From contig CP084166.1 of NCBI GenBank assembly GCA_021513695.1, positions 1 to 64,000 of the forward strand: DNA of 64,000 nucleotides, given 5' to 3'. This document shows positions 1-64,000 of this stretch, piece after piece. The stretch comes from Candidatus Heimdallarchaeum aukensis. Its GTDB lineage: Archaea; Asgardarchaeota; Heimdallarchaeia; Heimdallarchaeales; Heimdallarchaeaceae. Under the pieces are notes generated by a model that had not been told where the DNA came from, made no database searches, and was given only the letters and a program-made list of their open reading frames with translations. A program made the translations under genes and the position numbers. Within the stretch, counting starts at the first letter, position 1. The number at the start of each line of letters is the position of its first letter.

Positions 1-200
1 TTACTTCGCTTAACGTTTTCTTTTTTTTTTATCTCCATATGAATTTTTCGATATTTATTTTCCATCTCGAGTTGGAATCTTCTAACTTTGCTATATGAAA
101 AACTGTTTTTCTTTCGTTTTGTAGGATTAGCTCTTTTATATTTTCGTTTGTATAAGTTATTGTGATTTTATCAGCAAAAATTTTTTTTGTTTTGTCTTTT

Positions 201-686
201 CTATCTTACTCCCATATTCCAAGCTAATCTTTTTGCAGTTACTCTTTCCCATTTGTTCAAGGCGCTTTTTGCTGAAATAGTTTCTGTCAAGAACGTATGC
301 GGGAAATCTTTTATGAATTTAATTAAATCTTCTTTACTTTCTACTTTTTCTAAAAGGGCAGGAGTGATGAAGAATGTTACTGAAAAACCTGGTTCTGGTT
401 CTGACATTACTATTCCTGTTTCTTTAAATAGTGTTTTGCAAATTCGCTTTAACAACATATCATCAAATGGATCTTTTATTTCTATTATTAGTGATATTAG
501 GCTAGAATTTTTTGTTTTTTCTATTAACCCATTTTGTAGAAAATATTGTTTTAAGTCCATTTCTTGACATTCTTTACAAACTACACATGGGTAATTTATT
601 CCTTTCATTGGACAAATAAAGTTGGAAACATTAAAAGCTTCTCTTATTTTTCTCTCATCATCCCAAAATTCGCTCTGTGAAGACAT
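201..686 (-). CDS. hypothetical Cys-rich protein (CPxxxxxxxCxxCxxC cluster, possible metal-binding)
   Basis: 161-aa ORF. Cys cluster 'CPMKGINYPCVVCKEC'. No recognisable enzymatic motif. Confidence 0.3.
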   Translation of the reverse strand: MSSQSEFWDDERKIREAFNVSNFICPMKGINYPCVVCKECQEMDLKQYFLQNGLIEKTKNSSLISLIIEIKDPFDDMLLKRICKTLFKETGIVMSEPEPGFSVTFFITPALLEKVESKEDLIKFIKDFPHTFLTETISAKSALNKWERVTAKRLAWNMGVR

Positions 687-745
687 TTGTTACTCCTTTA
701 TTTCATTTTTTTACTATATTAAAGATTTATTGATAACTAAAGAAA

Positions 746-1192
746 TTAAACATAAAAGATTTTTTCACTCTGTTTAATAAATTTCTTATCTCTTCTTATC
801 CAAGTAGGATAGGAAAAAGCTTTCATATTTTTAGAAATAGTCTCCTTTAATTCCCACAAATAACGAAAGCTCTCTTCAATATTTTTATCAAAAGATTCTA
901 AAAATGTTTTTGAGGATTTTTTGAACTTTTTTAGTCTCTCTGTTGCCTTAACAGGATTAGCTGTTCCTCTTGTTTTTTTAAATTCTCCCTGCCATTCATA
1001 GAATTCTTTAAGATTGTAGAGATATTTCATTTCAACAATAATTAATTCTAAATCTGCACGAATATCCCATAAAGCTTCTCTATTCTCGCTTGGAGGGATA
1101 TCTTCTTTATTCAATGAAGAACGAACGCGGGAGTATTTGTTAAGTATCTTCTTTATTCTCTTTTTCAGATCTTCTTCGTTCACTTGAAGCAT
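746..1192 (-). CDS. hypothetical protein
   Basis: 148-aa ORF, Lys/Glu-rich, no recognised motif. Confidence 0.3.
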   Translation of the reverse strand: MLQVNEEDLKKRIKKILNKYSRVRSSLNKEDIPPSENREALWDIRADLELIIVEMKYLYNLKEFYEWQGEFKKTRGTANPVKATERLKKFKKSSKTFLESFDKNIEESFRYLWELKETISKNMKAFSYPTWIRRDKKFIKQSEKIFYV

Positions 1193-1248
1193 TAAGGAAG
1201 AAATGAATAGCCTTGTTTAAAAGTATTCCTTTTTTCTTAATTTAGCAT

Positions 1249-2487
1249 TTGAAACAGAATAGGTCTAGAAACACTATTAAATGCTTGATTTCAAGAAATC
1301 ACATGCAATCAGTAAAAAGATTCAACAAAGAATTTCTTATTGATGAAAAAATGATCTATTTGGATTCGGCAACAACAGGGAGGATACCAAAAGAATCTTT
1401 TGAAGAGTTGTCTTCCTTCATCCTTGAATGTAATGGTTTTCCTCGTGGAGCAACACATAAACTAGGTATTTGTGCAAGTAAAGCATTAAGAAAAGCTAGA
1501 GAAAGCATAAGTGAATTTTTTAAAGTTAATCCTAAAAATCTATTTTTCCTACCTAGTATTGAGGTAGCCCTAATAAACAACATTTTCTCTCACAACTGGG
1601 CAGAAGGAGAAGAAATAATTACAAGTTTAGCCGAAGAACATTCAATTCTTGCCCCAATTTTAAAAGGTAGTAAAAAGTTAGGTTATTCAGTTACCTATCT
1701 CACTTTAGAAGATGAAAAGGATATTATAAACGCTCTAAAAAATAAAATAACTGAAAAGACAAGATTTGTCATTCTGTCCGCAGTAACTTATATAATAGGA
1801 TCAAAAAGAGATTGGAGAAAAATAATAGAAGTAACAAAAGAAAAAAAAGTGAAATTTATTTTAGATATAAGTAAAATAGTAGGACACGAGCCTTTGTACT
1901 TTAAAGATGAATGTCCTGATGCAGTAATATTTTCATCTTCTGTGGGTGCATTAGGTTTACCAGGAGTTGCAGTACAAATATCAAAAGATGAATATATTCA
2001 AGAATTCGACCCAGTTCTTGTGGGTTCAAATTCTATTAGATTGATGAAAAAAGATGAATATGAACTAGCAGCACCTTCTCTTAAATATGAACCAGGAGTG
2101 CCAAATCTGCCTGGAATAATAGCTCTAGCAAAAAGTTTGGAAGTGTTAAAAGAGATAGGGCTAGAAAAAATAAAAGAACATGAGAACAAACTAAAAGAAA
2201 TAATAGAGTCAAAAATAGAAGAAGACCCAAATATAGAAACAATCACTTTAGAAGGAATAGAAAAAGGACCAATATATACATTACAAATTAAAGGATTTGA
2301 CCCTTATGACATAGCAATAATACTAGAAGATGTGGGTAACATAATAGTAAGAGCAGGATCCTTTTGCTCACACTTGTTAATGGATGAACTAGAAAAAGAA
2401 AATGTGCTACAAATATCTACTCATGTATACAATACAGAAGAAGAAATAAACAAGTTATTTGAAACATTAAAGATGCTAAATGAATAA
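1249..2487 (+). CDS. class V aminotransferase-fold protein (cysteine desulfurase/SufS-like); PLP-lysine apparently absent
   Basis: N-terminal 'IYLDSATTG' matches the 'YLDNAATT' start of cysteine desulfurases. C-terminal 'RAGSFCSHLLM' resembles the catalytic Cys loop. Expected 'S-x-H-K' PLP site reads 'FSSSVGALGLPG' (no Lys). The real start is probably an internal Met (1303 or 1351). Confidence 0.6.
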   Translation: MKQNRSRNTIKCLISRNHMQSVKRFNKEFLIDEKMIYLDSATTGRIPKESFEELSSFILECNGFPRGATHKLGICASKALRKARESISEFFKVNPKNLFFLPSIEVALINNIFSHNWAEGEEIITSLAEEHSILAPILKGSKKLGYSVTYLTLEDEKDIINALKNKITEKTRFVILSAVTYIIGSKRDWRKIIEVTKEKKVKFILDISKIVGHEPLYFKDECPDAVIFSSSVGALGLPGVAVQISKDEYIQEFDPVLVGSNSIRLMKKDEYELAAPSLKYEPGVPNLPGIIALAKSLEVLKEIGLEKIKEHENKLKEIIESKIEEDPNIETITLEGIEKGPIYTLQIKGFDPYDIAIILEDVGNIIVRAGSFCSHLLMDELEKENVLQISTHVYNTEEEINKLFETLKMLNE

Positions 2488-2826
2488 ATGTAGGCTTTGA
2501 AAATAATAACTGGGTCACCTTAGCTTCTTTATGGCATTGCTCACGCTTCACCAAATGCCTTACGATCATCCCCATTTTGTACGTACGAAAGTATGTATAA
2601 AAAAACTTCTTCTTTAATCTTTCTAAATTTTTCTAATGCTACTCTTTTGATAAACATTAGAAAAGTGAATGATTCTTCTTCGAATTTTTGAATTATAGAA
2701 CTTAAAAGGAGAAATATAAAATAACTGTAAAAATTATTCAAGAAAAGAAATATACTAATTTATCTTGTGGGAGAAGAATAAAAAAAAGTAATTGTACAGA
2801 TATTACCTATCCTCTCATCAAAAAAA

Positions 2827-3261
2827 CTAAAACAAATGAATAAAAAAGAGTATAAATCCTATTAACGTTACAATTATTCCAATGATAAGCAGATACAGAT
2901 CTAATGTTTTTATTGTTAAAGAGTTAAGCATTTCTTGAGCCTTTGACTGATTATTCATTTTTATTAATTTACGAAGAACTAGTATTAACGAGATGAAACA
3001 TGAAGTTCCGGCAATAAAACATAAAAATATTCCAGAAATAGCAATTAATAGATCATAAATTAAAATCTTATTATCACGTAATTTCGGAGATGCAAAGAGG
3101 AAAATTAAAACAAATATCAAAGTAAAGAAAGCCATAATTATGGCTTCTATTCCTAGTTTTAATAATATAGGAGTTAACTTTTTACCATCGTATACTCTAT
3201 ATTCAGAAAACTTTTTATCATCGTCTAATTTAGATCCATTATCAGATTTAGATCTATTCAT
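2827..3261 (-). CDS. small integral membrane protein (hypothetical)
   Basis: 144 aa. Several hydrophobic helices after a hydrophilic N-terminus. Confidence 0.35.
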   Translation of the reverse strand: MNRSKSDNGSKLDDDKKFSEYRVYDGKKLTPILLKLGIEAIIMAFFTLIFVLIFLFASPKLRDNKILIYDLLIAISGIFLCFIAGTSCFISLILVLRKLIKMNNQSKAQEMLNSLTIKTLDLYLLIIGIIVTLIGFILFFIHLF

Positions 3262-3528
3262 TGTATTTCACTTTAATTAACTTTGTATATTTATATCTTT
3301 TTCAACAGAATCTCAATAATTAAAGGTGCTAATGAACCTATTACTCCCAGAAAGAAGAAAAACAATTAGTATGAAGCAACTAAAAGGAATGATACAGCTA
3401 CTTTCTTCAGGTGTAGTAATTAAACTAGCTGCTCCTAAAGCATCTGCTAAATGTAATATCACAGCGGTAGAAGCAGTTAAGATAAATAAGCAAAAAAATT
3501 TAATAAGCAAAAGCAAATTTTATAGTTT

Positions 3529-5187
3529 ATGCAAAATGTCCCTAAAATTTTAAGTATTTCTGCTCTAGTAGCTAATATTCTTAATATATTTTTTCTAATT
3601 ATTTCGTTTTTATTTACATATATTGATCTTAATGATGAAGTTCTTAGTTTTCTTAACTCTTTTTACTTTTTTATAATTCTTTATGTTATTAGTGTGATTA
3701 TTTTTGCAAATGAAAGTTGGGAAGTTCTTTACAATTCTCCAAAAATTGACATTTTTCACGAATATGTAAATGAGAAAGAAACAAAATCTTTTCTTTTATT
3801 TGGAATTTTAGCTATAATAACAAGTTTTTTGTCATTCAGTCTTGGAAAACTACGCTTTGAATTTAATTTTTCCCAAAATATAGTTATTTTTCTATCTGGA
3901 ATTTTGATCATTCTTTTATTAGTTTTTGGGTTAAATTTTGCAAAAAAAGCTAATTCTGGACAAGAAACAATTTACAAATCAGTACCTATAAAAGATTATA
4001 ATATACTTACCTCTGGATATAAAAATTATATGTTCTTTTTTTTGTTTACACTTTTATACAATCCAGAAGTTTTTTCTATTGTAGCAGGAACTCTGTTTTT
4101 GATTAGGATCATTAACTATTTTTTAAAAAATAAGAAAGATGAAAAAAACTCCGAGAATAAAAGTGAAACCAAGAAACGTTTCTTTCAAAAAATTAAACAA
4201 ATATTTATAATAAAAGAAAAAGCTAAACAGGAAACGTTTTTATTTGCGCCAAAAAAGCAAAAAATATATACATATTATATCCAAATGGGTATTATCTTTT
4301 ACTTTATTTATTTGCATTTTATTCATTGGTTATTGCTAAGTGTAACAAGTAATTTTGCGGATTATTCATTTTATAATAAGATATTAGGTGTTGTTATTGC
4401 GATTTTTCTAATTCTGATGAATCATCCTTGGAACAAAGGTTTTGTCCAATTTATTATTCTGGGGATTGAAATTGTTGGAATTATTGCTATTACTCTGCTT
4501 TACTTATATATTCCTGCAAATATTCATTTAGGAACATTAATCTGGAAGTTTATAAGCAATGAATATTTTGGTGTTCAATATGATAGGTTAATTACAATTA
4601 ATATTTTTAATAATCCACTCCAAATCTCATTTTTTGGATTTGGAATCTATATCATTAATGTTTTACTTGCTGTTAATTTGGGGATTATCGGAAGTTTGGT
4701 TCTTAAAAAAGATTTTATTTTTAATTCTGTTCCACAAACGAAGAGCCCAAAAAATCATGCAATTTCTATGATGGAAACCCATGTCTGGCTAAAACGATTG
4801 AATCTTATCGTAATCACTATTTTTGAAGGTGGAATCTTCAGTTTATCTCTGATTGCTTATTATGAAATTCAACCAGATTTTAAACTTATCGGATTTATTT
4901 TGGCATTTATAACTATATATGTCGTTTTTTTAGTTATCATTCTTAGCTACTATGAAGAATATAAAGTGATTGAGAAAATTCGAACAAGATTAAGAAAAAT
5001 TTATTCGCTTGATGTTTTTCGAGTAGATGACTTAATTGAGAGTGCATTCGAGATAAATATGCAACAATATCATGCTAGTAAAATCAAAAATAAAGAATAT
5101 AAACAAAAGGCAAAAAAAGATTGTGAAACTGCTGTAATACTGTTGGTCGTTTTGGTAATTGGATTGCTTATTTACAGTTCGATGTAA
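3529..5187 (+). CDS. polytopic membrane protein (hypothetical)
   Basis: 552 aa with many predicted TM helices and no catalytic motif recognised. Confidence 0.4.
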   Translation: MQNVPKILSISALVANILNIFFLIISFLFTYIDLNDEVLSFLNSFYFFIILYVISVIIFANESWEVLYNSPKIDIFHEYVNEKETKSFLLFGILAIITSFLSFSLGKLRFEFNFSQNIVIFLSGILIILLLVFGLNFAKKANSGQETIYKSVPIKDYNILTSGYKNYMFFFLFTLLYNPEVFSIVAGTLFLIRIINYFLKNKKDEKNSENKSETKKRFFQKIKQIFIIKEKAKQETFLFAPKKQKIYTYYIQMGIIFYFIYLHFIHWLLLSVTSNFADYSFYNKILGVVIAIFLILMNHPWNKGFVQFIILGIEIVGIIAITLLYLYIPANIHLGTLIWKFISNEYFGVQYDRLITINIFNNPLQISFFGFGIYIINVLLAVNLGIIGSLVLKKDFIFNSVPQTKSPKNHAISMMETHVWLKRLNLIVITIFEGGIFSLSLIAYYEIQPDFKLIGFILAFITIYVVFLVIILSYYEEYKVIEKIRTRLRKIYSLDVFRVDDLIESAFEINMQQYHASKIKNKEYKQKAKKDCETAVILLVVLVIGLLIYSSM

Positions 5188-5518
5188 ATTTTTAACTTAT
5201 CATACTTTTTCTTTCTATCCGAGATCTACATGCAAAAATTTTTTCCTTCTAGTTACCATATTGAAGAATTAAAGGCCGATAAGTTTCTTATTACTACCAG
5301 AAAAAACTTATGCTTGTAAAATTACAACCTTAAATATAAAGGAGATTAATTTAAATACAAGATTACATATATTTCACAAGGTTAATCAAGGGGGTGTAAA
5401 TATCCAAGAAAAACTTGATTTTGATAAAATACCTGTAGTTGATAGCATTCAATGGAAAACTTTTGGAATAACTTACAAAGATCAAACAATTATAGGGCTT
5501 GGTTTATATGATCACGGA

Positions 5519-6577
5519 TTGGTTAAATTTCCAAGCGATATAACTTCATTACAAAATCTGCAAACGTTACAGATTAATGAAAATCAACTAGAATCTCTTC
5601 CAGAATCTATTGGTGAACTAAAAAATTTAGCAGAGTTATATTTAAGACAAAATAATTTGAAATCTCTTCCAGAATCTATTGGGTATTTAACTGAACTCCA
5701 AGTTTTGGAATTGACTACAAATAAACTCACATCTTTACCTGAAACTATTGGTAATTTGAAAAATTTGAAAGAATTAATAATTTGCGGAAATAATTTAACC
5801 TCTCTTCCTGAATCAATAGGTGATTTATCTGAACTAGAAGTCTTGAACTTATATAATAATAAGTTAACATCTTTGCCTGAAAGTATTGGTAACTTAAAAA
5901 AGTTAAAGGAACTAAGTGTAAACAAAAACAATTTAACTTCTCTACCTAAGACAATAGGAAATTTGACAAATTTAGAAATCTTAGAATTAACTTTTAACAA
6001 TATTGAAGTTTTGCCAGACAGTATAGGAGAACTAAGTAGGCTGCAAAAGCTTTTTTTAGACTATAATTCTCTTCGTAATTTACCTGACGACATTAAAAAC
6101 TTAAGAAATATTCAACTCCTTCATCTTGCGCGTAATAACTTAACTACTTTTCCAGAATCAATCTGCAAATTAAATAGTTTAACATTATTGAACCTAGCAG
6201 GAAATAAATTATCATTGTTACCTGAATGTATTGGTAATTTAAGCAAATTGAAGACATTAGATCTTAAAAGTAATCAATTAAGTGAATTACCAAATAGTAT
6301 AGATAAGCTAACAAGTCTTCAAGTACTTGATTTAGGTAACAATAAATTCGAATACTTACCAGAGAGAATATGTTATATTGACACTTTACAGATTTTGAAA
6401 CTTTATGGCAATCAATTAAAGGATTTACCAGGAAATATAATGGAATTAAAAAACCTTCATTATTTAGATATTAGTGATAGTGATTTGTATTCTTTTTCTC
6501 CTGCAGTGAAAGAATGGTTGAAAGAATTTGATGAAAAAGCTACATTATACGTTTACTCAAGAGGAAAAAGTGCGTAA
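5519..6577 (+). CDS. leucine-rich repeat (LRR) protein, eukaryote-like 23-residue repeats
   Basis: About 14 tandem repeats of 'LxxLxxLxLxxNxLxSLPESIGNLxNL'. The track start is TTG at 5519. The reading frame is open upstream to a stop at 5333 with no in-frame ATG or GTG, so the true start is uncertain. Confidence 0.8.
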   Translation: MVKFPSDITSLQNLQTLQINENQLESLPESIGELKNLAELYLRQNNLKSLPESIGYLTELQVLELTTNKLTSLPETIGNLKNLKELIICGNNLTSLPESIGDLSELEVLNLYNNKLTSLPESIGNLKKLKELSVNKNNLTSLPKTIGNLTNLEILELTFNNIEVLPDSIGELSRLQKLFLDYNSLRNLPDDIKNLRNIQLLHLARNNLTTFPESICKLNSLTLLNLAGNKLSLLPECIGNLSKLKTLDLKSNQLSELPNSIDKLTSLQVLDLGNNKFEYLPERICYIDTLQILKLYGNQLKDLPGNIMELKNLHYLDISDSDLYSFSPAVKEWLKEFDEKATLYVYSRGKSA

Positions 6578-6886
6578 CTTTGTCAATAAAAAATAGAAAG
6601 GATGTTAAACTAAAAAATGCAAATAGAGGAAAAGTTGATTCATATACTAATTAAAACAAATTTACTGTTTTCAATAATCACTGATGTACTATAGAATTAG
6701 AAGCAAAAAAACTACTTTCTTAAGCTCTCTAAATTTTTTTGACAATATCCTCTTTCGGTAAAATTATTTAGTCTTGAAATCCTTATTTTTGCTCTTTTTA
6801 GAAGCATTTTTTCTTTTTTCTCTTAAACTTATTTAAGAATTTTATTTAATAATAATACTTATTAGAGTCTACGAAATTTCCAAGTT

Positions 6887-7342
6887 GTGGGTAAATTGGA
6901 TATAGAACACAGCGCGGGTATAGTTATTTACAACTCTGGAAGATACTTACTTTTAAATTATGGTCGTAGTTGGAACTCTCCTGATCGTTGGGGATTGACT
7001 AAAGGACACATTGAAAAAGGAGAAACAATAGAACAAGCTGCTTTAAGAGAAGCTTACGAAGAAACCGGCATCAAAAAAATAAAGATTTGTAAGGGTTTTA
7101 AGAATAAAGTTACTTATTATTTTAACAGAGGAGACAAAAGAATCAAAAAGACTGTGGTTTATTTAATAGGTATTACTGATGTAACTAAAGTTCATATTTC
7201 TGCTGAACATACTGGTTACTATTGGGCTAGCTATGAAAAAGCTTTAGAGATGTTAACTTTCGAAAATACAAGAAGAGTAATTAGAGCAGCAGAAGAATTT
7301 TTGAGAGAAAACGACCTAGCTGTAGATTTATATGAAGATTAA
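6887..7342 (+). CDS. NUDIX hydrolase
   Basis: Nudix box 'GHIEKGETIEQAALREAYEETGI' (GX5EX7REUXEEXGU). Confidence 0.8.
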   Translation: MGKLDIEHSAGIVIYNSGRYLLLNYGRSWNSPDRWGLTKGHIEKGETIEQAALREAYEETGIKKIKICKGFKNKVTYYFNRGDKRIKKTVVYLIGITDVTKVHISAEHTGYYWASYEKALEMLTFENTRRVIRAAEEFLRENDLAVDLYED

Positions 7343-7365
7343 TTTAAAAAAGTAAACTATAAGAA

Positions 7366-7950
7366 TTGAATAAAGGTGAAAAAATGGTACTAACTGAAGC
7401 AGATTTAGTAGCTAAGACTCCAGTTAAAAAACCAAAAACATTTAATCCTCTTGGTGCTGTTCTTTCTGGATTCTTTATAGCTGAAGGTTTTGTTTTAATA
7501 TTTAATTCAATGATAGACAGGTCAATAAATAGCTGGTATAGTTTTTTGGGAGCAGTATTCATAATTTTCTCAATACTCTCTTATTTTCTTTCTGTATCCT
7601 TAACTGCAAAGAAATTAGAGTTTTTCAAGCAATTAGATAAAGCCTATGATCTAAAAAAGAGCTTAATTGTCGAGTCACTTTTATTCTATATAGGTTTCAC
7701 TCCAATGTATGGTTTCTTTTTTGCTTATGGTGTTAAGGGTGTTCCTCTATGGGTATTTTTTGCAGTAATAGTTTTCGTTTGCCTTACATTTTCTTCACTT
7801 ACGATTTTTAACATATACCTTTTAGAAAAAGAAGAATCCAGAATGTATCACCTACTACAGTTTATCTATCAACCTAAAAGATGGCTCTTGTTAGTTTTTT
7901 CGACAATAACAATTTCATTATCATTAATTTTTCTTTTACTAATATCTTGA
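7366..7950 (+). CDS. membrane protein (hypothetical)
   Basis: 194 aa with 4-5 hydrophobic helices. Confidence 0.4.
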   Translation: MNKGEKMVLTEADLVAKTPVKKPKTFNPLGAVLSGFFIAEGFVLIFNSMIDRSINSWYSFLGAVFIIFSILSYFLSVSLTAKKLEFFKQLDKAYDLKKSLIVESLLFYIGFTPMYGFFFAYGVKGVPLWVFFAVIVFVCLTFSSLTIFNIYLLEKEESRMYHLLQFIYQPKRWLLLVFSTITISLSLIFLLLIS

Positions 7951-7983
7951 AAAATAAAATGATAAAAACAGTAACTAAATAAT

Positions 7984-8376
7984 TTAATATGAAAGAATTT
8001 TGAATCCTTGTTTTAAAATAGAATCTTGAAGTTCCTTAAAAGCTTTTAATGCTTCATTAAAATCAGTTTTAGATACTTTTGTTTCAACTGACTTAAGTCC
8101 TGCTCCTCTGAACTTCCACAACTCTACACTATACATAAATTTTTCAGGATCTGGAATGTGTAGACCTGACCTATCATACACATAACCCGATCTTTCCCCA
8201 AAAGAAAGCATCAGAATAAACCAATAGTGAGGTCTTGCGTCTTCATCATCTGAAGGCTTTTCTAGAATAATCGTTTCTTCCATCTGTGCACTTTTTGTTT
8301 CTGCAGACAATTCTAATTTCTTTAAGTTACGATAAACTTCTGGAGGTAATTTACGAATTGACATAGTTTTGTTCAC
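7984..8376 (-). CDS. hypothetical protein
   Basis: 130-aa ORF, no motif recognised. Confidence 0.35.
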   Translation of the reverse strand: MNKTMSIRKLPPEVYRNLKKLELSAETKSAQMEETIILEKPSDDEDARPHYWFILMLSFGERSGYVYDRSGLHIPDPEKFMYSVELWKFRGAGLKSVETKVSKTDFNEALKAFKELQDSILKQGFKILSY

Positions 8377-8496
8377 CTAATATAAAACAAAAGATATTAT
8401 GATACATAAATTTATCTTATTAAAAATTTTTTGAATGGAGTTTCAAAATGCATTATCAGAATCAGATTTAAAAAGAATTTATAAATGAATATCTCT

Positions 8497-8512
8497 TTAT
8501 TATAATTATAAG
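8497..8512 (+). promoter_or_regulatory. candidate archaeal TATA box/BRE for polB (leaderless or short-leader transcript)
   Basis: 'ttattataattataag' lies about 20-30 bp upstream of the polB ATG (8531). A second TATA-like 'tttataaat' sits at 8478..8486. Confidence 0.25.
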
Positions 8513-8530
8513 ACAAAAGAGCGTAAGAAT

Positions 8531-11119
8531 ATGGAAAAACCTCTCTCTATCATAATCACAGATATAGATTTTTTTATAGAAGAATCAACAGAAGAGAGAA
8601 ATGAGCCAATTATTAGAATTAAAGGGAGAGATAAGAAAGGAAAAGTTATTGTTATACATGCCAAAGGATTCCTTCCCTATTTTTATGTAAAAGATTTACC
8701 CCAAACTCAGAGTACAATTCAGAATTTGCTCCAAGTTAAGCCTGAATTTGGAGAATGGATTGTAAGAACTGAACATGTCTTAAAACGGACTTATTATCAG
8801 TTAAGACCTGTTTATTTGTACAAGATTCTGGGAAATAATCCCTGGAAAATTAGAGGATTTAGTAAATTCCTCATGGATAAAGGAATAAAATGCTATGAAA
8901 ACGATGTTCCTTTTGTTTCAAGGTTCTTAATTGATACAGGATTACGAGCTTTAAACACTGTGATAGTGTCAGAGTATGAATTCTTAAAAGAAGAAAATGA
9001 AATTAAATATTATATTACTCATTATTCAAATATTTCTCCTTCTGAAGAAGAAACAGAGTATTTTCCTTTAATTGTTGCTTTTAAAATATTTATAGACTTG
9101 TCAGATAAAGGAGAAGGAGAAAAGAAAACACGGACTACTTACTTGGAAGAAGGGAGTAGAAGGATAATAGGAGCTAGTGTTACTTGGGGGCGAAAAGGAG
9201 AAATAAAAGGTAAGAAGCATTTCATTTTAGAAAATGATTCAGATGAAGAAGAAGAGAAACTTATTCTTGATTTCTGGGATTTTATTCACTCGTTATCTCC
9301 TGATGTGTTAGTTAGTTTTAAAGGAAACAGCATAGATCTCGCTTATATTATAAAGCGAATGAACTACTTTGAAATCCCTCTAAATGTTTGTAGCCCATAT
9401 CCTAATGGAAAAGTAAAGGAGCCTACTACATTTTATGGTTATAGGATCTCTGGTTACATGGTTTATGATTTAGTTTCCAGATCAAGGTGGATGAGATTAA
9501 AAACAGGGCAATCCAGATTAACTGACCTTGTTGCTGCCTATTTAGATGAGAAAAGAGAGGTTACTTCTAGTGATATAAACAATTTATGGATCGATGCCAA
9601 AATTAACAAAGATTCTCAAGCTAATCTGAAACTTGAAAAAACAATTGATTCTGATAGTACTTTTGTATATAAGCTCTTTGTAGTTCTAGGTTTTGATGAG
9701 TGGTTAGAGGTTATGCGAATTGTAGGTATTCAACCTTCAAAAGGTATTTATTCTACAGCTCGTCATCTTGGGGAATTTGAACTGATGAGAGTTATACATA
9801 AAAATAACACAATAATCCCGAGCCTTCCTACTCGTAAAGAAAAAGAAAGAAGAAGAGTCAATCGACCATTGGCTGAAGGAGGTTTCGTCATGGAACCCAA
9901 AGGAACGCTGCATAGAGCTGTTTTAATAGCTGATTTTACAAGTATGTATCCTAGTGTAATAGTCACTCATAATATTGGAGGAGAAAGCTTTAAGGGTCTA
10001 ACTTATAGTTATTATGAACGTTTTTACGATAAACCTGAAACAGCATTAAGAGTAATGGAAAAAAAATTATTATCTGAACGTAAAGAACTAAAAAAGGAAA
10101 TAAAAGAATTAGAATTGTTTATACGCTCTTTTCCTGAAAAGAAAGCTGAGATTGAGAATAAACTTAGAAAAATGAAAATAAAATCCAGTGCTTTAAAGGT
10201 AATAGCCAACTCCTTATACGGGAGTCATAATTACATAGGAAGTAGATTTTATAACACTGACATTTCAAATGCAATTACACACTTTTCTAGAGTTTATATT
10301 GAGAAAGTAGCTAAACTTGCTCTAGATTTTAGCGGAGGAAAAGTGGAAATTGTGTATGGTGATACCGATAGTGCTTTTCTCAAACTTTCTGATGAACAAA
10401 GCGTTTTTACAGCTTACGACAAAGTAAAAAGTGGAGAACAATTTAGTCTTGATTTTGTTCCTGAAGCAAAAGATTTACTCTATTATATAAACTCCAAACT
10501 TCCTGAAGATATGAGTCTTGAATTTGTTGATCTGGCATTGAGAATCGTTTTTGCCAAAGAAACGAAGAAAAGGTATAGTTATGTTAGTGTAGTAACAGGA
10601 AATTTGGAAATAATAGGTTTTGAAGCTATACGTTCAGATTTTAGTTCTTTCGCAAAACAAGTTCAAACACTCGCTTTAGAGAAACTATTACGAGAAGGGA
10701 GCTATGAAAAAGCAAAAAGAGCAGTGATTAATTTCTGTAAAGAATTTCAAAAGAAAAAAGGAAAAGAGCTACTACAACTTGTAACAATATATGGACCTGT
10801 TAGAAAGCACCCTTCAGAATATAAAAGCAAAACCCCAGCAATAGCTGCTTTACTTGAATATTCTAGAGTTAAACAGATTTCAATAGAAGAGTTGCAGAAA
10901 GAATATCAACGATTTCCTTATGTAATTGTTAAGGGGCCTGATGACAAAAACATCTACAAAAGGGCTAGGCATCCTTCTCTTATTAAGTCAGTAAATGAAA
11001 TTGATAAGAACTATTATATTGAGCAAGCTTTACGTTCTATTCAAAGATTAGGTGTAGATATAAAGCCTTCAGAAATCGCTTTAGATGCAGTTTCTATATT
11101 AGATTTTTCACTAGATTAG
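8531..11119 (+). CDS. polB: family-B DNA polymerase (PolB)
   Basis: Polymerase motifs A 'DFTSMYPSVI', B 'KVIANSLYG' and C 'YGDTDS' are present. N-terminal 'YENDVPFVSRFLIDTGL' aligns with archaeal PolB. The Exo I position reads 'AFKIFIDL' rather than 'AFDIET'. Confidence 0.9.
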   Translation: MEKPLSIIITDIDFFIEESTEERNEPIIRIKGRDKKGKVIVIHAKGFLPYFYVKDLPQTQSTIQNLLQVKPEFGEWIVRTEHVLKRTYYQLRPVYLYKILGNNPWKIRGFSKFLMDKGIKCYENDVPFVSRFLIDTGLRALNTVIVSEYEFLKEENEIKYYITHYSNISPSEEETEYFPLIVAFKIFIDLSDKGEGEKKTRTTYLEEGSRRIIGASVTWGRKGEIKGKKHFILENDSDEEEEKLILDFWDFIHSLSPDVLVSFKGNSIDLAYIIKRMNYFEIPLNVCSPYPNGKVKEPTTFYGYRISGYMVYDLVSRSRWMRLKTGQSRLTDLVAAYLDEKREVTSSDINNLWIDAKINKDSQANLKLEKTIDSDSTFVYKLFVVLGFDEWLEVMRIVGIQPSKGIYSTARHLGEFELMRVIHKNNTIIPSLPTRKEKERRRVNRPLAEGGFVMEPKGTLHRAVLIADFTSMYPSVIVTHNIGGESFKGLTYSYYERFYDKPETALRVMEKKLLSERKELKKEIKELELFIRSFPEKKAEIENKLRKMKIKSSALKVIANSLYGSHNYIGSRFYNTDISNAITHFSRVYIEKVAKLALDFSGGKVEIVYGDTDSAFLKLSDEQSVFTAYDKVKSGEQFSLDFVPEAKDLLYYINSKLPEDMSLEFVDLALRIVFAKETKKRYSYVSVVTGNLEIIGFEAIRSDFSSFAKQVQTLALEKLLREGSYEKAKRAVINFCKEFQKKKGKELLQLVTIYGPVRKHPSEYKSKTPAIAALLEYSRVKQISIEELQKEYQRFPYVIVKGPDDKNIYKRARHPSLIKSVNEIDKNYYIEQALRSIQRLGVDIKPSEIALDAVSILDFSLD

Positions 11120-11232
11120 CATAAATTTCTTTTAAAAATTAAATTTGTATAAAAAATATTCTTGTTCTCTTTTGATTTTTGCTTGATAAGTTAATTTTTT
11201 ATATGTTAATAAAAGTATTAAATTAGAAAGAG

Positions 11233-11472
11233 GTGAAAGTGTTGGCACGATGTCCTGATTGTGGAGGCGAAGTTAAGTACAAAGCTCCTTTTATGGTATG
11301 TATGGATTGTGGTCTTTCGTTTAGACGAGATGAATTTGAAAAAATGGAAAAGAAAATAAAGCAAGAATTAAAAACTGCTGTAGGATTAAGTGAAGAAGAA
11401 AAAGAAAGAGAAGACAGAGAGAAAAAACGTTCTTATTATCGCTGGTTAATGAAGAGAGAGGAAGAGGATTAA
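11233..11472 (+). CDS. small zinc-ribbon protein
   Basis: 'CPDCGG...CMDCG' gives two CxxC pairs. The C-terminus is a Glu/Lys-rich tail. Confidence 0.4.
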   Translation: MKVLARCPDCGGEVKYKAPFMVCMDCGLSFRRDEFEKMEKKIKQELKTAVGLSEEEKEREDREKKRSYYRWLMKREEED

Positions 11473-11473
11473 G

Positions 11474-11734
11474 ATGACGATTATAGCTCAACATCTTAAA
11501 TGCGATTTAAGGAAAAAATGTGCCTCATGTAGCAAATATCTTTTTTCTCCAAAACAAAGAACAAGATATTTTTATTGTCCAGAGTGTAAATACGACATTC
11601 TTTGTGACAGAGGATTAATCCAAAATTTTACTACAGATAGAAATGGGATGATCAAAAAGCAAAATCTATGTATGATCTGTAGAACTGAAGTTGAAGAAAG
11701 AATGTGGCCTGATGAAAGCGAAAATATAGAATGA
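11474..11734 (+). CDS. small zinc-ribbon protein
   Basis: 'CASC...CPEC...CMIC' CxxC pairs. Its start overlaps the preceding stop (translationally coupled pair). Confidence 0.4.
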   Translation: MTIIAQHLKCDLRKKCASCSKYLFSPKQRTRYFYCPECKYDILCDRGLIQNFTTDRNGMIKKQNLCMICRTEVEERMWPDESENIE

Positions 11735-11771
11735 GGGCAAAAGTAAAAAAAATAAAAAAGAAAAATTAAGT

Positions 11772-13148
11772 TTAATAAATAACATAAAGACCAGGGTCAT
11801 CCATCACATAAATTGTTGCATCTGGATTTTTATCTAAATATGCTTTTACTTCTTTTCTTAAAGCTTCTAAGGGGTCATCATTTGGTTGGTTAATTGGAAC
11901 AATTCTATAATCTTTAACTATTTCTGGTTCCATTGTTGAAAGAAGCTTTAGGTTTCCTTCTCCTATTGTTTTAACAATTCTAAGTAGATCTACTGGTTTC
12001 TGATTTCCAATCTTGAACGTTTCTTCACTACAATAGTTATCAAGTACATACTCTAAAGCTTCTTGGAGTTCCATTGCTTTGCTTTCTTGCATAACTTTTT
12101 CGTAGTTTGCGTTCCCTATTCCGTCTGGACAAGGAGCTACAGCAATTATTTCTCCTTTTCCATCTTTTTTACAAGCATTCCAAGCAGCATGTATGCCTTT
12201 ACCTGTTTGATAAAGGTTTATTCCCCAAGACTGGTTCCCTATGATAACAAGATCACCAGGTTTTTCTACTTTTACAGTTCTCATTGGAACAATATTTTTT
12301 GCTCCTTCTTCATGTAGAGCTATCAAATCTCCAGCGTTAATATAAACTATTTCTCCTTCGGTTACAATAGTATCTATACCGAAAATTGTGACTTTTTCTT
12401 TAAGTATTTTAACCATTTCTTTAATATCAGAGATTACAGGATTTGTTTCATCTGCATTTCCAAGTCTACAACCAGGAACAAAACCTAGTTCGCGATCAAA
12501 CATACGTGGATGATTGATTCTTACTGTATCTCTTGCAGCGATACCGGGGCACATCTCTTTAACTGTTCCTGCAACTCCAGCAAAATAATGCAGTTCACTA
12601 TCTGTAATTGGAATAAGAATTGAACTTTCAAACGCAAGTTTGTTGAAACCCATAGGTGTTCCTGCTGGGCTAGTTCCTATCATCTCCACGTCTTTATCAC
12701 AATCATGAACTACAATTAATTCTCGATAATCTTTTAGTATTTCTTCTCCAAAAATCTTTACCAATTCTTCTTCTCTTGGCTGCCTATGTGTTCCAGCTGC
12801 GACTAAAAGGCGAATGTCTTCTTTTGCTACTCCCAGGTCAAGTATCTTTTTCAAGAAATAAGGTAGTATCTTTTTAGTATGTATATTGGGTCTTGTATTA
12901 TCGTCAACTGCTATAACAATTGGTTTACCCGGTTCATACTTTTGTTTTACGAGCTCTGCAAAAGTTATATCATAGCCAATAGGATTTTCGAGCACATAAT
13001 CAATAGCTTCCTCTAAAGTTCCTTCATACTGTTTTTTTCTACTAAACTCAGGAGGATGCAAAAACTTTGTTTTTTCTTTATACTCACTTGGAATAAAGTG
13101 ATTAAGAAATTTGTCCCCCCATGATATAGGTGTATCTAAATATTCCAT
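11772..13148 (-). CDS. LarA-like (lactate racemase / DUF2088 family) nickel-pincer-dependent enzyme homolog
   Basis: 'IVIAVDDNTRP' and 'AAGTHRQP' resemble the LarA 'DxTRP' and 'GxHR' motifs. The length (458 aa) is similar to LarA. Confidence 0.5.
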   Translation of the reverse strand: MEYLDTPISWGDKFLNHFIPSEYKEKTKFLHPPEFSRKKQYEGTLEEAIDYVLENPIGYDITFAELVKQKYEPGKPIVIAVDDNTRPNIHTKKILPYFLKKILDLGVAKEDIRLLVAAGTHRQPREEELVKIFGEEILKDYRELIVVHDCDKDVEMIGTSPAGTPMGFNKLAFESSILIPITDSELHYFAGVAGTVKEMCPGIAARDTVRINHPRMFDRELGFVPGCRLGNADETNPVISDIKEMVKILKEKVTIFGIDTIVTEGEIVYINAGDLIALHEEGAKNIVPMRTVKVEKPGDLVIIGNQSWGINLYQTGKGIHAAWNACKKDGKGEIIAVAPCPDGIGNANYEKVMQESKAMELQEALEYVLDNYCSEETFKIGNQKPVDLLRIVKTIGEGNLKLLSTMEPEIVKDYRIVPINQPNDDPLEALRKEVKAYLDKNPDATIYVMDDPGLYVIY

Positions 13149-13400
13149 TTTCTTTCACCAGAAGGTTATTTCTAAGGTTGAGGAACAAAACCGAATATAA
13201 ATTTTTGTTAAGAGAGCTATAAAAAAGGTAGTGAGTAAGTGAGTCCTATTCCAGATTTTTTCCCTAAACACCTATTTCTTTAAATATTACTGTAAGAACT
13301 TTTCTATTTTCTCACTACAGAAAAGAAAACTAAATGATTTAACAAAAGTGTTTTATCTTCTTTAAAAAACTGTAATATAAGATAATTTAGGAGATTAAAA

Positions 13401-14288
13401 ATGAAAATTATTCCTGGTCCAGCTTCAGTTGAACTCGCAGAAAAAATAGCAGAAGAGCTTAATCTTTCTGTAGTAAAACATAGTTACAAACATTTTTACG
13501 ACAATGAAACATATTTAAGAGTTGATGAATCAGTTAAAAATGAAACAATTTTACTAATACAGTCTACACATTTTCCTCAAGAGAAACATTGGATAGAACT
13601 GCTCATTCTCTGTTCTACACTTAAAGATTTAGGGGCTGCTGAAGTAATAAGCATAATTCCTTATCTATCCTATGCAAGGGCTGATAAAAGGAAAATAGAG
13701 GGAGAAGCACTTTCTCATCAAATTCTTATTACTCTTCTGGAGAAAAGTGGATGTGATTCTATTATTACGATGAATGTTCACAACCCTGAAGCTTTTTATT
13801 CTTCTTCTAAATCAATTGAAAAGATAAATATAAATCTCTTTCACTATATTGGAGAAGAACTAAAGAGCAAGTACAATAACTTTGTTGTTGTTGGACCAGA
13901 TAAAGGCGCAGAAGAAGATGTAAAAACATTAGCAAAATTACTTGAAACAGAATATCTCCTTTTCGAAAAAGAAAGAGATGCTTTAACAAATGAAGTAAAA
14001 ATGCAAGCGCCTGATTATAGTTTTGAAAATAAGAATGTATTATTAGTAGATGATATAATCACTTCTGGAGGAACAGCAAAACTTGCTTCAAAGCTTATTT
14101 TAGAACAAAAACCACGAACACTTCAGTTCTTGTGTATTCACGCTTTATCTAAAGACGAAGTTTATGCTGATTTGAAAAACATGGGTGTAGAAAAAATAAT
14201 AAGTACGAATACCATTCCTAATAAGCAATTAGAACAATTAGATATTGCTCCTTACATTGCAAAATATATTAAGGAAAAATTCCTCTAA
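13401..14288 (+). CDS. prs: ribose-phosphate pyrophosphokinase (PRPP synthetase)
   Basis: N-terminal 'KIIPGPASVELAEKIAEELNL' and PRPP-binding loop 'VLLVDDIITSGGT'. Confidence 0.85.
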   Translation: MKIIPGPASVELAEKIAEELNLSVVKHSYKHFYDNETYLRVDESVKNETILLIQSTHFPQEKHWIELLILCSTLKDLGAAEVISIIPYLSYARADKRKIEGEALSHQILITLLEKSGCDSIITMNVHNPEAFYSSSKSIEKININLFHYIGEELKSKYNNFVVVGPDKGAEEDVKTLAKLLETEYLLFEKERDALTNEVKMQAPDYSFENKNVLLVDDIITSGGTAKLASKLILEQKPRTLQFLCIHALSKDEVYADLKNMGVEKIISTNTIPNKQLEQLDIAPYIAKYIKEKFL

Positions 14289-14331
14289 TTTACTTTGCTC
14301 TATATTCTATCTTTATTACCTTGTGATCAGT

Positions 14332-15372
14332 ATGAAAAAATATCTTGTTTATCTTTCTGGAGATTATCTTAATCTAGCACTAGAAGAGTTAAAAGCTAGT
14401 TTAGAAGCAGAAGATATTCCGTACTCAAATATGGAATTAATCTCCCAAATAGTTATTTTTGAAAGCAATAAAGAACCTTTGGTTGCAATAAGACGTTGTG
14501 CGTATACACACTTTTTAGCTGAACTGTGTTTTATTGGTGAAATTGAGAATAACAAGATAGATGTTCAAGTTCTTACTTTACCTAATTTAGAAGAAAAAAA
14601 ATCTATAAGGGTACGAATTAAGAAAATTGGAAAGAATAAATCCAATTTTAGCACTTCTGAAATGGAAAAAACAATTGCTAAAGAAATATATGAGCATTAT
14701 TTAAACCATGATTTTGAAGTTGATTTAATAAATGCTGATTATACCTTTAGAGGAATATGTATAGCAAATAAATTATTTGTAGGATTTGAACTCTATATTC
14801 AAGATAAAAAAGAAATTGTTAAAAGAGAGCCTGGAAAAAGACCCGTATTCAGACCTGGAGCAATGAAAGTTAAATTTTCTCGTTCGCTTGTTAATCTTTG
14901 TAGAGTAAAAAAAGATTCAATTTTCTATGACCCTTTTTGTGGTGGAGGAGGTTTATTGCTCGAAACTCTACTTTTAGGAGCCTATTCTATTGGTTCAGAT
15001 TTGGATTACAGGGCAATAGAAAGTTCAAAAGTTAACTTGAAAACATATGTTCAAAAAAAATATGAATTGTTAGTAGCTGACTCTAGAAAGCTTCCAATTA
15101 TCCGCGCTGATGCTATTGCAACAGATCCACCTTATTCAATACAATCATCAACACATGGAGAAGAGATTCTCTCTTTGCTTTCTAAATTCTTGGAAGAAGC
15201 GCAATCTCTCCTAAAGAAAGGTTCATACTGCGTTTTCTGTTCTCCTAAAAAGAATCAACCAGAAAAAATAATAGATGATTTTCCTAGCTTTAGTTTAAAA
15301 ACAATTATTGATACTAGAATTCACAAATCATTAACTAGGCGTATAATCGTATTGGTGAAAAATAGTGACTGA
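14332..15372 (+). CDS. THUMP-domain tRNA (guanine-N2)-methyltransferase (Trm-G10/Trm11-like)
   Basis: SAM-MTase motif I 'DPFCGGGGLLLE' and motif IV 'DPPY'. The N-terminal roughly 150 aa is consistent with THUMP. Start taken at the ATG at 14332 (the track ORF begins at 14245 and overlaps prs). Confidence 0.6.
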   Translation: MKKYLVYLSGDYLNLALEELKASLEAEDIPYSNMELISQIVIFESNKEPLVAIRRCAYTHFLAELCFIGEIENNKIDVQVLTLPNLEEKKSIRVRIKKIGKNKSNFSTSEMEKTIAKEIYEHYLNHDFEVDLINADYTFRGICIANKLFVGFELYIQDKKEIVKREPGKRPVFRPGAMKVKFSRSLVNLCRVKKDSIFYDPFCGGGGLLLETLLLGAYSIGSDLDYRAIESSKVNLKTYVQKKYELLVADSRKLPIIRADAIATDPPYSIQSSTHGEEILSLLSKFLEEAQSLLKKGSYCVFCSPKKNQPEKIIDDFPSFSLKTIIDTRIHKSLTRRIIVLVKNSD

Positions 15373-16300
15373 AACAGTAGAAGTAGTTTTTCTAGGTACA
15401 GCAGCTTCATTACCACAGAAAAACAGAAAACAAAGTTGCACTACAATCAAGTTTAAAGATTACACCTTAATAATTGATATGGGTGAAAGTGCTCAGAATC
15501 TGATTAGAGAATACCAAATAAAGACTTCAAATAAACTCTTTATTCTTCTTACTCATTTACACGCTGATCACACTATTGGCCTAATAGGTTTTCTTTCAAG
15601 TAGAAACTTGCTAAAAATAAATAGCAAAGTAACTGTAATTGGTCCTCCTGGAACAAGGCGCTTTTTCTACTTTATGTTCTTATCTTTTAACTTTCTACCC
15701 AAATTTGAATTAGAAATAATAGAAACAGAAGGAGAAATCATCCTAAATAATCTAGATTTCTCAATTAAATCTTTTCCAGTTAAACATTCTTCTCCTTTCA
15801 ATCTAGGGTATAAGATAACCTTTTACCCTTCTTCTATTGCGACATTTAACCCTGAAAAAGCAGAGAAAAAAGGTATTCCAAAAGGTGTACTTTGGAAAAA
15901 ACTACAGGATGGATTTCCAATAGAAGTTGATGGAAAGAAGATTTTACCTTCTGAAATTTTAGAGCCAAAAATATCAAAAGAAATACAGATTACTTTCTCT
16001 GGTGACACTCGCCCTTGTGAAACTCTTGTTGAAAATGCAAGAGAAGTAGATTTGTTGGTTTGTGATGCCACTTATCCTGAAGAATGTGAAGATAGAGCAA
16101 AAGAATTTTTACACTCTACAATTGAAGAAGCTGCAATAGTTGCTCAGAAAGCAAATTGTAAACAAGTTGTTTTCACTCACTTTTCAGAGTTTTACACCGA
16201 CTTTGAATCTAGTCTAGAGAAAGCTAAAGCCATTTTTGAAAATTCTTCTTTAGCTGAGGAAGGAAAAAGAATAATTTTAGATTATACTTCAAATCTCTAA
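15365..16300 (+). CDS. rnz: ribonuclease Z (tRNA 3' endonuclease), metallo-beta-lactamase fold
   Basis: 'VVFLGTAASLP' N-terminus and 'LLTHLHADHTIGL' (HxHxDH). Short-form RNase Z length (311 aa). Confidence 0.8.
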   Translation: MTETVEVVFLGTAASLPQKNRKQSCTTIKFKDYTLIIDMGESAQNLIREYQIKTSNKLFILLTHLHADHTIGLIGFLSSRNLLKINSKVTVIGPPGTRRFFYFMFLSFNFLPKFELEIIETEGEIILNNLDFSIKSFPVKHSSPFNLGYKITFYPSSIATFNPEKAEKKGIPKGVLWKKLQDGFPIEVDGKKILPSEILEPKISKEIQITFSGDTRPCETLVENAREVDLLVCDATYPEECEDRAKEFLHSTIEEAAIVAQKANCKQVVFTHFSEFYTDFESSLEKAKAIFENSSLAEEGKRIILDYTSNL

Positions 16301-16752
16301 GAAAAACTATAAATCTCTCTAAAACTTCTTGGATTAATTTCTTTTCCCTTTTCTGTTTTTGGAGCTAACCAATCTAATATTTCCTCTGCTGTATCATTTT
16401 CTGATTGAATTCGAAGCTCAATATGACCAAAAGGAGAAGAAGTATCTTCTGTTACTACAGCAATTCTTTTTGAACAGAGAGCTTGTTTATGTAGATATAA
16501 GAGTAATGTATATTCGTTTTCTATAACAGCACAAGCTCTTACTGTATCTAAAAATTTCTTCTGTCTAATATCAGAAAAGATTCTCTTAAGCAGTCCAATA
16601 CCGATGTTTGTTGAGTACAAAAAATTTACTCCTCTCTCCTCTATTATCTTTAATTTTACTTTTTTGTCAAACAGATTTTCAATACACTTCTCGATTTTTT
16701 CTTTATCTTCAGTTGGATAGATGGGTGTTTTAACCGAAATTGTTAATGTCAT
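16297..16752 (-). CDS. UPF0201-family protein (archaeal, usually paired with UPF0200 kinase)
   Basis: 151 aa. It is translationally coupled (shared ATGA) with the upstream P-loop kinase. That arrangement is the conserved archaeal gene pair. Confidence 0.5.
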   Translation of the reverse strand: MTLTISVKTPIYPTEDKEKIEKCIENLFDKKVKLKIIEERGVNFLYSTNIGIGLLKRIFSDIRQKKFLDTVRACAVIENEYTLLLYLHKQALCSKRIAVVTEDTSSPFGHIELRIQSENDTAEEILDWLAPKTEKGKEINPRSFREIYSFS

Positions 16753-17327
16753 TATTTTTCTACCTGTTCAAAGTGATTAAAAAAGTCATAAACTTTCTTC
16801 TTGAATTCTTCGATATTACTGTTATTCTCAATCATATAATTAGCGTAAGCTATAGCTTCTCCAAGCCCTACACTTAGTTCTACTTGATCTCTTCTATTAA
16901 ACTCTTCAATAGTAGTAGGAGCATCTGAACGTTTTCTTTCTTTTAAACGGTTAAACCTGAATTTGGAATCAGCATGAACTGCAAGTACAGAAAACGCGTC
17001 ATCAAACTTTTTTCTAAAAGTATCAACTTCATCTTGACTACGAATACCATCAATAATAAATTTGTTCTTTCCTTCTTTGGATATTTTTTCTATTTCAGCT
17101 ACAGTGGCTAGAGCTACAGCATTGGGTCCGTGTCTTCTTCTTAGTTCTTGCATCATCAAATTACAATTTTCAGGAGTTGGTTCTTTTCCTTCTTCTCTAA
17201 CTTTTTGTCTAATAACATCTCCCATAATTACTATAGTATAGCCAAAATCTTTTCCTATCCTTGCTAATTCTGATTTTCCTGAACCAGGCATCCCAGTTAT
17301 TCCTATAACTCTGAAAATATTACTCAT
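16752..17327 (-). CDS. UPF0200-family P-loop nucleotide kinase (adenylate/dephospho-CoA kinase-like)
   Basis: Walker A 'GITGMPGSGKS'. Length about 190 aa. Confidence 0.6.
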   Translation of the reverse strand: MSNIFRVIGITGMPGSGKSELARIGKDFGYTIVIMGDVIRQKVREEGKEPTPENCNLMMQELRRRHGPNAVALATVAEIEKISKEGKNKFIIDGIRSQDEVDTFRKKFDDAFSVLAVHADSKFRFNRLKERKRSDAPTTIEEFNRRDQVELSVGLGEAIAYANYMIENNSNIEEFKKKVYDFFNHFEQVEK

Positions 17328-17437
17328 TGGTTTCAGCTCCTTTAAAAATAAAGCTAATAAAAATATTTAGATTATTTGTAGGGATATAATTATAATTTAA
17401 CAAAAAAAAATATATAGACACTATTTTTTTTGATTCT

Positions 17438-17998
17438 GTGAAAAGGGTATTTATTTCGATTGATGTAGAAGATGAAGAAGTTTTAGAGAACATCAAACAA
17501 GTACAAAAAAAATTATTAGAAACAGGTTCCTCTATCAAACTTGTAGAACTCTTTAACTTACACCTAACTCTGGAGTTTCTAGGGGAAATAAATGAAAAAG
17601 AAGTAGAGTATGTTATGGATATTTTATCAAGCTTATCTTTTAATGAATTTAGTCTCTCTTTCCACAGTTTAGTAAGCTTACCCAATGAGAATTATATTAG
17701 AGTAATAGCTACTGAAGTTGGAGAGCAAGTTGATATACTTAAAAGTCTTCAAAGTGAATTGAGAGCAAAACTAAAGAAGGGACGATTTAAAGTAGATAAA
17801 AGAACTTATACTCCTCATCTGACCATAGCAAGAGTGAAGTCTAGAAAAAACAAAGAAAAAATACTCAAAATTCTGCATTCATATAAAGAAAAAAACTATG
17901 GAACAATAAAAGTAGATGCTATTAACTTGAAAGAATCTATTCTCACTCCTCAGGGGCCAAAATACATTACTCTATTCAAAAAAAAAGGTAGAAACTGA
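17438..17998 (+). CDS. thpR: RNA 2',3'-cyclic phosphodiesterase / 2'-5' RNA ligase (LigT/ThpR, 2H family)
   Basis: Two H-x-T-x motifs, 'HLTLEFLGE' and 'HLTIARV'. GTG start. Confidence 0.75.
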   Translation: MKRVFISIDVEDEEVLENIKQVQKKLLETGSSIKLVELFNLHLTLEFLGEINEKEVEYVMDILSSLSFNEFSLSFHSLVSLPNENYIRVIATEVGEQVDILKSLQSELRAKLKKGRFKVDKRTYTPHLTIARVKSRKNKEKILKILHSYKEKNYGTIKVDAINLKESILTPQGPKYITLFKKKGRN

Positions 17999-19488
17999 TG
18001 TCTGATAGTGTTGATGAGCAAATAGAAAAAAAGATGGATGAAATAGAGAATGCTGTTGTTGAACAGCTTGTTATTGATGAAGAATTTCATATGGAAGTAG
18101 AAGAGATATTAAATATACTAATTGAAAAAATCAATTCTGATCTTTCTTCTATAGGTGTTATAGGAAGAGTAGAGAAACAAGGATCTTTTGTAAGAAGAAC
18201 TTACTTAAATGAAGATGACTCCTATGATCTAGTATTGATACTAAAAAAAGATGAAAGACCAAATGTACCGAGAATATTAGATCAATTAGTAGAAAGATTG
18301 AAAAATGATAGAATACAAAAGCAACCTTTACAAATAACAAAAATTGTAGGCAAGATGCCTTATTTGAGAATGATTGCCAATGGAATATTAGTAAACCTGT
18401 TTGTAGGTTTTGACATCTCCCCAGAGCAATCTAAAATCTCCATTTTCGACCTTATTCCTCTACATACAAGTTACATAATTACCCATATGAGTGCCAACGA
18501 AAAGAAAGATGTACTACTTTTAAAGAAATTTATGAAAAGTATTGGTGTTTATAGAAATGAGATTGGTGCTATAGGATTCAATGGTTATTTATGCGAATTA
18601 CTTATTCTCTTTTATGGCTCATTTCGCAATACAATAAAAGCTATCGCTAAATGGAAACCCCGCGTTTTAATAGATATGAAGAAAAACAAACAAGTAATAG
18701 AAGATGTTGATGCACAAACAATTGAACTTCTAGGAGGATATTATCCACTATATGTGTCAGATCCGCTCGCTCCCAGAAACAATGTAGCAGCCGATGTTTC
18801 AATTGATCAATTTAATTCAGTTATTTCTGCTGCCAATGTTTATCTGTATTCTCCGAACTTATCTTTCTTTCTTTATCAACCTATAACCCTACCTTCTTTT
18901 GAAACATTAGTACAGAAAATAAAGATGTCAGGGAAAACTATTCTTGTTCTAAGTTTTGATAGAAGGCACCAAGAATCAGAAATTTGTTGGCACCAAGCGT
19001 TAAGTTTGAAAAGAGCTTTTACTAAAGAACTTGAGAGAAATCGTTATTTAATTGAAAGGATACAACCTTTTATAACTGATGAATATTATGGCATATTTAT
19101 CTCTCTATTCAAATCTAAACCTCAAGTTACTGTTAGGAGAGAAGGACCATTAATTTTTGACGGAAAAGCCTCTGCAAAGTTCCTAAAAACCTTTAGTACT
19201 CATGCTGATGTCGTTTCTGGCCCTTATATAGAAAAACAGAAATGGGTAATTTACTTCGCAAATAGAGGACAAAATGTTCTACTCTTTTTACAGTCACTAA
19301 TTCATTCTAATACTTTTATTCTAGAGGTAGATTCATTTCTTAAACTTGAAATAAAAAACAAACTAAAAATTCATTCTGTTGAAACAACATTAAAGAATCT
19401 TTATAATACTGATATAGAGTTCGCAGAGCAATTTTACCTTTTTGTAGAAAGAAAACCTATGTGGATCTTAAATATCGGAAAACAATAA
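17998..19488 (+). CDS. cca: archaeal class I CCA-adding tRNA nucleotidyltransferase
   Basis: Strong similarity to the Archaeoglobus CCA enzyme core: 'GFNGYLCELLILFYGSF', 'PRNNVAADVS', and the 'GSF...DDSYDLVL' nucleotidyltransferase motif. Confidence 0.85.
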   Translation: MSDSVDEQIEKKMDEIENAVVEQLVIDEEFHMEVEEILNILIEKINSDLSSIGVIGRVEKQGSFVRRTYLNEDDSYDLVLILKKDERPNVPRILDQLVERLKNDRIQKQPLQITKIVGKMPYLRMIANGILVNLFVGFDISPEQSKISIFDLIPLHTSYIITHMSANEKKDVLLLKKFMKSIGVYRNEIGAIGFNGYLCELLILFYGSFRNTIKAIAKWKPRVLIDMKKNKQVIEDVDAQTIELLGGYYPLYVSDPLAPRNNVAADVSIDQFNSVISAANVYLYSPNLSFFLYQPITLPSFETLVQKIKMSGKTILVLSFDRRHQESEICWHQALSLKRAFTKELERNRYLIERIQPFITDEYYGIFISLFKSKPQVTVRREGPLIFDGKASAKFLKTFSTHADVVSGPYIEKQKWVIYFANRGQNVLLFLQSLIHSNTFILEVDSFLKLEIKNKLKIHSVETTLKNLYNTDIEFAEQFYLFVERKPMWILNIGKQ

Positions 19489-19599
19489 GTTGTTTTATTT
19501 TTTCTTTTTATATTATTATTCTCCAATTTAAAACTGTTCTCTGTTTAAATAATAAGCAAATGTTTATATAAAATGTTTTACAAATGAAGATGTATCAAA

Positions 19600-19956
19600 A
19601 TGAATGAATTAACAGGAATAGCAAAAATAATTTTTGATGAACTAATGGATGAAATAGAGGAAGAACTCGAAGAAGCTCTCAGTGAAATTATATCTGAAGA
19701 AAAACTCTTCAATCTAGTAAAAACCCTACAAGAAAATACTAAACAAGAAGTGATAGAGATAATTAATGAAAACTATTCTGAAGAGATGAATTCTGTTAAA
19801 AAGATGATCTTGGGAGAAAAACTTTCAAGAATAGTAACAAGAGAAGCAAGAAAAGTGTTAGAAAAATTATCTCTAGAGCTAATCAGCCTGTCAATGGGCT
19901 TAATAGAAACCTTAAGGAACGAAATTATTGGAGAGGTTTTTGAAGAAACAGAGTAG
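19600..19956 (+). CDS. acidic coiled-coil protein (hypothetical)
   Basis: 118 aa, very Glu-rich, helical heptad-like pattern. Confidence 0.3.
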   Translation: MNELTGIAKIIFDELMDEIEEELEEALSEIISEEKLFNLVKTLQENTKQEVIEIINENYSEEMNSVKKMILGEKLSRIVTREARKVLEKLSLELISLSMGLIETLRNEIIGEVFEETE

Positions 19957-20119
19957 AAAAAAGTATTTCCTTTCATTAATCTTTTTCTCTCATATTATTT
20001 TTTGAAAAGTATGAATTCCTTCAATAATTATTTATAATTAAAACCAAAAAAAAAAGTAGTAGGAACTTTCTTAAATAAAAAAGAGAGAAAAGAAGAACAA
20101 TTTTTCTTTATAAAATCGA

Positions 20120-21751
20120 TTAATAAACTCTTTTGTTATCTTTAAAGACAAATAGTTTATTTGGATTGATATATACTTTTATTGTATCTCCTACTATTTT
20201 TGAGATTATTTTATCTAGTCCTTCTACAACATCAATAAGGAGAATAGTTCCGTCTTTAAGCAATCCTGTTAATTTGGCTTCTTTACCTAAATATTCTATC
20301 GTATGTATCTCAATTTCTAATTCAAAACAACCGTCTATATTCTTCAGAGAAACATCTTCTGGTCTTACAACAATAGCTAATTCAGTTCCTTTATCAATCT
20401 CTTCTTTAACCTCGATTTTTATTTTTTCTCCACCCTTTAGTTTAACGATTCCATCACCCTCGTAATTACCCATTAGAGTGGTTGATTCACCAATGAACTG
20501 AGCTACGAAGAGAGTTTTTGGATCATCCCACACTTCTCTAGGTTTACCGTATTGTTCAATGTAACCAACGTTCATAACCGCTATACGGTCACTAATTGCT
20601 AATGCTTCAGTTTGATCATGTGTTACATATACTGCAGTCATACCTATTTTCTTTATAATAGAACGAATTTCTGTTCTAAGCTCTTTTCTCAGTTTAGCAT
20701 CTAAATTGCTTAATGGTTCATCACAAAGCAAAACATCTGGTTCAACAACTATTGCTCTAGCTAAAGCAATTCTTTGTTGTTGGCCTCCACTTAATTCAGG
20801 AGGATTTTTGTAAGCTTGATCTTCAAGATGAACCATTTTCAGAGCGTCAAAGACTTTTTTTCTCCTGAAAGCCCAATCAGGGTCTATCTTTTCTTTACTA
20901 TCTAAATAAGCTTTTTTACTTTCTGAAAAAGGAAGTCTAACGTATTTCCATAGTTTAATTAAAAACCAAGTTATTTTAGCGACTGATGATGTATGTTTTT
21001 TTAAATATTCTTTTTTCTCTTTTTCTATTGTTTCAGAAACATATTTGTAGGTTAAAGGATGAAAAATAAAGAATGGTCGAGTTAAAGGATATAGCATGAT
21101 GTAAATTGGTTTCCTGTATTTTACTTTCTCTTCTTTAGTTTTTGTTTCTGGTAACCAATCAGGGAGTTCTCTGACGACATAGGAATAATGGTCTCTAATT
21201 GCTTTCTTTAGTGTCTTAAGCACATATTTGATATTTTTTAATTTAATTTTTGGATCATTCAGTTCTTGTTGGACTTCTTCAGTAGACAAATTCCAACATG
21301 TCTCAGTATTTTTGTCTTTGCAATAGTCAACAATGTATTCAGCTATTTTTTCTAATTGTTTAGTTGCACCATAACTCGAAAATGATAAGTCAGAAATTGT
21401 ATCTTTCTTTACTTTAATGAAAAAAACGATTTTTTCTTTTAATCTTAATTTTAGACCGTATTCAACATTTCCGAAAATGGACATATGAGGCCATAAAGCG
21501 TAATTTTGAAAGATCATTGCAGTATTTCTTTTTTGTGGAGGAAGTAAAGTAACATCTTTATCTCCTAAAAATATCTGACCTTCAAAGGGTTCAACGAATC
21601 CTGCTAATGAACGAAGTAATGTAGTCTTACCACAACCACTAGGACCAAGTAAAGTAGTAATCTCTCCGTCTGGTATTTCTAAATCAATATTCCTTACTGC
21701 AATAAAATCATCATAAGCAATTCCAATATTTTTGTATTTTACAGAAACCAA
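20120..21751 (-). CDS. ABC transporter ATP-binding protein (importer-type with C-terminal TOBE-like domain) carrying a ~190-aa insertion between Q-loop and signature motif
   Basis: Walker A 'GPSGCGKTT', Q-loop 'MIFQNY', signature 'LSGGQQQRIALARA', Walker B 'LLCDEP', H-loop 'VTHDQ'. The signature sits at about aa 322 instead of about aa 140. There is no adjacent permease or substrate-binding gene. Confidence 0.75.
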   Translation of the reverse strand: MVSVKYKNIGIAYDDFIAVRNIDLEIPDGEITTLLGPSGCGKTTLLRSLAGFVEPFEGQIFLGDKDVTLLPPQKRNTAMIFQNYALWPHMSIFGNVEYGLKLRLKEKIVFFIKVKKDTISDLSFSSYGATKQLEKIAEYIVDYCKDKNTETCWNLSTEEVQQELNDPKIKLKNIKYVLKTLKKAIRDHYSYVVRELPDWLPETKTKEEKVKYRKPIYIMLYPLTRPFFIFHPLTYKYVSETIEKEKKEYLKKHTSSVAKITWFLIKLWKYVRLPFSESKKAYLDSKEKIDPDWAFRRKKVFDALKMVHLEDQAYKNPPELSGGQQQRIALARAIVVEPDVLLCDEPLSNLDAKLRKELRTEIRSIIKKIGMTAVYVTHDQTEALAISDRIAVMNVGYIEQYGKPREVWDDPKTLFVAQFIGESTTLMGNYEGDGIVKLKGGEKIKIEVKEEIDKGTELAIVVRPEDVSLKNIDGCFELEIEIHTIEYLGKEAKLTGLLKDGTILLIDVVEGLDKIISKIVGDTIKVYINPNKLFVFKDNKRVY

Positions 21752-22009
21752 CTTCTTCTACCTTGACCGCTTTTATTCTTACTTTGAAGTTAAGTTTAAA
21801 AGTTTTTTTAGAATTACCTAACTATTAGATAATAAAAATAAGAAAGATAGTTAGTTGAAAAATTTAAAATAAAATTATTTTGAAATATTTTTAAGAAGAT
21901 AAGGCTAATTACTATTTATTATTGTTTAACTAAAAGATTAAAATAGGACAAACAGAGCTTGTATTATTAATTAAAAAAATTAGCTTAAATTTTAAGTCTG
22001 GGGTGAAAA

Positions 22010-23011
22010 ATGTCATTAAAATTGAGTGAAAGTATTACTAAGATATCCAGCAATTTTATTCTTCTGAAGTACAAGCATCAAAGTAAAGTTGAAAGGGGAA
22101 TTGGTTCTCCAAATAGTGTTATAGTTGAAAATAATGAAGAAATAGCAGTTATTGATCCTGCAAGCTGGACTCACAATTTGAAGTTATTTCTAAAATATAA
22201 AAATAAAGAACAAATTCAAGAAAATTATTCTGTAAGAAAGATAGCTCTTACCCACGAGCACTGGGATCATATTTTAGCTGGTAGTTATTTCCAAGAAAAA
22301 TTAGATTTTGAGATTTCAAGCAGTGAATTAGAAAAAGAGGCTGTTGAGGATGAAGAAATTCTCTTTAAACATATGTTTGGCGATTACCCTATTTTAGAAA
22401 GAGAAATGAGAATATCAACTATTTCTAAGAAAGTCGTCAAAAAAACTATTACATGGATGTGGGGACCTTATTACTCTATGAAAGTTTCAAACACACTTAA
22501 AGAGGGCGATACCTTCTTCGATGAACCACAAATAAAAGTAATTGAGACACCTAGCCATACATCTGGTTCTTTAAGTTTTTATGTTCCAACGGATAAAATC
22601 TTGATTTCTGGAGATTTAATGGATTTAGAAACAGGTGTAGGGTTAGATTTAAACAACCCCTATTCCAGTGTAGAAGCTGGATTAAGATCTTTAGAGAAGG
22701 TGAAAAAACTAGATATAGAAATTTTGATTCCAGGGCACGGAGAAATAGTAAAAGGAAAAGAAACTATAAAAAAATTATTTGAAAAACGTATTCAAGAAAC
22801 AACATCCATTTATAACAAGATAATAGAGCTTCTAGAAACTCGTCCAACAACTTTAAGAGGTTTAGTAATTGGGGTTTTTCCTGATACAAGATGGAAAATA
22901 AACTTATACTATCTCCGCAAATATTTGATTTTTGCTTATTTGAATGAGATAAATAAAAAAAGAGGTCTAAATATCGAACAGAAGTTGAATAAGACCCAAA
23001 TCTCAATATAA
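22010..23011 (+). CDS. metallo-beta-lactamase fold hydrolase
   Basis: 'LTHEHWDHILAG' (HxHxDH), later 'TPSHTSGS' and 'PGHGE' metal ligands. Confidence 0.7.
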   Translation: MSLKLSESITKISSNFILLKYKHQSKVERGIGSPNSVIVENNEEIAVIDPASWTHNLKLFLKYKNKEQIQENYSVRKIALTHEHWDHILAGSYFQEKLDFEISSSELEKEAVEDEEILFKHMFGDYPILEREMRISTISKKVVKKTITWMWGPYYSMKVSNTLKEGDTFFDEPQIKVIETPSHTSGSLSFYVPTDKILISGDLMDLETGVGLDLNNPYSSVEAGLRSLEKVKKLDIEILIPGHGEIVKGKETIKKLFEKRIQETTSIYNKIIELLETRPTTLRGLVIGVFPDTRWKINLYYLRKYLIFAYLNEINKKRGLNIEQKLNKTQISI

Positions 23012-23017
23012 GAAAAA

Positions 23018-25990
23018 TTAAATTGGGACTAGAATGTCGTATAAATTGTTATCGCCTATTTTTTCTTTTAGTAGTTTTTTTAGTTTTTGATTAATATCTT
23101 TATAAAAACGTAGTTTCATTTCAGAACTTAATTGCCAAGTGTTAAACTCTTGATTCACAATTAGGATATTTTCTTGCATTCTTTTAATTACATCTTCAAT
23201 CGAAAATACTGATGAGAATAAAATACCCATTTCTGAAATATTAAGATTTATTGTGTTAGGTGTTAATTCTTGTACTTTCTGCAGTAACGAAAGAGTATAT
23301 TTTAGTTCTGGAAAACTAATTAATTGTCCTTCTAGTTCTTGAATTGTAAATTGCCCAATAATATTAGCGTCGACTAATTGCTTAAATGGTTCAGTAAGCT
23401 CGTTGTATTCTCTGAAATACGAAACTGTGTAAAGATTTTCTAATTGTTCTCTTATTTCTTCTTTAATAATTTCTAGTGATTTGTTTGGTTCTTTATTTTT
23501 TAGTGCTAAATTAATAGTTGGAGATAGATGAATAAGAGATTCTTGAGTGATTTCGAATTTATTGTTTTCTGGAAGTTTTACTTTAAGAATATCAAAGGGT
23601 AACTCTGGAAGAGCTATATAGAACTCTTCTTCATTTTCATTTTCATGTATTGAATTATCTAAAAGAAACTCTCTAAAGTAAAGAGAAAATTTGGATAATT
23701 GACGTTTTAAACTTTCACTCCCCACAAAAGCTTTTTTCCTTAAGCCTAATTGTTGTTTTAGAATTTCTAATAGAGATGGGATTTCTATTTTGTTAAAAAC
23801 CACTTTGTTTTTATCTAAGGAAGGAACCCATTTATCTGAAGAGCCATATTCAACAGCTATTCTTCCTGCAGTAGTTGTTTCAGAGAATAAAGCTTCCATT
23901 CCATAACTAAGAATTAAATTAGTTAATGGAATGTAAGTAGCTTCGCTTTTACCAACAACAGCGATTCTAATAAAACCATACCCTGGATAAATAGAGTAAT
24001 TTCTAACTATTTCTCGGAGATCATTGTTTAAAACTATGGATAAAGTCATAGGATGAGTTAGCTCTATGGTATTTCCAACCATAAAAAAGTATCCAATTTC
24101 AAAGAAATCTTGATATTTGTTTAGAGGAGGAAGGAATCTTATTATATTGTCAATCGTTATAATCAATGGTGTTTCTACAAGCTGTAGAAGCTTCTTGTAT
24201 TTAATCTCTACATCTAGTTCTTGAAAACGCTCCTCATTTAATGTTCGTATGAGAAAATCCAAGAATTCACAACTTGTAATAAAATACTTATTGTCTTGAT
24301 AGGTAAAAAGGATACCATTATCAACCTTAGATTCCTCTATTTCATCAATAATTGAGAAAAATTTGTCTATTGAAATGTCTTCTTCTTTTTGTATTTTGTC
24401 TTGTTCATTTAGATTTAAACTAATCAAAAATTTATTGATAAATTCTATATTCTCATTTTCAGTAATAAAATCTTCTAGTGCTTTATAGCTTATTGAATAT
24501 TTTAAGTCTGAAACGCTAAAAGAAAATTTGTCATTCTCTTGACTTAAAAATTTAATAGTTTCTGAAAAGTTTTTTAACATTACTTTTCTATTTAACTCAA
24601 TATAAGCTAACATTTCTTTGAAAAATTGTACTTCATCATCAAAAAAAGCATAGTCAATATCAGTGTTATTTGCTGAATGCTTTGTTAAGTTTTTTATTAT
24701 TGAAATGAAGAAAGCCTTCATTCTAGTATCTTTCATTGCAGCTTGTTCTATAATATCAAGTAATATTTTGAGTTCGGGTGAGTTAGAACTCCTTTTTTCC
24801 ATTTCAGAAAGAATTTCATGAGGAGTCAACTCTTTACTTTTTTTCTCTCCAAAAGTGTGTTGAATTGATGATTTAGGATTATACGAATACCTGAGAAACT
24901 CTGATACTTTTTTTATTTTGAAACCTATATTACGAATATCTTTAGTCCAGTTTCCAGTTTCTAGATCACTAGCAAAAGAAAAAAGGTTCAGGAACTTATC
25001 TTGACTAAGTTCCAAGATCGTTTTGTTTTCTAGTTGTTCTGTATCTAGCGAATGCTGTTTATTTATTTTGTACAAAATATGCGCAAAATAAGCCATCACA
25101 CTTATACCAAAAGCTCTTTTTCTTTTTGAAAAAAGTGATTCTTCAGGATTTTCATTTAAGATTCGCATGAGTTCTCTAGAATAACTATTCAATAATCTAA
25201 TGTTAATAAATTCATTTTTCTTATCTTGTTTTTCAGGGCTTAAAGGAAAAATTGCTGGAACCATAAAGTTGTCAAATATCTGCGATGATTCATTTTCTTC
25301 TTTTATTTGTTTGAATCTATCAAAATTTTCCTTCATCAGCGAAGAAAAACTCCCCATAAAAAGAGACAGAGTTGGAAAAAAAGGTTCTTCTTTCTTCGAG
25401 TTAATGATTGAAAGTAGAACTTCTGTTTCTGGAACAAGAGAGTTAAGCATTTTTAAGATGCTCAATGTGCGTGAATCGATATTTTCTGTTTCTACAGTAA
25501 GTCCAATATGGGACGAAGATTTAAGAAAAGATTCTATTTCACTCATTATACTATTTATGAGTTCACGCAACTTTGATCCGTCTTCTTCTATTGATCTTAA
25601 TGTAGGATTAAACAAACACTTTCTGTACATCACTGCAGCTAAGTTCTGCCAATCTTCAAATTCTTCTATGTTTTTGTCAAGAATTGATAGAAAAGTAAGA
25701 AGAAACTCTTCTCCATAAAAACTGAATCTGGGAATGGTAACCAAATGACTTAAAATTTCATTAGTGTTGAACTTCTTTAATTTTTTATCTTTTTCAGCGA
25801 TTTCTTCTTTTTCTACTTTTTTTTCTCCTTTACTTGTCAAAACTTGTTTAATTATCTCTCTTGCAGGTTCTTGCGCCTTACTTCTACTTAATCCGTATGT
25901 GCGAATAAGATAGGTTACGACCAACCCAAAAGCGTCATCTCCATTTTCAATGATATTCTCCTTAAGTTCATCAGTAATATAGTAACTCAT
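23018..25990 (-). CDS. large hypothetical protein (990 aa), no recognisable catalytic motif
   Basis: Long uninterrupted ORF with coding-like composition. No Walker A, no metal-binding clusters and no TM segments seen. Confidence 0.5.
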   Translation of the reverse strand: MSYYITDELKENIIENGDDAFGLVVTYLIRTYGLSRSKAQEPAREIIKQVLTSKGEKKVEKEEIAEKDKKLKKFNTNEILSHLVTIPRFSFYGEEFLLTFLSILDKNIEEFEDWQNLAAVMYRKCLFNPTLRSIEEDGSKLRELINSIMSEIESFLKSSSHIGLTVETENIDSRTLSILKMLNSLVPETEVLLSIINSKKEEPFFPTLSLFMGSFSSLMKENFDRFKQIKEENESSQIFDNFMVPAIFPLSPEKQDKKNEFINIRLLNSYSRELMRILNENPEESLFSKRKRAFGISVMAYFAHILYKINKQHSLDTEQLENKTILELSQDKFLNLFSFASDLETGNWTKDIRNIGFKIKKVSEFLRYSYNPKSSIQHTFGEKKSKELTPHEILSEMEKRSSNSPELKILLDIIEQAAMKDTRMKAFFISIIKNLTKHSANNTDIDYAFFDDEVQFFKEMLAYIELNRKVMLKNFSETIKFLSQENDKFSFSVSDLKYSISYKALEDFITENENIEFINKFLISLNLNEQDKIQKEEDISIDKFFSIIDEIEESKVDNGILFTYQDNKYFITSCEFLDFLIRTLNEERFQELDVEIKYKKLLQLVETPLIITIDNIIRFLPPLNKYQDFFEIGYFFMVGNTIELTHPMTLSIVLNNDLREIVRNYSIYPGYGFIRIAVVGKSEATYIPLTNLILSYGMEALFSETTTAGRIAVEYGSSDKWVPSLDKNKVVFNKIEIPSLLEILKQQLGLRKKAFVGSESLKRQLSKFSLYFREFLLDNSIHENENEEEFYIALPELPFDILKVKLPENNKFEITQESLIHLSPTINLALKNKEPNKSLEIIKEEIREQLENLYTVSYFREYNELTEPFKQLVDANIIGQFTIQELEGQLISFPELKYTLSLLQKVQELTPNTINLNISEMGILFSSVFSIEDVIKRMQENILIVNQEFNTWQLSSEMKLRFYKDINQKLKKLLKEKIGDNNLYDILVPI

Positions 25991-26342
25991 TGTCTAAATT
26001 TACGGCAAAAATCTTCCTTTAAAATTTATTGTTACTCTAAGATGGGATAATAAATCAATAATAAGTTTAACTATTTTTTTCTTTTAAAAAAAGCATTTTT
26101 TTAATTTTGATAGCTAAAAATTGATTTGAGTGTATATTATTAGGAAGGCTGTGAAATTCTATCTAAATGTTATAGAGCATGCTTCTATTTTTTACGTAAT
26201 TTACAGTTGTTGAGGAAAAAGGAGAGGAAAAAGGGAAGAGAGGAAGGAGAGGGGTTTTTATAGAGAAAAAAAGTAAAATAAAAAGAGAAGAAGAAAAAAC
26301 AAGAGAAAAAATAAACAGAAAAGAAAAGAAGGAAGGAAAAAA

Positions 26343-27800
26343 ATGGTGGAAGACGTCGTCAAAACCTTGAAAGTGAGAATAAAGAAGGAGGTATTGACGA
26401 CGAGGAAGAAGGAAAGGTTAAGGAGAATAACGGGGAGAGACACGAGGATAATAGAGAAGTATGTGAGAATAATACATCACAACAGAAGAAAAATATGTGC
26501 TAAAACTAAAAAAGGGAAAATAAGAGTCCATAGAGGAAAACTAGATGAACTGACGCTAACTACTTCAAAAGTTAAAGAAGAAGAGAGAAGAAAGACTGTT
26601 CCTCACGATCTGAAGAAAATGTTCCCTTATTGTTCTCACAATGAATTCCAAGAATGTAGAGATATAGCCGTACAATTATATGAACAAGGGTATAGACCTA
26701 ACAATACTCGTCCTCCAATAAAGAGAGTTAGAAAACAACTAATTAATGCAAAGAGGTTTGTTCTCGTTCATCTGCCAAAAGAGAAGAATAACACTCTCAC
26801 TCGTTGGTGGGTGGGGATAAGAGACTCGTTAGATACGTGGAGAAGAAACACACCTTATCATCAGAAACTATGGTTACCTTTAGAGATGAGCACTTTCCAC
26901 CAGAAAGAGTTAAAGAAAGGAAGAATAAAAAGTTTAGAACTAAGATATAAACGTTCTACACATGAGTGGTGGGTGTATTTCCAACTAAAAGTCATTCCTC
27001 CTCCTTCTTTTTATCTCACAAGTCAAGGAGATAATTCTTCTTCTCTTCCCCCAGCTGTGCTGGGAATAGATCTAGGGATAAGCATTCCTGCTGCAGGAGT
27101 GCTTCTAACCCCTAAAAAGAAATTAACAAGTGAAGAAATAAAATTCTGGTATACCAAACAGTGGAATAAAGTTAATCACCGATATAAACTCAAACTTTCC
27201 CGTCTTCAGAGGAAAGCGGCTTTAAACGACCAGTCGGGTAAAAAACACCAGATTTACCGTTTTCTTGGTCTTCTCCGAAGAAGATATAAAAACGTTAAAC
27301 GAGCCTATATTTACCAATTTGTAAACGACATCGTGCAGACGATAGAGACTTATGCACAAGTGTATGACCTTTTTGTCGTTGTAGGTTATCCTAAACACAT
27401 TCGCGAGGAGAAAGGAAAGAGAAAAAGTACTCATAAGTTTCGTAGAAAACTTCATCAGTGGAACTTTTCTCTTGTTCTTGCCCTTCTTCGTCGAGCATTG
27501 ATACTTCGAGGATTTGAACCTCACCAAATATTAACGATAGAAGAAAGAGGGACATCCTCTCACTGTACTCGTTGCGGGAGGAAAGTTATCCGTCCCGTTA
27601 GAGGTTTAGTCCATTGCTCTTCTTGCAATTACACTTTCCACTCTGACCTCACAGGAGCAATGAATATCGCTCGTAAGTTCCTTGGTGCTCTTTTCCGTCC
27701 TCAAGGAAACACTATCACTGATTACCTCACTGGTCATAAATTCGGTCTCACTCATTTCACTGTTTGCCGAGGGCTCAGCCATTGGTTGCAGCCCCATTAG
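26343..27800 (+). CDS. tnpB: TnpB (IS200/IS605 OrfB, RuvC-like RNA-guided nuclease family)
   Basis: RuvC-I 'VLGIDLGIS'. C-terminal zinc finger 'CTRCGRK...CSSCNYTFHSDLTGAMNIARKF' (CxxC...CxxC followed by the RuvC-III-like HSD...N.A motif). Confidence 0.85.
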   Translation: MVEDVVKTLKVRIKKEVLTTRKKERLRRITGRDTRIIEKYVRIIHHNRRKICAKTKKGKIRVHRGKLDELTLTTSKVKEEERRKTVPHDLKKMFPYCSHNEFQECRDIAVQLYEQGYRPNNTRPPIKRVRKQLINAKRFVLVHLPKEKNNTLTRWWVGIRDSLDTWRRNTPYHQKLWLPLEMSTFHQKELKKGRIKSLELRYKRSTHEWWVYFQLKVIPPPSFYLTSQGDNSSSLPPAVLGIDLGISIPAAGVLLTPKKKLTSEEIKFWYTKQWNKVNHRYKLKLSRLQRKAALNDQSGKKHQIYRFLGLLRRRYKNVKRAYIYQFVNDIVQTIETYAQVYDLFVVVGYPKHIREEKGKRKSTHKFRRKLHQWNFSLVLALLRRALILRGFEPHQILTIEERGTSSHCTRCGRKVIRPVRGLVHCSSCNYTFHSDLTGAMNIARKFLGALFRPQGNTITDYLTGHKFGLTHFTVCRGLSHWLQPH

Positions 27801-28801
27801 ACAAAAAAGAACTTAACTAATTCTCTCCTCTTGTGTTAGAGTTAGTTTTCCTTCTTTCTTTTTTGTCTCTCGTGGAGTGAAGAAAGAAAGAAAAACTTTC
27901 TTTTCTTCTTTATGATTCCCACGATTCGTGTATGATGTCTGTCTCAACCCCTTCATAGCATTGTATGGCTTGGTTGAGTTCAAGAGATTAAACTCCTTCT
28001 GTTTTTTCTCTTGCAAGACAGAGTGCGAAAAACTTTACGTAAGAAAGTAAATCATGTTGAATGAGCAAAGATTATATAATGTGTATGACCTTTTTGTCGT
28101 TGTAGGTTATCCTAAACACATTCGCGAGGAGAAAGGAAAGAGAAAAAGTACTCATAAGTTTCGTAGAAAACTTCATCAGTGGAACTTTTCTCTTGTTCTT
28201 GCCCTTCTTCGTCGAGCATTGATACTTCGAGGATTTGAACCTCACCAAATATTAACGATAGAAGAAAGAGGGACATCCTCTCACTGTACTCGTTGCGGGA
28301 GGAAAGTTATCCGTCCCGTTAGAGGTTTAGTCCATTGCTCTTCTTGCAATTACACTTTCCACTCTGACCTCACAGGAGCAATGAATATCGCTCGTAAGTT
28401 CCTTGGTGCTCTTTTCCGTCCTCAAGGAAACACTATCACTGATTACCTCACTGGTCATAAATTCGGTCTCACTCATTTCACTGTTTGCCGAGGGCTCAGC
28501 CATTGGTTGCAGCCCCATTAGACAAAAAAGAACTTAACTAATTCTCTCCTCTTGTGTTAGAGTTAGTTTTCCTTCTTTCTTTTTTGTCTCTCGTGGAGTG
28601 AAGAAAGAAAGAAAAACTTTCTTTTCTTCTTTATGATTCCCACGATTCGTGTATGATGTCTGTCTCAACCCCTTCATAGCATTGTATGGCTTGGTTGAGT
28701 TCAAGAGATTAAACTCCTTCTGTTTTTTCTCTTGCAAGACAGAGTGCGAAAAACTTTACGTAAGAAAGTAAATCATGTTGAATGAGCAAAGATTATATAA
28801 T
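27360..28801 (+). repeat. perfect head-to-tail tandem duplication, 2 x 721 bp (27360..28080 and 28081..28801)
   Basis: Both reverse-strand ORF pairs (27606..27797 with 28327..28518, and 27813..28016 with 28534..28737) are identical at offset 721. I compared the unit ends base by base at the three junctions. Confidence 0.9.
28081..28521 (+). pseudogene. truncated tnpB 3' fragment (C-terminal ~147 codons) created by the tandem duplication
   Basis: Translation is identical to TnpB from 'VYDLFVVVGYPKH...' to the stop. It lacks the N-terminal two-thirds, including RuvC-I. Confidence 0.7.
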
Positions 28802-28836
28802 ACTTCTTTGACAAGTACTCAATTACTTTTAAAGAA

Positions 28837-30081
28837 GTGAAAAGAATGGTAAAGAGAAATCCAACACAATTTTTAGTTGACGAATACAAAAAAATTCAAG
28901 CTGAAGGAAGAGAGTGGGTTCATAGAAAATTAGAGACTCCATCTGTTCCTGAAGTAGTTGTAGATGGAAAGAAATTGCTAATGTTATGTTCAAATAACTA
29001 CTTGAACTTAAGTAATCACCCTCACTTGAAAAAAAGAGCTATTGAAGCAATAGAACAGCTAGGTGTAGGTTCTGGTTCTGTAAGAGCTATTGCGGGAAAC
29101 ATGGCAATTCATGAAGAATGGGAGCAAAAACATGCAGAGTTCAAAGAACAAGAAGCAGCAGTTGTATTTATGAGCGGTTTTATAGCAAATGAAGGTGCTA
29201 TTCCTCCCCTAGTTAGAAAAGATGACTTTATAATTAGTGATGAATTAAACCATGGTTCAATTATCGATGGTGTAAGATTAACAAAAACTCAAAGATCAAT
29301 TTACAAACATTGTGACATGGGTGATCTTGAAAAAAGATTGCAAGAAGCAGATAAGGCAGACCCTAACGGGGAAAAAAGAATTCTAGTTCTAACAGATGGA
29401 GTTTTCTCCATGGATGGAGATATGGCTCCTTTAGATGAAATACAAAAACTTTGTGAAGAATATGGAGCGATGATTTATGTAGATGACGCTCATGGTGACG
29501 GAGTTCTAGGAAGAGATAAGAAAGGAAAAGGAATAGTTGACCACTTTGGATTACAAGGAAAGGTACATGTAGAACTTAATACCTATTCTAAAGCAATGGG
29601 TGTAGTCGGTGGAGCAATAACTGGTTCTAAAGACCTTGCAATGTATTTGAAAAACACTGCTCGTTCTTACTTATTAAGTGGTTCTCAACCTCCATCTGTT
29701 GCTGGAGCTGCAATTGGTGCTCTTGAAGTACTAGATCCAAAATCCAAGTATTTCGAACCAGTAGTAGCAAAACTGTTAGATAACTGTGATTACTTCAAGA
29801 AAGAAATAGTAAATATTGGTTTTAACCATGAAATCACCGCTGCTGCAGCAAAATGTCCAACAGCTATCGTTCCTGTAATCTGTGGAGAAAATGATGTTGC
29901 AAGAAAAATGAGTGATAGATTGATAGAAGAAGGAATATTTGCTCTACCAATAGTATTTCCAATGGTTCCTCGAGGAACAGCAAGAATACGTGTTATGATG
30001 AACGCAGGACTAACAAAAGAACAGTTGGATCTAGCTCTTGGTAAGTTTGAAGATATCGGTAGAGAATTAAAAATATTCTAA
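28837..30081 (+). CDS. kbl: 2-amino-3-ketobutyrate CoA ligase / 8-amino-7-oxononanoate synthase family (class II aminotransferase, Kbl-like)
   Basis: Strong matches to Kbl: 'ISDELNHGSIIDGVRL', 'TDGVFSMDG', 'VDDAHGDGVLG', 'TYSKAMGVVGG' (PLP Lys). Confidence 0.8.
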   Translation: MKRMVKRNPTQFLVDEYKKIQAEGREWVHRKLETPSVPEVVVDGKKLLMLCSNNYLNLSNHPHLKKRAIEAIEQLGVGSGSVRAIAGNMAIHEEWEQKHAEFKEQEAAVVFMSGFIANEGAIPPLVRKDDFIISDELNHGSIIDGVRLTKTQRSIYKHCDMGDLEKRLQEADKADPNGEKRILVLTDGVFSMDGDMAPLDEIQKLCEEYGAMIYVDDAHGDGVLGRDKKGKGIVDHFGLQGKVHVELNTYSKAMGVVGGAITGSKDLAMYLKNTARSYLLSGSQPPSVAGAAIGALEVLDPKSKYFEPVVAKLLDNCDYFKKEIVNIGFNHEITAAAAKCPTAIVPVICGENDVARKMSDRLIEEGIFALPIVFPMVPRGTARIRVMMNAGLTKEQLDLALGKFEDIGRELKIF

Positions 30082-30168
30082 TTCTACTTTTTTCTCAATC
30101 TTTTTTTTTGCTCAAAAATAGAGAAATAAAAGTAATAAAATAGATTGGTTCTTTTGAAAATTTCTTTG

Positions 30169-31116
30169 TTACTTCTTGAACTTGATATTCGAATATTGAT
30201 ATTCTACACTTTGTAATCTAATACTCTTAAATTCTTCTGTAGCTTCTTTTTTTGCTTTCAAAGCCATTGCTGAATTTCTTAATGATCTCTTTCTTTTTTT
30301 GCTGTTCAAATATAGTGTTATCGCTGCAATAAATGCTGCAACAGCTAAGATAAAGATAGTTCCATTATCTCTCTTTAAACCCGTGAGAATAAATGTAAGC
30401 GTAACTTGGTGGCTATTTTCGTCATCTGATCTTATACACAGCCAGTATTTTGAATCATCATCAATTGTAAATTTTCTTAGAAAAGTTCCTGTAGTAACTG
30501 TATATGTATCCGAATAAATTTTCCAATCTTCAACAACTTCAGGATCAGCTAAAGCTACGTAAACTTTAACGATACCAAATCCTCCAATAAAGTCAATGTA
30601 TGCATCATAATCTCCATAAGTTAAAGATTCAAGCGAAATAATATAATCATCATTGTTTGCTGTAATTTGCCAACAAACTGAATTGTTTTCTGTTGTATAT
30701 TTTTCTGAACTCTCTTTTATCAAATCTTCTGCCTCTACGATCAAAGTAATGCTTATAGTTTTTGCTTCTTGATTTTTTATCAAGATTGTATAATTACCTA
30801 CTCCAATAAAGTGAAAAAGAATACTATTCACCGACCTTCTATTTACAATTTCAGAACCTGTTTGATTTGTTAAGGTAAAAGAGAAAGCTAAATTCTCAGA
30901 TGTTGTTATCTTAATTGTTCCTAAGAAAGTATTTTTTTTTCCTATTACATATTTGAATTCATCATTAGGGTCAATAGAAATTCCATTCTTATCGCCCAAT
31001 GTGATACGAATTGGAAGTAAAAGAAGGATTGTAAAAACAGCAAAGAATATAATTCGAGTTTTATTTTGACTCAACTTAATCCCTCTTAATGTTCTTATAA
31101 TATCTTTATTAAACAA
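30169..31116 (-). CDS. secreted/membrane-anchored protein (hypothetical), N-terminal signal anchor and C-terminal TM plus basic tail
   Basis: The N-terminal hydrophobic segment 'IIFFAVFTILLLLPI' and the C-terminal 'IFILAVAAFIAAITLYLNSKKRKR' are both membrane-like. Confidence 0.4.
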   Translation of the reverse strand: MFNKDIIRTLRGIKLSQNKTRIIFFAVFTILLLLPIRITLGDKNGISIDPNDEFKYVIGKKNTFLGTIKITTSENLAFSFTLTNQTGSEIVNRRSVNSILFHFIGVGNYTILIKNQEAKTISITLIVEAEDLIKESSEKYTTENNSVCWQITANNDDYIISLESLTYGDYDAYIDFIGGFGIVKVYVALADPEVVEDWKIYSDTYTVTTGTFLRKFTIDDDSKYWLCIRSDDENSHQVTLTFILTGLKRDNGTIFILAVAAFIAAITLYLNSKKRKRSLRNSAMALKAKKEATEEFKSIRLQSVEYQYSNIKFKK

Positions 31117-31152
31117 GCTATGATATATTCATATTTATAAACCTATTCTTAT

Positions 31153-32172
31153 CTTAAGAAGCATGTCCAAAAATTCTTTTTCACCTACTAAACGGTCCGA
31201 AGGAGTAAAAGGTAGTTGTAACAGAGGAGAGAACTGTACAAGGTAGAGAGGATGGTGGAGGGTAAACGATCAAGGATTGGGGGAAGAGAGAGTTTGAGGA
31301 GACCAAAGACGTGTTCGATACTACTACGATACTCGGGGTGATAATTATGATAAACGATACAGACCAGGGCAGAGACGATGAGCTTGAATTATTGGTTCGA
31401 GGGGAGGAGGAGAGGGATAACGAGCATTACTTTTTGGGGGAATAACAGGAAAAAAAGAATGTTGGCTAAGAAGACCGACGATATTTTCTGTCCAGTAGGC
31501 ACAGTCTCCATAAAATCGCAGGAAAGGTCTCAAGAGTGCAGAAGGAAGTTTCTGCCAGAGCAAACCGAAGACTTTACTATCGTGAGTGTTACTAGCAGAA
31601 TGAGCAAGAGAGACTATAGCTCGAGAGGGTAAACCAACTATAAGGTGTATCTTCCAGAAAAGTTTGGAGGTTTTCTTTAGTCCTCCTCTTGCCCACTTGA
31701 GAAAACGCCAAACAGAAGCTTGACGAATTTTAAACCCTGAACTATCCACCGCCATAGCTTTCAACCCTTTTTTCCTTACTATTTCCCTACCTAAATCTAT
31801 TATCCACCGCTCCAGCAACTCACTTTCTGTCGCTCTCCACACTGCATGAAAAGTAGATTTGGAAGGAATCTTCTTCATCCACCCCTCTTCTATCAAAAAA
31901 GCGCATAAAGACAACTTTTCCTCTAACTTCCTCCAAGCAATTCCTTCTATTCTCGCAATAATTGCTAAAGCCAGTATCACCCACCTTTCTGCTATTCTTT
32001 TTCTCCCTCTCTTACTTTCTCTCGGTTCCTCTTTCACCAGTTTCTTAAGGAAAGGTTCATTAATGCTTATGAATTCTCTTGCTTTGTGGGGGTCTATGAT
32101 CTGAAAGTAAGCCATACTTCCGACATAAACCCCCACATTAATAAAAATTAATTTTTGGGCATGCTTCTTAAG
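31153..32172 (-). mobile_element. IS5/IS4-like insertion sequence (~1.0 kb) with 13-bp terminal inverted repeats
   Basis: 'cttaagaagcatg' (31153..31165) and its reverse complement 'catgcttcttaag' (32160..32172) flank a DDE transposase gene. The region has a purine-rich tract and higher GC than the neighbouring sequence. Confidence 0.55.
31345..32136 (-). CDS. DDE transposase, IS4/IS5 family
   Basis: Three DDE-like segments: 'AVDSSGF', 'NTHDSKVF', 'YGDCAY'. Basic N-terminal part. Confidence 0.65.
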   Translation of the reverse strand: MGVYVGSMAYFQIIDPHKAREFISINEPFLKKLVKEEPRESKRGRKRIAERWVILALAIIARIEGIAWRKLEEKLSLCAFLIEEGWMKKIPSKSTFHAVWRATESELLERWIIDLGREIVRKKGLKAMAVDSSGFKIRQASVWRFLKWARGGLKKTSKLFWKIHLIVGLPSRAIVSLAHSASNTHDSKVFGLLWQKLPSALLRPFLRFYGDCAYWTENIVGLLSQHSFFPVIPPKSNARYPSPPPLEPIIQAHRLCPGLYRLS

Positions 32173-32258
32173 TTGATTAATGATCTATCTTAAAATTATT
32201 CTTTTTAATTATCTAATTAATAGAAAATATTAATATATAAGGTGGAAATAAACTGAAT

Positions 32259-35147
32259 ATGGCTATCAAAACCAAAAAAAACTCCACAAAGAAGAATTTA
32301 ATTACTGTTTTTGTAATTTTCTTGGTTTGTTTTAGTTTTATAAATTGTTTAACCTCTAACTTGTTAACTGTAGTAGCTTCAGGAAGCGGAGATTTTCCAC
32401 CTCCAAGTAGTGGAGAATGGACAATATCTCAAGAAACAATAGTTAATTCTGAAGTTATTTATATTAATGATTCAGTTTCAATAGAAAGTGGAGGATCTTT
32501 AGTATTAGAAAATTGTGTAATAGAAATGAATGGTAATGAAGATGACAAAGCTAATTTTATAGTTAATAATAATGGTAATCTTACAATAATTAATTCTAAA
32601 ATAGAAGCTTTTTCTGATTATTCATGGTACATCGAAGCAGAAGAAGGAGCTTCACTTAAAATTACTGACTCAACCCTAATAAACTTCAAAGGAAGCCAAT
32701 ATACATCAGTAATTACACTCTATAACAATTATTCTGAAATTACAAACAATAGTATCTCAAACTTCAAATATAAAGCCATTTTTGCTAGATTTACTAGTCA
32801 TCATAATAATATTACAAAAAACAAAATAAGTGGAGGGCTTGTTGGTTTTGAAGTAGTCGATGGATGGTACAACGAGATAAATGATAATGAGTTTCACTTA
32901 CTATCACAATTTGCGATTGCTATTAATAATGGTAGTTTTTCAAATATTCTTCGAAATAAAATATTTAATGTTTCTTCTATCGCAATCAATTTCCAAAAAT
33001 CAAAGAATGTTTTATGCAATAACAACAATATTTCTACGTCTAAAACTGCAATTGAGTGCTATTCAATCTATAATAGTAGTATCTCTAATAATATGTTCTC
33101 TAATATTCATGATTATTCAATTAGAGTATATACAGGGAATAATGTCACAATATCAAACAATTCAATTGATAATAGCGATTTAGCAAAAGGCATTATTAAT
33201 TCAGCTATTAGCCTGAGTGCGTGTAATAATTTTTCTATTAATGAAAATTCAATAATAAATACCCCAAGAACAGCTCTAGAAATTTTAAGTTCAACAAATT
33301 GTAGAATTTTTAACAATGTTTTTTCCATTAATAATTACTCTATCTTTATCTCTAGTTCTAATTATCTTGAAATTAAAAACAATTTACTATCTTATTCGAA
33401 TGATTATTCTATGTGGTTTATTAAATCAGATTTTTCATTGTTTGAAAACAACACAGTTAATTTTGGTCAATCTTGTGGAATTAGACTAAGTAGCTGTAAC
33501 AATAATTCTATATTAAGGAACATCATATTCAATAATAGTAAATATGGTATCGATATTTCTTCAAGTAATAATAATACGATACTGGAAAATGTTTTTGTTT
33601 TAAACAATAATGGTTCTATTCAAGCTTATGATAATGGATTAAATAATAGCTGGTATAGTAATTTAGAATCTGTTGGTAATTTTTGGAGTGATAATAATGG
33701 ATCATCTTTCTATTTAATAAATGGTGAATCAGGTTCTATGGATATTTTTGCGAATTATTCTGATTACGATAAAGATTTTATTCCTGATTATTATGAACTT
33801 GAAGTTGGTTTAGATATAACAATAAATGATGCTAATGACGACTTAGATGGGGATGGTTTGTCAAACTTCGAAGAATTTACTCTGGGTACTTTTCCTAATG
33901 ATCCTGATAGCGATGATGATGGTTTAATTGATTCAGTAGAAGTAGACTTGAAAACTGATCCTATGTCTAATGATACAGACAATGACAACCTTATTGATGG
34001 GTTAGAAATTCAATATGGATGTGACCCCTTTTCAAATGATACAGACATGGATGGACTAGATGACTGGTCAGAGATATTCTACTACTTCACTGACCCTTTA
34101 GATTATGACACTGATGGTGATGGGTTATCTGACTCTGATGAAGTTTATGCATATAATACAGACCCATTGGACGCTGACACTGATGATGATGGCTTAAATG
34201 ATGTAACTGAAGTACTAGGTTATGGTACTGATCCCAATGATGCAGATACAGATGGAGATGGATTAACAGATTACGAAGAAGTGATTGAATATTTTACTGA
34301 TCCTACGGATGTTGATACTGATGGTGATGGTTTAACAGATTATGAAGAGGTAAAATATTATGGAACAAATCCTAGGAAAGCTGACACTGATGGTGATGGA
34401 ATTTCTGACAATGATGAATTAATTCAAGGAAAAGATCCATTAGTCAATGAGAAACAAAGAAATGTAAGGATAATAATTATTGTATTTTCTGCTTTAGGTT
34501 CTGGTATACTGTTTATAGGATTAACTGTGCTGTTGATACTATTCCTGATAGAAAAGAACAAAAATAAAGAACAAGCATTGTTATCCCTTTTCAAGAAAAA
34601 AATTAGAGAACTAGAAAAGAAAATTAATATTATTGAAACAACAAAAATTGAAGAACTTATGTCTAAGACAGAAGAAAGAGCGAAAATTGATACTTTTTTC
34701 AATGAATTCCTTGAGGTTTTAGTGGACTTCGCAACATATTTTCTGGAAAATGAGGAATTAATTGAGAATAAAAAATGGTTACAAGCCAAAAAGAAGCTAA
34801 ATGAAGAATTAGATAAAGTGAGAGATTGGATTAATAAAAATCTACGTGCTCTAAAGGAATATGATATTTATGACAAACTAGTAAACCAGATAGATGGATT
34901 AGAAAATAAAGAAGAAATTAAGATTAGCAAGTTAGAAGCTTATAAGGAGATTGAAATTGCAAAAGGTATTTTGAGAGAATTCAAAAAAGTAGTAGAGAAA
35001 ACTTCTCCTTTTATCAACAAATTTTCCTATTCTACTTTAACTAAATATTGGGAGATTACAACTGAACTTATATTTGCTAATATGACACAGCTAGAAAAAA
35101 TTGAGGAAAAAATAAAAGATCTACTGGAAAGAGAGAAAACTCTATAA
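32259..35147 (+). CDS. large type-I membrane surface protein: signal peptide, parallel beta-helix (PbH1/NosD-like) repeats, thrombospondin-type-3-like Ca-binding repeats, TM helix, ~210-aa cytoplasmic coiled-coil tail
   Basis: N-terminal signal '[14 protein letters not shown]'. Repeated 'N-x-I-x-N-N' beta-helix rungs. About 10 '[12 protein letters not shown]'-type repeats. TM '[27 protein letters not shown]'. C-terminal K/E-rich heptads. Confidence 0.7.
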
Positions 35148-35497
35148 TCTTAATGTTGTTTTTTTCTATTTTTCTTCTTTTACTATTTCTTTTTTAGTTA
35201 AATATTAATTTTAAACTTTGTAACTAGTTTTTCTTGAGAAAGGACTCTTCTCCAGTGAAAAAAACCATCTTCTTGGAATTTGGTCATAATAAAAACATAC
35301 TACCTTTTCGGCAATGGAAATTACCTTTTTTTCCTCTGAAAAGTGGATGCAAATTTATTTATGTGAAGTACTCATTAACCGTCCTAAACGTTTTTTCAAT
35401 GTTCTACCTATGTTTACAAAATATCAGAAATATGTAAAAAGAATAATAAAAGCAAAATAAAAGTAAAAAGAACAAGAAAAAAAGATATAAAAAGATA

Positions 35498-38400
35498 TTA
35501 TTTTCTAGATCTATTTGTTTTTATTGCAAGAATGGTCAAGCCTAAGAGTCCTAGAACGAAATAGAGGAAACTGAATGGATTTTTGGTTGTAGTCTCTTCT
35601 GGATGACTGTTTGAGTCAATAGGGTTAAAACCATTAGACGCTTCGTATCCATCAGTCCAACCATCTCCATCAGTGTCATTATTATGAGGATCAGTATTCC
35701 AATAGAATTCATCTCTATTAGTTAAACCATCTTCATCAGGATCTTCATTAGCATCATCTACTAAAGGATCTAAGTTGTTGTCTACTTCCCAACCATCAGG
35801 CATACCATCATCGTCGGTATCACTGTCAGTAGGGTCGGTGTTATTTGTATATTCTCCTAGATTTGATAAACCATCACTGTCTTTATCATCAGACCCATCA
35901 TCTGTTAATGGGTTTAATTCATATTTTAGTTCCCATCCATCGTCCATTCCATCTCCATCAGTATCTGCGTCAGTGCTTTGAGTGCCTAAAACTACATCTT
36001 CAAGGATATCATCTAAACCGTCTCCATCTATATCAGTTCCACTTATTGGATAAAGATCGACTGAAGAAGCCGTTCCTTGAATATTGGTATAAGTTCCTGT
36101 TGTTCCATTGTAGTCTGACCAATAGTTACCTACTTTTATTTCATCATTATACCATAGATTATTTGACCCATCATCTATAGCTAAAGTAATTTGGTCAAAG
36201 AATAAATAAGAAGCTGAAACGAAATAATTTTGATAGATTAGAGCATTAGAAATCGTAGAAGATAGTGAGATTAAGCAATAAATTTGCCTAATTTCTCCAT
36301 TAATATCAATTATGTCGAATATTTTATTGTACGTAATAATTGCTCCATCAATATCTCCATCTAAACGAATCCCTGCATTAGATACCGTGTTTTCTATGAT
36401 ATTTATAACATTTCTAGTAATCTCGAGATTTTCCCATTGTCCACGAATGTATATTCCTATAGTTCCTCCAGAATTTATTTCATTGTTGTCTATAACAAAA
36501 TTATTTCCTCCATCATTGGCGAAATAAATACCACTGTAAGATGATCCTAGATTTGTTGTTATTTGGTTATATGAGATAGTTATATTGTTGAAGATATTAC
36601 CACTAGCAACATAAATTCCTTTATTACAGTTGCTTATTTGGCTATTAGTTATTATTACATTGTCTACTTTTCTAGCATAATCAGCATAAAGTTCAATTCC
36701 TGAATCTACATTGGAGATGATGGTGTTATTTATTATTAAGCCGTCTGCGGCATAGACATCAATAGCGATTTCTTCATAATTTGATATTATTACATTTTTT
36801 ATTGTAAGATTTTCACTATCAAAAATATATATTGCTTTTGTTGATGTACCATCATGTAAATTTAGGTCTTCAAGAAAAACATTTTTTGAAGTATCAATAC
36901 TTATACTTCCATGTTCAATCTCTGCATTTACAAAAGTAATATTGGTAACTTCGTAAAAGTTTGAGGTACCTGAAAGGGTGTTACTTGTTATTTCGAAATT
37001 ACTAGAATAAGAAATGTAAAACGAGGTATTGGATGACAATATAGCATTATTTGTTATTTCTGTGAACTTTTCTGGCAGATTTGCAATAGTAAAAGCTCTA
37101 TCTACATTTTCAATATAATTGTTGGTAATGTATGTATTTCCTTCCAAAGCGTTACCATAAGAGGAAGTTATTGTGAAAACTTTTTCTGAATCTGAAATAT
37201 CGTTATTATCAAAAGTGACATTACCCACGTAAATTAGATCAAAAGCGGTATTATTAGCGTCTACTATCTCATTATTCACTATTGTAATATTATCATTTAT
37301 TACATAATTTGTGTTATATTTTTTATTTATATCAAGACCGTAAGATACACCTTCTATTATGTTATCTTTAAAAGTCAGAGTAATATTTGCAGTAGTAGAA
37401 TAATCTAAACACATTCCTTTATTTGCTTCATTAATAGTATTTCCTGTCACATTTAATGATTTCGTGTCATATACTATAATTCCATTATAGGCGTTGATAA
37501 ACTCGTTAGAAATTATAATTATTTCTTCATCAGCATATTGATCAATAGGATTCATAATATAAATCGCATTATCGTAAATATTTTCGAAACCGTTACCGGA
37601 AACAGTAATACTTTTTGAATCTTTAATTAAAATTCCTAAATCTGTATTTGATATAGAAAGTGATTTAATGTTAATATTAGTACAATCAATTAGAAATATC
37701 TGACCATAAATGTTAGTGTCAATATTTTTCGTATCGTTGCTAACAAAATAACCTACTTCTTTATTATTTACTTTGTTTCCCTTTACTATTATTGTATTAG
37801 CTTTTTCTTTAAGTGGTGCTAAAAACATCCCATCATTTACTAAAGTATTATTAACAATCTCAATAGTATCTGTTGTTTCCTTAGCAAGATAGATTCCATA
37901 TCCTTTATTTGACTCTATTGAATTATTTGCTATTATTTCATCATTTGATCCACCATTAATTAACAATCCAATATCATCGTTATTATTTATTGAATTATTT
38001 GCAATAGTAATAAAGTCTCCAGTAATATCTATACCTTTATTGTTGAATGAACAGTTATTTCCAGTTATAATTACGTTGTTTGAACCAGTTGAATAAATCC
38101 CTGCGTTACTATTAGATGAACAGGTATTATTTGCAATTATTGCGTTATTAACACCGTAAATGTTTATTCCATTATTACTTCCTGTTATGGTATTATTTAT
38201 TATCTTCTGACTATTAGTCATATAAACATTAATTCCATCTTCATTTCCACTTACAGTGTTTGATTCAATAGTTGCGATTCCATCAGCCACAGATACAATA
38301 TATATTCCCTTTCTAGATGCTTCAATAGAACAATTGACTATCTTAAAGTAAGCTGTTACGCTTAAACTATGAATATAAATTCCATAGTCTGATGATGTCT

Positions 38401-38614
38401 GTATTTTTAAGTTACTGATTATGTAAGGATCGTCTACTGTACCTGCTCCATCAACAACACCATTAGCTGAAGTAAAATCACTATCTGAAGCAATTACTAT
38501 TGGGTCATGTGTTGTGTATATTTTCAGTTTAGACTGTACGTTATTTAAACTTACAATCAATCCACTGCTAATTACAAGCATTATTAAAAACAATGATTTA
38601 TAGTTTTTCATCAA
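35498..38614 (-). CDS. large secreted surface protein: signal peptide, long parallel beta-helix region, TSP3-like Ca-binding repeats, C-terminal TM anchor with basic tail (sortase-type sorting signal candidate)
   Basis: Signal 'LFLIMLVISSGLIVSL'. Many 'NNTI.GN..GI' rungs. Acidic repeats '[14 protein letters not shown]', 'DSDTDDDGMPDGWE'. C-terminal 'NPFSFLYFVLGLLGLTILAIKTNRSRK'. Confidence 0.7.
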   Translation of the reverse strand: MMKNYKSLFLIMLVISSGLIVSLNNVQSKLKIYTTHDPIVIASDSDFTSANGVVDGAGTVDDPYIISNLKIQTSSDYGIYIHSLSVTAYFKIVNCSIEASRKGIYIVSVADGIATIESNTVSGNEDGINVYMTNSQKIINNTITGSNNGINIYGVNNAIIANNTCSSNSNAGIYSTGSNNVIITGNNCSFNNKGIDITGDFITIANNSINNNDDIGLLINGGSNDEIIANNSIESNKGYGIYLAKETTDTIEIVNNTLVNDGMFLAPLKEKANTIIVKGNKVNNKEVGYFVSNDTKNIDTNIYGQIFLIDCTNINIKSLSISNTDLGILIKDSKSITVSGNGFENIYDNAIYIMNPIDQYADEEIIIISNEFINAYNGIIVYDTKSLNVTGNTINEANKGMCLDYSTTANITLTFKDNIIEGVSYGLDINKKYNTNYVINDNITIVNNEIVDANNTAFDLIYVGNVTFDNNDISDSEKVFTITSSYGNALEGNTYITNNYIENVDRAFTIANLPEKFTEITNNAILSSNTSFYISYSSNFEITSNTLSGTSNFYEVTNITFVNAEIEHGSISIDTSKNVFLEDLNLHDGTSTKAIYIFDSENLTIKNVIISNYEEIAIDVYAADGLIINNTIISNVDSGIELYADYARKVDNVIITNSQISNCNKGIYVASGNIFNNITISYNQITTNLGSSYSGIYFANDGGNNFVIDNNEINSGGTIGIYIRGQWENLEITRNVINIIENTVSNAGIRLDGDIDGAIITYNKIFDIIDINGEIRQIYCLISLSSTISNALIYQNYFVSASYLFFDQITLAIDDGSNNLWYNDEIKVGNYWSDYNGTTGTYTNIQGTASSVDLYPISGTDIDGDGLDDILEDVVLGTQSTDADTDGDGMDDGWELKYELNPLTDDGSDDKDSDGLSNLGEYTNNTDPTDSDTDDDGMPDGWEVDNNLDPLVDDANEDPDEDGLTNRDEFYWNTDPHNNDTDGDGWTDGYEASNGFNPIDSNSHPEETTTKNPFSFLYFVLGLLGLTILAIKTNRSRK

Positions 38615-38910
38615 TATTCATAGAAGTTCCTTTAACGTATTTTATAAAGATATTTAAAAAACAAATATATGTTTAAAAATTTTAAGACATTATCAAACAA
38701 TTATAAACTTATAACAACAAAAAAAGGCATAAAAAAAAGTTTTAATCTTTTTTTAAATTAGGTGATGTGGAAATAACAAATTTGTTATTTTTATTGAAAT
38801 TTTGAACCTTCTCCCTCTAGACTAAATTTGAAGGAAATAAAAAATGGTTAAATTTCACAAGGAACAATCTTTTGTACTAAAATTTTTATAGCAATGTTAA
38901 CATTTTTTCA

Positions 38911-39594
38911 ATGATAAAAATGAATATTGAGGGAATTGATTTTCACTGGTTAGGACACGATAGTTTTCTTATCCAAGCCAAAGGTAAGAATATCTATATT
39001 GATCCTTATAAATTAACAAAAAAAGATCTTCCAGAAGCTGATATAATAATCACAACACATGATCATTTTGATCATTGTAATCCAGAAGCTATCGAACAGA
39101 TATGTGGTGAAAAAACTATTTTAGTTGGTCCTAAAGTAACAATAGATAAACTCAATGATATCTCCAAAAAGAAAAAGGTAATTGAACTTAATCCTTATGA
39201 TGAAAAGGAAATTGATGGAATAAAAATTAGTGCAATTCCTGCTTATAACACTCACCGTTTCCGTGATCCAGAAACAAAAACACCTTTTCATCCCAAGGAA
39301 TCAGGACATATAGGACCTATTATTGATGTTGATGGTGTAAAAATTTATCACGCTGGAGATACAGATAAAATACCAGAAATGGAGGACTTAAAGCCACATA
39401 TTGCATTAATTCCAGTTAGTGGTACATACGTAATGGATGTTCCAGAAGCAGTTGAAGCTGCAAAAGTAATTAGTGCTAAAATAACTATCCCAATGCATGT
39501 TGGAAGGGGAATTGGAGAATTATCTTATAGAGAAGAATTTAAAGAAAAACTTGAAAACATGGAAGTAATCCTCTTAGATTTAGAAGAAAGTTAG
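38911..39594 (+). CDS. metallo-beta-lactamase superfamily hydrolase (UPF0173-like)
   Basis: 'ITTHDHFDHC' (HxHxDH) and a later 'HAGD' metal-ligand motif. 227 aa. Confidence 0.65.
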   Translation: MIKMNIEGIDFHWLGHDSFLIQAKGKNIYIDPYKLTKKDLPEADIIITTHDHFDHCNPEAIEQICGEKTILVGPKVTIDKLNDISKKKKVIELNPYDEKEIDGIKISAIPAYNTHRFRDPETKTPFHPKESGHIGPIIDVDGVKIYHAGDTDKIPEMEDLKPHIALIPVSGTYVMDVPEAVEAAKVISAKITIPMHVGRGIGELSYREEFKEKLENMEVILLDLEES

Positions 39595-39680
39595 CTTCTT
39601 TTTGCTTTCTTTTTTTCTCATTTTTTTCGTTTCAAATAATTGTTTATAAATAAGCTATTTTTTTTTAATCTCGAAGTCTT

Positions 39681-41105
39681 ATGGATGATTATGTGACAGT
39701 AGTAGATAAAAATGTTGAACCTACTAAAATTGAGGCTAAAAGAACTCATTTCGGTAATGTTTTTCTATGGTCTTCCTATGATGCTGCTGATACTCTTTTT
39801 TCTCAAGGAATAATTAGTATTGTTTTTCAACCCTTTGTTTTATTATTAGCTTATGAACAAGGTATAACTAATTATTGGACTGCTTTTGCTTTAATGTCAG
39901 CATTTATGGCTTTTTCAAACTTACTTGTAGCTATTTTTGGTCCAATAATTGGATCTATTAGTGATACGATAGGAAAACGAAAATCTGCCGTTCTTATTTC
40001 AGCATCATTAATGGTTATTTCGACACTAGCTTTCCTCATTTGGAGGAACTTTTGGTGGCTTTCAATAATGTTCGTTTTTGCTAACTTTGGTTATCAAGCA
40101 GGACGAATGTTTTACGATTCAATGATACCTTTCATTTCAAAAACAGATCAAAGAGGAATAACATCTGGTATTTCTGGTTCTCTTAGTTTTATTGGGACTT
40201 TTGCTGCCATTGGATTGGCTCAAGTAGCTTATTCAATATGGGGTAAGTTCTCAGAACCTGGAAAGGTATTTGAAGAAGGTGCATCAATAAGTTATACAAG
40301 CTTAGAATGGTTGACTGTTATAGTTATAGCAGGAATATTAGTTTTTACGATACCCTTTCTATTTTCAAAAGAAAAAGAGAATCCAAATTCATTTTCCTTC
40401 AAACAGAACTTAAAACAAGCTAGACTTGAATTTAAAGACACTTTGAAAGAGATTTTCAAGTACAAGAACGCTTTATTGTTTATTTTGGGTTGGTTTTTTG
40501 TAACTGATGCAAGTAATACTACAATTTTATACATGCAACTTGTAATGATTGATGGTGTAGGAGCTGATCCTGGTCAAGCATTAATGATTATTGCAATGGG
40601 TGGACTTTTATCAATGATTGGAGCAATTATTGTAGGTGTGCTTTTAGATAAACTTGGACCAAAGAAAAATTTCATTATCAACATATTCGCTTGGTTTATT
40701 GCAGTAAGTATAGCTATTATTGCATGTATTGAGGTAGATGGAAAACACATCGTTCCTTGGCAAATAATGTTCTTAGTTGGATTCTTTATTGGAATAGGAT
40801 TCGGAGGAATATGGCTTATCGGAAGACAATTTGTTTTTGAAGTTGCTCCTCCGAAGAAAGTTACTCAATATCAAGGATTTAAACAAATTGCAGGAAGAGT
40901 AAGCGCCATTATAAGCCCAATTATGTTCTTGTTGATGCTTGGTTTAGGTGCTAAACTTGGTTTGAGTATTTCCAATCAATATGCAATTGCTCTTGCTCCT
41001 CTCTTAATATTCTTTACAATTGGACTAATAATTGTTCTAAAATATGTTGATGTTCATAAAGAATATCTAGCTGGAGAAAGAGCTCCATATAAGAAATTAC
41101 AATAA
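39681..41105 (+). CDS. MFS-type transporter
   Basis: 474 aa with about 12 TM helices in two halves. The basic loop motif 'GKRKS' follows TM2. Confidence 0.65.
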   Translation: MDDYVTVVDKNVEPTKIEAKRTHFGNVFLWSSYDAADTLFSQGIISIVFQPFVLLLAYEQGITNYWTAFALMSAFMAFSNLLVAIFGPIIGSISDTIGKRKSAVLISASLMVISTLAFLIWRNFWWLSIMFVFANFGYQAGRMFYDSMIPFISKTDQRGITSGISGSLSFIGTFAAIGLAQVAYSIWGKFSEPGKVFEEGASISYTSLEWLTVIVIAGILVFTIPFLFSKEKENPNSFSFKQNLKQARLEFKDTLKEIFKYKNALLFILGWFFVTDASNTTILYMQLVMIDGVGADPGQALMIIAMGGLLSMIGAIIVGVLLDKLGPKKNFIINIFAWFIAVSIAIIACIEVDGKHIVPWQIMFLVGFFIGIGFGGIWLIGRQFVFEVAPPKKVTQYQGFKQIAGRVSAIISPIMFLLMLGLGAKLGLSISNQYAIALAPLLIFFTIGLIIVLKYVDVHKEYLAGERAPYKKLQ

Positions 41106-41233
41106 TAATCTAAACCCCTTCTTTTTTTCTTTAATTTTAATTACTTTTTTCTATAGTTAAAAGATTAGGATAAGAAAATAACGTAGATTGTTTACTATTT
41201 AAAATTAGAAAAAATATGTATTTTTAAATTAAA

Positions 41234-42496
41234 TTATTTATATTCACGAATAACTGGTAGAGTAACTACGCTTTCTATCCATGGTAATTTAGCTATAGAT
41301 TTCCTTATCAAGTTGTAAGCTTTTCCAATATTTCTTAATCTTATTGAAATTATTAAATCATAAACTCCTGAAGTATAAGCGACAGATTCTATACCCCTTA
41401 TTTGAGATAATTTTTCTAAATCGATTTTCTCTCCAATTTTTATTTTAGCAAAGATCAATCCTCTAGTTTCAGACATAGATAAGGTAACTACACCTATTAA
41501 AATAAGGATCGAACCTGATATTTTAAGGATTATACCTACTATATCATTTCCTCCTGAACTGAATATTGCTGGAAACCAAATTGCAAAAATAGCTGCCAAA
41601 GGATAAGTGGAGATAACGCTTATACTGTTTAAAGCTCTTACAATAGACATCTTCCCCATCGTAAGTGCTCTAGTGTAAGCAATTACACCAAGATAAACCA
41701 ATAACATTGAGCAAATTACAGGAACTAAAGAGGGTCTCCAATTTTCTTTTATCTCATTAAAACCTACTCTGTAGATACTAGGAAGCGATGCTATTACTTG
41801 CCCTGCTGTCATAATAAAAAGTGTCCATATTCTTAGACTTAGCGTATCTATCTTTCTTCCTTTATCATTTTTTGTTACTAAAGCTTTCTTTTGAAAAACA
41901 GTATATAATGCCGAAAATAAAGCAAATGGACCAAAGATAAGTAAAATACCTATAGCATCTAATTTTCCACCAGAAATTGTAGAAATCATTACTCCTACAG
42001 CTATCATTGTAATTGATTGGATTTCAATTGCAACAGGTTTTTCTCTTTCTGAAATAGAATCAGCAATAAGCAAGTAAACGAGAACAAATTGGCTAAATGG
42101 CATTATTAGAGATGCATCATACTTTTCTAAAAGAACAAAATAGAGTATAGTGTTTCCTGTAGCAAAAAGACCAGCAAGAAGGGTATATAGTAAAACTTTG
42201 CCTTTAGGAAACATTATTCCTTGAAAATTAGGGTCAAAATAGTAACCCAGAGTTTTCTTAAATTCTTTATCTTTGTTTGGTAGAGGAATAGAAAGAATAA
42301 GTATAAGAATTATTGACACTATTAAACCTACAACCATCTCATATGCTCCAAAAAGATAAGGATCAGTAATGAAACTGTTGCCAATTGCATCTAGTACTAC
42401 CCACAGGCTAGTGATTAAACCAGATCCCAAGGCTAGTAGATAAAACGTACTTTTTCTTCTAATTTTACTAAATTCTCTATGGGCTGCAATTGACAT
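41234..42496 (-). CDS. DMT/EamA-like 10-TM transporter fused to a C-terminal Lrp/AsnC-type RAM (ligand-binding) domain
   Basis: About 330 aa of TM helices, then 'IGEKIDLEKLSQIRGIESVAYTSGVYDLIISIRLRN...LPWIESVVTLPVIREY', which resembles the AsnC C-terminal domain. Confidence 0.5.
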   Translation of the reverse strand: MSIAAHREFSKIRRKSTFYLLALGSGLITSLWVVLDAIGNSFITDPYLFGAYEMVVGLIVSIILILILSIPLPNKDKEFKKTLGYYFDPNFQGIMFPKGKVLLYTLLAGLFATGNTILYFVLLEKYDASLIMPFSQFVLVYLLIADSISEREKPVAIEIQSITMIAVGVMISTISGGKLDAIGILLIFGPFALFSALYTVFQKKALVTKNDKGRKIDTLSLRIWTLFIMTAGQVIASLPSIYRVGFNEIKENWRPSLVPVICSMLLVYLGVIAYTRALTMGKMSIVRALNSISVISTYPLAAIFAIWFPAIFSSGGNDIVGIILKISGSILILIGVVTLSMSETRGLIFAKIKIGEKIDLEKLSQIRGIESVAYTSGVYDLIISIRLRNIGKAYNLIRKSIAKLPWIESVVTLPVIREYK

Positions 42497-42508
42497 ATAA
42501 AACTCTCC

Positions 42509-42760
42509 TTATTCTTCTCCAATTATTTCTTTCTCTACAATACAAGTTTGTGTACTTTCAAGACCTGGGATGAGATGTATGCACTCTGAAGTAATGTTGT
42601 AAAGTTCTTCTAAATCTTTAACTTTGATAGTAGCAACAATGTCCCACTCACCAGTAACAACAGCACAACTTGTTATCGCATGAATTTTTCTTAATTCATT
42701 GACCACTTCTTGAGTCTTACCTAATTTTACTGTCATAAGAATATATGCTGTGATTATCAT
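42509..42760 (-). CDS. stand-alone Lrp/AsnC C-terminal (RAM) domain protein
   Basis: 83 aa. 'VNELRKIHAITSCAVVTGEWDIVATIKVKDLEELYNITSECIHLIPGLESTQTCIV' fits the RAM pattern. Confidence 0.5.
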   Translation of the reverse strand: MIITAYILMTVKLGKTQEVVNELRKIHAITSCAVVTGEWDIVATIKVKDLEELYNITSECIHLIPGLESTQTCIVEKEIIGEE

Positions 42761-42898
42761 TAAATTTTCAAAAGACTTTTTACCCTAAAAATCTTACTTT
42801 CATTTACGAAGATAAAAATATTTTAGCCTTTATTCTTCAGAAAAAGAGTCTTCGTTATACCAATAATTACAAATATATCTAATTCTGGAGTATTTCAT

Positions 42899-44053
42899 AT
42901 GATTAATAAAAGAAAAAAAATATTGATGCTTGTTTTGAGTACAGTTAACCCCGATGTCAGAGTAGAAAAAGAAGCAAGATATTTGGCATCAAAAAATTTT
43001 GATGTTTCTGTTATTGGAATAACAAGACCAAGTTTAGATTTACCAAAAAAAGAAGAAAGAGATGGTTATACTATATATAGAGTTGAAATCAAGAAAAAAT
43101 TATTTTTCAAGTATTTTGAATTTTATCGTAAAGTAAAGAAACTTGTTGGTTCTGAAGTATATGATTATATCCATTTCCATGACCTAAATGCTTTACCAGC
43201 TATTTCTAAATTAAAGAAAAATGGAAAAATATTTGTTTATGATTCTCATGAAAACTTCCCAGAACAAATGTCTGAAACTTTTGGTTTACCCGCTCAAATA
43301 GTTTATACTTGGGTAGAACGACATTTCATCAAAAAAGTTGATTATGTTTTTACACCAGGAAAGACTTATTCAAATTTACTTGAGAAAAAATACAAAGTTA
43401 AAGCTTCAGTTATTTCTAACTATCCTTCAAAAGAGGATGTAGATAAAGGCCATGAGATTGAAATTCCTAAAGAGTTAGAAAAAAAAGCCAGATTTCGAGT
43501 AGTCTATTTTGGAGTAATGTATGCAAATTTAGGATACGATGTTACAGTAGAAGTAGCAAAACTTATACGAGATCATTATAATTTGAAGCCTTCAGATATA
43601 GATTTTCTCATAATAGGTGACGGTTCTGCATATGAACCAATGAAAAAGATGATAGAAGAAGAAAAGCTCTCTCCTTATTTTATTCTAACAGGATGGATGG
43701 ATTATCATTTAGCACTTTCTGTGTTAAGAACAAGTGATGTAGGACTCATTCTCTTCCAACCAGGAAAAAACAATTTTAGGCGAATTCCTAATAGACTATA
43801 TGAGTATTTTTCAGCTGGGGTTCCTTTTATTGGTTCAGATTTTGAAGGATTAAGAGAAGGAGCAAAGTATGATAAACAACTAGGTTTCTTTGTTAATCCT
43901 CAGTCTCCAGAAAAAATAGCAGAGAGAATAATTAAATTGTTTAAAGATACAAAAACGTTAGAACAACTAAAGAAAAACGCTGAAGAAGCATACAAAACTA
44001 GATTTAATTGGGAAACTGAAATAAAGAAAATAGATAAAATCTATAAAAAGTAA
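42899..44053 (+). CDS. glycosyltransferase family 4 (GT-B fold)
   Basis: C-terminal 'EYFSAGVPFIGSDFEGLREG' (E-x7-E motif region) and the typical GT4 length. Confidence 0.7.
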   Translation: MINKRKKILMLVLSTVNPDVRVEKEARYLASKNFDVSVIGITRPSLDLPKKEERDGYTIYRVEIKKKLFFKYFEFYRKVKKLVGSEVYDYIHFHDLNALPAISKLKKNGKIFVYDSHENFPEQMSETFGLPAQIVYTWVERHFIKKVDYVFTPGKTYSNLLEKKYKVKASVISNYPSKEDVDKGHEIEIPKELEKKARFRVVYFGVMYANLGYDVTVEVAKLIRDHYNLKPSDIDFLIIGDGSAYEPMKKMIEEEKLSPYFILTGWMDYHLALSVLRTSDVGLILFQPGKNNFRRIPNRLYEYFSAGVPFIGSDFEGLREGAKYDKQLGFFVNPQSPEKIAERIIKLFKDTKTLEQLKKNAEEAYKTRFNWETEIKKIDKIYKK

Positions 44054-44073
44054 AAGTTAATCAAAATACTTGT

Positions 44074-44958
44074 TTAAAACCAACTTATTACATTGTATAT
44101 TTGTTCTTCTACATCTTTTACTTTATCACTTATTTCTGATACATCATTTATTGAATCGAAGAATTTGTTCAAAATGTTTCTTATTTTTTCTATACCATGT
44201 GCAATATCTTGATATTCAAAAGGATAAGCTAGAGCAACAATACAATAATCCTTACCTTCTAATCTCTTATCTAATTGATTTTTGTCTTTAACAATATATA
44301 GAAGACTTGTAGCATAATAGTCTCTCATTTTAGGGATTCTAACAGGCCCCGAGATTATGGATGAACTTTCAAGTTTATCTATCTCTCCCATTCCAAACAA
44401 AGTGTAAAGCATAACGCCCAAGGATAAAATGACTGTTTCTTTTATGTCTTCATATTCTTCTGGAATTCTGTTTACATATATAGGTTCAGTTCCAGAGGTT
44501 CCAAAACGATAAAAAGCTAAGAATATTTTGTTTTTATCATAACGAGATTTCTTTTTTTTGATGTTTTCAATAATTTCTGGTATTTTACTGAAAAATCTTC
44601 CTCTTTTCACAATATAATCTTGAGCGCCCATTTTCATAGCTTTGACAGCTACTTCTTCAGATCCTTGTCCTGTAATTATAAGGACAGGAATATCAGTTAT
44701 TTTTCTGATCTCTTCCAAAATGTCCAAACCTGTAATGTCTCCTAAAAGATAGTCTAGCAATATTATATCGAAGTCATATTTATATTCTTGAAGAATGTTT
44801 AATGCCTCTTCTTTTGTCTGAGTTATATGTACTTCTACATCATGAAAAGCCTTAATTATATTGATTTTGATAAGAAAGGCTATGTCACTGTCATCCTCCA
44901 CAAGTAGTACACGTAGATCATTAGACATTGTTTGTTCCTCGAAGTATAAGAAATACAC
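44074..44958 (-). CDS. response-regulator receiver (REC) domain protein with ~170-aa C-terminal domain of unknown function
   Basis: 'LRVLLVEDDSDIAFL...IILLDYLLGDITGLD...DYIVK' gives the D-D...D...K receiver signature. No HTH output seen. Confidence 0.75.
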   Translation of the reverse strand: MYFLYFEEQTMSNDLRVLLVEDDSDIAFLIKINIIKAFHDVEVHITQTKEEALNILQEYKYDFDIILLDYLLGDITGLDILEEIRKITDIPVLIITGQGSEEVAVKAMKMGAQDYIVKRGRFFSKIPEIIENIKKKKSRYDKNKIFLAFYRFGTSGTEPIYVNRIPEEYEDIKETVILSLGVMLYTLFGMGEIDKLESSSIISGPVRIPKMRDYYATSLLYIVKDKNQLDKRLEGKDYCIVALAYPFEYQDIAHGIEKIRNILNKFFDSINDVSEISDKVKDVEEQIYNVISWF

Positions 44959-45095
44959 TTTCTTTCCTTTATAATAAAATATAAATTATAAGTTTTAACA
45001 TTTGTGGAATTTCTCATGTATTATGATTCTTTTTTTTGTAGTATGCTTCTAATCTTATGCAAAAGTGAAAGTTTTAATACTTTTTTTATTAATGA

Positions 45096-45168
45096 AGGCT
45101 GATGGGTTGAGGATTGTCATGCACTACGTTGATATGTGATAGAAGCTTAGGGATGAAACCCATCTTTC
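45096..45168. ncRNA. candidate small structured RNA (GC-enriched hairpin closed by an 8-bp stem)
   Basis: 'gatgggtt' (45101..45108) pairs with 'aacccatc' (45158..45165). Local GC is well above the intergenic background. The strand is unknown. Confidence 0.2.
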
Positions 45169-45261
45169 TATTTTAATTAATAAAGAAACTGATTTTTTCT
45201 TGTTTTAAATTTTTATTTAAATTTAGCTAACTACTTTATTTAAATAAAAGTTATTATAGGC

Positions 45262-46251
45262 TTAATGTTCAATAAATTCTTTCTCGCTTATAACTTTACA
45301 TGTTAATGTTTTAGCAGCAAAAGGTATGAAACTTTTTTCTAGCTCCTTTTTAACCTTTTCAAAAATCAAATAGCGATTTTCTTCACTTGTTAGATCCAAA
45401 GTAATGATTTCAGTTAAATTTTCTATTAATGTAAGCAAAGGACCTTTTTCTATTAGTACATACTCTGTTGTTACTAATAAAGCAATGTTATGATAACTAA
45501 TAAACAGTAGTTTATATTCCTCAAAGTTAATTTCTTCCATTGAACTAAGTTGTTTTTTGTTTGTTGAATTTAGCCACTTATTCTCATAAGCACTAATTAT
45601 GTTCTTAACTTTTTCTCTGGTTCTTGTATTATCGTGTATATGAAGATTAACTCCGTCTTTTTTAATGAAAATATCTACCGATAAAATGTTTGGCATTAAT
45701 CCTGTTTTTTTACTAACCAACTTGCTTATTAACCAATTCATCGCATCGCTTATGTATTCGCCTGTTTTGACTGAAATGAAAAAGAATCGAAAACTCATCT
45801 GACTTTCAATTGAAATTAATTTGTTAAGTTCAAATCCTTTAACAATTTCTTCAATAACTCTTTCTTTTTCTGTAATTAAGTCCATCTTATTACCTAGAAA
45901 AAGCACTGGTATATCTTTGTTTTTTATCCATTCTAAAATAGTATAGAACCATTCTTTACTTTCTGGTAAACTTTCTAAATTTGAAGCGTCAAAAATGAAA
46001 ATTAAAGCAGAGGAAAGATTAATGTAATTTTTCCAAATGTGCTTTCTGAATGCTTGGTGTCCCCCCATATCCCAAATTTGAAGGGGAAAACCTTGGTACT
46101 CGGTAAATTCTACATCAACACCTAAAGTCGGAGGAGAAGAAACAAAGGTTCCCGATAGTAACCTTTGGGTAAAGCTAGATTTTCCGGCTTGTGGAAGGCC
46201 AGTTATAGCAATAGAGAATCTTGTCATTTTTGAGTTCACTTCAATTAGCAC
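45262..46251 (-). CDS. Arf-family-like small GTPase with ~140-aa C-terminal extension (roadblock/longin-like domain candidate)
   Basis: G1 'GLPQAGKSS', G3 'WDMGGHQ', G4 'GNKMDL', G5 'SVKTGEYISDAMNWL'. All resemble Arf/Arl/Sar proteins. Confidence 0.8.
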   Translation of the reverse strand: MLIEVNSKMTRFSIAITGLPQAGKSSFTQRLLSGTFVSSPPTLGVDVEFTEYQGFPLQIWDMGGHQAFRKHIWKNYINLSSALIFIFDASNLESLPESKEWFYTILEWIKNKDIPVLFLGNKMDLITEKERVIEEIVKGFELNKLISIESQMSFRFFFISVKTGEYISDAMNWLISKLVSKKTGLMPNILSVDIFIKKDGVNLHIHDNTRTREKVKNIISAYENKWLNSTNKKQLSSMEEINFEEYKLLFISYHNIALLVTTEYVLIEKGPLLTLIENLTEIITLDLTSEENRYLIFEKVKKELEKSFIPFAAKTLTCKVISEKEFIEH

Positions 46252-46376
46252 TAAAAACTATCTTTAATTTGTTATAAAAGTTTAGTTATTTATAATAGTA
46301 GTTCAATTAATTCTTTAAAATTCTAAATTTATCATGTTAAAGAGAACATATAATTGAAAAATAAAAAATCATAATT

Positions 46377-46844
46377 CTATAATTTAGTCTTTTGTTCAAC
46401 TTTAACATCGATGGGTATTCCTTCTTCAATACTAGTTGAAGCTATACAATAGTTTCTAAAAATTTTCAAACACTGATCTAGTTTTTGCTTATCTTCTTCT
46501 GGAATATTTAAAACAGGATTAATTTCTACTTCTATCTTTTTAATTCTCCAAAAACCTTCTTCATTTCTTTGTCTTGTGAGCTTAACTTTTGTCTTTAAAT
46601 CTTTAATTTCTGCTCTTTTTTTCATCATACAGAAAGTTAAGGATGCAGATAAGCAATTACCGACTGCTGCTGCGATTAACATTGAAGCTGTTGGTCCAAG
46701 TTCTTCTCCTCCCGGAACAGATTTATCTTCGTCCATGAGTAAGTTAGGAATAGTTTCTTTTCCAAAATCAACAATGAATTTGAAATTGCTAATTCGACTC
46801 AAATTTAGTTCATATTCAAAACTTTTTTGCTTTTTTTCAGTCAT
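46377..46844 (-). CDS. OsmC/Ohr-family protein
   Basis: 'LIAAAVGNCLSASLTFC' resembles the OsmC Cys-containing core. 155 aa. Confidence 0.45.
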   Translation of the reverse strand: MTEKKQKSFEYELNLSRISNFKFIVDFGKETIPNLLMDEDKSVPGGEELGPTASMLIAAAVGNCLSASLTFCMMKKRAEIKDLKTKVKLTRQRNEEGFWRIKKIEVEINPVLNIPEEDKQKLDQCLKIFRNYCIASTSIEEGIPIDVKVEQKTKL

Positions 46845-46966
46845 ATGTTTGTTTTGGACATACCTTTTTTATGCATTTTGAAATTTCAAATAATGATGCT
46901 TTGAGAAATTTTTTGTTCAAAATAAATATTAAAAAGGGAGTGTTTTAACAAAAACATGAAAAGAAA

Positions 46967-47227
46967 ATGTCATTAGTTCATCCTTTCGCTAAATCAATAA
47001 TTCAGAATTGTCAAAAAGATAATAGTTGGTTGATTATGCTTAAATGGTCAAAAATTGATGAAGTAAAGAAAATACTTGAAGACAGATGCGACTTTATAAG
47101 TAGTGTTGGCAGTTTTATATTAAAATACAAGTATAAAGGAGTTGACATTTCTTTTTACAAAAATGGTAAACTTATTTTCACTAATGTAGAAAATATTGAA
47201 ATTATTATAAAAGATCTATTAGGTTAA
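46967..47227 (+). CDS. hypothetical small protein
   Basis: 86-aa ORF immediately upstream of iscS. Confidence 0.3.
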   Translation: MSLVHPFAKSIIQNCQKDNSWLIMLKWSKIDEVKKILEDRCDFISSVGSFILKYKYKGVDISFYKNGKLIFTNVENIEIIIKDLLG

Positions 47228-47231
47228 AAAA

Positions 47232-48443
47232 ATGAAGAAAGTAGATGGATTGTTAGAAGAACATGGGCGTTCTAAGATAGAAGTATATGTTGACTGGGAA
47301 AATGGAAATTATGTTCCAAAAGAAGTATTTGAAGCAATGAAACCTTTTTATCTAGAGCGAGGTTTTGCTAATCCTGCCATAACACATCGTTTAGGTTGGG
47401 AAACTTACGAACTTTATGTAGAAACAAAAGAAAAATTAGTTCAACCTTTGAATATTTCTCCTCAGGATTTCTATATTACACATGGTTTAACTGAATCCAA
47501 TAATATTGCTATTCGAGGGGTTGCCAAAGCAAATAAAAAGAGAAAGAAAATAATTACTTCTTCTGTAGAACATCTAAGTGTTATTCATTCTAGCAGATTC
47601 ATGGAAAGTCAAGGATATAAGATAGAAGAGATACCTGTATATAGTAATGGAATTATTGATTTAGACAGATTACAAGACATAATTGACGAAGAAACGCTTA
47701 TAGTAAGTGTGCAGTTAGCAAATCATGAAATTGGTTCAATTCAACCATTACGCGAAGTTATTGAAATCGTGAAGGACAAGAATAAGGATATTCTTGTTCA
47801 CTCTGATATGTCTGCAGCTTTTGGAAGAATGAAAATTGATCTAAACAAATTAGATATTGATTTAGCTACATTTGACAGTTCAAAGATTTTAGGTCCTAAA
47901 GGCGTTGGAGGTCTATTCGTAAAAGAAGGGGTACATGTTAAACCATTGCTTGAAGGTCAATTAAGTGTCGAAATTCTCTCTCCTGAAGTAGAAATTATGC
48001 CCTTGATTGCAGGTTTTGCAAAAGCAGTTGAATTACAATTTGAGAACTTTGATGAACATATTTCGAGTTTAACTAAATTAAGAAACAAACTTCTATATGG
48101 TCTTTATACAACTATTCCAAAAACATTAATTAATGGAGCAGAGGGTGAAAAGAGAATAGCTGATAATGTCAATTTAAGCTTCATAGGTTGTGAGGGCGAA
48201 GCTTTAACAGTAGAATGTAGCATGAATGGTATTTATACCTCAAGTGGAAGCGCGTGTTCTAGTAGAATTCTAATGCCAAGTCATATCTTAACAGCAATAG
48301 GTAGGCGACCAGAGGAAGCCCATGGTAGCCTTTTAATGAAGATAAGTCGTCTAAATACAGAAGCGCAAATTGAGTATATTTTAGAAACAATGCCTAAAGT
48401 AGTTACAAGACTTAGAAAAATTACAGGAAGTATTGAGCTATAG
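47232..48443 (+). CDS. iscS: cysteine desulfurase (IscS/NifS, class V aminotransferase)
   Basis: PLP lysine 'DSSKILGPKG' and active-site loop 'SSGSACSS'. Confidence 0.85.
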   Translation: MKKVDGLLEEHGRSKIEVYVDWENGNYVPKEVFEAMKPFYLERGFANPAITHRLGWETYELYVETKEKLVQPLNISPQDFYITHGLTESNNIAIRGVAKANKKRKKIITSSVEHLSVIHSSRFMESQGYKIEEIPVYSNGIIDLDRLQDIIDEETLIVSVQLANHEIGSIQPLREVIEIVKDKNKDILVHSDMSAAFGRMKIDLNKLDIDLATFDSSKILGPKGVGGLFVKEGVHVKPLLEGQLSVEILSPEVEIMPLIAGFAKAVELQFENFDEHISSLTKLRNKLLYGLYTTIPKTLINGAEGEKRIADNVNLSFIGCEGEALTVECSMNGIYTSSGSACSSRILMPSHILTAIGRRPEEAHGSLLMKISRLNTEAQIEYILETMPKVVTRLRKITGSIEL

Positions 48444-48474
48444 AAAATAATAAAAAATTAAATTAAAAGAAAAG

Positions 48475-48987
48475 GTGAAAAAGATGTCAAGTAGAATTCC
48501 TCTACCATATTCGCAAAGAGTGATAGAACTCTTTAAGAATCCAGTAAATTTAGGAAAAATGGATGATGCAACAGTATTTGCACAAGCAGGTTCTCCAGCA
48601 TGTGGAGATATGATTGCTTTTTATCTTAAAATAGATGAAAAAAAAGAAAAAATCACAAAATCCTCTTTTGAAAGCTTTGGTTGTGCATCAAATATCGCAG
48701 CAGCAAGTGAAGTAACTATAATGATCCATAATAAAACTTTGAAAGAAGCATGGAATATCAGTTGGAAAGACGTTTCTGATGCTCTTGGAGGGTTACCAAA
48801 AATAAAAAATCACTGTGGGACTCTTGCAGTTGGTGCATTACAAAGAGCTATTAGAAAATACTATACAACCATTAAGAAAGAAATACCCGATTGGTTACCC
48901 AAAGAATACACAAAAGATGAAAAACATGCTATGGAAGAAGAAGAGTTAGCAAAGAAACTTGCCAAAAAATATAACCTTTCAATCTAG
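48475..48987 (+). CDS. iscU: IscU/NifU-like Fe-S scaffold with ~40-aa C-terminal extension
   Basis: Three conserved Cys positions 'PACGD', 'FGCAS', 'HCGTLA'. Extension 'EIPDWLPKEYTKDEK...'. Confidence 0.8.
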   Translation: MKKMSSRIPLPYSQRVIELFKNPVNLGKMDDATVFAQAGSPACGDMIAFYLKIDEKKEKITKSSFESFGCASNIAAASEVTIMIHNKTLKEAWNISWKDVSDALGGLPKIKNHCGTLAVGALQRAIRKYYTTIKKEIPDWLPKEYTKDEKHAMEEEELAKKLAKKYNLSI

Positions 48988-49053
48988 TGTAGTTTATTTT
49001 AGTATAATGTTTTTTTTCTACTTCCAAAATTTATTTTATCGTAAATTTAAAAA

Positions 49054-49983
49054 TTAAATTGAAAGTAAAATCGAACCACAGACAATACTAACTACACCTA
49101 ATAACTGAAGTTTAGATATTTTCTCTTTTAAGAAAACAGAACCTAATAATAAAACGAAGAAAGGAGATATTGAAGAAATTGGTGTGCTTCTAGCTGCGCC
49201 AATAAGAGTAACAGCAGTGAAGAATGATATTCCTCCTGCCCCCCAAGTTACAATTCCCCCTAGTATAAGAAATGACAAATCTTTTTTGCTTGTAAGTTTT
49301 TTATCTATTTTATTAAGTTTATTTCTTAAATATGAAATACTAATCCCGATTCCAGCAATTAAAATCATTATACCATTTCTTATTCCAAGCATCGGAATAA
49401 CATTAATTCCATCAAAACTGAGAAGTATTTTAGTAAAGACTATAGTGAAACCCCATGCTAAAGCTGCTAATATTGCGAATATCATCCCTTGTAAATTATT
49501 TCTCTTTTCTTCTTGAGATTTTTCTAAACCATTTTCATCTTTTCTGTTTGTTTGAAAAGAAATAATTCCTGCACCAATCACATTTAACAATGTACCAATT
49601 ATTATTTGTGTTGTGACTTTCTCAATTCCTCCAATTAAGAGTATTATATTTGTAAATAATGGATAAGTAGCAGAAATAGGTTGTGATATTGAAGCGTCTA
49701 GTTTTTTCATTGAGAAAAGAGAAAAAAAATCGCCTAATGTAATTGTAATTGCTGAGAGAATTAACCACAAGCTTGCTTCGCCTTTAAAGAAAACTGTTAA
49801 TGATTCAATTCCATAAAGTAGAACTGATATTGTTATGATTAATGGAATAGCCACTAGTCCTCTCAAGAATGTTGCAGTTAAAGGATCAGTACTTTTTACT
49901 CCTAGTTTATATGTGATAAATCCTATTCCCCAACCAAAGGCTGCTAAAAAGGATAAACCTATTCCTAAAGCGAAGGCTGTCAT
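49054..49983 (-). CDS. EamA/DMT-family transporter
   Basis: 309 aa, 10 TM helices in two homologous halves. Confidence 0.6.
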   Translation of the reverse strand: MTAFALGIGLSFLAAFGWGIGFITYKLGVKSTDPLTATFLRGLVAIPLIITISVLLYGIESLTVFFKGEASLWLILSAITITLGDFFSLFSMKKLDASISQPISATYPLFTNIILLIGGIEKVTTQIIIGTLLNVIGAGIISFQTNRKDENGLEKSQEEKRNNLQGMIFAILAALAWGFTIVFTKILLSFDGINVIPMLGIRNGIMILIAGIGISISYLRNKLNKIDKKLTSKKDLSFLILGGIVTWGAGGISFFTAVTLIGAARSTPISSISPFFVLLLGSVFLKEKISKLQLLGVVSIVCGSILLSI

Positions 49984-50036
49984 TTTTCAAAAAAAGAAAA
50001 AACAATTCGTTAAAAAATGTTTTGAAATAGCAAATA

Positions 50037-50612
50037 TTAGATTTTTGAAATTGAGATTATCTTTTGAACGATGTCATCTAAATTGTTACCAACTGCTAAA
50101 ATACCATGATCACGAAGAATTACAAAATCATTGCTTCCTAAAGCTTTAGTAGCTTCTCTTGCTAATTCCCAAGTTCCATATGGATAAGATTCTTTTGTGA
50201 TTGGAAATCTATTAAGTAGTTGTAATTTTTCAAGATTTGGTAGATGTAAATGTAGACAATATCTTACATCTGGACGATTTTGATAAACTTGTAAATGCAT
50301 TGGTGTTTCACTACTTGGTATCTTGGAACCATAATACCTGATAATGTCTCCACCTAGAGTATTTTCTACAACTTTAGAAAGATCTTGGGGAACCATAAGA
50401 TTCTTTAATTTTGAGCGAGTTGCAGAAATTAAAATTCCATCACTTAATCTCGCAGAAATATTTCCTGTCACTCCTTCAAGAGTCTCAGGAGGTAATTCAG
50501 AAAGAGCTTTTTGAAGTTGTAATGCTATTTCATTTAATGAACTGTTGAACTCCAATTCTCCCTCTTTCACGTGCCTAAACTTGACACCTACATATTCTTC
50601 AGTATAACCCAT
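50037..50612 (-). CDS. class II aldolase/adducin-domain protein
   Basis: 'GNISAR' and a His cluster 'CLHLHLP', like class II aldolases. 191 aa. Confidence 0.5.
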   Translation of the reverse strand: MGYTEEYVGVKFRHVKEGELEFNSSLNEIALQLQKALSELPPETLEGVTGNISARLSDGILISATRSKLKNLMVPQDLSKVVENTLGGDIIRYYGSKIPSSETPMHLQVYQNRPDVRYCLHLHLPNLEKLQLLNRFPITKESYPYGTWELAREATKALGSNDFVILRDHGILAVGNNLDDIVQKIISISKI

Positions 50613-50809
50613 GTTTTATTCACCTATTTCTTTAATACGTGTTATTAATACATATTAGTTTCGGTTTACATATTAACAGCTTATATAATAAATATAATAA
50701 TATTATGATTAAGAATCATATTTATAAATTAATCTAAATCATATTTAATAAAATATGTGTGATTGTAAAAGAGTTTTTAAAGAGTGATTTATAGCTTAGT
50801 GTGATATAA

Positions 50810-51148
50810 ATGAGTAGAAAAATTCCAATGAAAGTTGAAAGAAAGGAAGAAACTCCACAATATTATGCAGAAAGTGTTCAGGTAGTTTATAATATTAGCG
50901 GATTTAAGATGATAATTTTCAATGATATTGCTGAATATTCTTCAGATTCTAGCGTGGGCCCTGAAGCATTAGTTCCTAAAACAGTGATTAAAAGAATACA
51001 AGCAGAGATCGCTCTTTCTCCACAACAGATGAAAATACTCTCTTCAGTGATAAACAATCAATTGCAAGCATATGAAAAACAATTTGGTGAAATAAAAATT
51101 CCTAATATCCAAGCGAAACATGATAGTTCAAGCGCTTCATATGTTTAA
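50810..51148 (+). CDS. hypothetical protein
   Basis: 112-aa ORF, no motif recognised. Confidence 0.3.
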   Translation: MSRKIPMKVERKEETPQYYAESVQVVYNISGFKMIIFNDIAEYSSDSSVGPEALVPKTVIKRIQAEIALSPQQMKILSSVINNQLQAYEKQFGEIKIPNIQAKHDSSSASYV

Positions 51149-51165
51149 AATTAAATTGTTTTCAA

Positions 51166-51564
51166 TTATTTCTCCTTTTTTCGTTTTTCTATGATTTGGT
51201 TATAAACCCTTACCAATTCATCCAAAGAGAAAGGTTTTCTTAAGAAGTATTTAATACCTAGTTCATTTACATCTTGTCTTGTTAAAGCTTCATCTGCAGT
51301 TGCAATAATTATTTGATCTTTAAGATCTGGATTTATTTCTATTATTCTCTTTGCAACTTCAATACCGGAAGTTTCAGGAATCCTATTGTCAATCAAAAAT
51401 ACTTTTTCTGAGAGTTCATCTTCTGACTCTTCAATTTTTTCTATTGCTGTTTGACCATTGTATAGTATAGTATCGACTTTTACTCCCTCTCTTTCAAATA
51501 GTAATTTATATAGATTAGTTATATCTCCTTCGTCTTCGATTATTATTAAATCTAACTTCTTCAA
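51166..51564 (-). CDS. stand-alone response-regulator receiver (CheY-like)
   Basis: 'LIIIEDEGDI...VFLIDNRIPETSGIE...KYFLRKP' gives the receiver D-D...D...K signature. Confidence 0.75.
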   Translation of the reverse strand: MKKLDLIIIEDEGDITNLYKLLFEREGVKVDTILYNGQTAIEKIEESEDELSEKVFLIDNRIPETSGIEVAKRIIEINPDLKDQIIIATADEALTRQDVNELGIKYFLRKPFSLDELVRVYNQIIEKRKKEK

Positions 51565-51727
51565 TAGACCACCAGCTTCTCTAATATCGTATTACCATAA
51601 ATAGGAATATAAGATTTTCCTTTTTTTTTAACCTAATTTTAGAAAATTTAAATTCCTTTATTGATATCTATTGGAGAAAAATTAAATACTAGTTGTTTTA
51701 TTCTTCTTTGAAGTCAAAAAACTATAA

Positions 51728-52999
51728 ATGGGTTTTGCATTGAAACAAAAAAAGATTCCCAGTTTTGTAATTATTCTACTTCTTTTTTCCTCTCTCATCG
51801 TTCTTGATGTTGTACGTCAAGGAAAATTTAGATCAGAGAAAAACGAGATTATTCTACGGATGTTATATACTAGCGAAAAAAAAGCTTGGATAAACACTGT
51901 CACTGTGGATTTTCCTGAGTGGTTTTCTTCTCGGAATCCAGACCTATCTGTTCATCTGGAGTTTGAAGTTTTAGGTACTAGATCCTCTATGATTTCAATT
52001 TTGTCAGGAGAGAGTAAACCTGTTATCTGGAGTCCAGCTTCTAGTGTTTGGGTTCCCCTTCTTGATTGGTCTTGGAAGAAAAAATTTGGTTTTTCTATCA
52101 TTGATGAAGAAAAAGTGAAATCACTTGTTTCTTCTCCTATAATTATTGGTGTTTGGAAGAGTTACGCTGAAAAACATAATTTAACATCATGGTCTGACCT
52201 ATATACTTTATCCTTTAAGGACCTTAAACTTGCACATACTTCTGCACAAGAATCAAATTCTGGTTATATGGCGGTTTTATTGGAAATCGCTGCTGCTAGT
52301 GGAAAACCTCCAAATGAAATAACTTTAGATGATCTAAAAAATTCGACTATCCAAAACTGGTTAAAACAAGTAGAATCTTCTGCAGTGTTATACGGCTCTT
52401 CTACTGGCTTCTTAGCAAAACAAGCTGTTCAGTTAGGTCCTGCAGGAATAAATGTTATGATATTATATGAGAATTTAATAATTGAAACTGCAAAAGATGG
52501 CGAAGCTTATGCAAAATGGAACGATAGTATCATTGCTGTTTATCCTTCTGAAGGAACATTATGGAGCGATCATCCAATTGTATTATTGAATGCTAGTTGG
52601 GTTTCTCCTGAAGAATATTTTGCTGCAACAGAATTTGAAAAATTTTTATTAAGTAAAGAAATACAGAAAAAAGCTATTCCTTTTGGTTTTAGACCTGGAA
52701 ATCAATCAATCATTAATGATATTGATGTGTTAGAGGAAATAAACTCTATCTTTAAAGAAGAGAACGGTGTAAAACCTACACTTTCCATTCCACTTTTTAA
52801 AACACCAACTGATGGAGAAGTTCTTGACAGAATTCCTGATTTATGGCTAAAAACAAGGGCAACATCACTTGAAAGCCCAGAAAATAACACGGATGTTCAA
52901 CTAGGTTTCTCTCCTTATTCAACCTATTTAGTTTTTCTAATCGCTTTTCTACTGTTAATTCCCATAAAAAATCGAAAAAATAGGCGGGTGAAAGACTAG
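51728..52999 (+). CDS. ABC transporter substrate-binding protein (membrane-anchored)
   Basis: N-terminal anchor 'FVIILLLFSSLIVL'. Its position upstream of the permease and ATPase genes points to an SBP. A C-terminal hydrophobic tail is present. Confidence 0.5.
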   Translation: MGFALKQKKIPSFVIILLLFSSLIVLDVVRQGKFRSEKNEIILRMLYTSEKKAWINTVTVDFPEWFSSRNPDLSVHLEFEVLGTRSSMISILSGESKPVIWSPASSVWVPLLDWSWKKKFGFSIIDEEKVKSLVSSPIIIGVWKSYAEKHNLTSWSDLYTLSFKDLKLAHTSAQESNSGYMAVLLEIAAASGKPPNEITLDDLKNSTIQNWLKQVESSAVLYGSSTGFLAKQAVQLGPAGINVMILYENLIIETAKDGEAYAKWNDSIIAVYPSEGTLWSDHPIVLLNASWVSPEEYFAATEFEKFLLSKEIQKKAIPFGFRPGNQSIINDIDVLEEINSIFKEENGVKPTLSIPLFKTPTDGEVLDRIPDLWLKTRATSLESPENNTDVQLGFSPYSTYLVFLIAFLLLIPIKNRKNRRVKD

Positions 53000-54717
53000 T
53001 GTTTAAAACTGATAAAGAAAATATTGAACTATTCTTCAGGAAAACAAGGTTAAAGATTGAAACTTTTCTTTCGCGAAATTCAGTCTTGCTAATTGGAAAA
53101 ATAATTACAATTTCTATTTTTATTCTAATAATTATTGGACCTATTTTTTACCTACTATTACAAATTTTCTTACATTGGGGCGAAATTTATTCTAAGGTAT
53201 TTAATGACCCAATTCTAGGGAACGAAGCTTTTCTAATGATGCTTCGTTCAATAGGTTTGTCATTAAAAGTTGCTGGAATTGTTACCTTTTTCGATTTAAT
53301 TGTAGGAATACCAATAGCTTGGGTATTGGCAAGATACAATTTTAAAGGAAAAAAGATTTTGGACACTCTTGTAGATATGCCTATGGCTGTACCAACAAGT
53401 GCGCTCGGTTTTTCTATCTATCTTTTTTGGGGAACAAATAATGGTATATCACGTTTATTAAATTCTAATGTCGGATTAGTTTCTCAAGGAACTCTTTTAA
53501 TTATACTTACTCACATAGCTTTTACATTTCCGTATGTTACGAGATCTATCAAGGGAATAATTGCAGATTTAGACATTAACATAGAGAAAGCTGCAAAAAC
53601 ATTAGGAGCTCCTCCTTTTACAATTGCAAGAATGATTTCTCTTCCTATGGTTAAAGAGTCTTTATTAGCAGGGACTGTTCTGGCCTTTACTCGTTCTTTA
53701 GGAGAAACAGGTGCAACATTAATTGTGAGTGGAGTTTACCAAACAGCTCCTGTTGTAATTGTTAGTTGGATGAAAGGATTAAAGATTCCCACCACTGCTT
53801 TTCTTTCTCTGATCTTAATAATTATCAGTTTACTGTTACTTACTGCTGTTAGGTTATTTGCTCGAAAGGTAGGTCTTCCTTGGAACAAAGTTTTTCCAAG
53901 ATTTGAAAGAAAAATTAGTTCAAAAAAAGTAGCGAGAACTAGAGATAGTTTATCTATTACTCTTTTCTTTATTTTTGTCTTTATACCCGCCCTCTTTGTT
54001 GTTATTTACTTGTTTCAATGGTGGAATAAATCTCCTTTTTCTGGAGACCATGAAGCTGGGATGATTTATCAAGTGTTTCAAGCTCCAGATAAAAAAATTG
54101 ATTCAATAGTTCATGCTTTCGTTACATCAGTAGAAGTAGCATTGATAGTTACAATTGTTAATCTGGTAATTGCTACACCTATGGCTCTACTTATTTCAAA
54201 AACTAAGAATGATAAACTTAAAGGACTTCTTGATACATTGATTGATATCCCTTTAATTATTCCTAGTTCTGCACTTGGTTTTAGCATATTCTTCCTCTGG
54301 GGATCAAATGGTCTGCATCTCCTTTCACCAGGATTTATGATGATTATTGTTTCTCATATCTCTTTCACCTATGCCTATTGTGTCAGACCTCTCGTTGGTG
54401 CTTTTGATGCAATCCCAACAATGTATGATGAAGCTGCTTTCGCCTTTGGTTCATCTAGACTTACAGCTTTTAGGACAGTCACCATGCCTTTCCTAAAAAG
54501 TGGATTAATTGCAGTTTCTATTATGACTTTTACTCGCTCTATGAGTGAAACTGGTGCAACAATAATCGTTCAAGGAGTAGAAAGAACAATCCCTGTTTTG
54601 CTGGTTGATTTCTTTGAAGCTTCTACTTTTCCTGCTGCAGCTTTTGCTGCTTCTTTGTTAATATTGATTTCATTCCTTTCATTGCTTCTGCTTCGATATG
54701 TTTCTAAGGAGAGATAG
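52999..54717 (+). CDS. ABC transporter permease, fused double transmembrane domain (FbpB/ThiP/CysTW-like)
   Basis: Two EAA-loop motifs: 'KAAKTLGAPPFTIARMISLP' and 'DEAAFAFGSSRLTAFRTVTMP'. About 12 TM helices. Translationally coupled to the SBP. Confidence 0.8.
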   Translation: MFKTDKENIELFFRKTRLKIETFLSRNSVLLIGKIITISIFILIIIGPIFYLLLQIFLHWGEIYSKVFNDPILGNEAFLMMLRSIGLSLKVAGIVTFFDLIVGIPIAWVLARYNFKGKKILDTLVDMPMAVPTSALGFSIYLFWGTNNGISRLLNSNVGLVSQGTLLIILTHIAFTFPYVTRSIKGIIADLDINIEKAAKTLGAPPFTIARMISLPMVKESLLAGTVLAFTRSLGETGATLIVSGVYQTAPVVIVSWMKGLKIPTTAFLSLILIIISLLLLTAVRLFARKVGLPWNKVFPRFERKISSKKVARTRDSLSITLFFIFVFIPALFVVIYLFQWWNKSPFSGDHEAGMIYQVFQAPDKKIDSIVHAFVTSVEVALIVTIVNLVIATPMALLISKTKNDKLKGLLDTLIDIPLIIPSSALGFSIFFLWGSNGLHLLSPGFMMIIVSHISFTYAYCVRPLVGAFDAIPTMYDEAAFAFGSSRLTAFRTVTMPFLKSGLIAVSIMTFTRSMSETGATIIVQGVERTIPVLLVDFFEASTFPAAAFAASLLILISFLSLLLLRYVSKER

Positions 54718-54720
54718 ATA

Positions 54721-55821
54721 ATGACAGAGATACAATTTAAACATGTGACAAAAATTTTTGGAAGAAAAGTAGAAGCAGTTAAGGATTTATCTTTCATCAT
54801 AGAAGATGGAGAATATGTTTCGCTCATTGGACCTTCAGGTTGTGGGAAAACAACTACTCTTCGTCTTCTGGCTGGAACAGTTTTACCAACAAGAGGAAAG
54901 ATTTTCTTTGACAATAGAGAAGTAGAGAATCTTCCAATTCAAGAAAGGAATCTAGGGTTTGTTTTCCAACATTTTGCTATTTTTCCTCATATGAATGTAT
55001 GGGAAAATATAGCTTATGGTCCAACTGTAAAAGGAAAGAAAAAAAGTGAAATTGAAGAGTTAGTAGAACATTCTCTCTCTTCTGTTCAGATGAAAGAAAG
55101 AGCAGAATCTTTTCCTTCTGAATTGTCAGCACCAGAACTACAAAAAGTAGCTTTAGCAAGAGTAATAGCTGCTGAAGCAAAAATACTTCTCTTAGATGAA
55201 CCTTTAGGAGCATTAGATCAAAAAATAAGAGAAGAATTTCAATTTTTCTTACGTGATTTTGTTAAAAAGCAAGGCCTTACAGCGATACATGTTACACATG
55301 ATCAAGCAGAAGCTCTTTCAATCAGTGATAAAGTAATAGTGTTGAATAAAGGCCAATTAGTTCAGATGGGTACTCCTGATGATCTGATATTTTCTCCAAC
55401 AAACTTGTTTACTTCATTTTTTGTTGGAGAAAGCGATTTTATTGAAGGATATGTCCTTGACGATTCTTCTCGGTTTTCAAAAGTCAGAGTAGGTTTAGAA
55501 AGTATAAATGTACAAAATGCTGGAATACATAAGGGAGAACATGTAGTTATAGCAATTAGAAGAGAGTTCTTCGATGTTAGAAAAGCAGATCAAAATAATG
55601 AGAACTTTTTAACTGGAAAAGTAATTAGTGACCAATTTTTGGGACTGTTTCGAAGAGTCAAAGTTTTATTAAAAAATCAGCAGATAATTGAAGCTAAAAT
55701 TCATGCTAAAAGTCCTTTAAAATTTGAAGAAAATGAAACAGTTCATGTTATTATAGACCCAGCTAGAACTAGATGCTTTGAATTTCCGAAAGAAGGAATA
55801 AAAAAATCATTGGAGATGTAA
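54721..55821 (+). CDS. ABC transporter ATP-binding protein (PotA/FbpC-like with C-terminal TOBE domain)
   Basis: Walker A 'GPSGCGKTT', 'LLLDEPLGALD', H-loop 'VTHDQ'. Confidence 0.85.
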   Translation: MTEIQFKHVTKIFGRKVEAVKDLSFIIEDGEYVSLIGPSGCGKTTTLRLLAGTVLPTRGKIFFDNREVENLPIQERNLGFVFQHFAIFPHMNVWENIAYGPTVKGKKKSEIEELVEHSLSSVQMKERAESFPSELSAPELQKVALARVIAAEAKILLLDEPLGALDQKIREEFQFFLRDFVKKQGLTAIHVTHDQAEALSISDKVIVLNKGQLVQMGTPDDLIFSPTNLFTSFFVGESDFIEGYVLDDSSRFSKVRVGLESINVQNAGIHKGEHVVIAIRREFFDVRKADQNNENFLTGKVISDQFLGLFRRVKVLLKNQQIIEAKIHAKSPLKFEENETVHVIIDPARTRCFEFPKEGIKKSLEM

Positions 55822-55824
55822 GAA

Positions 55825-56979
55825 ATGGTTTCTGTGCGAATGGAGAACGTTACTAAAAAATACGGAAAAGTTATTGGCATCAAAGATTTATCTCTGTCTA
55901 TAAATGATGGAGAATATGTTGCCATATTAGGCCCAACTGGAGCTGGGAAAACTACAACAATGTATATTCTTGCAGGATTAATTTCTCCTTCATCAGGGAA
56001 GGTTTTTTTTGATGATGTTGATGTTACGGATGTTCCTGCTGAAGATAGACAAATTGGTTTTGTTTTTGAAGAATATAATCTCTTCCCAAGAATGAACGTG
56101 GAGAAAAATATTTTATTTGGTCCAATTGTAAAAAATCTAGATCTTTCGGTATCAAGAAAGGTTGCACTTGAATTGTTGGACTTGTTAAATATTAAAGGAA
56201 AAGAAAAGAATTATCCTAATGAAATTAGTGGAGGACAAAAACAACGTGTAGCACTAGCTCGAGCAATAGTTTCAAATGCTAAACTATTAATTATGGACGA
56301 CCCTTTACGAGCTTTAGATGCAAAAATAAGAGATATTTTACAAGTTGAACTTAGAAAGTTAGTTAAGGATCTTGGTTTAACTTGTATTCACGCTACTCAT
56401 GATACTCATGAAGCCATGAGAGTTGCTGACCGTATTCTTGTTTTTAAGGATGGGCAAATAGTTCAAGATGGAACACCCGAGGAGATCTACAATAATCCAA
56501 ATTCCATTTATGTTGCAGATTTTCTTGGAGAAAATGTTTCATTTCGAGGAGAAATCTTTGAAGAGAAAGAAGAGAGATATCTTTTAACAGAAAACAACCT
56601 AAAATTAAAAGTTCAAACAAATTATCTCACTGGAACAAAAGTTGTAGCTTTAGTTCCTTTAGAGCTTATAGATGTATATCCTAAAGAAGAATCAAATAGT
56701 TTAAACTACGATAATATCATTTCTGGTAAATTAATTAAATCAAAACTAATAGGTGAATTTTTTGAATTAATTCTTGAAATTTCAGGAATGAAAATAAAAG
56801 CTTATGAGTTAATTGGAAAGAAAAACATTCCAACAACTCCTAATTCAGATATTGTAATTGCTATGGATAAAGATGATTTCAGAATTTTTGAATTAGAAAA
56901 TGAAAAAGTAATAAATAATGAAAAAAGTATAGAGAGTGAAGAAGATGAATCAAAAAGAACTAAAAAGCTGGTTGAGTAG
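55825..56979 (+). CDS. second ABC transporter ATP-binding protein (paralog)
   Basis: Walker A 'GPTGAGKTT', signature 'ISGGQKQRVALARA', 'LIMDDPLRALD', 'ATHDTHEA'. Confidence 0.85.
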   Translation: MVSVRMENVTKKYGKVIGIKDLSLSINDGEYVAILGPTGAGKTTTMYILAGLISPSSGKVFFDDVDVTDVPAEDRQIGFVFEEYNLFPRMNVEKNILFGPIVKNLDLSVSRKVALELLDLLNIKGKEKNYPNEISGGQKQRVALARAIVSNAKLLIMDDPLRALDAKIRDILQVELRKLVKDLGLTCIHATHDTHEAMRVADRILVFKDGQIVQDGTPEEIYNNPNSIYVADFLGENVSFRGEIFEEKEERYLLTENNLKLKVQTNYLTGTKVVALVPLELIDVYPKEESNSLNYDNIISGKLIKSKLIGEFFELILEISGMKIKAYELIGKKNIPTTPNSDIVIAMDKDDFRIFELENEKVINNEKSIESEEDESKRTKKLVE

Positions 56980-57613
56980 AAGAAGAGAATCAAGGATTTT
57001 AGATAGAATTCGTGAGCATTTAGTTCATGTAAATAATACAATTCTAAAAGCTATGGATTTCTTTCAATTTTGGTTAAAAAAAGACGAATCTGCAGCTACT
57101 CACATTTTTGATTTAATACACCAAGAGGAAAAAACAGCAGATGCTATTGAAGCAGAAATAGTTCAAATGCTTTCAGAAGGAGAAACTCCTGATTATGTAC
57201 GAACAGATTTGCTAAACTTTATTCGTTTGGCAGATAAAGCAGCTGGTGGAATAAAGAGAGGATGTGATAATTTGCTATTGATTATTAACCATACTTACCC
57301 TGAAACTATTCAAAATGTTATAAAAGAAATCTTTGATAAGTTAACTAAAGAATCTGTTAGCTTTTTCGAAGCATTTGATAACATGTTTAAACTTTCTAAA
57401 GAGCAGCTTAAAGATAAAATAACTGAAGTAGACTTGATGGAATCAGAAATAGATAAGTTATACAAACAAATGAAATATGAAATAGCATACTCCACAGAAA
57501 ATGTTCCTGCAGGAGCATTAATAATTCTAGATCATGCTATTAGAGATATAGAGGAAGTATCAGACCTGTTAGAAGATTGTGCTGACTTAATTAGAAGTAT
57601 AGCGATACTTTAG
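56936..57613 (+). CDS. DUF47/PhoU-like regulatory protein (candidate)
   Basis: 225 aa, helical. 'HQEEKTADAIEAEIVQML' resembles the DUF47 motif. It overlaps the end of the ATPase gene. Confidence 0.35.
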   Translation: MKKMNQKELKSWLSRRRESRILDRIREHLVHVNNTILKAMDFFQFWLKKDESAATHIFDLIHQEEKTADAIEAEIVQMLSEGETPDYVRTDLLNFIRLADKAAGGIKRGCDNLLLIINHTYPETIQNVIKEIFDKLTKESVSFFEAFDNMFKLSKEQLKDKITEVDLMESEIDKLYKQMKYEIAYSTENVPAGALIILDHAIRDIEEVSDLLEDCADLIRSIAIL

Positions 57614-57701
57614 GCAAAAGCTTTTTTTCTTTTCTTATTTCTTCTCTGCTTCTTTAATAAATAATGTTTAAATCTGATTAATTAATTTTGAATATAAGTA
57701 G

Positions 57702-58022
57702 GTGAAACTTATGTTTGATGATGAGCATGAAGCTGTGAACTTCAGATATGATGTACAATGTATGATAAAAGGAGAAAATCTCTCTCGAAAAGATAAGAAT
57801 CTAATAAGAGACAGAATAATGAAAGAATGCGTAGGAGATTGTCTTTTAGTAATAGGAATGCCAGGTCATATTAAAGTTCATTTCCATACAGATCAACCAG
57901 AAGAACTTTTTAAGATTCTAGAAGAATATGGAACTTTTGAAATGAAAGCAATTGAAGATATGAAAGAACAATATGAAGCTTTTAAAGCAAAGAAACAACA
58001 AGAAAAAAAAGAAAAAAGCTGA
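57702..58022 (+). CDS. hypothetical protein
   Basis: 106-aa ORF. Confidence 0.3.
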   Translation: MKLMFDDEHEAVNFRYDVQCMIKGENLSRKDKNLIRDRIMKECVGDCLLVIGMPGHIKVHFHTDQPEELFKILEEYGTFEMKAIEDMKEQYEAFKAKKQQEKKEKS

Positions 58023-58202
58023 ATATTGATAGTATTTCCTTTTTTTATTGAAATTGTTTAATTTTTTTATTAACAATTGTTTTTTTTTAATCAATATTTA
58101 ATTATCAATTTTCTAACTGTTTAACCCTATAATACTATTCTACAATTAAATATAAAAATAAGAAAAGAATATTGTTATTAAGAGGTTACTGGAGGCAACT
58201 AT

Positions 58203-60710
58203 GTGAAAAAAGTTAATTTAGCGAGACAATGGGTGTTGTCAACAATTTTGACTGTTTCTTTTTCACTCTTTATAATAATGGGTTCAAACACTTTAATTTT
58301 AGAGACACGAATTCAAGGATTGACTCAATCTACTTTTGATAAATATCTCGAATCAAAAATTGAAAGCATGGAGCTCTCCAGTTATCAATTTGCATCTTCA
58401 ATAGATTCACTCTTTGAAGGATATATAGTCTCTCTGAATAACACAGCAAAGTATATTTCTCATCAACTTTACTCTAATGAATCACTGGAAATTTATGAAA
58501 AAAACTATTTAGAATTCACAAATAGTGATGAAACCCTATATCTAAATGGTTTAATAAATGCTAGTGTAAGGCGAGAAGAAAAAATTGGTTACTTAGACTT
58601 CTATAATGATGGAACAAACATTATGGATACTCCAGGATTAGTTATCACTGGAAAAATTAAAAATACAATCTCAATACAAGGAATTATAACAGTTCAAACA
58701 AATGCTTCATTATCTGGAGAACTTGCATTAAATTCTTCTTTGCTTCTTTTTTACTCTGAACCTAATTCTAGTTTGTTCTCTGTTGATATTTCAGATTTAT
58801 TTCAAAGTTATTTCAACAACTCATTTAATGTTACTCTTCTTGGTTCATGGAATGAAGATCCAAATTTGATTCCTCAAGTAATAAAGTCTAGGATTAATTT
58901 TACAGAGTTTAGTTTCTTTAAAGAGTATTATGTTTTAAATTCGCCTAAAATGTCAAATATTACCTTAACAAAAGAATTAGAAATCTCAAAAATTGATGGC
59001 TGTATTGAGGGTTATATCTTAGGGCAGTATAAAGGTATATTAAAAGGAAACATTAATGGAGTTTTAAGTGGTTCAATTGATTTGCGTCCTAAATATATTT
59101 ATCAACATTTTCCTTCTCTACGTCAATCTTTTTTGCAATGGGTTTATTATGCAACACCAAATTATTTTATCATTTATCCATATTATCCTAACTATTTTGA
59201 CCCTGAGCATTTATTAGCTTTAACTATCGAATTTAATTGGTTAAAAAGACCTTGGTATAATGAAATATTGGCTCAAGAAATAAATGAAACAAGAAAGGGC
59301 GTAAAAGCACATTTTTCTAGTTTAGGAGTAGACTATGTGTTAAAAAATTTATTTATTAGTCTAGGGCAAGCAATTTATAATTCCACAGATTACCAAGGCC
59401 TTTTAGTACAAGATTTCAATTTAGATTTTTTGAAAAATGCTTTAGAACTTAGGATCACTCAAGAAGATTTTAATTGGCTTGTAGACAATTCAGGAAATAT
59501 TCTTTATTCTCCTGAATACTTTGAAAAAGAGAATGTATTCATTTTAACTCCCTATCCTACTTCTAATGTTTTTAAATTAAACAACAGTGCTCTCTCTAAT
59601 TCATTTCTAGCTGCTAAAGCAGGTGAATTGTCTCATATTGAGTTAACCTTCAACGAAACATCATACTTAGTTTTTTATAGAGAACTTGCTTCGCCAGATT
59701 GGTGGATGATTCACTTTTCACCCGTGGATTTAATTCTTGAAGAAATACAACCATTAATTAATGAAATGGAGAAAAACTTCAGAAATGTAGAAGTTATGCT
59801 CTTAGTTACATTGTTTGTTATACTATCTATTGTTGGGAGTATTGAAATATTCTTGACTAGAAATTATACAAAAAACTTAACTAAACTTAGAAACGCTATA
59901 GATCGGGTTTCTAGTGGAGATTATAGCGTTTCTTTTGACTTTAATAGAGAAAAATTAAATGAAATTACTGAAGTATTCTTCCTATTTGAAGAAATGGCTA
60001 TCAAATTAAACGATTCAATTGAAAAAGAAAAACAATCGACAATTTTAGCAAACCTTGCTCTTGACTTGTTTATTCATGATATAGGCAATTATTTGCATGC
60101 TCTAAATGGTTATTTGGAATTAGTTTCATTAAGGTCGGAAACTGAAGAAATGAAATCTCTTCTAGAGAAAATACGAAGAGTATTAGAAAAGACTGAACGG
60201 TTAAGGGATAGAATAATTGTTCTCCGTTCTTTAAGCAGTAAAAAAATGACTTATGCAAAAGTGAATCTAAAACAACAAATAGTAAAAGCACTAGAAAACG
60301 TAAAAATCTTTTATCCACAATTCATGATAGATTATGTTCAGCTTTTTGAAGATGATTTTTCAATTTATGTTTGTAATTACTTCACTGATTTACTAGAAAA
60401 CATATTTGAATTCTTTGTAAAACAATCTCAAACTAAAAAAGTTTCACTTCAGATAGATGCAATAGAAAAAGAAAAACATCTAGAATTAATAATTGAAGGA
60501 AAAGGAAAAGGTTTAAGCTATAGCAGAAAAATTCAGATACAAGAAGAGTTAGCTACAGGTAGAAGACTTTCTGATTTTAATTTAATTACAGCATATATGA
60601 TTGTTAAAAGATCTGGCGGAAGTATGGTTATTGAGGATATGGTTGAAGGAAAACCAGAAGAAGGTTCTAAGCTAATTCTTAAATTACCTAAAAATACACA
60701 GAAAATATGA
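58203..60710 (+). CDS. sensor histidine kinase with large extracytoplasmic domain
   Basis: TM1 'VLSTILTVSFSLFIIM'. About 500-aa extracellular part. TM2 'MLLVTLFVILSIVGSIEIFL'. H-box 'HDIGNYL'. C-terminal ATPase G-boxes 'IEGKGKGLS' and 'GGSMVIEDM'. Confidence 0.75.
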   Translation: MKKVNLARQWVLSTILTVSFSLFIIMGSNTLILETRIQGLTQSTFDKYLESKIESMELSSYQFASSIDSLFEGYIVSLNNTAKYISHQLYSNESLEIYEKNYLEFTNSDETLYLNGLINASVRREEKIGYLDFYNDGTNIMDTPGLVITGKIKNTISIQGIITVQTNASLSGELALNSSLLLFYSEPNSSLFSVDISDLFQSYFNNSFNVTLLGSWNEDPNLIPQVIKSRINFTEFSFFKEYYVLNSPKMSNITLTKELEISKIDGCIEGYILGQYKGILKGNINGVLSGSIDLRPKYIYQHFPSLRQSFLQWVYYATPNYFIIYPYYPNYFDPEHLLALTIEFNWLKRPWYNEILAQEINETRKGVKAHFSSLGVDYVLKNLFISLGQAIYNSTDYQGLLVQDFNLDFLKNALELRITQEDFNWLVDNSGNILYSPEYFEKENVFILTPYPTSNVFKLNNSALSNSFLAAKAGELSHIELTFNETSYLVFYRELASPDWWMIHFSPVDLILEEIQPLINEMEKNFRNVEVMLLVTLFVILSIVGSIEIFLTRNYTKNLTKLRNAIDRVSSGDYSVSFDFNREKLNEITEVFFLFEEMAIKLNDSIEKEKQSTILANLALDLFIHDIGNYLHALNGYLELVSLRSETEEMKSLLEKIRRVLEKTERLRDRIIVLRSLSSKKMTYAKVNLKQQIVKALENVKIFYPQFMIDYVQLFEDDFSIYVCNYFTDLLENIFEFFVKQSQTKKVSLQIDAIEKEKHLELIIEGKGKGLSYSRKIQIQEELATGRRLSDFNLITAYMIVKRSGGSMVIEDMVEGKPEEGSKLILKLPKNTQKI

Positions 60711-61495
60711 AAAAACTAGCGATAATAGGCCTTGGTTTTATTGGAGAAACTGTAATTGATGCAATAATTAGTCAGAAAATTGATTTTGAAATACAAGCTA
60801 TTTATGATATAAATGAAAAAGTGCTAAAAAAAGTACAAAGACACTTAAAAAATGTAAGAATAATGAAAAACTTAACTGATTTTTCTGATTGTGATGTAGT
60901 AATAGAATGCGCGGTTCAATCAGTTGTTGAAGAAATATTTGATAAAGTATTGGAAGATAATATCTATTTTATACCAATGAGTATTGGTGCATTTGTAACA
61001 AATGAATCTCTTTACTTGAAGTATCAAAATTTGGATGAAGAGAAGAAAAAACTTATTCTTCTTCCTTCTGGGGCAATAGGGGGTTTTGATAGCATTGATG
61101 CAATCGCTTTGGAAGGATTAAACAGTGTTTTGTTAGAAACAAGAAAACCCTATCATGTTTTCGAAAAAAGTGCATATGCAATAAAAAATGGTATTAAATT
61201 AGATAAAAATAAAGAGACAATAATTTTTGAAGGAAACGCAAAAGAAGCAGCGAAAGAATTTCCACGTAGTATAAATGTCGCAGCTAGACTCTCGTTAGCT
61301 ACACTCGGGAGAGAAAAAACAAGAGTAAGAATTCTTTCAGATCCTTTAATTAATCAAAACATTCATCGAGTTTTTATTGAATCAAATGTTGGTTTATATG
61401 AATTCACATTTAAAAATAAACCTTCTCCTTCCAATCCAAAAACTTCTTGGTTAGCTGCTCTTTCTCTTATATCATTTTTGAAAAAGATTCAGTAA
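60707..61495 (+). CDS. nadX: L-aspartate dehydrogenase (NAD biosynthesis)
   Basis: Strong match to Thermotoga NadX: 'LPSGAIGGFDSIDA', 'FEGNAKEAAKEFPRSINVAA', 'NIHRVFIESNVGLYEFTFKNKPSPSNPKTS'. Confidence 0.8.
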   Translation: MKKLAIIGLGFIGETVIDAIISQKIDFEIQAIYDINEKVLKKVQRHLKNVRIMKNLTDFSDCDVVIECAVQSVVEEIFDKVLEDNIYFIPMSIGAFVTNESLYLKYQNLDEEKKKLILLPSGAIGGFDSIDAIALEGLNSVLLETRKPYHVFEKSAYAIKNGIKLDKNKETIIFEGNAKEAAKEFPRSINVAARLSLATLGREKTRVRILSDPLINQNIHRVFIESNVGLYEFTFKNKPSPSNPKTSWLAALSLISFLKKIQ

Positions 61496-61502
61496 TTTTA
61501 AA

Positions 61503-61805
61503 TTAATTTGTTTTTTCTTCTTTTTCTTTTTTGAGCTGTTCGATTTCTTGCTTTATATTTCTCCGTAATGGAATTATTACACTAAATATTAGTAGAATCG
61601 TAATTAGTAAAGTAAGGTAAGACCATAGAGATTGAAAATATCCAATTCCGTTATTCAAATCGATAATGTTGAAAATTGCTGAAACAACCCAAATTGTTAG
61701 AATACTTATTGAAAGAAGGATTTTTCTAATTAATGTTATTTTCATGTATTTTTTACTGTTTCTTATATCAGCTATATTTTCTTTCTCGTTTGTGTTTTCT
61801 GCCAT
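61503..61805 (-). CDS. small membrane protein (hypothetical)
   Basis: 100 aa with two hydrophobic helices. Confidence 0.3.
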   Translation of the reverse strand: MAENTNEKENIADIRNSKKYMKITLIRKILLSISILTIWVVSAIFNIIDLNNGIGYFQSLWSYLTLLITILLIFSVIIPLRRNIKQEIEQLKKEKEEKTN

Positions 61806-61975
61806 CTTAAATTCTCTGATTTGTTTGTTAATATATATTTTTCCTTTTTGTTACTTCTAAAATATAATTTCTAAAAAAAAATATATAATGAATTTAAGCT
61901 TCTAAATTAACTATTGATTGTCAATAACAAAACGTTAAAAATAAAATTGAAAAGAATATTTTTAGGTAGATAAAA

Positions 61976-63031
61976 ATGGTAAACGAAGAATTTTTAAAAA
62001 AACTTGTTATAACACCAAGGGCTACAGGATACGAGTTTGGAGCTCAACAAATAATTAAGGAATATCTTGAGAAAGATGTAGACGAGATTTATGCAGACAG
62101 AGTGGGAAATCTTTATGCTGTTATTAATCCAGAAAGTCCATTTAAAGTGATGTTAGCAGGGCATATAGATCAAATTGGTTTCCAAATTAGCTATATCGAT
62201 GATAATGGTTTCTTATGGTTTAAACCTCTAGGTGGTTTCGATACTTCTACTTTACCTGGAAAGAGAGTAAAAGTTATAGGGAAAGGAGGGACATTTTTAG
62301 GAGTAATAGGCAAGAAAGCCATTCACTTGATGAAACCAGATGAAAGGAAGAAAGCACCTGAAATGGAAAAACTCTTCATTGATATTGGATGTAAGGATAA
62401 AGAAGAAGCTTCAACTAAAGTTCAAGTGGGAGACTTTGCTGTTTTTGATTATGGCTATGATAGATTAGGAGAACACAACTATGCAGTTTCTGCTGGTTTT
62501 GATGACTCTATAGGCTCATTTATTGTAGCAGAGATAATGAAAGAACTTGCCAAAGACAAAAACTTTTACGCTGGCGTGTATGGTGTTTCTACTGTTCAAG
62601 AAGAGATAGGATTACGCGGAGCTATTGTTGCAGCAAAGAAAATCAGTCCTGATGTGGGAATAGCTTTTGATGTAGGCTTTGCTTCTGATGCACCAGAGAT
62701 TGATAAAAAAGATGTAGGAGAAGTTAAACTTGGTGAAGGACCTATTATCTCTATTGGACCAAACCTAAACCCTGTACTAGTTAAAAGAATAATAGAAATA
62801 GCCGAGAAAAATGAAATTCCCATTCAACCTCATGCTGCTAATAGAGGAACAGGGACAGATGCAAATGCTATACAGCTATCAGGAGCAGCTACAGCTTTAG
62901 TTGGTATTCCAAATAGGTATATGCATACAGCTTCTGAAGTAATCTCTCTTGATGATGTAAAAAATATTGTAAAATTAGTAGTAGAAGTAATTAAATCAAT
63001 AACTGAAGAAGATACATTTATTCCATTCTAA
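61976..63031 (+). CDS. M42-family aminopeptidase (TET/FrvX-like)
   Basis: 'LAGHIDQIGFQI' and metal-ligand regions typical of M42 peptidases. 351 aa. Confidence 0.8.
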   Translation: MVNEEFLKKLVITPRATGYEFGAQQIIKEYLEKDVDEIYADRVGNLYAVINPESPFKVMLAGHIDQIGFQISYIDDNGFLWFKPLGGFDTSTLPGKRVKVIGKGGTFLGVIGKKAIHLMKPDERKKAPEMEKLFIDIGCKDKEEASTKVQVGDFAVFDYGYDRLGEHNYAVSAGFDDSIGSFIVAEIMKELAKDKNFYAGVYGVSTVQEEIGLRGAIVAAKKISPDVGIAFDVGFASDAPEIDKKDVGEVKLGEGPIISIGPNLNPVLVKRIIEIAEKNEIPIQPHAANRGTGTDANAIQLSGAATALVGIPNRYMHTASEVISLDDVKNIVKLVVEVIKSITEEDTFIPF

Positions 63032-63043
63032 TTTCCTTTTTTT

Positions 63044-63880
63044 TTATTCAATTAGCATTGAAAGATCAAAGTTTTTTACCGAATGAGTTAAGGAACCAGA
63101 AGAAATATGGTTAACATTCTCTAATTCAAAATCTTCAATGTTGTCAATTTTTATGTTACCACTTAATTCAATAAGTATATTTTGGTTTATTTCTCTAATC
63201 TTTTTAACAACATGTTTTGCTTGTATTGGTTTAAAGTTATCAAGCATAATTATATCTGCTCCAGCTTTTGCTGCTTCAATAGCTTCCTCTTCATTTTTTA
63301 CTTCTACTTCTATTTTTTTACTAAAACTTACAGTTTCTTTTGCTTTTGCTATAGCTTCTGTTATTGAACTAAAAAGAGATAAGTGATTCTCTTTTAACAA
63401 AACCATGTCAGAAAGATTAAATCGATGAGTATCTCCACCACCTATTGTAACAGCATATTTATCATATTTTGCTAAACCAGGAACAGTCTTTCTAGTGGCG
63501 CATATTTTAAGGTTTGGGTTAATTTTTCTCGTTTTTTCTATCATTTGAGCAGTAGTTGTTGCTATTCCAGACATTCTACCAAGTATATTCAAAGCGATTC
63601 TTTCTCCTTGAAGAAGACTCTTGATGTTACCTTTGATTTCTGCAATAACTTGTTTTTTACTAACTTTTTGCCCCTCTTGCACATTTGCGTTCCATTCTGC
63701 TCCAAGAAGAGTAAAGATTTTTTCTGCAACTGTTAAACCTGCAATAATACCTTCCTGTTTAGCGAAAATTTTTGCTTTTACTTTTTTATCTGGAAGAAGA
63801 TTAGTTGTAATATCCCAATAAGGGATATCCTCTTTTAACCATTCTTTGATATCTTCTTCAATAAGAATCTCTGGTATCAT
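63044..63880 (-). CDS. nadC: nicotinate-nucleotide pyrophosphorylase (quinolinate phosphoribosyltransferase)
   Basis: 'ATRKTVPGLAKYDKYAVTIGGGDTHRFNLSDMVLLKENH' is characteristic of NadC. A probable nadA start lies just beyond, at the window edge (minus strand after 63897). Confidence 0.85.
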   Translation of the reverse strand: MIPEILIEEDIKEWLKEDIPYWDITTNLLPDKKVKAKIFAKQEGIIAGLTVAEKIFTLLGAEWNANVQEGQKVSKKQVIAEIKGNIKSLLQGERIALNILGRMSGIATTTAQMIEKTRKINPNLKICATRKTVPGLAKYDKYAVTIGGGDTHRFNLSDMVLLKENHLSLFSSITEAIAKAKETVSFSKKIEVEVKNEEEAIEAAKAGADIIMLDNFKPIQAKHVVKKIREINQNILIELSGNIKIDNIEDFELENVNHISSGSLTHSVKNFDLSMLIE

Positions 63881-64000
63881 TGTGAAAACCAGATTTTTTC
63901 TAGTATTTTAGCATATTGTTTACTGCGTTGAAAGCTCGTTTTCTGATTCCTTCTTCAATTTCTATTATATTTTCTTCCTTTGGATTTTCTAAACACTCTA

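Follow-up and report, generated by a model that had tools for sequence, protein, structure and literature searches.

Probable recent tandem duplication of a tnpB 3' end with its omegaRNA-like scaffold in Candidatus Heimdallarchaeum aukensis

How did an exact repeat come to lie at the 3' end of a tnpB gene, and does it provide the element that carries it with a second guide? The window in which this question arises is a 64,000-nt stretch of the Candidatus Heimdallarchaeum aukensis genome (contig CP084166.1, positions 1 to 64,000 of the forward strand). A first-pass annotation had described an exact 721-bp head-to-tail duplication, and direct comparison bore this out, since the two copies (Table 1) agree over 721 nt with 0 mismatches; a chance origin of such a repeat is impossible. 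A further base breaks the match in both directions (A at 27359 against T at 28080; G at 28081 against A at 28802), which leaves the 28080/28081 junction without microhomology. Self-BLAST and a repeat search of the 64-kb window found no third copy of the unit, and this pair stands alone.

The unit begins at the first base of tnpB codon 340 (...ETYAQ/VYDLF) and comprises 146 tnpB codons plus the stop (27360-27800) followed by 280 nt, so that the earlier count of about 147 codons plus 281 bp was essentially right. It spans the conserved structured RNA up to the right end of the element, plus 24 nt of host flank. The left border (...TGCACAA/GTGTATG) lacks a CATG or any repeat-like sequence, and the right border lies 24 nt outside the right terminal repeat. 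After the duplication, the order is an intact tnpB, scaffold 1 with its 24-nt flank, a tnpB fragment lacking RuvC-I, and scaffold 2 with the same flank. The inverted-repeat motif occurs three times in the window, as one left end and two right ends, in agreement with the earlier description of an intact tnpB, a fragment truncated at its 5' end and two right ends. An ORF of 155 codons stays in frame across the junction. Its product keeps E401, the zinc finger and D435 and lacks the RuvC-I aspartate D243; it is therefore not a complete nuclease, and the entry labelled 'transposase' in GenBank (UJG40882.1) is merely a junction-spanning fragment.

Table 1. Positions in the window of the tnpB element's features and of the duplicated unit
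Feature	Position	Strand	Basis
Left end: CATG + left terminal inverted repeat CATGCTTCTATTTTTTACGTAA	26178..26199	+	Homology start in 12 copies; inverted-repeat partner
Intact tnpB, 485 aa, UJG40880.1; D243, E401, D435 invariant; G348 at the canonical RuvC-II glutamate; CxxC...CxxC	26343..27800	+	
Duplication unit copy 1: tnpB codons 340-485, omegaRNA-like scaffold, right inverted repeat, 24 nt flank	27360..28080	+	Identity with copy 2
omegaRNA-like scaffold copy 1; core 27762-28056	27711..28056	+	RNAalifold, slid controls, single-sequence fold
Right terminal inverted repeat copy 1, CATGATTTACTTTCTTACG on the minus strand	28038..28056	-	Conservation among copies ends at 28056
155-aa ORF, UJG40882.1: ATG of the terminal CATG, 8 flank codons, TnpB residues 340-485	28054..28521	+	
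Host flank / putative guide copy 1: TTGAATGAGCAAAGATTATATAAT	28057..28080	+	Not conserved among copies; identical to the flank in the empty site (L014)
Duplication junction ...ATATAAT/GTGTATGACC..., without microhomology	28080..28081	.	Direct comparison
Sequence across the junction: ...GATTATATAAT/GTGTATGACC...; junction-centred stretch ...AAAGATTATATAAT/GTGTATGACCTTTTTG...	28080..28081		
Duplication unit copy 2	28081..28801	+	Identity with copy 1
omegaRNA-like scaffold copy 2, identical to copy 1	28432..28777	+	
Right terminal inverted repeat copy 2	28759..28777	-	Motif search
Host flank / putative guide copy 2: same 24 nt, then the kbl upstream region	28778..28801	+	

The intact ORF had been read as a TnpB-type nuclease, and sequence-profile, PDB-profile and AF2/Foldseek matches all agreed with this reading. 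The protein matched Pfam Cas12f1-like_TNB at 35.4 bits (cut-off 26.3) and NCBIfam guided_TnpB with E = 2.7e-21, although its 76 bits fall below the curated 100; PDB profiles of Cas12f and TnpB matched with values of 1e-20 to 1e-16. The AF2 model (pLDDT 83.3) retrieved, in a Foldseek search of the PDB, AsCas12f (2.9e-15), ISFba1 TnpB (3.9e-12), ISDra2 TnpB (8h1j, 1.5e-11) and Fanzor2 (9b0l, 2.8e-10). Across 38 homologues D243, G348, E401 and D435 are invariant, as are the zinc-finger residues C408, C411 and C425, and C428 is conserved in at least 90%. The RuvC D...E...D triad is thus present in a rearranged form, with the invariant G348 at the canonical RuvC-II position and E401 downstream. From these features the product is predicted to be an RNA-guided RuvC nuclease of the glutamate-relocated type, presumably active in cleavage; the system is of a known type and not a new kind. 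Exact-product look-ups of the 485-aa TnpB, the 155-aa ORF, the 146-aa fragment from 27360, two Kbl start variants and P0005 gave no match in the gene-position index, which is evidently incomplete for the NCBI record, as the same proteins stand in the cluster table. P0013 proved to be a different locus.

The limits of the element were defined by comparison with its copies, of which the sister species Ca. Heimdallarchaeum endolithica has 11 full and 1 truncated. Homology among the copies is confined to about 26177/26178-28056, which gives an element of 1.88 kb (26178-28056) with tnpB as the sole gene inside; neither a DDE nor any other transposase was found within it. The element is bounded by inverted repeats, CATGCTTCTATTTTTTACGTAA at the left end and, as reverse complement, CATGATTTACTTTCTTACGTAA at the right, and in a second subgroup of copies 28-30 of 45 positions match. 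In a relative, the orthologous empty site (L014) reads ...GCATG/TTGAATGAGC..., a single CATG followed by the exact 24-nt flank, and CATG is present at both junctions of the occupied site. The locus holds one copy of a non-autonomous mobile element inserted at CATG. IS200/IS605 elements go in 3' of a specific tetra- or pentanucleotide and duplicate no target; the CATG pattern here fits either insertion 3' of CATG by an element whose right end itself ends in CATG, or a palindromic target duplication of 2-4 bp. At the right end a T always precedes CATG, whereas the 12 left junctions and the empty site have R in this place in one subgroup and C in the second, never T. One H. endolithica copy (L012) is a solo 5'-truncated copy with CATG upstream, and a search for guide-length direct repeats flanking 5'-truncated copies found none around it. 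A nearby IS5-like element (31153-32172) was rejected as a transposition partner because its terminal repeats differ.

A guide scaffold had been expected in the duplicated 3' interval, and a conserved structured RNA was indeed found there, overlapping the end of tnpB and stopping exactly at the right end. Its core is closed by GUUUGC (27762-27767) pairing with GUAAAU (28047-28052). RNAalifold yielded 80 conserved pairs, 7 of them with compensatory changes; 99.1% of cells were paired, versus 39-49% in slid controls, and the single-sequence fold gave z = -6.4. Conservation among the copies stops at 28056, the right end. Rfam searches of the whole window at the gathering threshold, and of 26000-28900 at E <= 10, returned chance miRNA-like matches only and no omegaRNA family. 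A sigma-70 promoter and terminator scan was uninformative, the host being an archaeon. In sum, this conserved RNA of roughly 300 nt looks like an omegaRNA scaffold, and it is presumably expressed.

Since the scaffold ends at the right end of the element, the adjoining host bases would supply the guide; known TnpB guides are about 16-20 nt long (PMC8612924). Two different flanks had been thought to alter the guide content of the locus, a proposal that does not hold: the unit reaches 24 nt past the right end, and both scaffolds therefore precede the same 24 nt. Because the putative guides are identical over this length, no new target specificity arises, and a CRISPR-like guide array was rejected on the ground that both units carry the same 24 nt instead of different guides. 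At most, the dosage of the guide-RNA gene would be doubled and a second usable right end provided. Both putative guides match the unoccupied CATG/TTGAATGAGC... site of the relative, as the TnpB homing model expects, with CATG probably acting as the transposon-adjacent motif (TAM). The motif together with the exact 24-nt guide match in the empty site is only an indirect sign of RNA-guided, TAM-dependent cleavage.

The reality of the junction in the DNA of the cells, and its origin, we infer from the assembly and from Logan contigs. The genome was built from metaSPAdes contigs with two rounds of LRScaf on MDA/PCR Nanopore reads and then Pilon, and the duplicated sequence was kept through Pilon polishing at 346x. 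We consider it probable that it represents a real, possibly sub-clonal, non-homologous tandem duplication in a non-autonomous TnpB element. The main competitor, which we regard as unlikely, is an assembly artefact: only one unit would be real, and either LRScaf concatenated, instead of merging, two contigs ending in the segment, or the join followed a chimeric MDA/PCR Nanopore read; in both cases Pilon would then have left two identical copies. Unmerged contig overlaps in a metaSPAdes and LRScaf assembly on MDA reads can yield exact tandem duplicates, and perfect identity with zero microhomology is what they would look like; short-read graphs do break at this multi-copy element, as illustrated by a contig (L013) that ends 36 nt inside the left end. 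The LRScaf paper, on the other hand, states that contigs with negative gaps get merged. The borders of the unit (27360 and the right end +24) match neither element ends nor stretches common to the known paralogues, and the idea that the unit is an exact repeat common to another element copy was rejected, since residues 340-485 differ along their whole length in the four other paralogues recorded for H. aukensis; a repeat-driven break of the k=99 graph is therefore not expected there. At k=99 there is no obvious cause for exactly this contig overlap unless the graph contains a loop, and hence a true junction. Two Logan contigs point in opposite directions. In a simulation of the k=31 graph, a contig was predicted to start at 28772 with the duplication, at 28734 without it and at 28774 with an empty allele. 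Contig L018 (SRR15988959) has its first base at 28772, exactly k-1 = 30 nt ahead of the base that follows the unit, as predicted for a second continuation after ...ATATAAT; by our own rough estimate, a random coverage drop would give this exact start roughly 1 time in 40-70. Contig L017 (SRR15988958) starts at 28734 and runs unbroken through 28801/28802, as simulated for a single-copy locus; this data set thus either lacks the junction or contains it rarely or under-sampled, which favours the artefact, as does the fact that the junction-spanning 155-aa ORF is recorded solely in the GenBank record and in no independent assembly. Judging from their homopolymer indels, the two data sets appear to be MDA-amplified Nanopore libraries. 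The earlier judgement that the duplication is recent was supported, and the artefact that it had allowed for keeps a minor share of the probability.

If the duplication is real, it would be a very recent event, possibly sub-clonal, caused by break repair or a replication template switch and not by a transposase, and most likely selectively neutral. Transposition did not produce it, since both borders lie away from the element ends, and the 'aberrant transposition intermediate' proposed earlier fails for the same reason and for the lack of a CATG site at the borders; replication slippage on microhomology fares no better, with 0 nt of homology at the junction and only weak, imperfect similarity nearby. 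A transposase that paired an internal tnpB pseudo-end with the right end and reinserted the fragment beside the element would account for two right ends and one left end at the locus, and the solo 5'-truncated copy behind CATG in H. endolithica (L012) offers a parallel. We find this very improbable: CATG and repeat-like sequence are both missing at the left border, the right border falls 24 nt beyond the repeat, host flank would have had to travel with the inserted fragment, and the junction shows no target-site CATG. A real duplication may also have been self-inflicted, the TnpB-omegaRNA complex having cut its own occupied donor site; this is conceivable because a CATG closes the right end as well, immediately ahead of the guide-matching flank, as in the empty site. 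The break would then fall about 24 nt from the motif, and the distal end, after copying 721 nt from the sister chromosome, would be end-joined to the proximal one. Cas12f cuts the target strand at about 24. The right border at 24 nt from the right end agrees with such a distance, and the ISDra2 range falls a few bases short of it, with TnpB cuts at 20-21 bp from the TAM on the target strand and at 15 bp on the non-target strand (PMC8612924). The junction without homology is what end joining would give, and if a border were placed at random between the tnpB stop and kbl, it would lie inside +15 to +25 in about 3-4% of cases (a rough estimate). The reasoning is post hoc and concerns one event; the T before CATG, constant at the right end and absent from the left junctions and the empty site, looks like a safeguard against self-cutting; and similar scars were found at 0 of the 12 sister-genome copies. 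We therefore judge a self-inflicted cut improbable, and it is quite improbable that the border at +24 is a natural TnpB-omegaRNA cutting scar and the tandem units a first OMEGA-to-CRISPR-array step caught in an Asgard archaeon. Maintenance of the duplication as a functional two-unit array, for two guide RNAs or a regulatory mini-TnpB, is scarcely credible: one read-through transcript could give two scaffold-guide units, and the in-frame 155-aa ORF retains E401, the zinc finger and D435, but the guides do not differ within their 24 nt, D243 is missing from the fragment, the lack of any divergence leaves no time for selection, and the arrangement is unique among the 13 copies compared. In H. endolithica, 0 of 12 copies of the element carry a comparable duplication and none repeats its flank. 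A literature search on TnpB together with tandem duplication found nothing relevant.

Fanzors are eukaryotic and viral TnpB homologues with a relocated catalytic glutamate that sit in TIR transposons. The TnpB described here, from an Asgard archaeon, shares their fold (Fanzor2 9b0l, Foldseek E = 2.8e-10), whereas its best structural and sequence matches are Cas12f and TnpB. Like the ISDra2 TnpB-omegaRNA system (Karvelis 2021, PMC8612924), the locus has one compact gene for a RuvC/zinc-finger nuclease, whose 3' end overlaps a long structured RNA that runs to the right end, with host flank beyond it as putative guide; the unoccupied site has a conserved short motif on the 5' side of the guide-matching sequence. 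Unlike ISDra2 TnpB, the protein lies below the NCBIfam curated cut-off (76 vs 100 bits), and its RuvC-II glutamate is relocated. The IS200/IS605 framing of the first-pass annotation did not survive the comparison: those elements have asymmetric ends with subterminal hairpins and no terminal inverted repeats, and here inverted repeats and a CATG at both junctions were found, with no Y1 (HUH) TnpA within 26178-28056. TIR-bounded (DDE-type) TnpB-carrying transposons share terminal inverted repeats with the element. RuvC-II-rearranged TnpB branches have been described, and DDE-associated TnpBs have inverted-repeat ends (Altae-Tran 2023, PMC10691335); the invariant glycine in place of the canonical glutamate with an invariant glutamate downstream (G348/E401) and the inverted-repeat ends follow the same pattern, except that this 1.88-kb element has no DDE or other transposase inside. 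The same authors proposed that CRISPR arrays were born by serial duplication of omegaRNA segments (Altae-Tran 2023, PMC10691335). The head-to-tail duplication of scaffold and putative guide resembles this scheme and differs from it in a 721-nt unit that includes a gene fragment, in its identical 'spacers' and in the lack of any sign of maintenance or of further copies.

The published H. aukensis genome needs to be checked at this locus against the reads. If the duplication is confirmed, it would be a very young structural variant with zero divergence, indicating that Asgard TnpB elements are currently rearranging, and its two right ends and two identical guide-RNA genes would offer the sort of starting material from which arrays have been proposed to evolve. 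The accompanying findings are arguably of greater use than the duplication: the exact element boundaries with their terminal inverted repeats, the covariation-supported omegaRNA-like scaffold, the orthologous empty site with CATG and a perfect guide match, and the glutamate-relocated TnpB family. This family is abundant in Heimdallarchaeum.

Direct comparison showed that the head-to-tail duplication proposed in the first-pass annotation is exact, the two 721-nt copies being identical with 0 mismatches. At the junction (...ATATAAT/GTGTATGACC...) microhomology was absent, and the match could not be extended by a single base on either side; self-BLAST and the repeat finder detected no further copy of the unit in the 64 kb. 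The unit opens with codon 340 of the 485-aa ORF, at its first base, and ends 280 nt past the stop; it contains tnpB codons 340–485, the whole putative RNA scaffold described below, the right repeat of the element, and 24 nt of host flank (28057–28080). The same 24 nt, TTGAATGAGCAAAGATTATATAAT, follow both scaffolds, and the sequences differ only beyond them. In copy 2, a 155-aa ORF uses the ATG within the terminal CATG as its start and runs through eight flank codons in frame into residues 340–485; because D243 is missing, its product cannot be a complete nuclease.

Features of the duplicated locus and other elements of the window
Feature	Position	Strand	Accession	Remark
990-aa ORF	23018–25990	minus	UJG40879.1	exact protein match
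TnpB element, 1.88 kb	26178–28056
485-aa ORF (TnpB)	26343–27800		UJG40880.1	exact protein match
721-nt unit, copy 1	27360–28080
721-nt unit, copy 2	28081–28801
Junction-spanning 155-aa ORF			UJG40882.1	annotated 'transposase'; exact protein match
Kbl			UJG40884.1	exact protein match
IS5-like element, ~1.0 kb	31153–32172
263-aa DDE_Tnp_1 ORF	31345–32136	minus
69-nt tandem units	5550–5820			inside ORF 5519–6577

The sister species H. endolithica carries 11 full copies of the element and one 5'-truncated copy, and homology to them is confined to approximately 26177 to 28056. Conservation begins on the left at CATGCTTCTATTTTTTACGTAA (26178) and stops abruptly on the right after ...AAAAGTAAATCAT(G), at 28056 in copy 1 and at 28777 in copy 2. 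The ends are inverted repeats, each starting with CATG, and the repeat motif occurs at exactly three sites in the window, 26178 (+), 28056 (−) and 28777 (−). A JGI metagenome contig (L014, Ga0180301_10070168, 900–960) contains the orthologous unoccupied site of a related strain, with flanks 83–89% identical, which reads ...GGAAAGCATG/TTGAATGAGCAAAGATTATATAATACTT... and is followed by kbl. Since this contig is collinear with the left flank of the window joined to its right flank, the element is a 1.88-kb insertion at CATG. Its G+C content is 39%, versus 30.6% for the window, and no transposase gene was found inside it. The base 5' of CATG is never T at the 12 left junctions or the empty site (R in one subgroup, C in the other), whereas it is T in every case at the right end; judging from these sequences, this one-base difference may allow the nuclease to distinguish self from non-self.

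The family comprises two subgroups, ~80% identical, that differ in the repeat sequence and in the base before the left CATG (full copies L001–L011 and window 26178–28056). The truncated copy (L012 2999–3661; CP084167.1, around 688369–694764) is solo and begins at the equivalent of window ~27396, ~36 nt from the left border of the duplication; CCACATG lies immediately 5' of it, and a flanking direct repeat is absent. From the left repeat to the tnpB start (26200–26342) runs a purine-rich (GA/A) low-complexity leader, whose length differs between copies and in which Tandem Repeats Finder reported degenerate 14–33-nt repeats; a conserved TTTTTATA box-like motif (~26256) precedes it. The 990-aa ORF immediately upstream of the insertion had no Pfam match, and conservation of at least 90% was seen only in Heimdallarchaeaceae MAGs.

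The 485-aa ORF is a divergent TnpB. Pfam recognized only a Cas12f1-like TNB zinc-ribbon domain, and NCBIfam guided_TnpB matched at E = 2.7e-21, under the curated cut-off; a profile of 38 homologues matched Cas12f and TnpB proteins of solved structure at 1e-20 to 1e-16, and the AlphaFold model (pLDDT 83) matched Cas12f, TnpB and Fanzor2 in Foldseek. The 38 homologues all share D243, E401, D435 and three of the zinc finger's four cysteines, and the fourth, C428, is nearly invariant. At the canonical position of the RuvC-II glutamate, all 38 aligned Asgard homologues instead have a glycine, G348 (window 27384); the invariant E401 (window 27543) follows 53 residues later, directly ahead of the zinc finger. 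Catalytic rearrangements of this kind have been reported in some TnpB branches and in Fanzors. The exchange of the glutamate for glycine, compensated by a glutamate further downstream, matches the description in Altae-Tran et al. 2023 (PMC10691335).

We aligned 13 element copies, beginning in the final ~100 nt of tnpB and ending at the right end. RNAalifold gave 80 pairs in ten helices, with compensatory double changes in seven pairs; 99.1% of cells were paired on the consensus structure versus 39–49% when partners were slid by 1–3 columns, the observed covariation score was reached by 0 of 500 shuffles, and the single-sequence fold of the window scaffold had z = −6.4. The closing helix (27762–27767 with 28047–28052) stops four bases short of the element end. 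This conserved predicted RNA has the anatomy of a putative omegaRNA scaffold, as the first-pass annotation had proposed, and the covariance-model check that it had called for matched no Rfam family. The putative guide has a perfect 24-nt match in the L014 empty site, directly 3' of CATG, which is the configuration required by the TnpB homing model and makes this site a natural candidate homing target. Since characterised TnpB guides are ~16 nt long (PMC8612924) and the same 24 nt follow both scaffolds, the putative guide RNAs of the two units have one and the same sequence, which refutes the earlier suggestion of altered guide content. The duplication itself is an ordinary structural variant or an artefact, without new specificity.

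A transposase is not implicated in its origin, since neither border lies at CATG or at a repeat end, and the aberrant transposition envisaged earlier was discarded; simple replication slippage, also envisaged, is unlikely given the lack of microhomology. Two origins are left: non-homologous break repair or template switching, or an assembly artefact. Exact protein matches place the window in Candidatus Heimdallarchaeum aukensis. As described by Wu et al. 2022 (PMC8813620), this genome derives from one DNA sample; metaSPAdes assembly of PE150 reads (k up to 99) was followed by two rounds of LRScaf scaffolding with two MinION runs on MDA-amplified DNA and by Pilon polishing at 346x. An artefact would be consistent with this scaffolded hybrid route, with the perfect identity of the units, and with their position inside a multi-copy element that interrupts an independent k=31 assembly (Logan contig L013 stops 36 nt inside the left end, its final 30-mer being common to other copies). 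However, LRScaf is described as merging overlapping contigs, the unit is not an exact shared repeat (4 other recorded H. aukensis paralogues differ throughout residues 340–485), and its borders match no element boundary; a k=99 graph would therefore have no repeat-driven reason to yield contigs overlapping by exactly the unit, unless through a loop, that is, a true junction. We consider an artefact rather unlikely, and the presence of the junction in the DNA reasonably probable. Two further Logan contigs bear on this point: L018 (SRR15988959) starts at 28772, its first 30 nt being those with which the unit ends and the 31st the first base beyond, and L017 (SRR15988958) starts at 28734 and continues across 28801/28802. 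A simulated k=31 graph reproduced both starts, giving 28772 with the duplication, 28734 with a single copy plus paralogues, and 28774 with a mixed-in empty allele; thus, in one data set the sequence branches after ...ATATAAT into a second continuation, which the junction demands, and the other shows no such branch. Both contigs carry homopolymer deletions and are probably products of the two Nanopore runs on MDA-amplified DNA, so their difference may reflect coverage or a sub-clonal variant.

A specific route to a genuine junction would be a cut by TnpB itself at the right end, followed by synthesis of 721 nt from a sister copy and end joining, which would yield exactly the structure seen. Between the right end and the right border of the duplication lie 24 nt, and the CATG with which the right end finishes is also the motif found ahead of the guide match at the empty site. 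For Cas12f, target-strand cleavage falls near 24. ISDra2 TnpB cuts 15–21 bp from the TAM (PMC8612924). Nevertheless, this reasoning is post hoc and concerns a single event, cutting may be prevented by the T that precedes CATG at the right end, and none of the 12 sister-genome copies carries such a scar; we regard this route as improbable. The duplication is chiefly useful in pointing to a place in a reference Asgard genome that deserves verification.

The system belongs to the TnpB superfamily, as judged by its fold, its catalytic residues, its zinc finger and the anatomy of its RNA, and its sequence suggests that it would work like a TnpB–omegaRNA (OMEGA) element. The IS200/IS605 framing given previously was not sustained: classical members lack inverted repeats and carry a Y1 transposase gene, whereas this element has inverted repeats at its ends, and is therefore not a classical IS200/IS605, and has no Y1 gene. 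Altae-Tran et al. (PMC10691335) linked TIR-bounded TnpB carriers to DDE transposases, and the present element resembles these carriers. The locus offers a well-delimited, TIR-bounded, glutamate-relocated TnpB element together with a matching empty target site.

The only differences between the polished genome and contigs L017 and L018 are single-base homopolymer deletions in kbl (window 29029, 29361, 29372), probably errors of the Nanopore type and not true variants; those in L017 frameshift the gene to a 196-aa product (P0184). Elsewhere in the window, a separate IS5-like element has 29-nt inverted repeats, 90% complementary (CTTAAGAAGCATGTCC...) and unrelated to those of the TnpB element, which enclose the DDE_Tnp_1 ORF. 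The four 69-nt tandem units, 61–100% identical, look like leucine-rich-repeat-type protein repeats.

Follow-up and report, generated by a model that had tools for sequence, protein, structure and literature searches.

A 1.88-kb element in Candidatus Heimdallarchaeum aukensis is a non-autonomous TnpB transposon that most likely encodes an omegaRNA scaffold at 27762..28056 and would take its guide from the host flank beginning at 28057. The window, that is, the whole stretch of DNA analysed, comprises 64,000 nt (contig CP084166.1, positions 1-64,000) of a circular, published genome in which the tnpB ORF is deposited as UJG40880.1. The element occupies the spacer upstream of kbl, which encodes a glycine C-acetyltransferase-like aminotransferase (UJG40884.1), and is present in multiple copies within the H. 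aukensis genome. With its ends, target motif, candidate TAM, predicted guide and covariation-supported scaffold, together with an empty site in a sister species, it represents a fully delimited Heimdallarchaeum TnpB element.

The original prediction had placed an omegaRNA and the right end of the element directly after tnpB. The RNA part of that proposal is supported by structure, conservation and the lack of a conserved ORF in the region, whereas the boundary and the placement of the guide had to be revised. The features as they now stand are compiled in Table 1.

Table 1. Positions of the TnpB element, its candidate RNA and the duplicated region in the window.
Feature	Position	Strand	Remarks
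Whole element	26178..28056		1.88 kb; only gene is tnpB
Left end, TIR CATGCTTCTATTTTTTACGTAA	26178..26199	+	Begins with the target tetranucleotide copy, CATG
tnpB	26343..27800	+	485 aa; RNA-guided nuclease type with relocated RuvC-II glutamate
Candidate omegaRNA scaffold, copy 1	27762..28056	+	About 295 nt, nine helices; 5′ limit inferred
Helix 1	27762-67/28047-52
Helix 2	27771-80/27784-94
Helix 3	27796-808/27859-70
Helix 4	27872-78/28032-38
Helix 5	27879-86/27901-08
Helix 6	27911-18/23-30
Helix 7	27937-40/28016-19
Helix 8	27943-49/27972-78
Helix 9	27981-93/28001-13
Right end, TIR ...TTACGTAAGAAAGTAAATCATG	28035..28056	+	Transposon boundary directly after 28056
Native flank TTGAATGAGCAAAGATTATATAAT	28057..28080	+	Predicted guide of omegaRNA copy 1; inside the duplicated unit
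Chimeric ORF UJG40882.1, 155 aa	28054..28521	+	Annotated 'transposase'
Duplicated unit, second copy	28081..28801	+	tnpB codons 340-485, stop 28519..28521
Candidate scaffold, copy 2	28483..28777	+	Right end 28777; flank/predicted guide 28778..28801
Sequence upstream of kbl	28802..28836	+	25-59 nt past the right end; near-unchanged in H. endolithica

Ends, insertion site and encoded nuclease

The limits of the element were drawn from 16 copies: the one in the window, 12 loci of Ca. H. endolithica PR6 and three metagenome loci. These align from about 26178, the left boundary being the start of homology among the copies, to 28056, and diverge completely after ...AAAGTAAATCAT(G/A/T). The point at which similarity is lost lies right after ...AAATCAT(G/A/T) in all 15 related copies. 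In the window, the corresponding right-end sequence ...AAATCATG ends at 28056 and occurs a second time ending at 28777.

Two empty sites also delimit the insertion. At the orthologous kbl locus of H. endolithica (L097/L098), a single TATG is found (...ATAGAG-TATG-TTGAATGAGCAAAGATTATATAATACTTCTTTGAC...). This element-free locus reads ...GATATAGAG-TATG-TTGAATGAGCAAAGATTATATAATACTTCTTTGACAAGTACTC...ATG(kbl), and the filled site in the window reads ...TTATAGAG-CATG[element]...AAATCATG-TTGAATGAGC.... The other empty site is in the window itself, where a single CATG at 34046..34049 corresponds to the position at which H. endolithica copy L011 is inserted with CATG on both sides. By the 15 copies and these two filled/empty comparisons, the right end is at 28056, and at 28777 in the second occurrence.

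The end of the duplicated unit, 28080/28801, had originally been taken as the right end, with ACTTCTTTGACAAGTACTC from 28802 as the guide. The unit does stop there, and both '...gattatataat' and 'acttctttgacaagtactc' lie where they were said to lie, but the boundary shown by the other genomic copies differs from the predicted one. Moreover, the 24 nt before 28802 are already present in the empty site of H. endolithica, contiguous with TATG on one side and with ACTTCTTTGAC... on the other, and are therefore native flank; within the window this flank (28057..28080) has two occurrences only. The proposed guide ACTTCTTTGAC... at 28802 is ordinary DNA upstream of kbl, at least 25 nt from the end of the element, and a right end at 28080/28801 has become almost untenable. 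A boundary at 28056 makes TTGAATGAGCAAAGATTATA..., read from 28057 and from 28778, the predicted guide, identical in both copies.

From these junctions, insertion is into a single CATG or TATG, with the motif or part of it at both ends afterwards. The base that follows CAT at the right end is G in 12 copies, A in three and T in one, and in some copies it differs from the base found at their left end. The junctions and the symmetry of the ends fit either a target-site duplication of 2-4 bp or a 2-bp AT crossover within CATG. Mobility is apparent from a single genome in which 11 or more complete copies have unrelated flanks; the copy L012 is simply truncated at its 5′ end. Further look-ups returned only orthologous copies of one known insertion.

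The element is bounded by terminal inverted repeats (TIRs) of 22-31 bp. Of the 22 positions of the left end CATGCTTCTATTTTTTACGTAA, 17 agree with CATGATTTACTTTCTTACGTAA, the reverse-complemented right end, and in the second subfamily 26 of 31 positions match. The inverted repeats are of the CATGMTTYWAYTTTTTRCG type. Judged by sequence, the ends resemble those of double-strand-DNA transposons, unlike the hairpin ends of IS200/IS605 elements. Read as hairpin ends of the latter type, they allow only AT-rich stems of 4-5 bp that are not conserved between the subfamilies, and this reading was rejected.

A transposase is found neither in the element nor next to eight more distant relatives, whose 10 neighbouring ORFs include no DDE transposase, Y1 enzyme, serine recombinase or Cas1; the neighbours are housekeeping genes or another TnpB. 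No other sequence bearing the inverted repeats of the element was found in the window or in the examined loci of the relatives. A nearby IS5-like DDE element was considered as a transposase partner and rejected, its ends being unrelated. Since there is no transposase of its own or beside these relatives, and none elsewhere in the examined DNA with the same ends, the element is classed as non-autonomous.

Its only gene had been described as a tnpB-like ORF ending at 27800, and the ORF 26343..27800 was confirmed. The 485-aa product contains a sole Pfam domain, the Cas12f1-like TNB zinc-ribbon domain PF07282, and scores 76 bits (E = 2.7e-21) against NCBIfam guided_TnpB, short of the curated cut-off of 100 bits. 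In 31 aligned homologues, which come from Asgard archaea wherever the source is named, D243, E401, D435 and four zinc-finger cysteines (CxxC...CxxC) are invariant. The canonical position of the RuvC-II glutamate is held by G348, a glycine that is also invariant, and E401, six residues before the CxxC, represents an alternative glutamate. This corresponds to the Fanzor-type 'Ealt' arrangement, and the pattern D{P}G-x(120-160)-E-x6-CxxC-x(12-18)-CxxC-x(4-8)-D, taken from the same source (PMC10711439), fits the TnpB and 28 of the 31 homologues. The alignment indicates that the RuvC catalytic triad is intact in the alternative arrangement D243/E401/D435. TnpB clades with rearranged catalytic sites are described as probably active (PMC10691335).

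An AF2 model of the protein (pLDDT 82.9) was compared with known structures by Foldseek, which returned ternary complexes of Cas12f, TnpB and Fanzor2 over the full length (E 1e-15 to 1e-10, TM 0.5-0.6). Profile searches against the PDB gave Cas12f as the closest match (1.7e-19), followed by Fanzor2 (1.6e-10) and ISDra2 TnpB (0.005). On this modelling, the protein has the TnpB/Cas12f fold, with WED/REC, split RuvC and zinc-finger parts.

Candidate omegaRNA and predicted guide

The putative scaffold would consist of the last ~40 nt of tnpB and 256 nt past the stop, folded into a multi-helix RNA whose 3′ end takes in the right TIR and the terminal CATG. Across the 16 copies, RNAalifold yields 71 consensus pairs arranged in nine helices, nine of the pairs showing compensatory changes. 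Pairing is retained in 98.8% of the cells, compared to 41-51% when the partners are slid by 1-3 columns, and the nine double-change pairs compare with one to five in these slid controls. In the hairpin 27771..27794, which overlaps the ORF, one compensatory pair entails a Pro-to-Ser codon change, suggesting that it is the RNA, not the protein, that is under selection.

Folding also distinguishes the two strands. The + strand reaches a minimum free energy of -92.5 kcal/mol (z = -5.97), far above chance, while the - strand reaches -79.3 kcal/mol (z = -3.07); the + strand is thus better by 13 kcal/mol. G-U pairs occur among the + strand helices and would be mismatches if read on the other strand. 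The inverted repeat quoted as an example in the original prediction, at 27968..27997, does not form one of the conserved hairpins: it covers the 3′ arm of one conserved helix together with the 5′ arm of the helix that follows.

Conservation across the region is high. Some of the non-coding blocks reach 0.95-0.99 column identity in the 16 copies, exceeding the third codon positions of the ORF, and conservation at these third positions itself increases from ~0.75 to 0.96 toward the 3′ end of the ORF, the rise falling within the last 20-40 nt. Only weak reverse-strand ORFs had been reported downstream of tnpB. In keeping with this, no ORF is conserved on either strand in the 256 nt past the stop, where the open frames of the 16 copies vary in strand, frame and length. 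The GC enrichment that had been noted is marginal: at 33.9%, the GC content of 27801..28080 exceeds that of the window (30.6%) by no more than 1-kb windows vary among themselves (25-40%).

The copies that provide the structural support form one family (79-96% protein identity), and many of their compensatory changes go back to one divergence, that of the two subfamilies; helices 1, 6 and 7 are invariant or nearly so, with zero compensatory changes. A covariance search had been suggested: the whole window has no Rfam match at the gathering threshold, and at E values up to 10 the region 27300..28900 gives chance-level hairpin matches only. A scan of metagenomes with the protein alignment retrieved distant relatives only. 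With a covariance model of 255 positions derived from the close copies, no significant match was obtained beside relatives of 31-41% identity, whether in 37 metagenome loci at default filter settings or in 11 searched unfiltered.

The conserved region could also act at the level of DNA or mRNA only, as transposase-binding ends, a 3′ UTR or a tnpB terminator, and yield no guide RNA. Its last 22-31 nt are in fact the TIR, which is needed for transposition, and the lack of an Rfam match agrees with such a role. The TIR, however, makes up about one-tenth of the conserved region, and the other ~230 nt retain + strand pairing through compensatory changes, including G-U pairs. A terminator or UTR, moreover, needs no nine helices that stop exactly at the transposon boundary. 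A role restricted to DNA or mRNA is consequently regarded as improbable. Because the segment is conserved, non-coding past the stop, structured, marked by compensatory changes and bounded by a sharp end, 27762..28056 most likely encodes the omegaRNA scaffold of the TnpB.

By analogy with known systems, a transcript crossing 28056 would append the host flank TTGAATGAGCAAAGATTATA... as the guide and would be processed to the ~295-nt scaffold followed by the guide, as with TnpB, IS607-TnpB and Fanzor. The complex of TnpB and RNA would then recognise the same sequence on a transposon-free allele, beside CATG or TATG, and a cut at this empty allele, repaired from the occupied copy, would restore the element. 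Scaffolds of Fanzor1 and Fanzor2* incorporate the TIR and target-site duplication (TSD), and the RNA reaches ~15 nt past them (PMC10711439).

On the same analogy, the two empty sites make CATG/TATG a candidate TAM. The right end of the element terminates in CATG too, and a plain CATG TAM would give no distinction between occupied and empty sites. The base preceding CATG may provide one: in 16 independent left flanks it is A in five, G in four, C in seven and never T, whereas at the right end it is always T. The chance of never finding T is roughly estimated at ~0.001 for a T frequency of ~0.35, or ~0.01 if the constant C of subfamily 2 is counted as part of the element. A TAM of VCATG, by which the occupied site would be spared, is suggested post hoc by this pattern.

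Relation to known TnpB and Fanzor systems

Several features are shared with the tnpB-only elements of the IS200/IS605 group ('IS1341' architecture, e.g., ISDra2). These also contain a single tnpB, occur in multiple copies and lack their own transposase; their structured ncRNA overlaps the 3′ end of the ORF and reaches the right end, the guide comes from the flank outside that end, as is predicted here, and the target motif equals the insertion motif. In contrast to them, the Heimdallarchaeum element has TIRs instead of asymmetric ends with sub-terminal hairpins, carries the target tetranucleotide at both ends, and has a candidate scaffold running 256 nt past the stop and a relocated RuvC-II glutamate. 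The profile match of its protein to ISDra2 TnpB has an E value of 0.005 only, versus 1e-19 to Cas12f. With TIRs present, CATG at both ends and no tnpA in the element, it does not belong to IS200/IS605 elements of the Y1 TnpA type.

The protein resembles the RuvC-II-rearranged 'RIIr' TnpBs (Altae-Tran et al., 2023; PMC10691335), with a glycine at the canonical glutamate position and a conserved alternative glutamate. The same study describes several catalytic-site rearrangements that are nearly exclusive to archaea, solo tnpB genes whose ends can be used by a transposase in trans, and DDE-associated TnpBs with symmetrical inverted ends. Unlike the last of these, the present element has no DDE transposase beside its relatives (10 ORFs, eight relatives). 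It also differs from the Cas1-associated TnpB transposons of Asgard archaea (PMC10691335) in that there is no Cas1 beside the element or its relatives, and the conserved GTTCACTCA motif that comes after a hypervariable stretch in this type is absent downstream of 28056 and 28777.

In architecture, the element is similar to Fanzor1 and Fanzor2* (Yoon et al., 2023, PMC10711439; Jiang et al., 2023, PMC10530073), which are likewise non-autonomous elements with TIRs and a TSD that encode a nuclease only. The alternative glutamate lies six residues before the zinc finger in both. In both, the scaffold, a candidate here, extends well past the ORF and takes in the TIR as well as the duplicated target bases, after which the guide begins, and the TAM, likewise a candidate in the present case, agrees with the insertion site. 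Unlike Fanzors, however, the element resides in an archaeal host instead of a eukaryote or virus, its RuvC-I motif is DLG and not DPG, and its sequence and fold are nearer to Cas12f and TnpB, as judged from profile and structure matches.

IS607-family TnpB systems share the dsDNA-type end, the identical short bases at both junctions and the inclusion of a fixed right-flanking base in the scaffold. They differ in that the present element has no serine recombinase and that its shared motif is CATG, possibly with AT as the core, and not GG; the ends of IS607 are, moreover, asymmetric. The element appears as an archaeal TnpB with a Fanzor-like alternative glutamate, bounded by TIRs and with a scaffold that would absorb the repeat and the target bases, a layout discussed mainly for eukaryotic Fanzors so far. 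The understanding of how TnpB and omegaRNA operate is unchanged by this locus, which adds one more instance.

The 721-bp tandem duplication

The original prediction referred to a duplicated unit that ends at 28080 and 28801. The segments 27360..28080 and 28081..28801 form a perfect tandem duplication of 721 bp (100% identity), joined without microhomology; the 64-kb window contains no other long direct repeat. Each unit comprises the 697-nt 3′ part of the element and 24 nt of flank. What the duplication adds is a further copy of the candidate scaffold followed by the same predicted guide, and no new guide arises. It also creates the chimeric ORF UJG40882.1, which uses the ATG within the terminal CATG as its start, crosses the 24-nt flank and continues into TnpB residues 339-485. 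This ORF is a by-product of the duplication; its 'transposase' label is spurious, and no function is implied.

Because the flank in the empty site of H. endolithica continues into ACTTCTTTGAC... with no duplication, the repeat arose either after insertion or during assembly. An assembly artefact, in which two short-read contigs ending in the element were joined with their 721-bp overlap left unmerged, is given slightly less than an even chance. The two copies are fully identical, the junction ...GATTATATAAT|GTGTATGACC... lacks microhomology, the element is multi-copy in the genome and the H. aukensis locus is known from a single assembly. For that assembly, contigs made with metaSPAdes were scaffolded in LRScaf using Nanopore reads of DNA amplified by multiple displacement (MDA), and the result was corrected with Pilon (PMC8813620). 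On the other hand, a contig from a k-mer graph is expected to end at 28056, whereas this one would have run on for 24 nt of unique flank; at 346x coverage, a junction spanned by no read might have been flagged by Pilon, and the 64-kb window contains no second duplication of this kind.

A genuine recent event, whether spontaneous or caused by a break 24 nt past the right end and its repair, is rated as an even chance. The locus belongs to a published circular genome in which its product is annotated. The right edge of the unit, 24 nt after CATG, is suggestive of a break, as the cleavage sites of Fanzor, TnpB and Cas12 lie within the 3′ part of a ~20-nt target or shortly after it (PMC10530073), and cutting by the TnpB of the element itself is conceivable given that the right end carries the target motif CATG. 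The chance that a 721-bp unit spanning the end has its right edge in a given 10-nt window is about 1-2%, a post hoc estimate. Yet an assembly artefact has to be considered at least as likely. The break itself would be a single event with no second example among the 16 copies, and its repair presupposes a capacity for end joining in this archaeon. Self-cutting is further opposed by the T before CATG at the right end, which is never found in the left flanks and hints that the occupied site is protected.

That the right edge of the duplication is the scar of an in vivo TnpB cut at its own occupied locus is judged unlikely. In such a course, a break would be followed by copying from the sister chromosome and by end joining, leading to the 721-bp structure. 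If true, the scar would constitute natural genomic evidence of TnpB cleavage in an Asgard archaeon and would show imperfect discrimination between self and non-self. A target of the predicted guide was sought near the left breakpoint (27336..27359), and inspection revealed no similarity.

For users of this reference Asgard genome, the locus contains a possible scaffolding artefact and the spurious annotation of UJG40882.1. Short proteins found in the clusters are N-terminal fragments or partial sequences at contig ends, and do not reflect a recurrent partial duplication.

Insertion sites and copies in related genomes

A single CATG at 34046..34049 of the window is an empty site that, in Ca. 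H. endolithica, is occupied by a copy of the TnpB element (L011; L097 10191..12016). By sequence comparison, the two constitute a second filled/empty pair between H. aukensis and H. endolithica, reciprocal in arrangement.

The base directly 5′ of the terminal CATG is T in none of 16 left flanks (window position 26177 and the fetched loci L001-L014, L095 and L096). At the right end, the base corresponding to this left-flank position is T in every one of the same copies, and their 3′ side displays no mirror-image base bias across the 16. The base preceding CATG could possibly constitute a fifth position of the candidate TAM.

One insertion, with GAAAAAAGAAA immediately before its left-end CATG and TCAAAAGACACG immediately after its right end, carries CATA instead of CATG at the latter. 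This insertion (L005, L099-L102) occurs in the H. endolithica genome and also in contigs of four different metagenome samples, a distribution that marks it as an old, fixed copy. A solo 5′-truncated copy is found in H. endolithica 688369-694764 (L012 3001..3661), consisting of the last ~130 tnpB codons, the entire scaffold and the right end, with no element sequence upstream.

Features within and around the TnpB element

Positions of the features discussed below are compiled in the table.

Window coordinates of features in and near the TnpB element
Feature	Position	Strand	Description
ORF upstream of TnpB element	23018..25990	-	990 aa
Putative tnpB TATA box	26255..26263		TTTTTATAG, preceded by GAGGGG; inside left end, ~80 nt upstream of tnpB start
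GenBank 'transposase' UJG40882.1	28054..28521		ORF, 155 aa
Candidate IS5-like insertion sequence	~31146..32180		
ORF of IS5-like candidate	31345..32136	-	DDE_Tnp_1 transposase, 263 aa

The motif within the left end lies in a purine-rich leader and is kept in both subfamilies; it resembles an archaeal TATA box, putatively serving tnpB. UJG40882.1 takes the ATG within the right-end CATG as its start codon and continues through eight host-flank codons into TnpB residues 339-485. The ORF is a chimera made by the 721-bp tandem duplication, and is probably an annotation artefact, not a gene. The 990-aa ORF has zero Pfam matches and is missing at the matching place in the H. endolithica genome; sequence homologous to the window begins there only at 26046.

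An IS5-like candidate near kbl

Beyond the TnpB element, the segment encoding the DDE_Tnp_1 transposase, with inverted repeats of ~19-23 bp (GAAGCATGYCCAAAAATT) and TTA at either side, appears to be an IS5-like insertion sequence. Its termini show no relation to the ends of the TnpB element. The homologous segment in H. endolithica is CTA-flanked and sits on the opposite side of the kbl block, so either the IS5-like element moved or the block was rearranged.

Follow-up and report, generated by a model that had tools for sequence, protein, structure and literature searches.

Two convergent genes, A on the plus strand and B on the minus strand, lie in the 64-kb window (the whole stretch of DNA that was analysed, 64,000 nucleotides). 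Their features are listed in Table 1. The list of open reading frames agrees with the initial annotation, which described a convergent pair of 962 and 1038 amino acids. The second value is obtained when B is read from a TTG codon at position 38614 (35498..38614, minus strand). Most likely, B starts at the ATG at 38611 (MKNYKS..., 1037 aa), because a TGA stop codon is located two codons upstream and the ortholog in Ca. H. endolithica PR6 begins at the same ATG. The public gene call for B comprises 1027 aa and lacks the basic n-region. The term "giant" used for both proteins was an overstatement, as paralogs in PR6 reach 2071–2162 aa.

Table 1. Features of genes A and B and of the region between them (positions in the window).
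Feature	Position	Strand	Description or basis
Gene A	32259..35147	+	ORF, 962 aa; type I membrane protein
A, Sec-type signal peptide, aa 1-42	32259..32384	+	hydropathy; segment kept in PR6 fragment
A, right-handed parallel beta-helix head, aa ~43-500	32385..33758	+	PF13229, PF05048, TIGR03804
A, TSP3 acidic repeats, aa 502-720	33762..34418	+	PF18884; pattern match
A, single transmembrane helix, aa 738-764	34470..34550	+	hydropathy
A, cytoplasmic all-helical domain, aa 765-962 (198 aa)	34551..35144	+	phmmer, alignments, AF2
A/B convergent intergenic region	35148..35497	.	350 bp; sequence
B, C-terminal transmembrane helix FSFLYFVLGLLGLTILAI and basic stub KTNRSRK, aa 1014-1038	35501..35575	-	
B, TSP3 repeats (n = 6), aa 861-991	35642..36034	-	pattern match; PF18884
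B, right-handed parallel beta-helix, aa ~29-855	36050..38530	-	PF13229, PF05048
Gene B	35498..38611	-	ORF, 1037 aa from ATG 38611; surface protein

T-rich tracts are located immediately 3' of both stop codons, and the intergenic region contains tandem T-rich and A-rich repeats. The tracts are likely to be archaeal oligo-T terminators; a bacterial-type hairpin terminator was not found in this region. A and B are convergent genes that are transcribed independently. In PR6, the corresponding region carries an element of ~1 kb with an integrase-like transposase ORF. A and B are flanked by genes for an MFS transporter, a protein of the metallo-beta-lactamase fold and a small membrane protein, and also by insertion elements.

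The nearest named proteins and loci are those of Heimdallarchaeaceae and PR6 (92–93% nucleotide identity); the source of the window is a Heimdallarchaeum-like member of the Asgard archaea. A Logan contig carries a gene call identical to A, and orthologs of A are present in two Heimdallarchaeaceae MAGs (98% amino acid identity). The dN/dS ratio is 0.23 for A among close strains and likewise 0.23 for B compared with PR6, corresponding to purifying selection. The PR6 ortholog of B is intact (1038 aa). In PR6, a frameshift and an insertion element of the TnpB type have turned A into a pseudogene, and thus the protein is dispensable. In one MAG, B is frameshifted. Both genes are dispensable and accessory, with turnover between strains. 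Codons 1–220 of B have a dS of 0.44–0.81, compared with 0.087 in the remainder; this part is a recombination mosaic between strains.

A and B share 28% identity and their N-terminal caps differ. The DNA was inspected for signs of recent duplication or gene conversion between them and none were found. Judging by their sequences, A and B are old, distant paralogs and not recent duplicates.

Heads, stalks and membrane helices

The signal peptide of A consists of a basic n-region with five Lys residues, followed by a hydrophobic core. Cleavage is likely to occur at ASG/SG. In the beta-helix head that follows, the N-terminal cap reads 'PPPSSGxW' and the C-terminal cap 'GNFWSD', and there are 21 N-x-S/T sequons. 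The N-terminal cap is also present in three homologs (P0003, P0005 and P0006). A matches the Pfam model PF13229 with an E-value of 2e-30 (105.9 bits, gathering cutoff 25.9) and the NosD model PF05048 with an E-value of 1.4e-20 (74.1 bits, gathering cutoff 23.6).

The stalk of A is built from repeats of the type D-x-D-x-D-G-x-x-D-x-x-E with a period of 22–26 aa. The corresponding DNA period is 69 nt and its copies are 60–86% identical. Pattern matching reveals ten units, nine canonical and one degenerate, and the match to PF18884 is strong (E 4e-36, 122.9 bits, cutoff 25). The transmembrane helix shows no difference between strains.

B begins with a hydrophobic, signal-peptide-like segment (Sec-type). 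Its beta-helix is capped by 'HDPIxI..D.DF' at the N-terminal end and by 'GNYWSDY' at the C-terminal end. PF13229 is matched in five stretches (E 4.5e-45, 153.5 bits) and PF05048 with an E-value of 8e-36 (123.9 bits). In the TSP3 region (PF18884, E 1.8e-06, 28.1 bits, cutoff 25), repeats of the types 'DGMxDGWE..LNPL' and 'DGLxNxxEY..TDP' alternate; at the DNA level they form repeat family D3. The TSP3 repeats of both proteins are predicted to bind calcium.

Hydropathy and the matches to PF13229, PF05048 and PF18884 agree with the initial description of both products as beta-helix/TSP3 surface proteins led by a signal peptide. The number of repeats given there, 8–10 in each protein, holds for A and is too high for B, which has six. 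Hydropathy also confirms a single internal transmembrane helix in A (residues 738–764). With its type I topology and its large cytoplasmic domain, A indeed has the receptor-like architecture that had been proposed.

The cytoplasmic domain of A

The tail of A appears to be an undescribed inner domain whose family is found only in Heimdallarchaeum. It has no match in Pfam, NCBIfam or the PDB. A phmmer search against 1.84e9 representative proteins returned four matches, all from Heimdallarchaeaceae (E 2.9e-05 to 3.4e-04), and a genome scan located three loci, all in PR6. The PR6 paralogs are found by tblastn with E-values of 9e-18 and 6e-11. Members of the family are two PR6 proteins (L005 394..6882, 2162 aa, and L006 538..6753, 2071 aa) and the MAG proteins P0088 and P0090, and the tail of A is 23–33% identical to these. 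Two motifs characterize the family, LVDFAxYF..WLxxKKxLNxxLDKxR and FI[DN][EK]F[TS][FY]SxLxxYW, and the aromatic motifs are invariant. The family alignment has 17 invariant columns, all of which are kept in A. Accordingly, the tail is not an unconserved low-complexity segment, in line with the original expectation.

The initial annotation described this part of A as a Lys/Glu coiled coil of about 210 aa. The tail is indeed large and all-helical. It comprises 198 aa, its Lys and Glu content is 33% and its hydrophobic periodicity has its peak at 3.6 residues (spectral power 0.71) and not at the heptad value of 3.5 (0.04). Locally, heptad scores exceed those of shuffled sequence by a modest margin (0.40 versus 0.31 ± 0.04). 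The term coiled coil thus applies to the tail only in a loose sense. An AF2 model built on an alignment of five sequences (alignment A1) contains five long helices with a pLDDT of 78.5 and a pTM of 0.69; one of five runs was confident. The tail is best modelled as an antiparallel bundle of several helices of 25–39 residues with breaks, and not as one long coiled coil.

All other family members have a C-terminal extension of ~110 aa and a conserved terminal peptide, AIDSLLxxYDEWxKxxxGKK, both of which are missing in A. In the paralogs, the extension is winged-helix-like. No remnant of this extension was found downstream of A. The winged-helix-like module and the terminal peptide of the full-length members are also present in a soluble neighbour protein.

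The 198 codons of the tail are open in four genomes, in DNA with a GC content of 30%. The tail and the PR6 fragment share 91% identity, and the changes between them are mainly conservative. The tail of the window and those of the 98%-identical orthologs differ by five substitutions, one synonymous and four non-synonymous. With so few substitutions, the dN/dS ratio of the tail itself is uninformative on selection.

Anchoring and function

The data are best explained if A and B are C-terminally membrane-anchored surface proteins that carry their heads on stalks, with a plain anchor in B and a docking module as the tail of A (probability about 0.65). The signal peptides would place head and stalk outside the cell. 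Asgard cells have no ordered S-layer and display many protruding surface proteins (PMC9834061). Calcium would stiffen the stalk and thereby hold the head away from the single membrane. The heads may bind, or possibly cut, glycans or the surfaces of partner cells. The transmembrane helix of B would act as an ordinary stop-transfer anchor, free of sortase-type processing. The tail of A would reside in the cytoplasm as a docking or clustering module, most likely coupling surface proteins to an internal partner. Compared with the paralogs, in which a winged-helix-like extension and the conserved terminal peptide are present, this module would be a shortened one.

Pectate lyases, many glycosidases and CASH-domain carbohydrate-binding proteins are folded as a right-handed parallel beta-helix. 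Conceivably, though with rather low probability, the heads are tethered extracellular polysaccharide lyases or hydrolases that break down polymers for uptake, instead of adhesins. The strong matches of both proteins to beta-helix domains are compatible with such a role, as are homologs in which the helix is joined to an enzyme domain (a subtilase domain in P0055 and a glycosyl hydrolase domain in P0043). However, the matches of A and B are limited to generic models (Beta_helix, NosD and TSP3) and include no catalytic family, neither has a sequence relative in the PDB, and no genes for sugar uptake or catabolism adjoin the locus.

A second alternative concerns the C terminus of B, which had been quoted correctly and described as resembling a sorting signal. 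B, and perhaps also a solute-binding protein (51728..52999), could be a substrate of an archaeosortase-like enzyme whose lineage-specific tripartite signal is cleaved and replaced by a lipid anchor, comparable to PGF-CTERM. This is unlikely. The tail does have the shape of a sorting signal: a hydrophobic helix and then a basic cluster are located at the extreme C-terminus, and the protein ends seven basic-stub residues after the helix. Signals of this kind are known from Asgard proteins, for which NCBIfam has the specific models Loki-CTERM and Heimdall-CTERM; some of the beta-helix homologs carry them or PEF-CTERM. The combination of signal peptide, C-terminal helix and basic stub is found in ~100 kb of sequence only in B and in one solute-binding protein. 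The two tails are loosely alike (NPFSFLYF...AIKTNRSRK in B and GFSPYSTY...IPIKNRKNRR in the solute-binding protein, i.e. FS-aromatic...IKxNR), a resemblance that comprises these two examples only.

Against cleavage, the tail of B has no match at E<=10 among the NCBIfam C-terminal sorting-domain models (PGF-, PEF-, Loki- and Heimdall-CTERM), nor do the tails of the solute-binding protein and of P0020, the nearest non-orthologous homolog. Control tails were recognized in the same search. P0044 matches Loki-CTERM with 34.1 bits and an E-value of 2.1e-08 (NF033507, cutoff 19.9 bits) and scores 15.1 bits with Heimdall-CTERM (NF045529, cutoff 24 bits). P0035, P0074 and P0054 match PEF-CTERM with E-values of 2.6e-05, 4.4e-06 and 4.7e-04, respectively. 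The motif preceding the helix of B is confined to its orthologs, and P0020 does not have the Pro of 'NPF'. The multi-pass membrane proteins encoded in the window are EamA, MFS or ABC-permease proteins or are unmatched, and an archaeosortase was not found among them. According to a 2018 review, archaeosortases have been reported from a subset of Euryarchaeota only, and stable C-terminal transmembrane anchoring is known from archaea without them (PMC6098224). In the literature searched, no paper ties an archaeosortase to the Heimdall or Loki lineages.

Of ~85 beta-helix homologs, about half terminate with a transmembrane helix and a basic stub, and no motif is common to them. B is accordingly best interpreted as a plain membrane-anchored surface protein, because many of its homologs end alike without a shared motif. 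Residues 1001–1037 differ from the PR6 ortholog by a single exchange, R1034K. The plan of B, with beta-helix, TSP3 repeats, acidic linker, transmembrane helix and basic stub, recurs in P0004, P0014, P0020, P0021 and P0030-32, and this architecture appears to be common in archaea.

More speculative than the docking module assumed for A is an extension to its family, which is improbable to a similar degree as processing of B. A and the two PR6 paralogs might be Heimdallarchaeum-specific transmembrane adhesion receptors with interchangeable heads of the beta-helix or FG-GAP propeller type, calcium-binding stalks and a conserved helical tail that recruits an intracellular partner. Candidates for this partner would be the cytoskeleton, the membrane-remodelling machinery or a signalling adaptor. 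If this were true, an archaeon that ranks among the closest relatives of eukaryotes would possess an integrin-like outside-in link.

Least probable is a functionless tail in a decaying copy of a larger receptor family that is heading towards a pseudogene: the loss of the ~110-aa extension and terminal peptide that all other members have, the missing downstream remnant, the disruption of A in PR6 and the uninformative dN/dS of the tail would fit, but the open frame in four genomes, the 17 retained invariant positions, the mainly conservative changes relative to the PR6 fragment and the purifying selection on the rest of A (omega 0.23) argue against it.

Comparison with known systems

A and B resemble archaeal NosD/CASH-type beta-helix surface proteins (PF13229, PF05048) in the signal peptide, the Asn-rich rungs and the C-terminal helix with its basic stub. 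The 'GNYWSDY' C-terminal cap is shared as well, and dozens of homologs are found in Asgard archaea, Thermoplasmatota and methanogens. These proteins have no large cytoplasmic domain, whereas A does. An assignment to NosD itself (TIGR04247) was rejected: B scores 27.7 bits at a cutoff of 300, A has no match and the locus contains no nos genes.

Tandem acidic repeats with a period of ~23 residues are shared with TSP3 proteins (PF18884) such as CglD and MtsD of Myxococcus. The likeness is limited to the repeats, which in A and B form the membrane-proximal stalk of an archaeal type I protein. CglD (NF033765) and MtsD (NF047639) were rejected as assignments, since the best scores are 55.4 bits versus a cutoff of 400 and 42.6 versus 800 and cover the TSP3 region only. 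With archaeosortase substrates (PGF-CTERM; PEF-CTERM, TIGR03024), B has the terminal helix and the basic cluster in common, but not the conserved signature preceding the helix.

SlaB, the S-layer stalk protein of the Sulfolobales, is exported by Sec and permanently held by a C-terminal helix, as is proposed for A and B. It is composed of beta-sandwich domains together with an extracellular coiled coil and belongs to an ordered S-layer. Such a layer is absent from Asgard cells (PMC9834061). The lineage of SlaB has no archaeosortase according to the 2018 review (PMC6098224).

Eukaryotic type I adhesion receptors, such as integrin alpha chains, offer an analogy only. They too have a large calcium-dependent outer part, which is followed by one transmembrane helix and a tail in the cytoplasm, and FG-GAP repeats also occur in the PR6 paralogs. 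An integrin-like receptor was rejected for A and B, since the heads of both are beta-helices and FG-GAP repeats are absent. The tail of A has no sequence or fold relationship to integrin, talin, known adaptor-binding tails or solved structures. The Heimdallarchaeum tail family resembles A in the TSP3 stalk and the transmembrane helix, and the helical domains in the cytoplasm are homologous. The paralogs differ in the head, which is an FG-GAP beta-propeller and in A a beta-helix, and the stalks of the PR6 proteins comprise dozens of TSP3 repeats.

Domain architecture of two convergent predicted surface proteins

Two convergent open reading frames, A (962 residues) and B (1,037 residues), are present as proposed in the initial annotation. 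A gap of 350 bp separates their stop codons, and direct inspection shows a T-rich tract after each; scanning this intergenic region for bacterial-type terminators returned none. Neither an Rfam nor a tRNA scan of the window gave a hit. B most likely starts with the ATG at position 38,611, since a stop codon precedes it by two codons and the ortholog in Candidatus Heimdallarchaeum endolithica PR6 (CP084167.1) begins with MKNYKS. Exact-sequence lookup of the 1,038-residue version starting at TTG retrieved no record; the public gene call is a 1,027-residue version.

Both proteins match Pfam domains far above chance level. A matches Beta_helix (PF13229, E 2e-30), the NosD domain (PF05048, E 1.4e-20) and TSP3_bac (PF18884, E 4e-36). 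B matches the same models with E 4.5e-45, E 8e-36 and 28.1 bits (cutoff 25), respectively. Of the eight to ten TSP3 repeats initially counted in each protein, pattern matching confirms ten in A (residues 502–720, one degenerate) but only six in B (residues 861–991). By hydropathy, both N-termini are basic and then hydrophobic, and each protein has one transmembrane helix, which is internal in A (residues 738–764) and located at the extreme C-terminus in B. PDB sequence searches with A and B gave no match.

An alignment of the two proteins spans 555 residues with 28% identity (E 6e-12). Their N-terminal caps differ: A carries PPPSSGxW, as do the homologs P0003, P0005 and P0006, and B carries HDPIxI..D.DF, as do many NosD-like archaeal proteins. 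In the DNA, the TSP3 units have a period of 69 nt with copies 60–86% identical, and the two genes share at most 82% identity over less than 90 nt. Thus, A and B are old paralogs. The repeat regions show no sign of the recent duplication or recombination that had been considered; the protein and DNA identities rule out recent duplication or gene conversion between the genes.

An ordered S-layer is missing in Asgard cells. Their many protruding individual surface proteins are thought to mediate contacts between cells that bear on how eukaryotes arose (PMC9834061). A and B would be exported via the Sec pathway and each would be retained by its C-terminal helix. The acidic stalk, presumably stiffened by calcium, would keep the beta-helix head off the single membrane. 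Most likely, the heads bind glycans or partner surfaces; catalytic heads are a live alternative.

The predicted cytoplasmic tail of protein A

The tail of A (residues 765–962, 198 residues) is predicted to be cytoplasmic because a signal peptide comes first and just one transmembrane helix follows. Despite a Lys+Glu content of 33%, it is not low-complexity sequence, as homologs are found and 17 columns are invariant in an alignment of seven sequences, including LVDFAxYF..WL..KKxLNxxLDKxR and FI[DN][EK]F[TS][FY]SxLxxYW. Exhaustive searching of 1.84 billion representatives with phmmer gave four matches: a fragment of the PR6 ortholog with 91% identity and three others with 24–34% identity. The homologs P0088 and P0090, the latter named as Heimdallarchaeaceae, combine many TSP3 repeats with a transmembrane helix and an A-type tail; P0089 is a tail-only fragment of 252 residues. 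A word-indexed profile search with a five-sequence tail alignment retrieved the orthologs and P0089 only, and scanning JGI metagenomes with it revealed no relatives. In one genome per GTDB species, A-type tails were found at three loci only, all in PR6. These are the A ortholog and two paralogs of 2,162 and 2,071 residues (Table). An additional weak tail-like match is present in PR6. The 103-residue cytoplasmic tail of the homolog P0028 was rejected as a relative (hhalign probability 0.7%).

AlphaFold2 with the five-sequence alignment predicts an all-helical tail with five long helices (pLDDT 78.5, pTM 0.69; one of five runs confident). This model replaced a low-confidence, single-sequence prediction of residues 726–962 (pLDDT 51.8). 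The hydrophobic periodicity of the tail, initially described as a coiled coil, peaks at 3.6 residues and not at 3.5. Structure searches returned generic helical bundles only, and the best PDB match of the seven-sequence profile is not significant (E 0.3).

In the two paralogs the tail contains about 110 extra residues, which are absent from A. This extension resembles a winged helix in its sequence pattern only and terminates in the conserved peptide AIDSLLxxYDEWxKxxxGKK. A soluble protein of 291 residues, encoded adjacent to one paralog, has the same extension and terminal peptide; no remnant of the extension was found downstream of A. Pfam and NCBIfam searches with the tail of A and the extension gave sub-threshold noise only (e.g. 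CSN8/PCI winged-helix, E 0.035; KATNA1_MIT, E 0.48).

These similarities point to a small, undescribed family of adhesin-like surface proteins with a conserved cytoplasmic domain, which is the minimal requirement for passing information or force across the membrane. The tail of A would most likely serve as an intracellular docking or clustering module. If it has a defined partner, it would be a tractable entry point to surface-interior coupling in these cells. Since the family is limited to one genus and its function is putative, the tail represents a useful annotation and a lead rather than a surprise.

Turnover of the locus and its surroundings

The window has a G+C content of ~30% and encodes an Arf-family GTPase and a family-B DNA polymerase, consistent with an Asgard archaeon. 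Protein A occurs unchanged on a 69-kb Logan contig and is 98% identical to a protein which NCBI assigns to a Candidatus Heimdallarchaeaceae MAG. The A-B locus is also present in the MAGs GCA_054383455.1 and GCA_054383115.1 and, with ~92–93% nucleotide identity, in the closed genome of PR6.

In PR6, gene A is a pseudogene of three ORF fragments with a TnpB-type insertion element within the TSP3 region, and a second element with an integrase-like transposase ORF lies between A and B. Gene B of GCA_054383455.1 contains a 53-nt deletion and a frameshift, which could be an assembly error. An IS5-family element precedes A; its terminal inverted repeats are AGCATGTCCAAAAATT / AATTTTTGGGCATGCT, and the target duplication measures 7 bp (TCTTAAG). 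The element is absent in PR6 and two related MAGs and may affect the promoter of A. Thus, the A-B locus is accessory and in flux.

Overall, an omega of 0.23 indicates purifying selection on A; its tail has one synonymous and four non-synonymous changes, too few to judge selection on the tail alone. B has the same omega compared with PR6. Its first ~220 codons (~660 nt) are 80–88% identical in nucleotide sequence to the PR6 and MAG orthologs (dS 0.44–0.81), the remainder 93–100% (dS 0.087). Since dS is raised five- to nine-fold in these codons and dN/dS is unchanged across the gene (~0.23), the distal end of the beta-helix is a recombination mosaic; diversifying selection on the head was rejected in favor of recombination.

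The two ORFs of a 2.6-kb insertion relative to related MAGs contain a TnpB/Cas12f-like TNB domain and are identical in their last 40 residues. The TnpB-like ORF of the element interrupting gene A in PR6 is closely similar to them at its C-terminal end. In the 315-residue membrane protein, the N-terminus is hydrophobic, the outer part is beta-rich, and a transmembrane helix is accompanied by a Lys/Glu-rich tail of 42 residues with KFKK at its end. Finding a p24-like protein in an Asgard archaeon would be of note, but the EMP24/GOLD match of the outer part is sub-threshold and not significant (E 0.0017). The Arf-family GTPase is among the typical Asgard 'eukaryotic signature' proteins, and its gene is adjoined by a response regulator gene.

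Table. Coordinates of genes, mobile elements and related loci
Feature	Location	Strand	Remarks
ORF, 990 aa	window 23018–25990	-	no Pfam/NCBIfam match; ~94% nt identity in related MAGs
Insertion, 2.6 kb	window 26182–28774		higher G+C (0.37)
ORFs of the insertion	window 26343–27800, 28054–28521		
Membrane protein, 315 aa	window 30169–31116	-	divergent from A; neighbours A in related genomes
IS5-family element	window 31160–32166		transposase ORF 31345–32136 (-); 93 bp upstream of the start codon of A
Gene A	window 32259–35147	+	
Gene B	window 35498–38611	-	TTG at 38614; mosaic in the first ~660 nt of 36050–38611
Response regulator	window 44074–44958		
Arf-family small GTPase, 329 aa	window 45262–46251	-	Pfam Arf E 2e-28; ~150-residue C-terminal extension
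Solute-binding protein	window 51728–52999	+	
Gene A pseudogene	PR6 L004 1859–6594		
Element interrupting gene A	PR6 L004 3667–5486		
Tail paralog, 2,162 aa	PR6 L005 394–6882		FG-GAP beta-propeller head, dozens of TSP3 repeats, TM helix, A-type tail
Tail paralog, 2,071 aa	PR6 L006 538–6753		as for L005
Soluble protein, 291 aa	PR6 L006 7657–8532	-	
Weak tail-like match	PR6 L006 11993–12298		
Deletion and frameshift in B	GCA_054383455.1 L002 14569–14594		

The anchor of protein B and comparison with known proteins

The C-terminus of B had been likened to an archaeosortase or exosortase sorting signal. This proposal fails against the NCBIfam sorting-domain models, which include the Asgard-specific Loki-CTERM (NF033507) and Heimdall-CTERM (NF045529) as well as PEF-CTERM. 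In the same search, the control tail P0044 matched Loki-CTERM (2.1e-08) and Heimdall-CTERM (0.023), and the control tails P0035 (2.6e-05), P0074 (4.4e-06) and P0054 (4.7e-04) matched PEF-CTERM, the first two clearing its 23-bit cutoff. For the tails of B, its nearest distinct homolog P0020 and the solute-binding protein of the window, no CTERM model was matched at E≤10. Additionally, the proline of the NPF in B is absent in P0020, and no archaeosortase is found among the multi-pass membrane ORFs of the 64-kb window. According to a 2018 review, archaeosortases are described in a subset of Euryarchaeota only, and Sulfolobales retain a C-terminal transmembrane anchor (PMC6098224). No paper found links archaeosortases, Loki-CTERM, Heimdall-CTERM or TSP3 repeats to the Heimdall or Loki lineages, and the supplementary files of the PR6 genome paper contain no mention of sortases.

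Given the missing CTERM match, the lost proline, the lack of an archaeosortase in the window and the review, the tail of B is read as a plain stop-transfer anchor. A lineage-specific sorting signal is unlikely. The tail of the solute-binding protein, the sole other such tail in reach, loosely resembles that of B. This ABC-transporter protein starts with a signal peptide and ends in a helix with a basic stub (GFSPYSTYLVFLIAFLLLIPIKNRKNRRVKD), and is the only other protein with a B-like anchor in the ~100 kb examined.

About half of the ~85 beta-helix homologs terminate in a transmembrane helix and a short basic stub, mostly without a common motif before the helix. A C-terminal helix with a basic stub need not mean a sortase signal. 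The plan of B (beta-helix, TSP3 repeats, acidic linker, transmembrane helix, basic stub) is common to the archaeal homologs P0004, P0014, P0020, P0021, P0030, P0031 and P0032. B is an ordinary member of an already known kind of protein and exemplifies the typical Asgard surface protein and its probable anchoring. In A, the beta-helix and TSP3 repeats of a surface protein are fused to a cytoplasmic domain that is undescribed and restricted to one genus; this combination is new.

Follow-up and report, generated by a model that had tools for sequence, protein, structure and literature searches.

Longin-domain GAPs (GATOR1, folliculin, C9orf72-SMCR8) together with Rag and Arf GTPases govern nutrient signaling and organelle identity in eukaryotes. 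The archaeal precursors of both are so far catalogue entries, and genome layout seldom helps to assign Asgard longins to GTPases (Tran et al., PMC10933270). The window analyzed here, a stretch of 64,000 nucleotides from Candidatus Heimdallarchaeum aukensis (contig CP084166.1, positions 1 to 64,000), holds a gene for an Arf-like small GTPase and, downstream of it, a gene for a receiver-domain protein. An original prediction, made from the sequence alone, proposed that a two-component input feeds the GTPase at this locus. The question is therefore whether the two genes encode a working pair or are neighbors for other reasons. The overall explanation preferred here, with a probability of roughly 0.5, is a regulator-switch pair in which a phosphorylation-controlled REC-longin protein is matched with a longin-fused GTPase.

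The Locus

The two open reading frames (ORFs) were originally placed in the same orientation about 300 bp apart, and the ORF listing agrees in position and order, with both on the minus strand and the receiver gene downstream. The gap between them is 303 bp to a GTG and 333 bp to an ATG of the receiver gene. The GTPase ORF (45262..46251, minus strand) has 329 aa when counted from the GTG at 46251, and its start is set at the ATG at 46227 because the family alignment and the 321-aa annotation in the closely related H. endolithica agree on it. The receiver ORF (44074..44958, minus strand) likewise reaches upstream to the GTG at 44958; the ATG at 44928, shared by all 30 aligned homologues, is its likely start. 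The features of the locus are collected in Table 1.

Table 1. Features of the GTPase-receiver locus, in positions of the window.
Feature	Position	Strand	Extent and basis
Response-regulator gene	44074..44928	-	284 aa from ATG at 44928; ORF listing
Output domain X	44077..44547	-	residues 128-284, 157 aa; AF2, remote homologues
REC domain	44554..44928	-	residues 1-125; Pfam Response_reg, alignment, Foldseek
Intergenic spacer	44929..45261	-	333 bp; sequence and alignment with L004, L001, L073
Conserved 64-nt element within spacer	45101..45164	-	kept in L004, L001/2
GTPase gene	45262..46227	-	321 aa from ATG; ORF listing, family alignment, H. endolithica annotation
GTPase C-terminal longin-type domain	45265..45696	-	ORF residues 186-329, 144 aa; AF2, Foldseek
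Arf-type G domain	45697..46227	-	ORF residues 9-185; Pfam Arf, PDB profile search, AF2

Within the spacer lie a promoter-like block rich in A and T and, 5' of the receiver ATG, a GAGG motif. The conserved 64-nt element occurs in one copy in the window; its two ends make up an 8-bp inverted repeat (GATGGGTT...AACCCATC), in which L001 shows a single compensatory change (T-A to C-G). Its folding z-scores are weak, its match to Rfam is sub-threshold only, and a scan of the 333-bp spacer for bacterial promoters and terminators returned nothing informative. Two related loci differ here: L071/72 has a whole gene where the spacer would be, and in L073/74 a divergent promoter region takes its place. 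The GTPase and receiver genes are probably separate transcripts.

The Arf-Type G Domain and the Receiver

The GTPase is a soluble G protein with an Arf-type G domain, a switch II His like that of Sar1 and SRβ, and a C-terminal longin-type domain. The G domain carries G1 (GLPQAGKS), switch-I T42, G3 (WDMGGH), G4 (NKMD) and G5 (SVK), and the Arf motifs that had been read from the sequence (GLPQAGKSS, WDMGGHQ, NKMDL and SVKTGEYISDAMNWL) are all present. Pfam Arf (PF00025) matches aa 7-177 with an E-value of 2.2e-28, its 99.3 bits lying above the cut-off of 22.3. When a profile was compared with PDB sequences, the Asgard ArfR proteins GerdArfR1 and HodArfR1 scored best (3e-27 to 1.5e-24), followed by Arl1, Arl8 and Arf1, in line with the original view of the domain as Arf-like and not bacterial MglA-like. 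An MglA-like G domain was rejected: neither the top 60 PDB sequence matches nor the top 50 fold matches include an MglA chain. Rag chains are also lacking among the best 60 PDB sequence matches. Pfam Gtr1_RagA (PF04670) gave no match to the window GTPase at E<=0.01 and is found among the precomputed matches of 5 of 27 homologues.

In G3 a His (H65 of the ORF, or H57 when numbering begins at the ATG) stands where Arf carries the catalytic Gln; most of the family has His, and three members have Gln. A His after the GG is common to Sar1 and the window GTPase, and His at the Gln position is what both Sar1 and SRβ carry. No N-terminal amphipathic helix is found: only 3 residues separate the conserved start Met from strand β1, which begins at ORF residue 12 in the AF2 model. 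The GTPase therefore has no Arf-type membrane switch, and a reading as a canonical membrane-anchored Arf was rejected on the AF2 model and the alignment. Within its family, which was aligned from 25 full-length homologues, the GTPase is a member of orthogroup "A" among the longin-fused Arf-like GTPases of Heimdall archaea. This orthogroup comprises 27 clusters, and all organism-named ones come from Heimdallarchaeota. Six accession numbers of the family were looked for in the searched supplementary data of Vargová et al. and were absent there.

The product of the receiver gene, referred to as REC-X after its REC domain and output domain X, is an orphan response regulator with an intact receiver site. 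Pfam Response_reg matches aa 17-119 of the ORF (E=2.2e-19), and Foldseek matches the REC domain to the receivers of PmrA, PhoB and VicR. In an alignment of 30 homologues the phospho-acceptor site is complete, with D12, D13, D59 and T86 invariant and K108 nearly so. As had been claimed, no DNA-binding domain was detected in this protein, and its 157-aa C-terminal domain has no Pfam match. No histidine kinase (HisKA/HATPase) was found among the 31 larger window ORFs scanned. The mean column identity of the alignment is 79%. Full-length REC-X homologues form about 50 clusters with 59-96% identity; the named clusters are all Heimdall except for one MAG labelled Thorarchaeota. REC-X is much better conserved (60-68% identity) than the GTPase (45-53%) and occurs in more clusters (about 50 as opposed to 27), a difference that counts against coupling of the two.

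Conservation of the Gene Pair

The GTPase and REC-X genes adjoin in the window and in L004, L001/2 and L073/4, and in L071/2 they are separated by a zinc-finger gene. The pairing is limited to one Heimdallarchaeaceae (Heimdallarchaeum-like) sublineage. The conserved synteny asked about in the original prediction thus holds within these relatives and is absent in 23 of 25 other genomes. At those 23 loci REC-X lies 55-60 bp behind a zinc-finger gene of about 330 aa, and no small GTPase was found near it within up to 10 kb. REC-X is part of a conserved block (NifS/IscU ... OsmC, then REC-X, GT4, AsnC and EamA) that is syntenic in at least 25 genomes. The GTPase orthologue is found elsewhere, in GTPase clusters of L003, L077, L079/80, L081 and L089/90.

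These observations can be explained by history. The GTPase gene may have entered the syntenic block in one sublineage, in which case the GTPase would work with its own paralogues and REC-X would serve the zinc-finger/acidic-tail protein or another target, perhaps by way of a protein contact that controls a DNA-binding factor. This is a serious possibility, if one that falls short of even odds. It is favored by the synteny of the whole REC-X block, by the position of the zinc-finger gene directly upstream of REC-X at the 23 loci and in L071/2, and by the home of the GTPase orthologue in clusters of its own. Spacing and orientation of the pair also differ among loci, the 333-bp gap includes a promoter-like block as well as the conserved element, and Asgard GTPase genes generally lie outside operons with longin or roadblock genes (Tran et al., PMC10933270). 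Against it, the adjacency has been kept although the GTPases have diverged to 45-48% identity, the zinc-finger gene has been lost and, in L073/4, the GTPase and REC-X genes have been inverted to a divergent orientation. Moreover, the eukaryotic proteins nearest to X in motifs act on Rag and Arf GTPases (PMC12290439). The two explanations are also compatible, as L071/2 has GTPase, zinc-finger and REC-X genes in a row on one strand.

A further point against an accident of history is that, in several contexts unrelated to one another, the GTPase orthogroup adjoins REC, PAS or X genes. The genes of L089/90 run from a hybrid histidine kinase through REC, REC and PAS to GTPase B and GTPase A, with gaps of 3-4 bp. 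In L080 a multi-PAS sensor is followed by a REC gene (17 bp gap) and then by three GTPases, and in L003 a PAS-X protein sits inside the GTPase cluster that contains the orthologue. X-domain proteins taken more broadly give a thinner picture: GTPases adjoin at one of eight other X-domain loci examined (L084, where a TPR-X protein precedes two Ras/Roc GTPases). No partner gene common to X-domain loci was found; BLAST shows no relation among the zinc-finger protein and the downstream proteins of L085 and L086. The adjacency of the pair is limited, yet GTPase orthologues lie behind kinase, REC or PAS genes; a two-component input to the window GTPase is therefore plausible, if unproven. The original proposal is only partly supported: it is favored by the orthologues that directly follow hybrid kinase, REC or PAS genes or stand beside PAS-X, and weakened by a pair that is confined to one sublineage and flipped in L073/4.

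The Output Domain X

The AF2 model of REC-X (pLDDT 89.6) gives X the order ββ-α-βββ-α-α, with 10-residue blocks at 70-95. One long helix connects β2 and β3, tight hairpins link β3, β4 and β5, and two helices close the domain. X opens β2 with G146-T147 and β5 with Y228, and the loop between β4 and β5 carries D220-x-R222. Its remote homologues form about 80 clusters, in which X is always a module after TPR (26), PAS (21), REC (11) or GAF (7) domains, and all 15 of the named clusters are Asgard. X is fused to a GTPase in none of the 80 X-domain proteins. Across 62 homologues the motifs are well kept: β2 starts with G in 60 and with G-P in 43, D-x-R is present in 61, and 60 have the aromatic residue at +6. 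The window REC-X and its orthogroup carry G-T in place of G-P. The spacing of +6 from Arg to the aromatic residue is, we presume, the same in FLCN (R164 to Y170) and SMCR8 (R147 to F153). In the GAP longins FLCN, SMCR8 and NPRL2 a GP motif, placed where the β1-β2 loop runs out or β2 starts, goes together with an adjoining Arg finger, as is reported for Heimdall longins too, and the G-P and Arg positions of X appear to match these published sites (PMC12290439). R222 of X is tentatively equated with R164 of FLCN by spacing and by one non-significant alignment.

Sequence comparison is silent on this relationship. Neither X nor 37 diverse X sequences gave a Pfam match at E<=10 to longin, roadblock, GAF, PAS, folliculin or NPR2 domains, and an X profile gave chance matches only to PDB sequences. 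With hhalign, X scored 8-17 against approximate sequences of human FLCN, SMCR8, NPRL2 and C9orf72 and of Sec22b, sigma-adaptin and DYNLRB1, and 10-17 against the GAP-longin family, within the range of shuffled FLCN and SMCR8; the alignments to FLCN and SMCR8 were in the expected register and non-significant. The Foldseek queries were whole-protein models whose lists were dominated by G-domain and REC matches, and X was still masked when a viral structure library was searched with the REC-X model.

An alternative possibility is that X is an α/β sandwich of the GAF/PAS class that senses a small molecule or signal, so that the protein would consist of a receiver and a sensor or dimerization module. 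Longin, roadblock, GAF and PAS domains have a common core of 2 + 3 antiparallel strands, X lacks significant sequence similarity to any longin compared, and the only full-length Foldseek alignments of REC-X are to the REC-GAF dual-sensor histidine kinases 6oap, 6oaq and 6ob8 (333-341 columns). These alignments have an rmsd of 15-18 Å, with E-values no better than those of REC-only matches. The strand and helix order of the model is that of a longin and not of GAF or PAS, X mostly comes after PAS or GAF modules of its own protein, where an output would stand, its G-P and D-x-R appear to lie at the GAP-longin motif sites, and such fusions have been classed as NPRL2-like longins (Liu et al., bioRxiv 10.1101/2020.10.19.343400). 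A sensor module is accordingly very unlikely, and X is predicted to be a longin-type domain of the NPRL2/FLCN-like kind.

The C-Terminal Domain of the GTPase

The additional GTPase domain of about 140 aa that had been predicted, with a roadblock or longin fold to be checked, measures 144 aa (residues 186-329). It gave no signal with Pfam (E<=10) or hhalign, matched nothing in LAMTOR2 and is unrelated to X by hhalign; a homologue search with its profile returned a single fragment, and sequence comparison fails to detect the domain in paralogues. In the AF2 model of the GTPase (pLDDT 83.5, pTM 0.60) its order is ββ-α-βββ-α-α plus one additional strand, with 10-residue pLDDT blocks mostly at 70-91. 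Structure prediction thus makes both C-terminal domains of the locus longin-type, at good predicted confidence. Foldseek aligned the whole GTPase model over 300-331 columns, across both domains, with Gtr1, RagA and LokiRagO, and the layout, in which a platform domain comes C-terminal to the G domain, is predicted to be Rag/Gtr-like. It is highly probable that the architectures of both proteins are as described here.

The paralogues of the GTPase fall into at least four longin-fused groups, of which "A" is one. In other Heimdall genomes longin-fused GTPases occur as tandem, translationally coupled pairs or triples, and genes of groups B and A are spaced by 4, 0 and -4 bp (L089, L080 and L077, respectively). 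From these coupled paralogues it follows that the GTPase would most likely be a dimeric switch joined by its longin domains. Conserved positions in the domain (D193, F195, H204, H206-D207-N208, R212, E239-E240, L316 and C318) allow another view, in which it would regulate the G domain of its own chain, as an auto-GAP, a GDI-like element or an effector mimic acting via H204, H206, D207, R212, E239, E240 and C318, instead of forming a Rag-like dimer platform. The polar cluster is strongly conserved, its Arg where β2 meets α1 being invariant, and the 64-kb window holds no paralogue partner gene; even so, this view is very unlikely, given the low inter-domain confidence of the model (pTM 0.60), the translational coupling of the orthologue to a paralogue of the same layout in three other genomes, as expected for heterodimers, and the oligomerization of solved Rag/Gtr and LokiRagO via the C-terminal domain (PDB entry titles).

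Proposed Mechanism

In the regulator-switch reading, receiver phosphorylation would control whether the X longin can pair with, and act on, a longin-fused small GTPase. X would supply an arginine as a GAP or would serve as a platform. The parts of this proposal differ in strength. That X-type proteins act on small GTPases is, in our view, an even bet. The adjoining GTPase is the prime candidate client of REC-X, an assignment that we make tentatively and hold to be somewhat less than evenly probable. More specific still, and doubtful, is the idea that REC-X is a phosphorylation-gated GAP of the FLCN/NPRL2 type (or a GEF platform) for the adjoining GTPase and possibly a forerunner of GATOR1/folliculin-Rag signaling. 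The original prediction had set three outcomes against itself, namely C-terminal domains with no longin- or roadblock-like fold, a GTPase that clusters with MglA and a complete lack of synteny, and none of the three was observed.

Relation to Known Systems

Both proteins are of types already described in Asgard archaea, and the rarity and novelty originally claimed for the locus were overstated. Rag-like GTPases that carry a longin domain have been reported, as have NPRL2-like longins joined to two-component domains (Liu et al., 2021, bioRxiv 10.1101/2020.10.19.343400), and both architectures are in print (Liu et al.; Tran et al., PMC10933270). The window GTPase shares with the Asgard Rag/Arf-like GTPases fused to longin or roadblock domains an Arf-annotated small G domain, a Rag-like layout, restriction to Asgard archaea, several paralogues per genome and some gene pairs (Liu et al., 2021; Tran et al., 2024, PMC10933270; Zhu et al., 2025, PMC11914678). 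It differs from them in that its orthogroup is restricted to Heimdallarchaeia, His replaces the catalytic Gln and the C-terminal domain is undetectable by sequence in paralogues. Like Rag/Gtr (RagA-D, Gtr1/2), it has a G domain followed by a C-terminal α/β platform, and its relatives occur in paralogue pairs that fit heterodimers. Unlike Rag/Gtr, its G domain is Arf-like by sequence and its C-terminal domain has a longin order (no N-terminal helix and two C-terminal helices), not that of a roadblock. In sequence and in fold the G domain comes closest to Asgard ArfR (HodArfR1, 8ouk/8oul; GerdArfR1, 8oum/8oun) and to Arl1, Arl8 and Sar1, with which it shares the WDxGG interswitch signature, whereas the window protein lacks an N-terminal helix, has the additional 144-aa domain and is only about 25-29% identical to them.

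REC-X is likened, by description, to the Asgard NPRL2-like longin fusions of Liu et al. and to GAP longins in its longin order, putative motif sites, fusion to REC, PAS or GAF and restriction to Asgard archaea. Compared with the GAP longins, it has G-T, and its profile does not resemble the human proteins significantly. Eukaryotic GAP longins, moreover, are heterodimers in large complexes and are not controlled by a phosphorelay, unlike the reading proposed for REC-X. Thaumarchaeota REC-NitrOD3 also joins an archaeal receiver to a Roadblock/LC7-related output in place of a DNA-binding domain (Galperin et al., 2018, PMC5847659); it belongs to a different phylum, its output is of a different family and no GTPase link has been reported for it. 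In the Myxococcus MglA-MglB-RomR system a small GTPase is under roadblock-fold control and a receiver protein, RomR, is part of the circuit (PMC9481161, PMC13408092). That system is bacterial, however, the RomR output is not a longin and the window G domain is not MglA-like.

Implications

This locus and the kinase-REC-GTPase arrays of its relatives are concrete candidates for longin-GTPase pairs. Each of the two proteins is small and soluble, and the input, phosphorylation of the receiver, lends itself to mimicry in vitro. If the two are not coupled, they are two further members of described Asgard families. If they are, the locus would reveal the way in which a phosphorelay of prokaryotic type came to be connected with a GTPase switch of eukaryotic type. 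Ultimately, should the GAP reading also be true, a bacterial-style phosphorelay would drive a eukaryote-style longin-GTPase switch in a compact two-gene pair that could be reconstituted.

The gene pair and its surroundings

The two neighboring same-strand ORFs put forward in the original prediction, an Arf-like GTPase and a receiver-domain protein (REC-X), are real: both lie on the minus strand in the same orientation, 333 bp apart counted from the ATG, in DNA of about 30% GC, and every GTPase motif that had been quoted was found. Alignment of 25 full-length homologues places the true start of the GTPase at ATG 46227 (MTRFSIAITG...), giving a protein of 321 aa, which is also its annotated length in Ca. 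Heimdallarchaeum endolithica; the true start of REC-X is ATG 44928 (284 aa). The flanking genes encode OsmC, a GT4 glycosyltransferase, AsnC, an EamA-AsnC fusion and NifS/IscU (Pfam). Among genomes, the best match is that of Ca. H. endolithica PR6 (complete), with identities of 96% for the receiver protein, 85% for the GTPase and 83-100% for neighboring genes, and every named homologue of either protein comes from Heimdallarchaeota/Heimdallarchaeaceae except for one MAG labelled Thorarchaeota.

Elsewhere in the window, the only stretch of raised GC (0.35-0.37, at 26-32 kb) holds a TnpB/Cas12f-like ORF, with a DDE transposase ORF nearby; a mobile element has probably inserted here. A convergent pair of ~1000-aa ORFs, featuring right-handed β-helix/NosD and bacterial TSP3 repeats, probably encodes surface proteins; the minus-strand one is 92% identical in H. 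endolithica and is not found in other loci. No Pfam match at E<=1e-5 was obtained for three further large ORFs, of 990, 835, and 552 aa.

Coordinates of features in the window and in compared Asgard loci (L numbers; slashes join paired handles)
Feature	Sequence and position	Strand	Description
GTPase ORF	window 45262..46251	-	upstream member of pair; Pfam Arf E=2.2e-28, residues 7-177
Receiver ORF	window 44074..44958	-	downstream member of pair; Response_reg E=2.2e-19, ORF residues 17-119
Conserved 64-nt element	window 45101-45164; L004 9767-9830; L001/2 6950-7013		in spacer between GTPase and REC-X
Zinc-finger protein gene	L016 8413-9408; L071 9203-10162		C2H2-like zinc finger, zinc ribbon, acidic C-terminal tail, ~330 aa
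Group B then group A	L089 9094-10951; L080 7080-8960; L077 4096-5993		head to tail; gaps 4, 0, -4 bp
Operon-like array	L089 1-10951 / L090	one strand	PAS-HisKA-HATPase-REC hybrid kinase, REC 132 aa, REC 145 aa, small PAS, 48-aa ORF, two GTPases
Single-domain receiver	L080 5492-5959		apparent Asn at expected phospho-acceptor Asp
~600-aa proteins	L085 6415-8208; L086 6362-8236		mutually unrelated; gap to PAS-X 11 bp (L085), ~90 bp (L086)
TnpB/Cas12f-like ORF	window 26343-27800		Cas12f1-like_TNB E=1e-8
DDE transposase ORF	window 31345-32136		
Convergent ORFs	window 32259-35147; 35498-38614	+; -	~1000 aa each
ORFs without Pfam match	window 23018-25990; 58203-60710; 3529-5187	-; +; +	990; 835; 552 aa

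The Arf-like GTPase and its C-terminal domain

The GTPase family comprises 27 clusters at 90% identity (45-99% identity; 313-346 aa, two being fragments). When its family profile was compared with all PDB sequences, the G domain best matched GerdArfR1 and HodArfR1 (3e-27 to 1.5e-24), followed by Arl1, Arl8, Arl3, and Arf1, with no Rag or MglA chain among the best 60 matches; as judged from sequence, the G domain is Arf-like. Unlike canonical Arf, the protein lacks an N-terminal amphipathic helix, because β1 starts three residues past the start Met in the AlphaFold model (pLDDT 83.5, pTM 0.60). At the position after WDMGG it carries His whereas canonical Arf has Gln, which a few homologues retain; Sar1 and SRβ also carry His following GG.

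The last 144 residues have no Pfam match and no relative by any sequence method tried, hhalign included. The original prediction had guessed at a roadblock or longin fold, and the model favors the latter: past the last G-domain helix, the predicted elements (β189-198, β201-207, α210-227, β237-243, β246-253, β256-263, α269-282, α290-306, and an extra strand) are in longin order, which lacks the N-terminal helix of roadblock and adds a helix at the C terminus (Tran et al., PMC10933270). In Foldseek searches against the PDB, ArfR, Arl, and Arf match over the G domain alone, while Gtr1, RagA, and the Lokiarchaeal RagA-like 8yl2 span both domains (300-331 columns); the rmsd of ~12 Å means that the two domains are oriented differently to one another. 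A polar set conserved in the family alignment of the C-terminal domain (H204, H206-D207-N208, R212, E239-E240, and C318) may mark an interface or a metal site.

The receiver protein and its output domain X

The REC-X family (~50 clusters, 59-96% identity) has more clusters and is more conserved than the GTPase family; column identity averages 79% and is as high in the C-terminal domain as in the receiver, and the receiver site residues D12, D13, D59, T86, and K108 are intact. The C-terminal 157 residues have no Pfam match, and the C-terminal output domain, here domain X, has no Pfam family and no relative among PDB sequences. In the AlphaFold model (pLDDT 89.6, pTM 0.87), the elements beyond the receiver (β136-143, β146-152, α157-179, β190-197, β204-214, β226-236, α237-258, and α263-281) are likewise predicted in longin order. 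Foldseek with the whole model retrieved receiver domains, with full-length alignments only to REC-GAF sensor kinases; these place the modeled second domain no more narrowly than in the broad class of 2+3-strand α/β sandwiches.

From 1.84 billion representative proteins, a profile restricted to domain X retrieved 82 at E<=0.001, 80 of them remote homologues, in which the domain sits at the C terminus or internally, after TPR (26), PAS (21), REC (11), or GAF (7) modules. Organism names were available for 15 of 20 sampled clusters, all 15 being Asgard (Heimdall, Hodarchaeales, Thor, and Odin). Across 62 homologues, the hallmarks are GQG ending α1, GPLP within β3, Gly as the first β2 residue (60/62) with Pro next (43/62, replaced by Thr in the orthogroup of the window), and a D-x-R motif in the loop joining β4 and β5 (61/62) with a β5-opening aromatic residue six positions later (60/62).

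These features recall the GAP longins FLCN, SMCR8, NPRL2, and C9orf72, which share a GP motif, at the β1-β2 loop end or the β2 start, beside an arginine finger; both have also been reported for Heimdall longins (PMC12290439, 2025). In predicted topology and in motif position, domain X resembles them and is a putative homologue. Against human FLCN and SMCR8, hhalign gave the expected register at scores no better than shuffled controls, aligning X R95 with FLCN R164 and X β1-GP-β2 with SMCR8 FILISEFSEQVGPQPLL at that control level, and alignments to NPRL2 and C9orf72 were off-register.

Conservation of the pair and the zinc-finger neighbor

Synteny, which the original prediction had raised, holds for the surrounding NifS/IscU, OsmC, GT4, AsnC, and EamA block across all compared loci but not for the exact pair. 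Among 25 Heimdall genome loci with the receiver family, only H. endolithica has the GTPase adjoining REC-X; contig look-ups added L001/2, arranged as in the window (GTPase 61% identical), and L073/4, where the two genes are divergent and a second GTPase lies alongside. The most conserved neighbor in the genome loci is instead a zinc-finger protein gene, directly upstream of REC-X in 23/25 (55-60 bp, same strand), of which there is no trace in the 64-kb window. Its Pfam matches are all sub-threshold, and its N-terminal repeats are possibly ribbon-helix-helix-like. In a neighbor-joining tree of REC-X, loci with a directly adjacent GTPase form one clade that has lost the zinc-finger gene; therefore, the exact pair characterizes a single sublineage and not the family as such.

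The main rival to a functional pairing is that the adjacency is historical and that the partner of REC-X is the zinc-finger protein. Near the adjacent-GTPase clade branches L071/2, whose order is OsmC, GTPase, zinc finger, REC-X, GT4; with the three middle genes consecutive on one strand, both explanations are compatible.

Obligatory co-transcription is disfavored by the 333-bp spacer and the promoter-like block inside it. Within the spacer lies a 64-nt element, present once in the window and not found in loci other than L004 and L001/2; against L001 it is the only part of the spacer that aligns. The two ends of the element pair as an 8-bp inverted repeat, which shows one compensatory change in L001 (GATGGGTT/AACCCATC to GATGGGTC/GACCCATC), and Rfam returned a sub-threshold C/D-box on the plus strand (22.6 bits vs 44). 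Possible identities are a small RNA, a UTR/terminator structure, and a protein-binding palindrome.

Group A and X-domain genes elsewhere

Arf-like proteins of 300-325 aa that carry C-terminal domains fall into at least four paralogous groups, and the GTPase belongs to group A. In L089/90, L080, and L077 a group B gene immediately precedes A, and the G3 motif is IDxGGQ in B and WDMGGH in A; the spacing suggests that the two genes are translationally coupled and that their products form a Rag-like heterodimer whose catalytic residues are not equivalent. All three clusters follow same-strand signaling genes: the L089/90 array is a fuller two-component-to-GTPase cluster than the window's, L080 has a 988-aa multi-PAS/DUF835 sensor and then a receiver with the first of three GTPases 17 bp on, and L077 a 931-aa TPR protein. 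Reading of its sequence (…IAIINNNIPD…) suggests that the L080 single-domain receiver may be a pseudo-receiver.

X-domain genes also occur with GTPases: a PAS-X protein (E=3e-22 to the X profile) lies within the L003 GTPase cluster, which includes the group A orthologue, and a TPR-X protein precedes two Ras/Roc GTPases in L084. At six further loci with non-orthologous X-domain genes, no GTPase was nearby. Some 590 kb of Asgard DNA (L085-L090 excluded) yielded neither small GTPases nor additional X genes outside these clusters, a second REC-X gene in L082 being the sole exception. By rough estimate, chance is an unlikely source of the repeated co-location of group A with REC/PAS/X genes in several unrelated arrangements.

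The PAS-X genes of L085 and L086 (one Thor MAG, one Heimdall MAG) are each followed by a ~600-aa protein without assigned function; that of L085, with an N-terminal zinc ribbon, coiled coil, and acidic region, loosely resembles the zinc-finger partner of REC-X.

A candidate regulator-GTPase pair

In the mechanism that we propose, the GTPase would be a soluble Rag-like switch, dimeric through its longin domain, and phosphorylation of the receiver would gate the longin output of REC-X, which would contact a longin-fused GTPase; R222 could provide an arginine finger for a G domain with His instead of Gln. That X proteins act on small GTPases has a probability of about 0.5, and that the neighboring GTPase specifically is the client of REC-X is a more tentative proposal, with the odds somewhat against it. 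The architectures of the two proteins are most probably as described.

Both fall in architectures already published for Asgard archaea: Rag-like GTPases carrying a longin fusion and NPRL2-like longins joined to two-component domains (Liu et al., bioRxiv 10.1101/2020.10.19.343400), Rag-like, Arf-annotated GTPases with longin or roadblock fusions in Lokiarchaeon MK-D1 (Tran et al., PMC10933270), and Asgard Arf-like proteins with extra domains such as longin (Zhu et al., PMC11914678). In Thaumarchaeota, receiver domains joined to roadblock-like outputs set a precedent for REC-X (Galperin et al., PMC5847659). What is added here is a concrete candidate regulator-GTPase pair, together with a recurrent grouping of sensor, receiver, and GTPase genes around group A.
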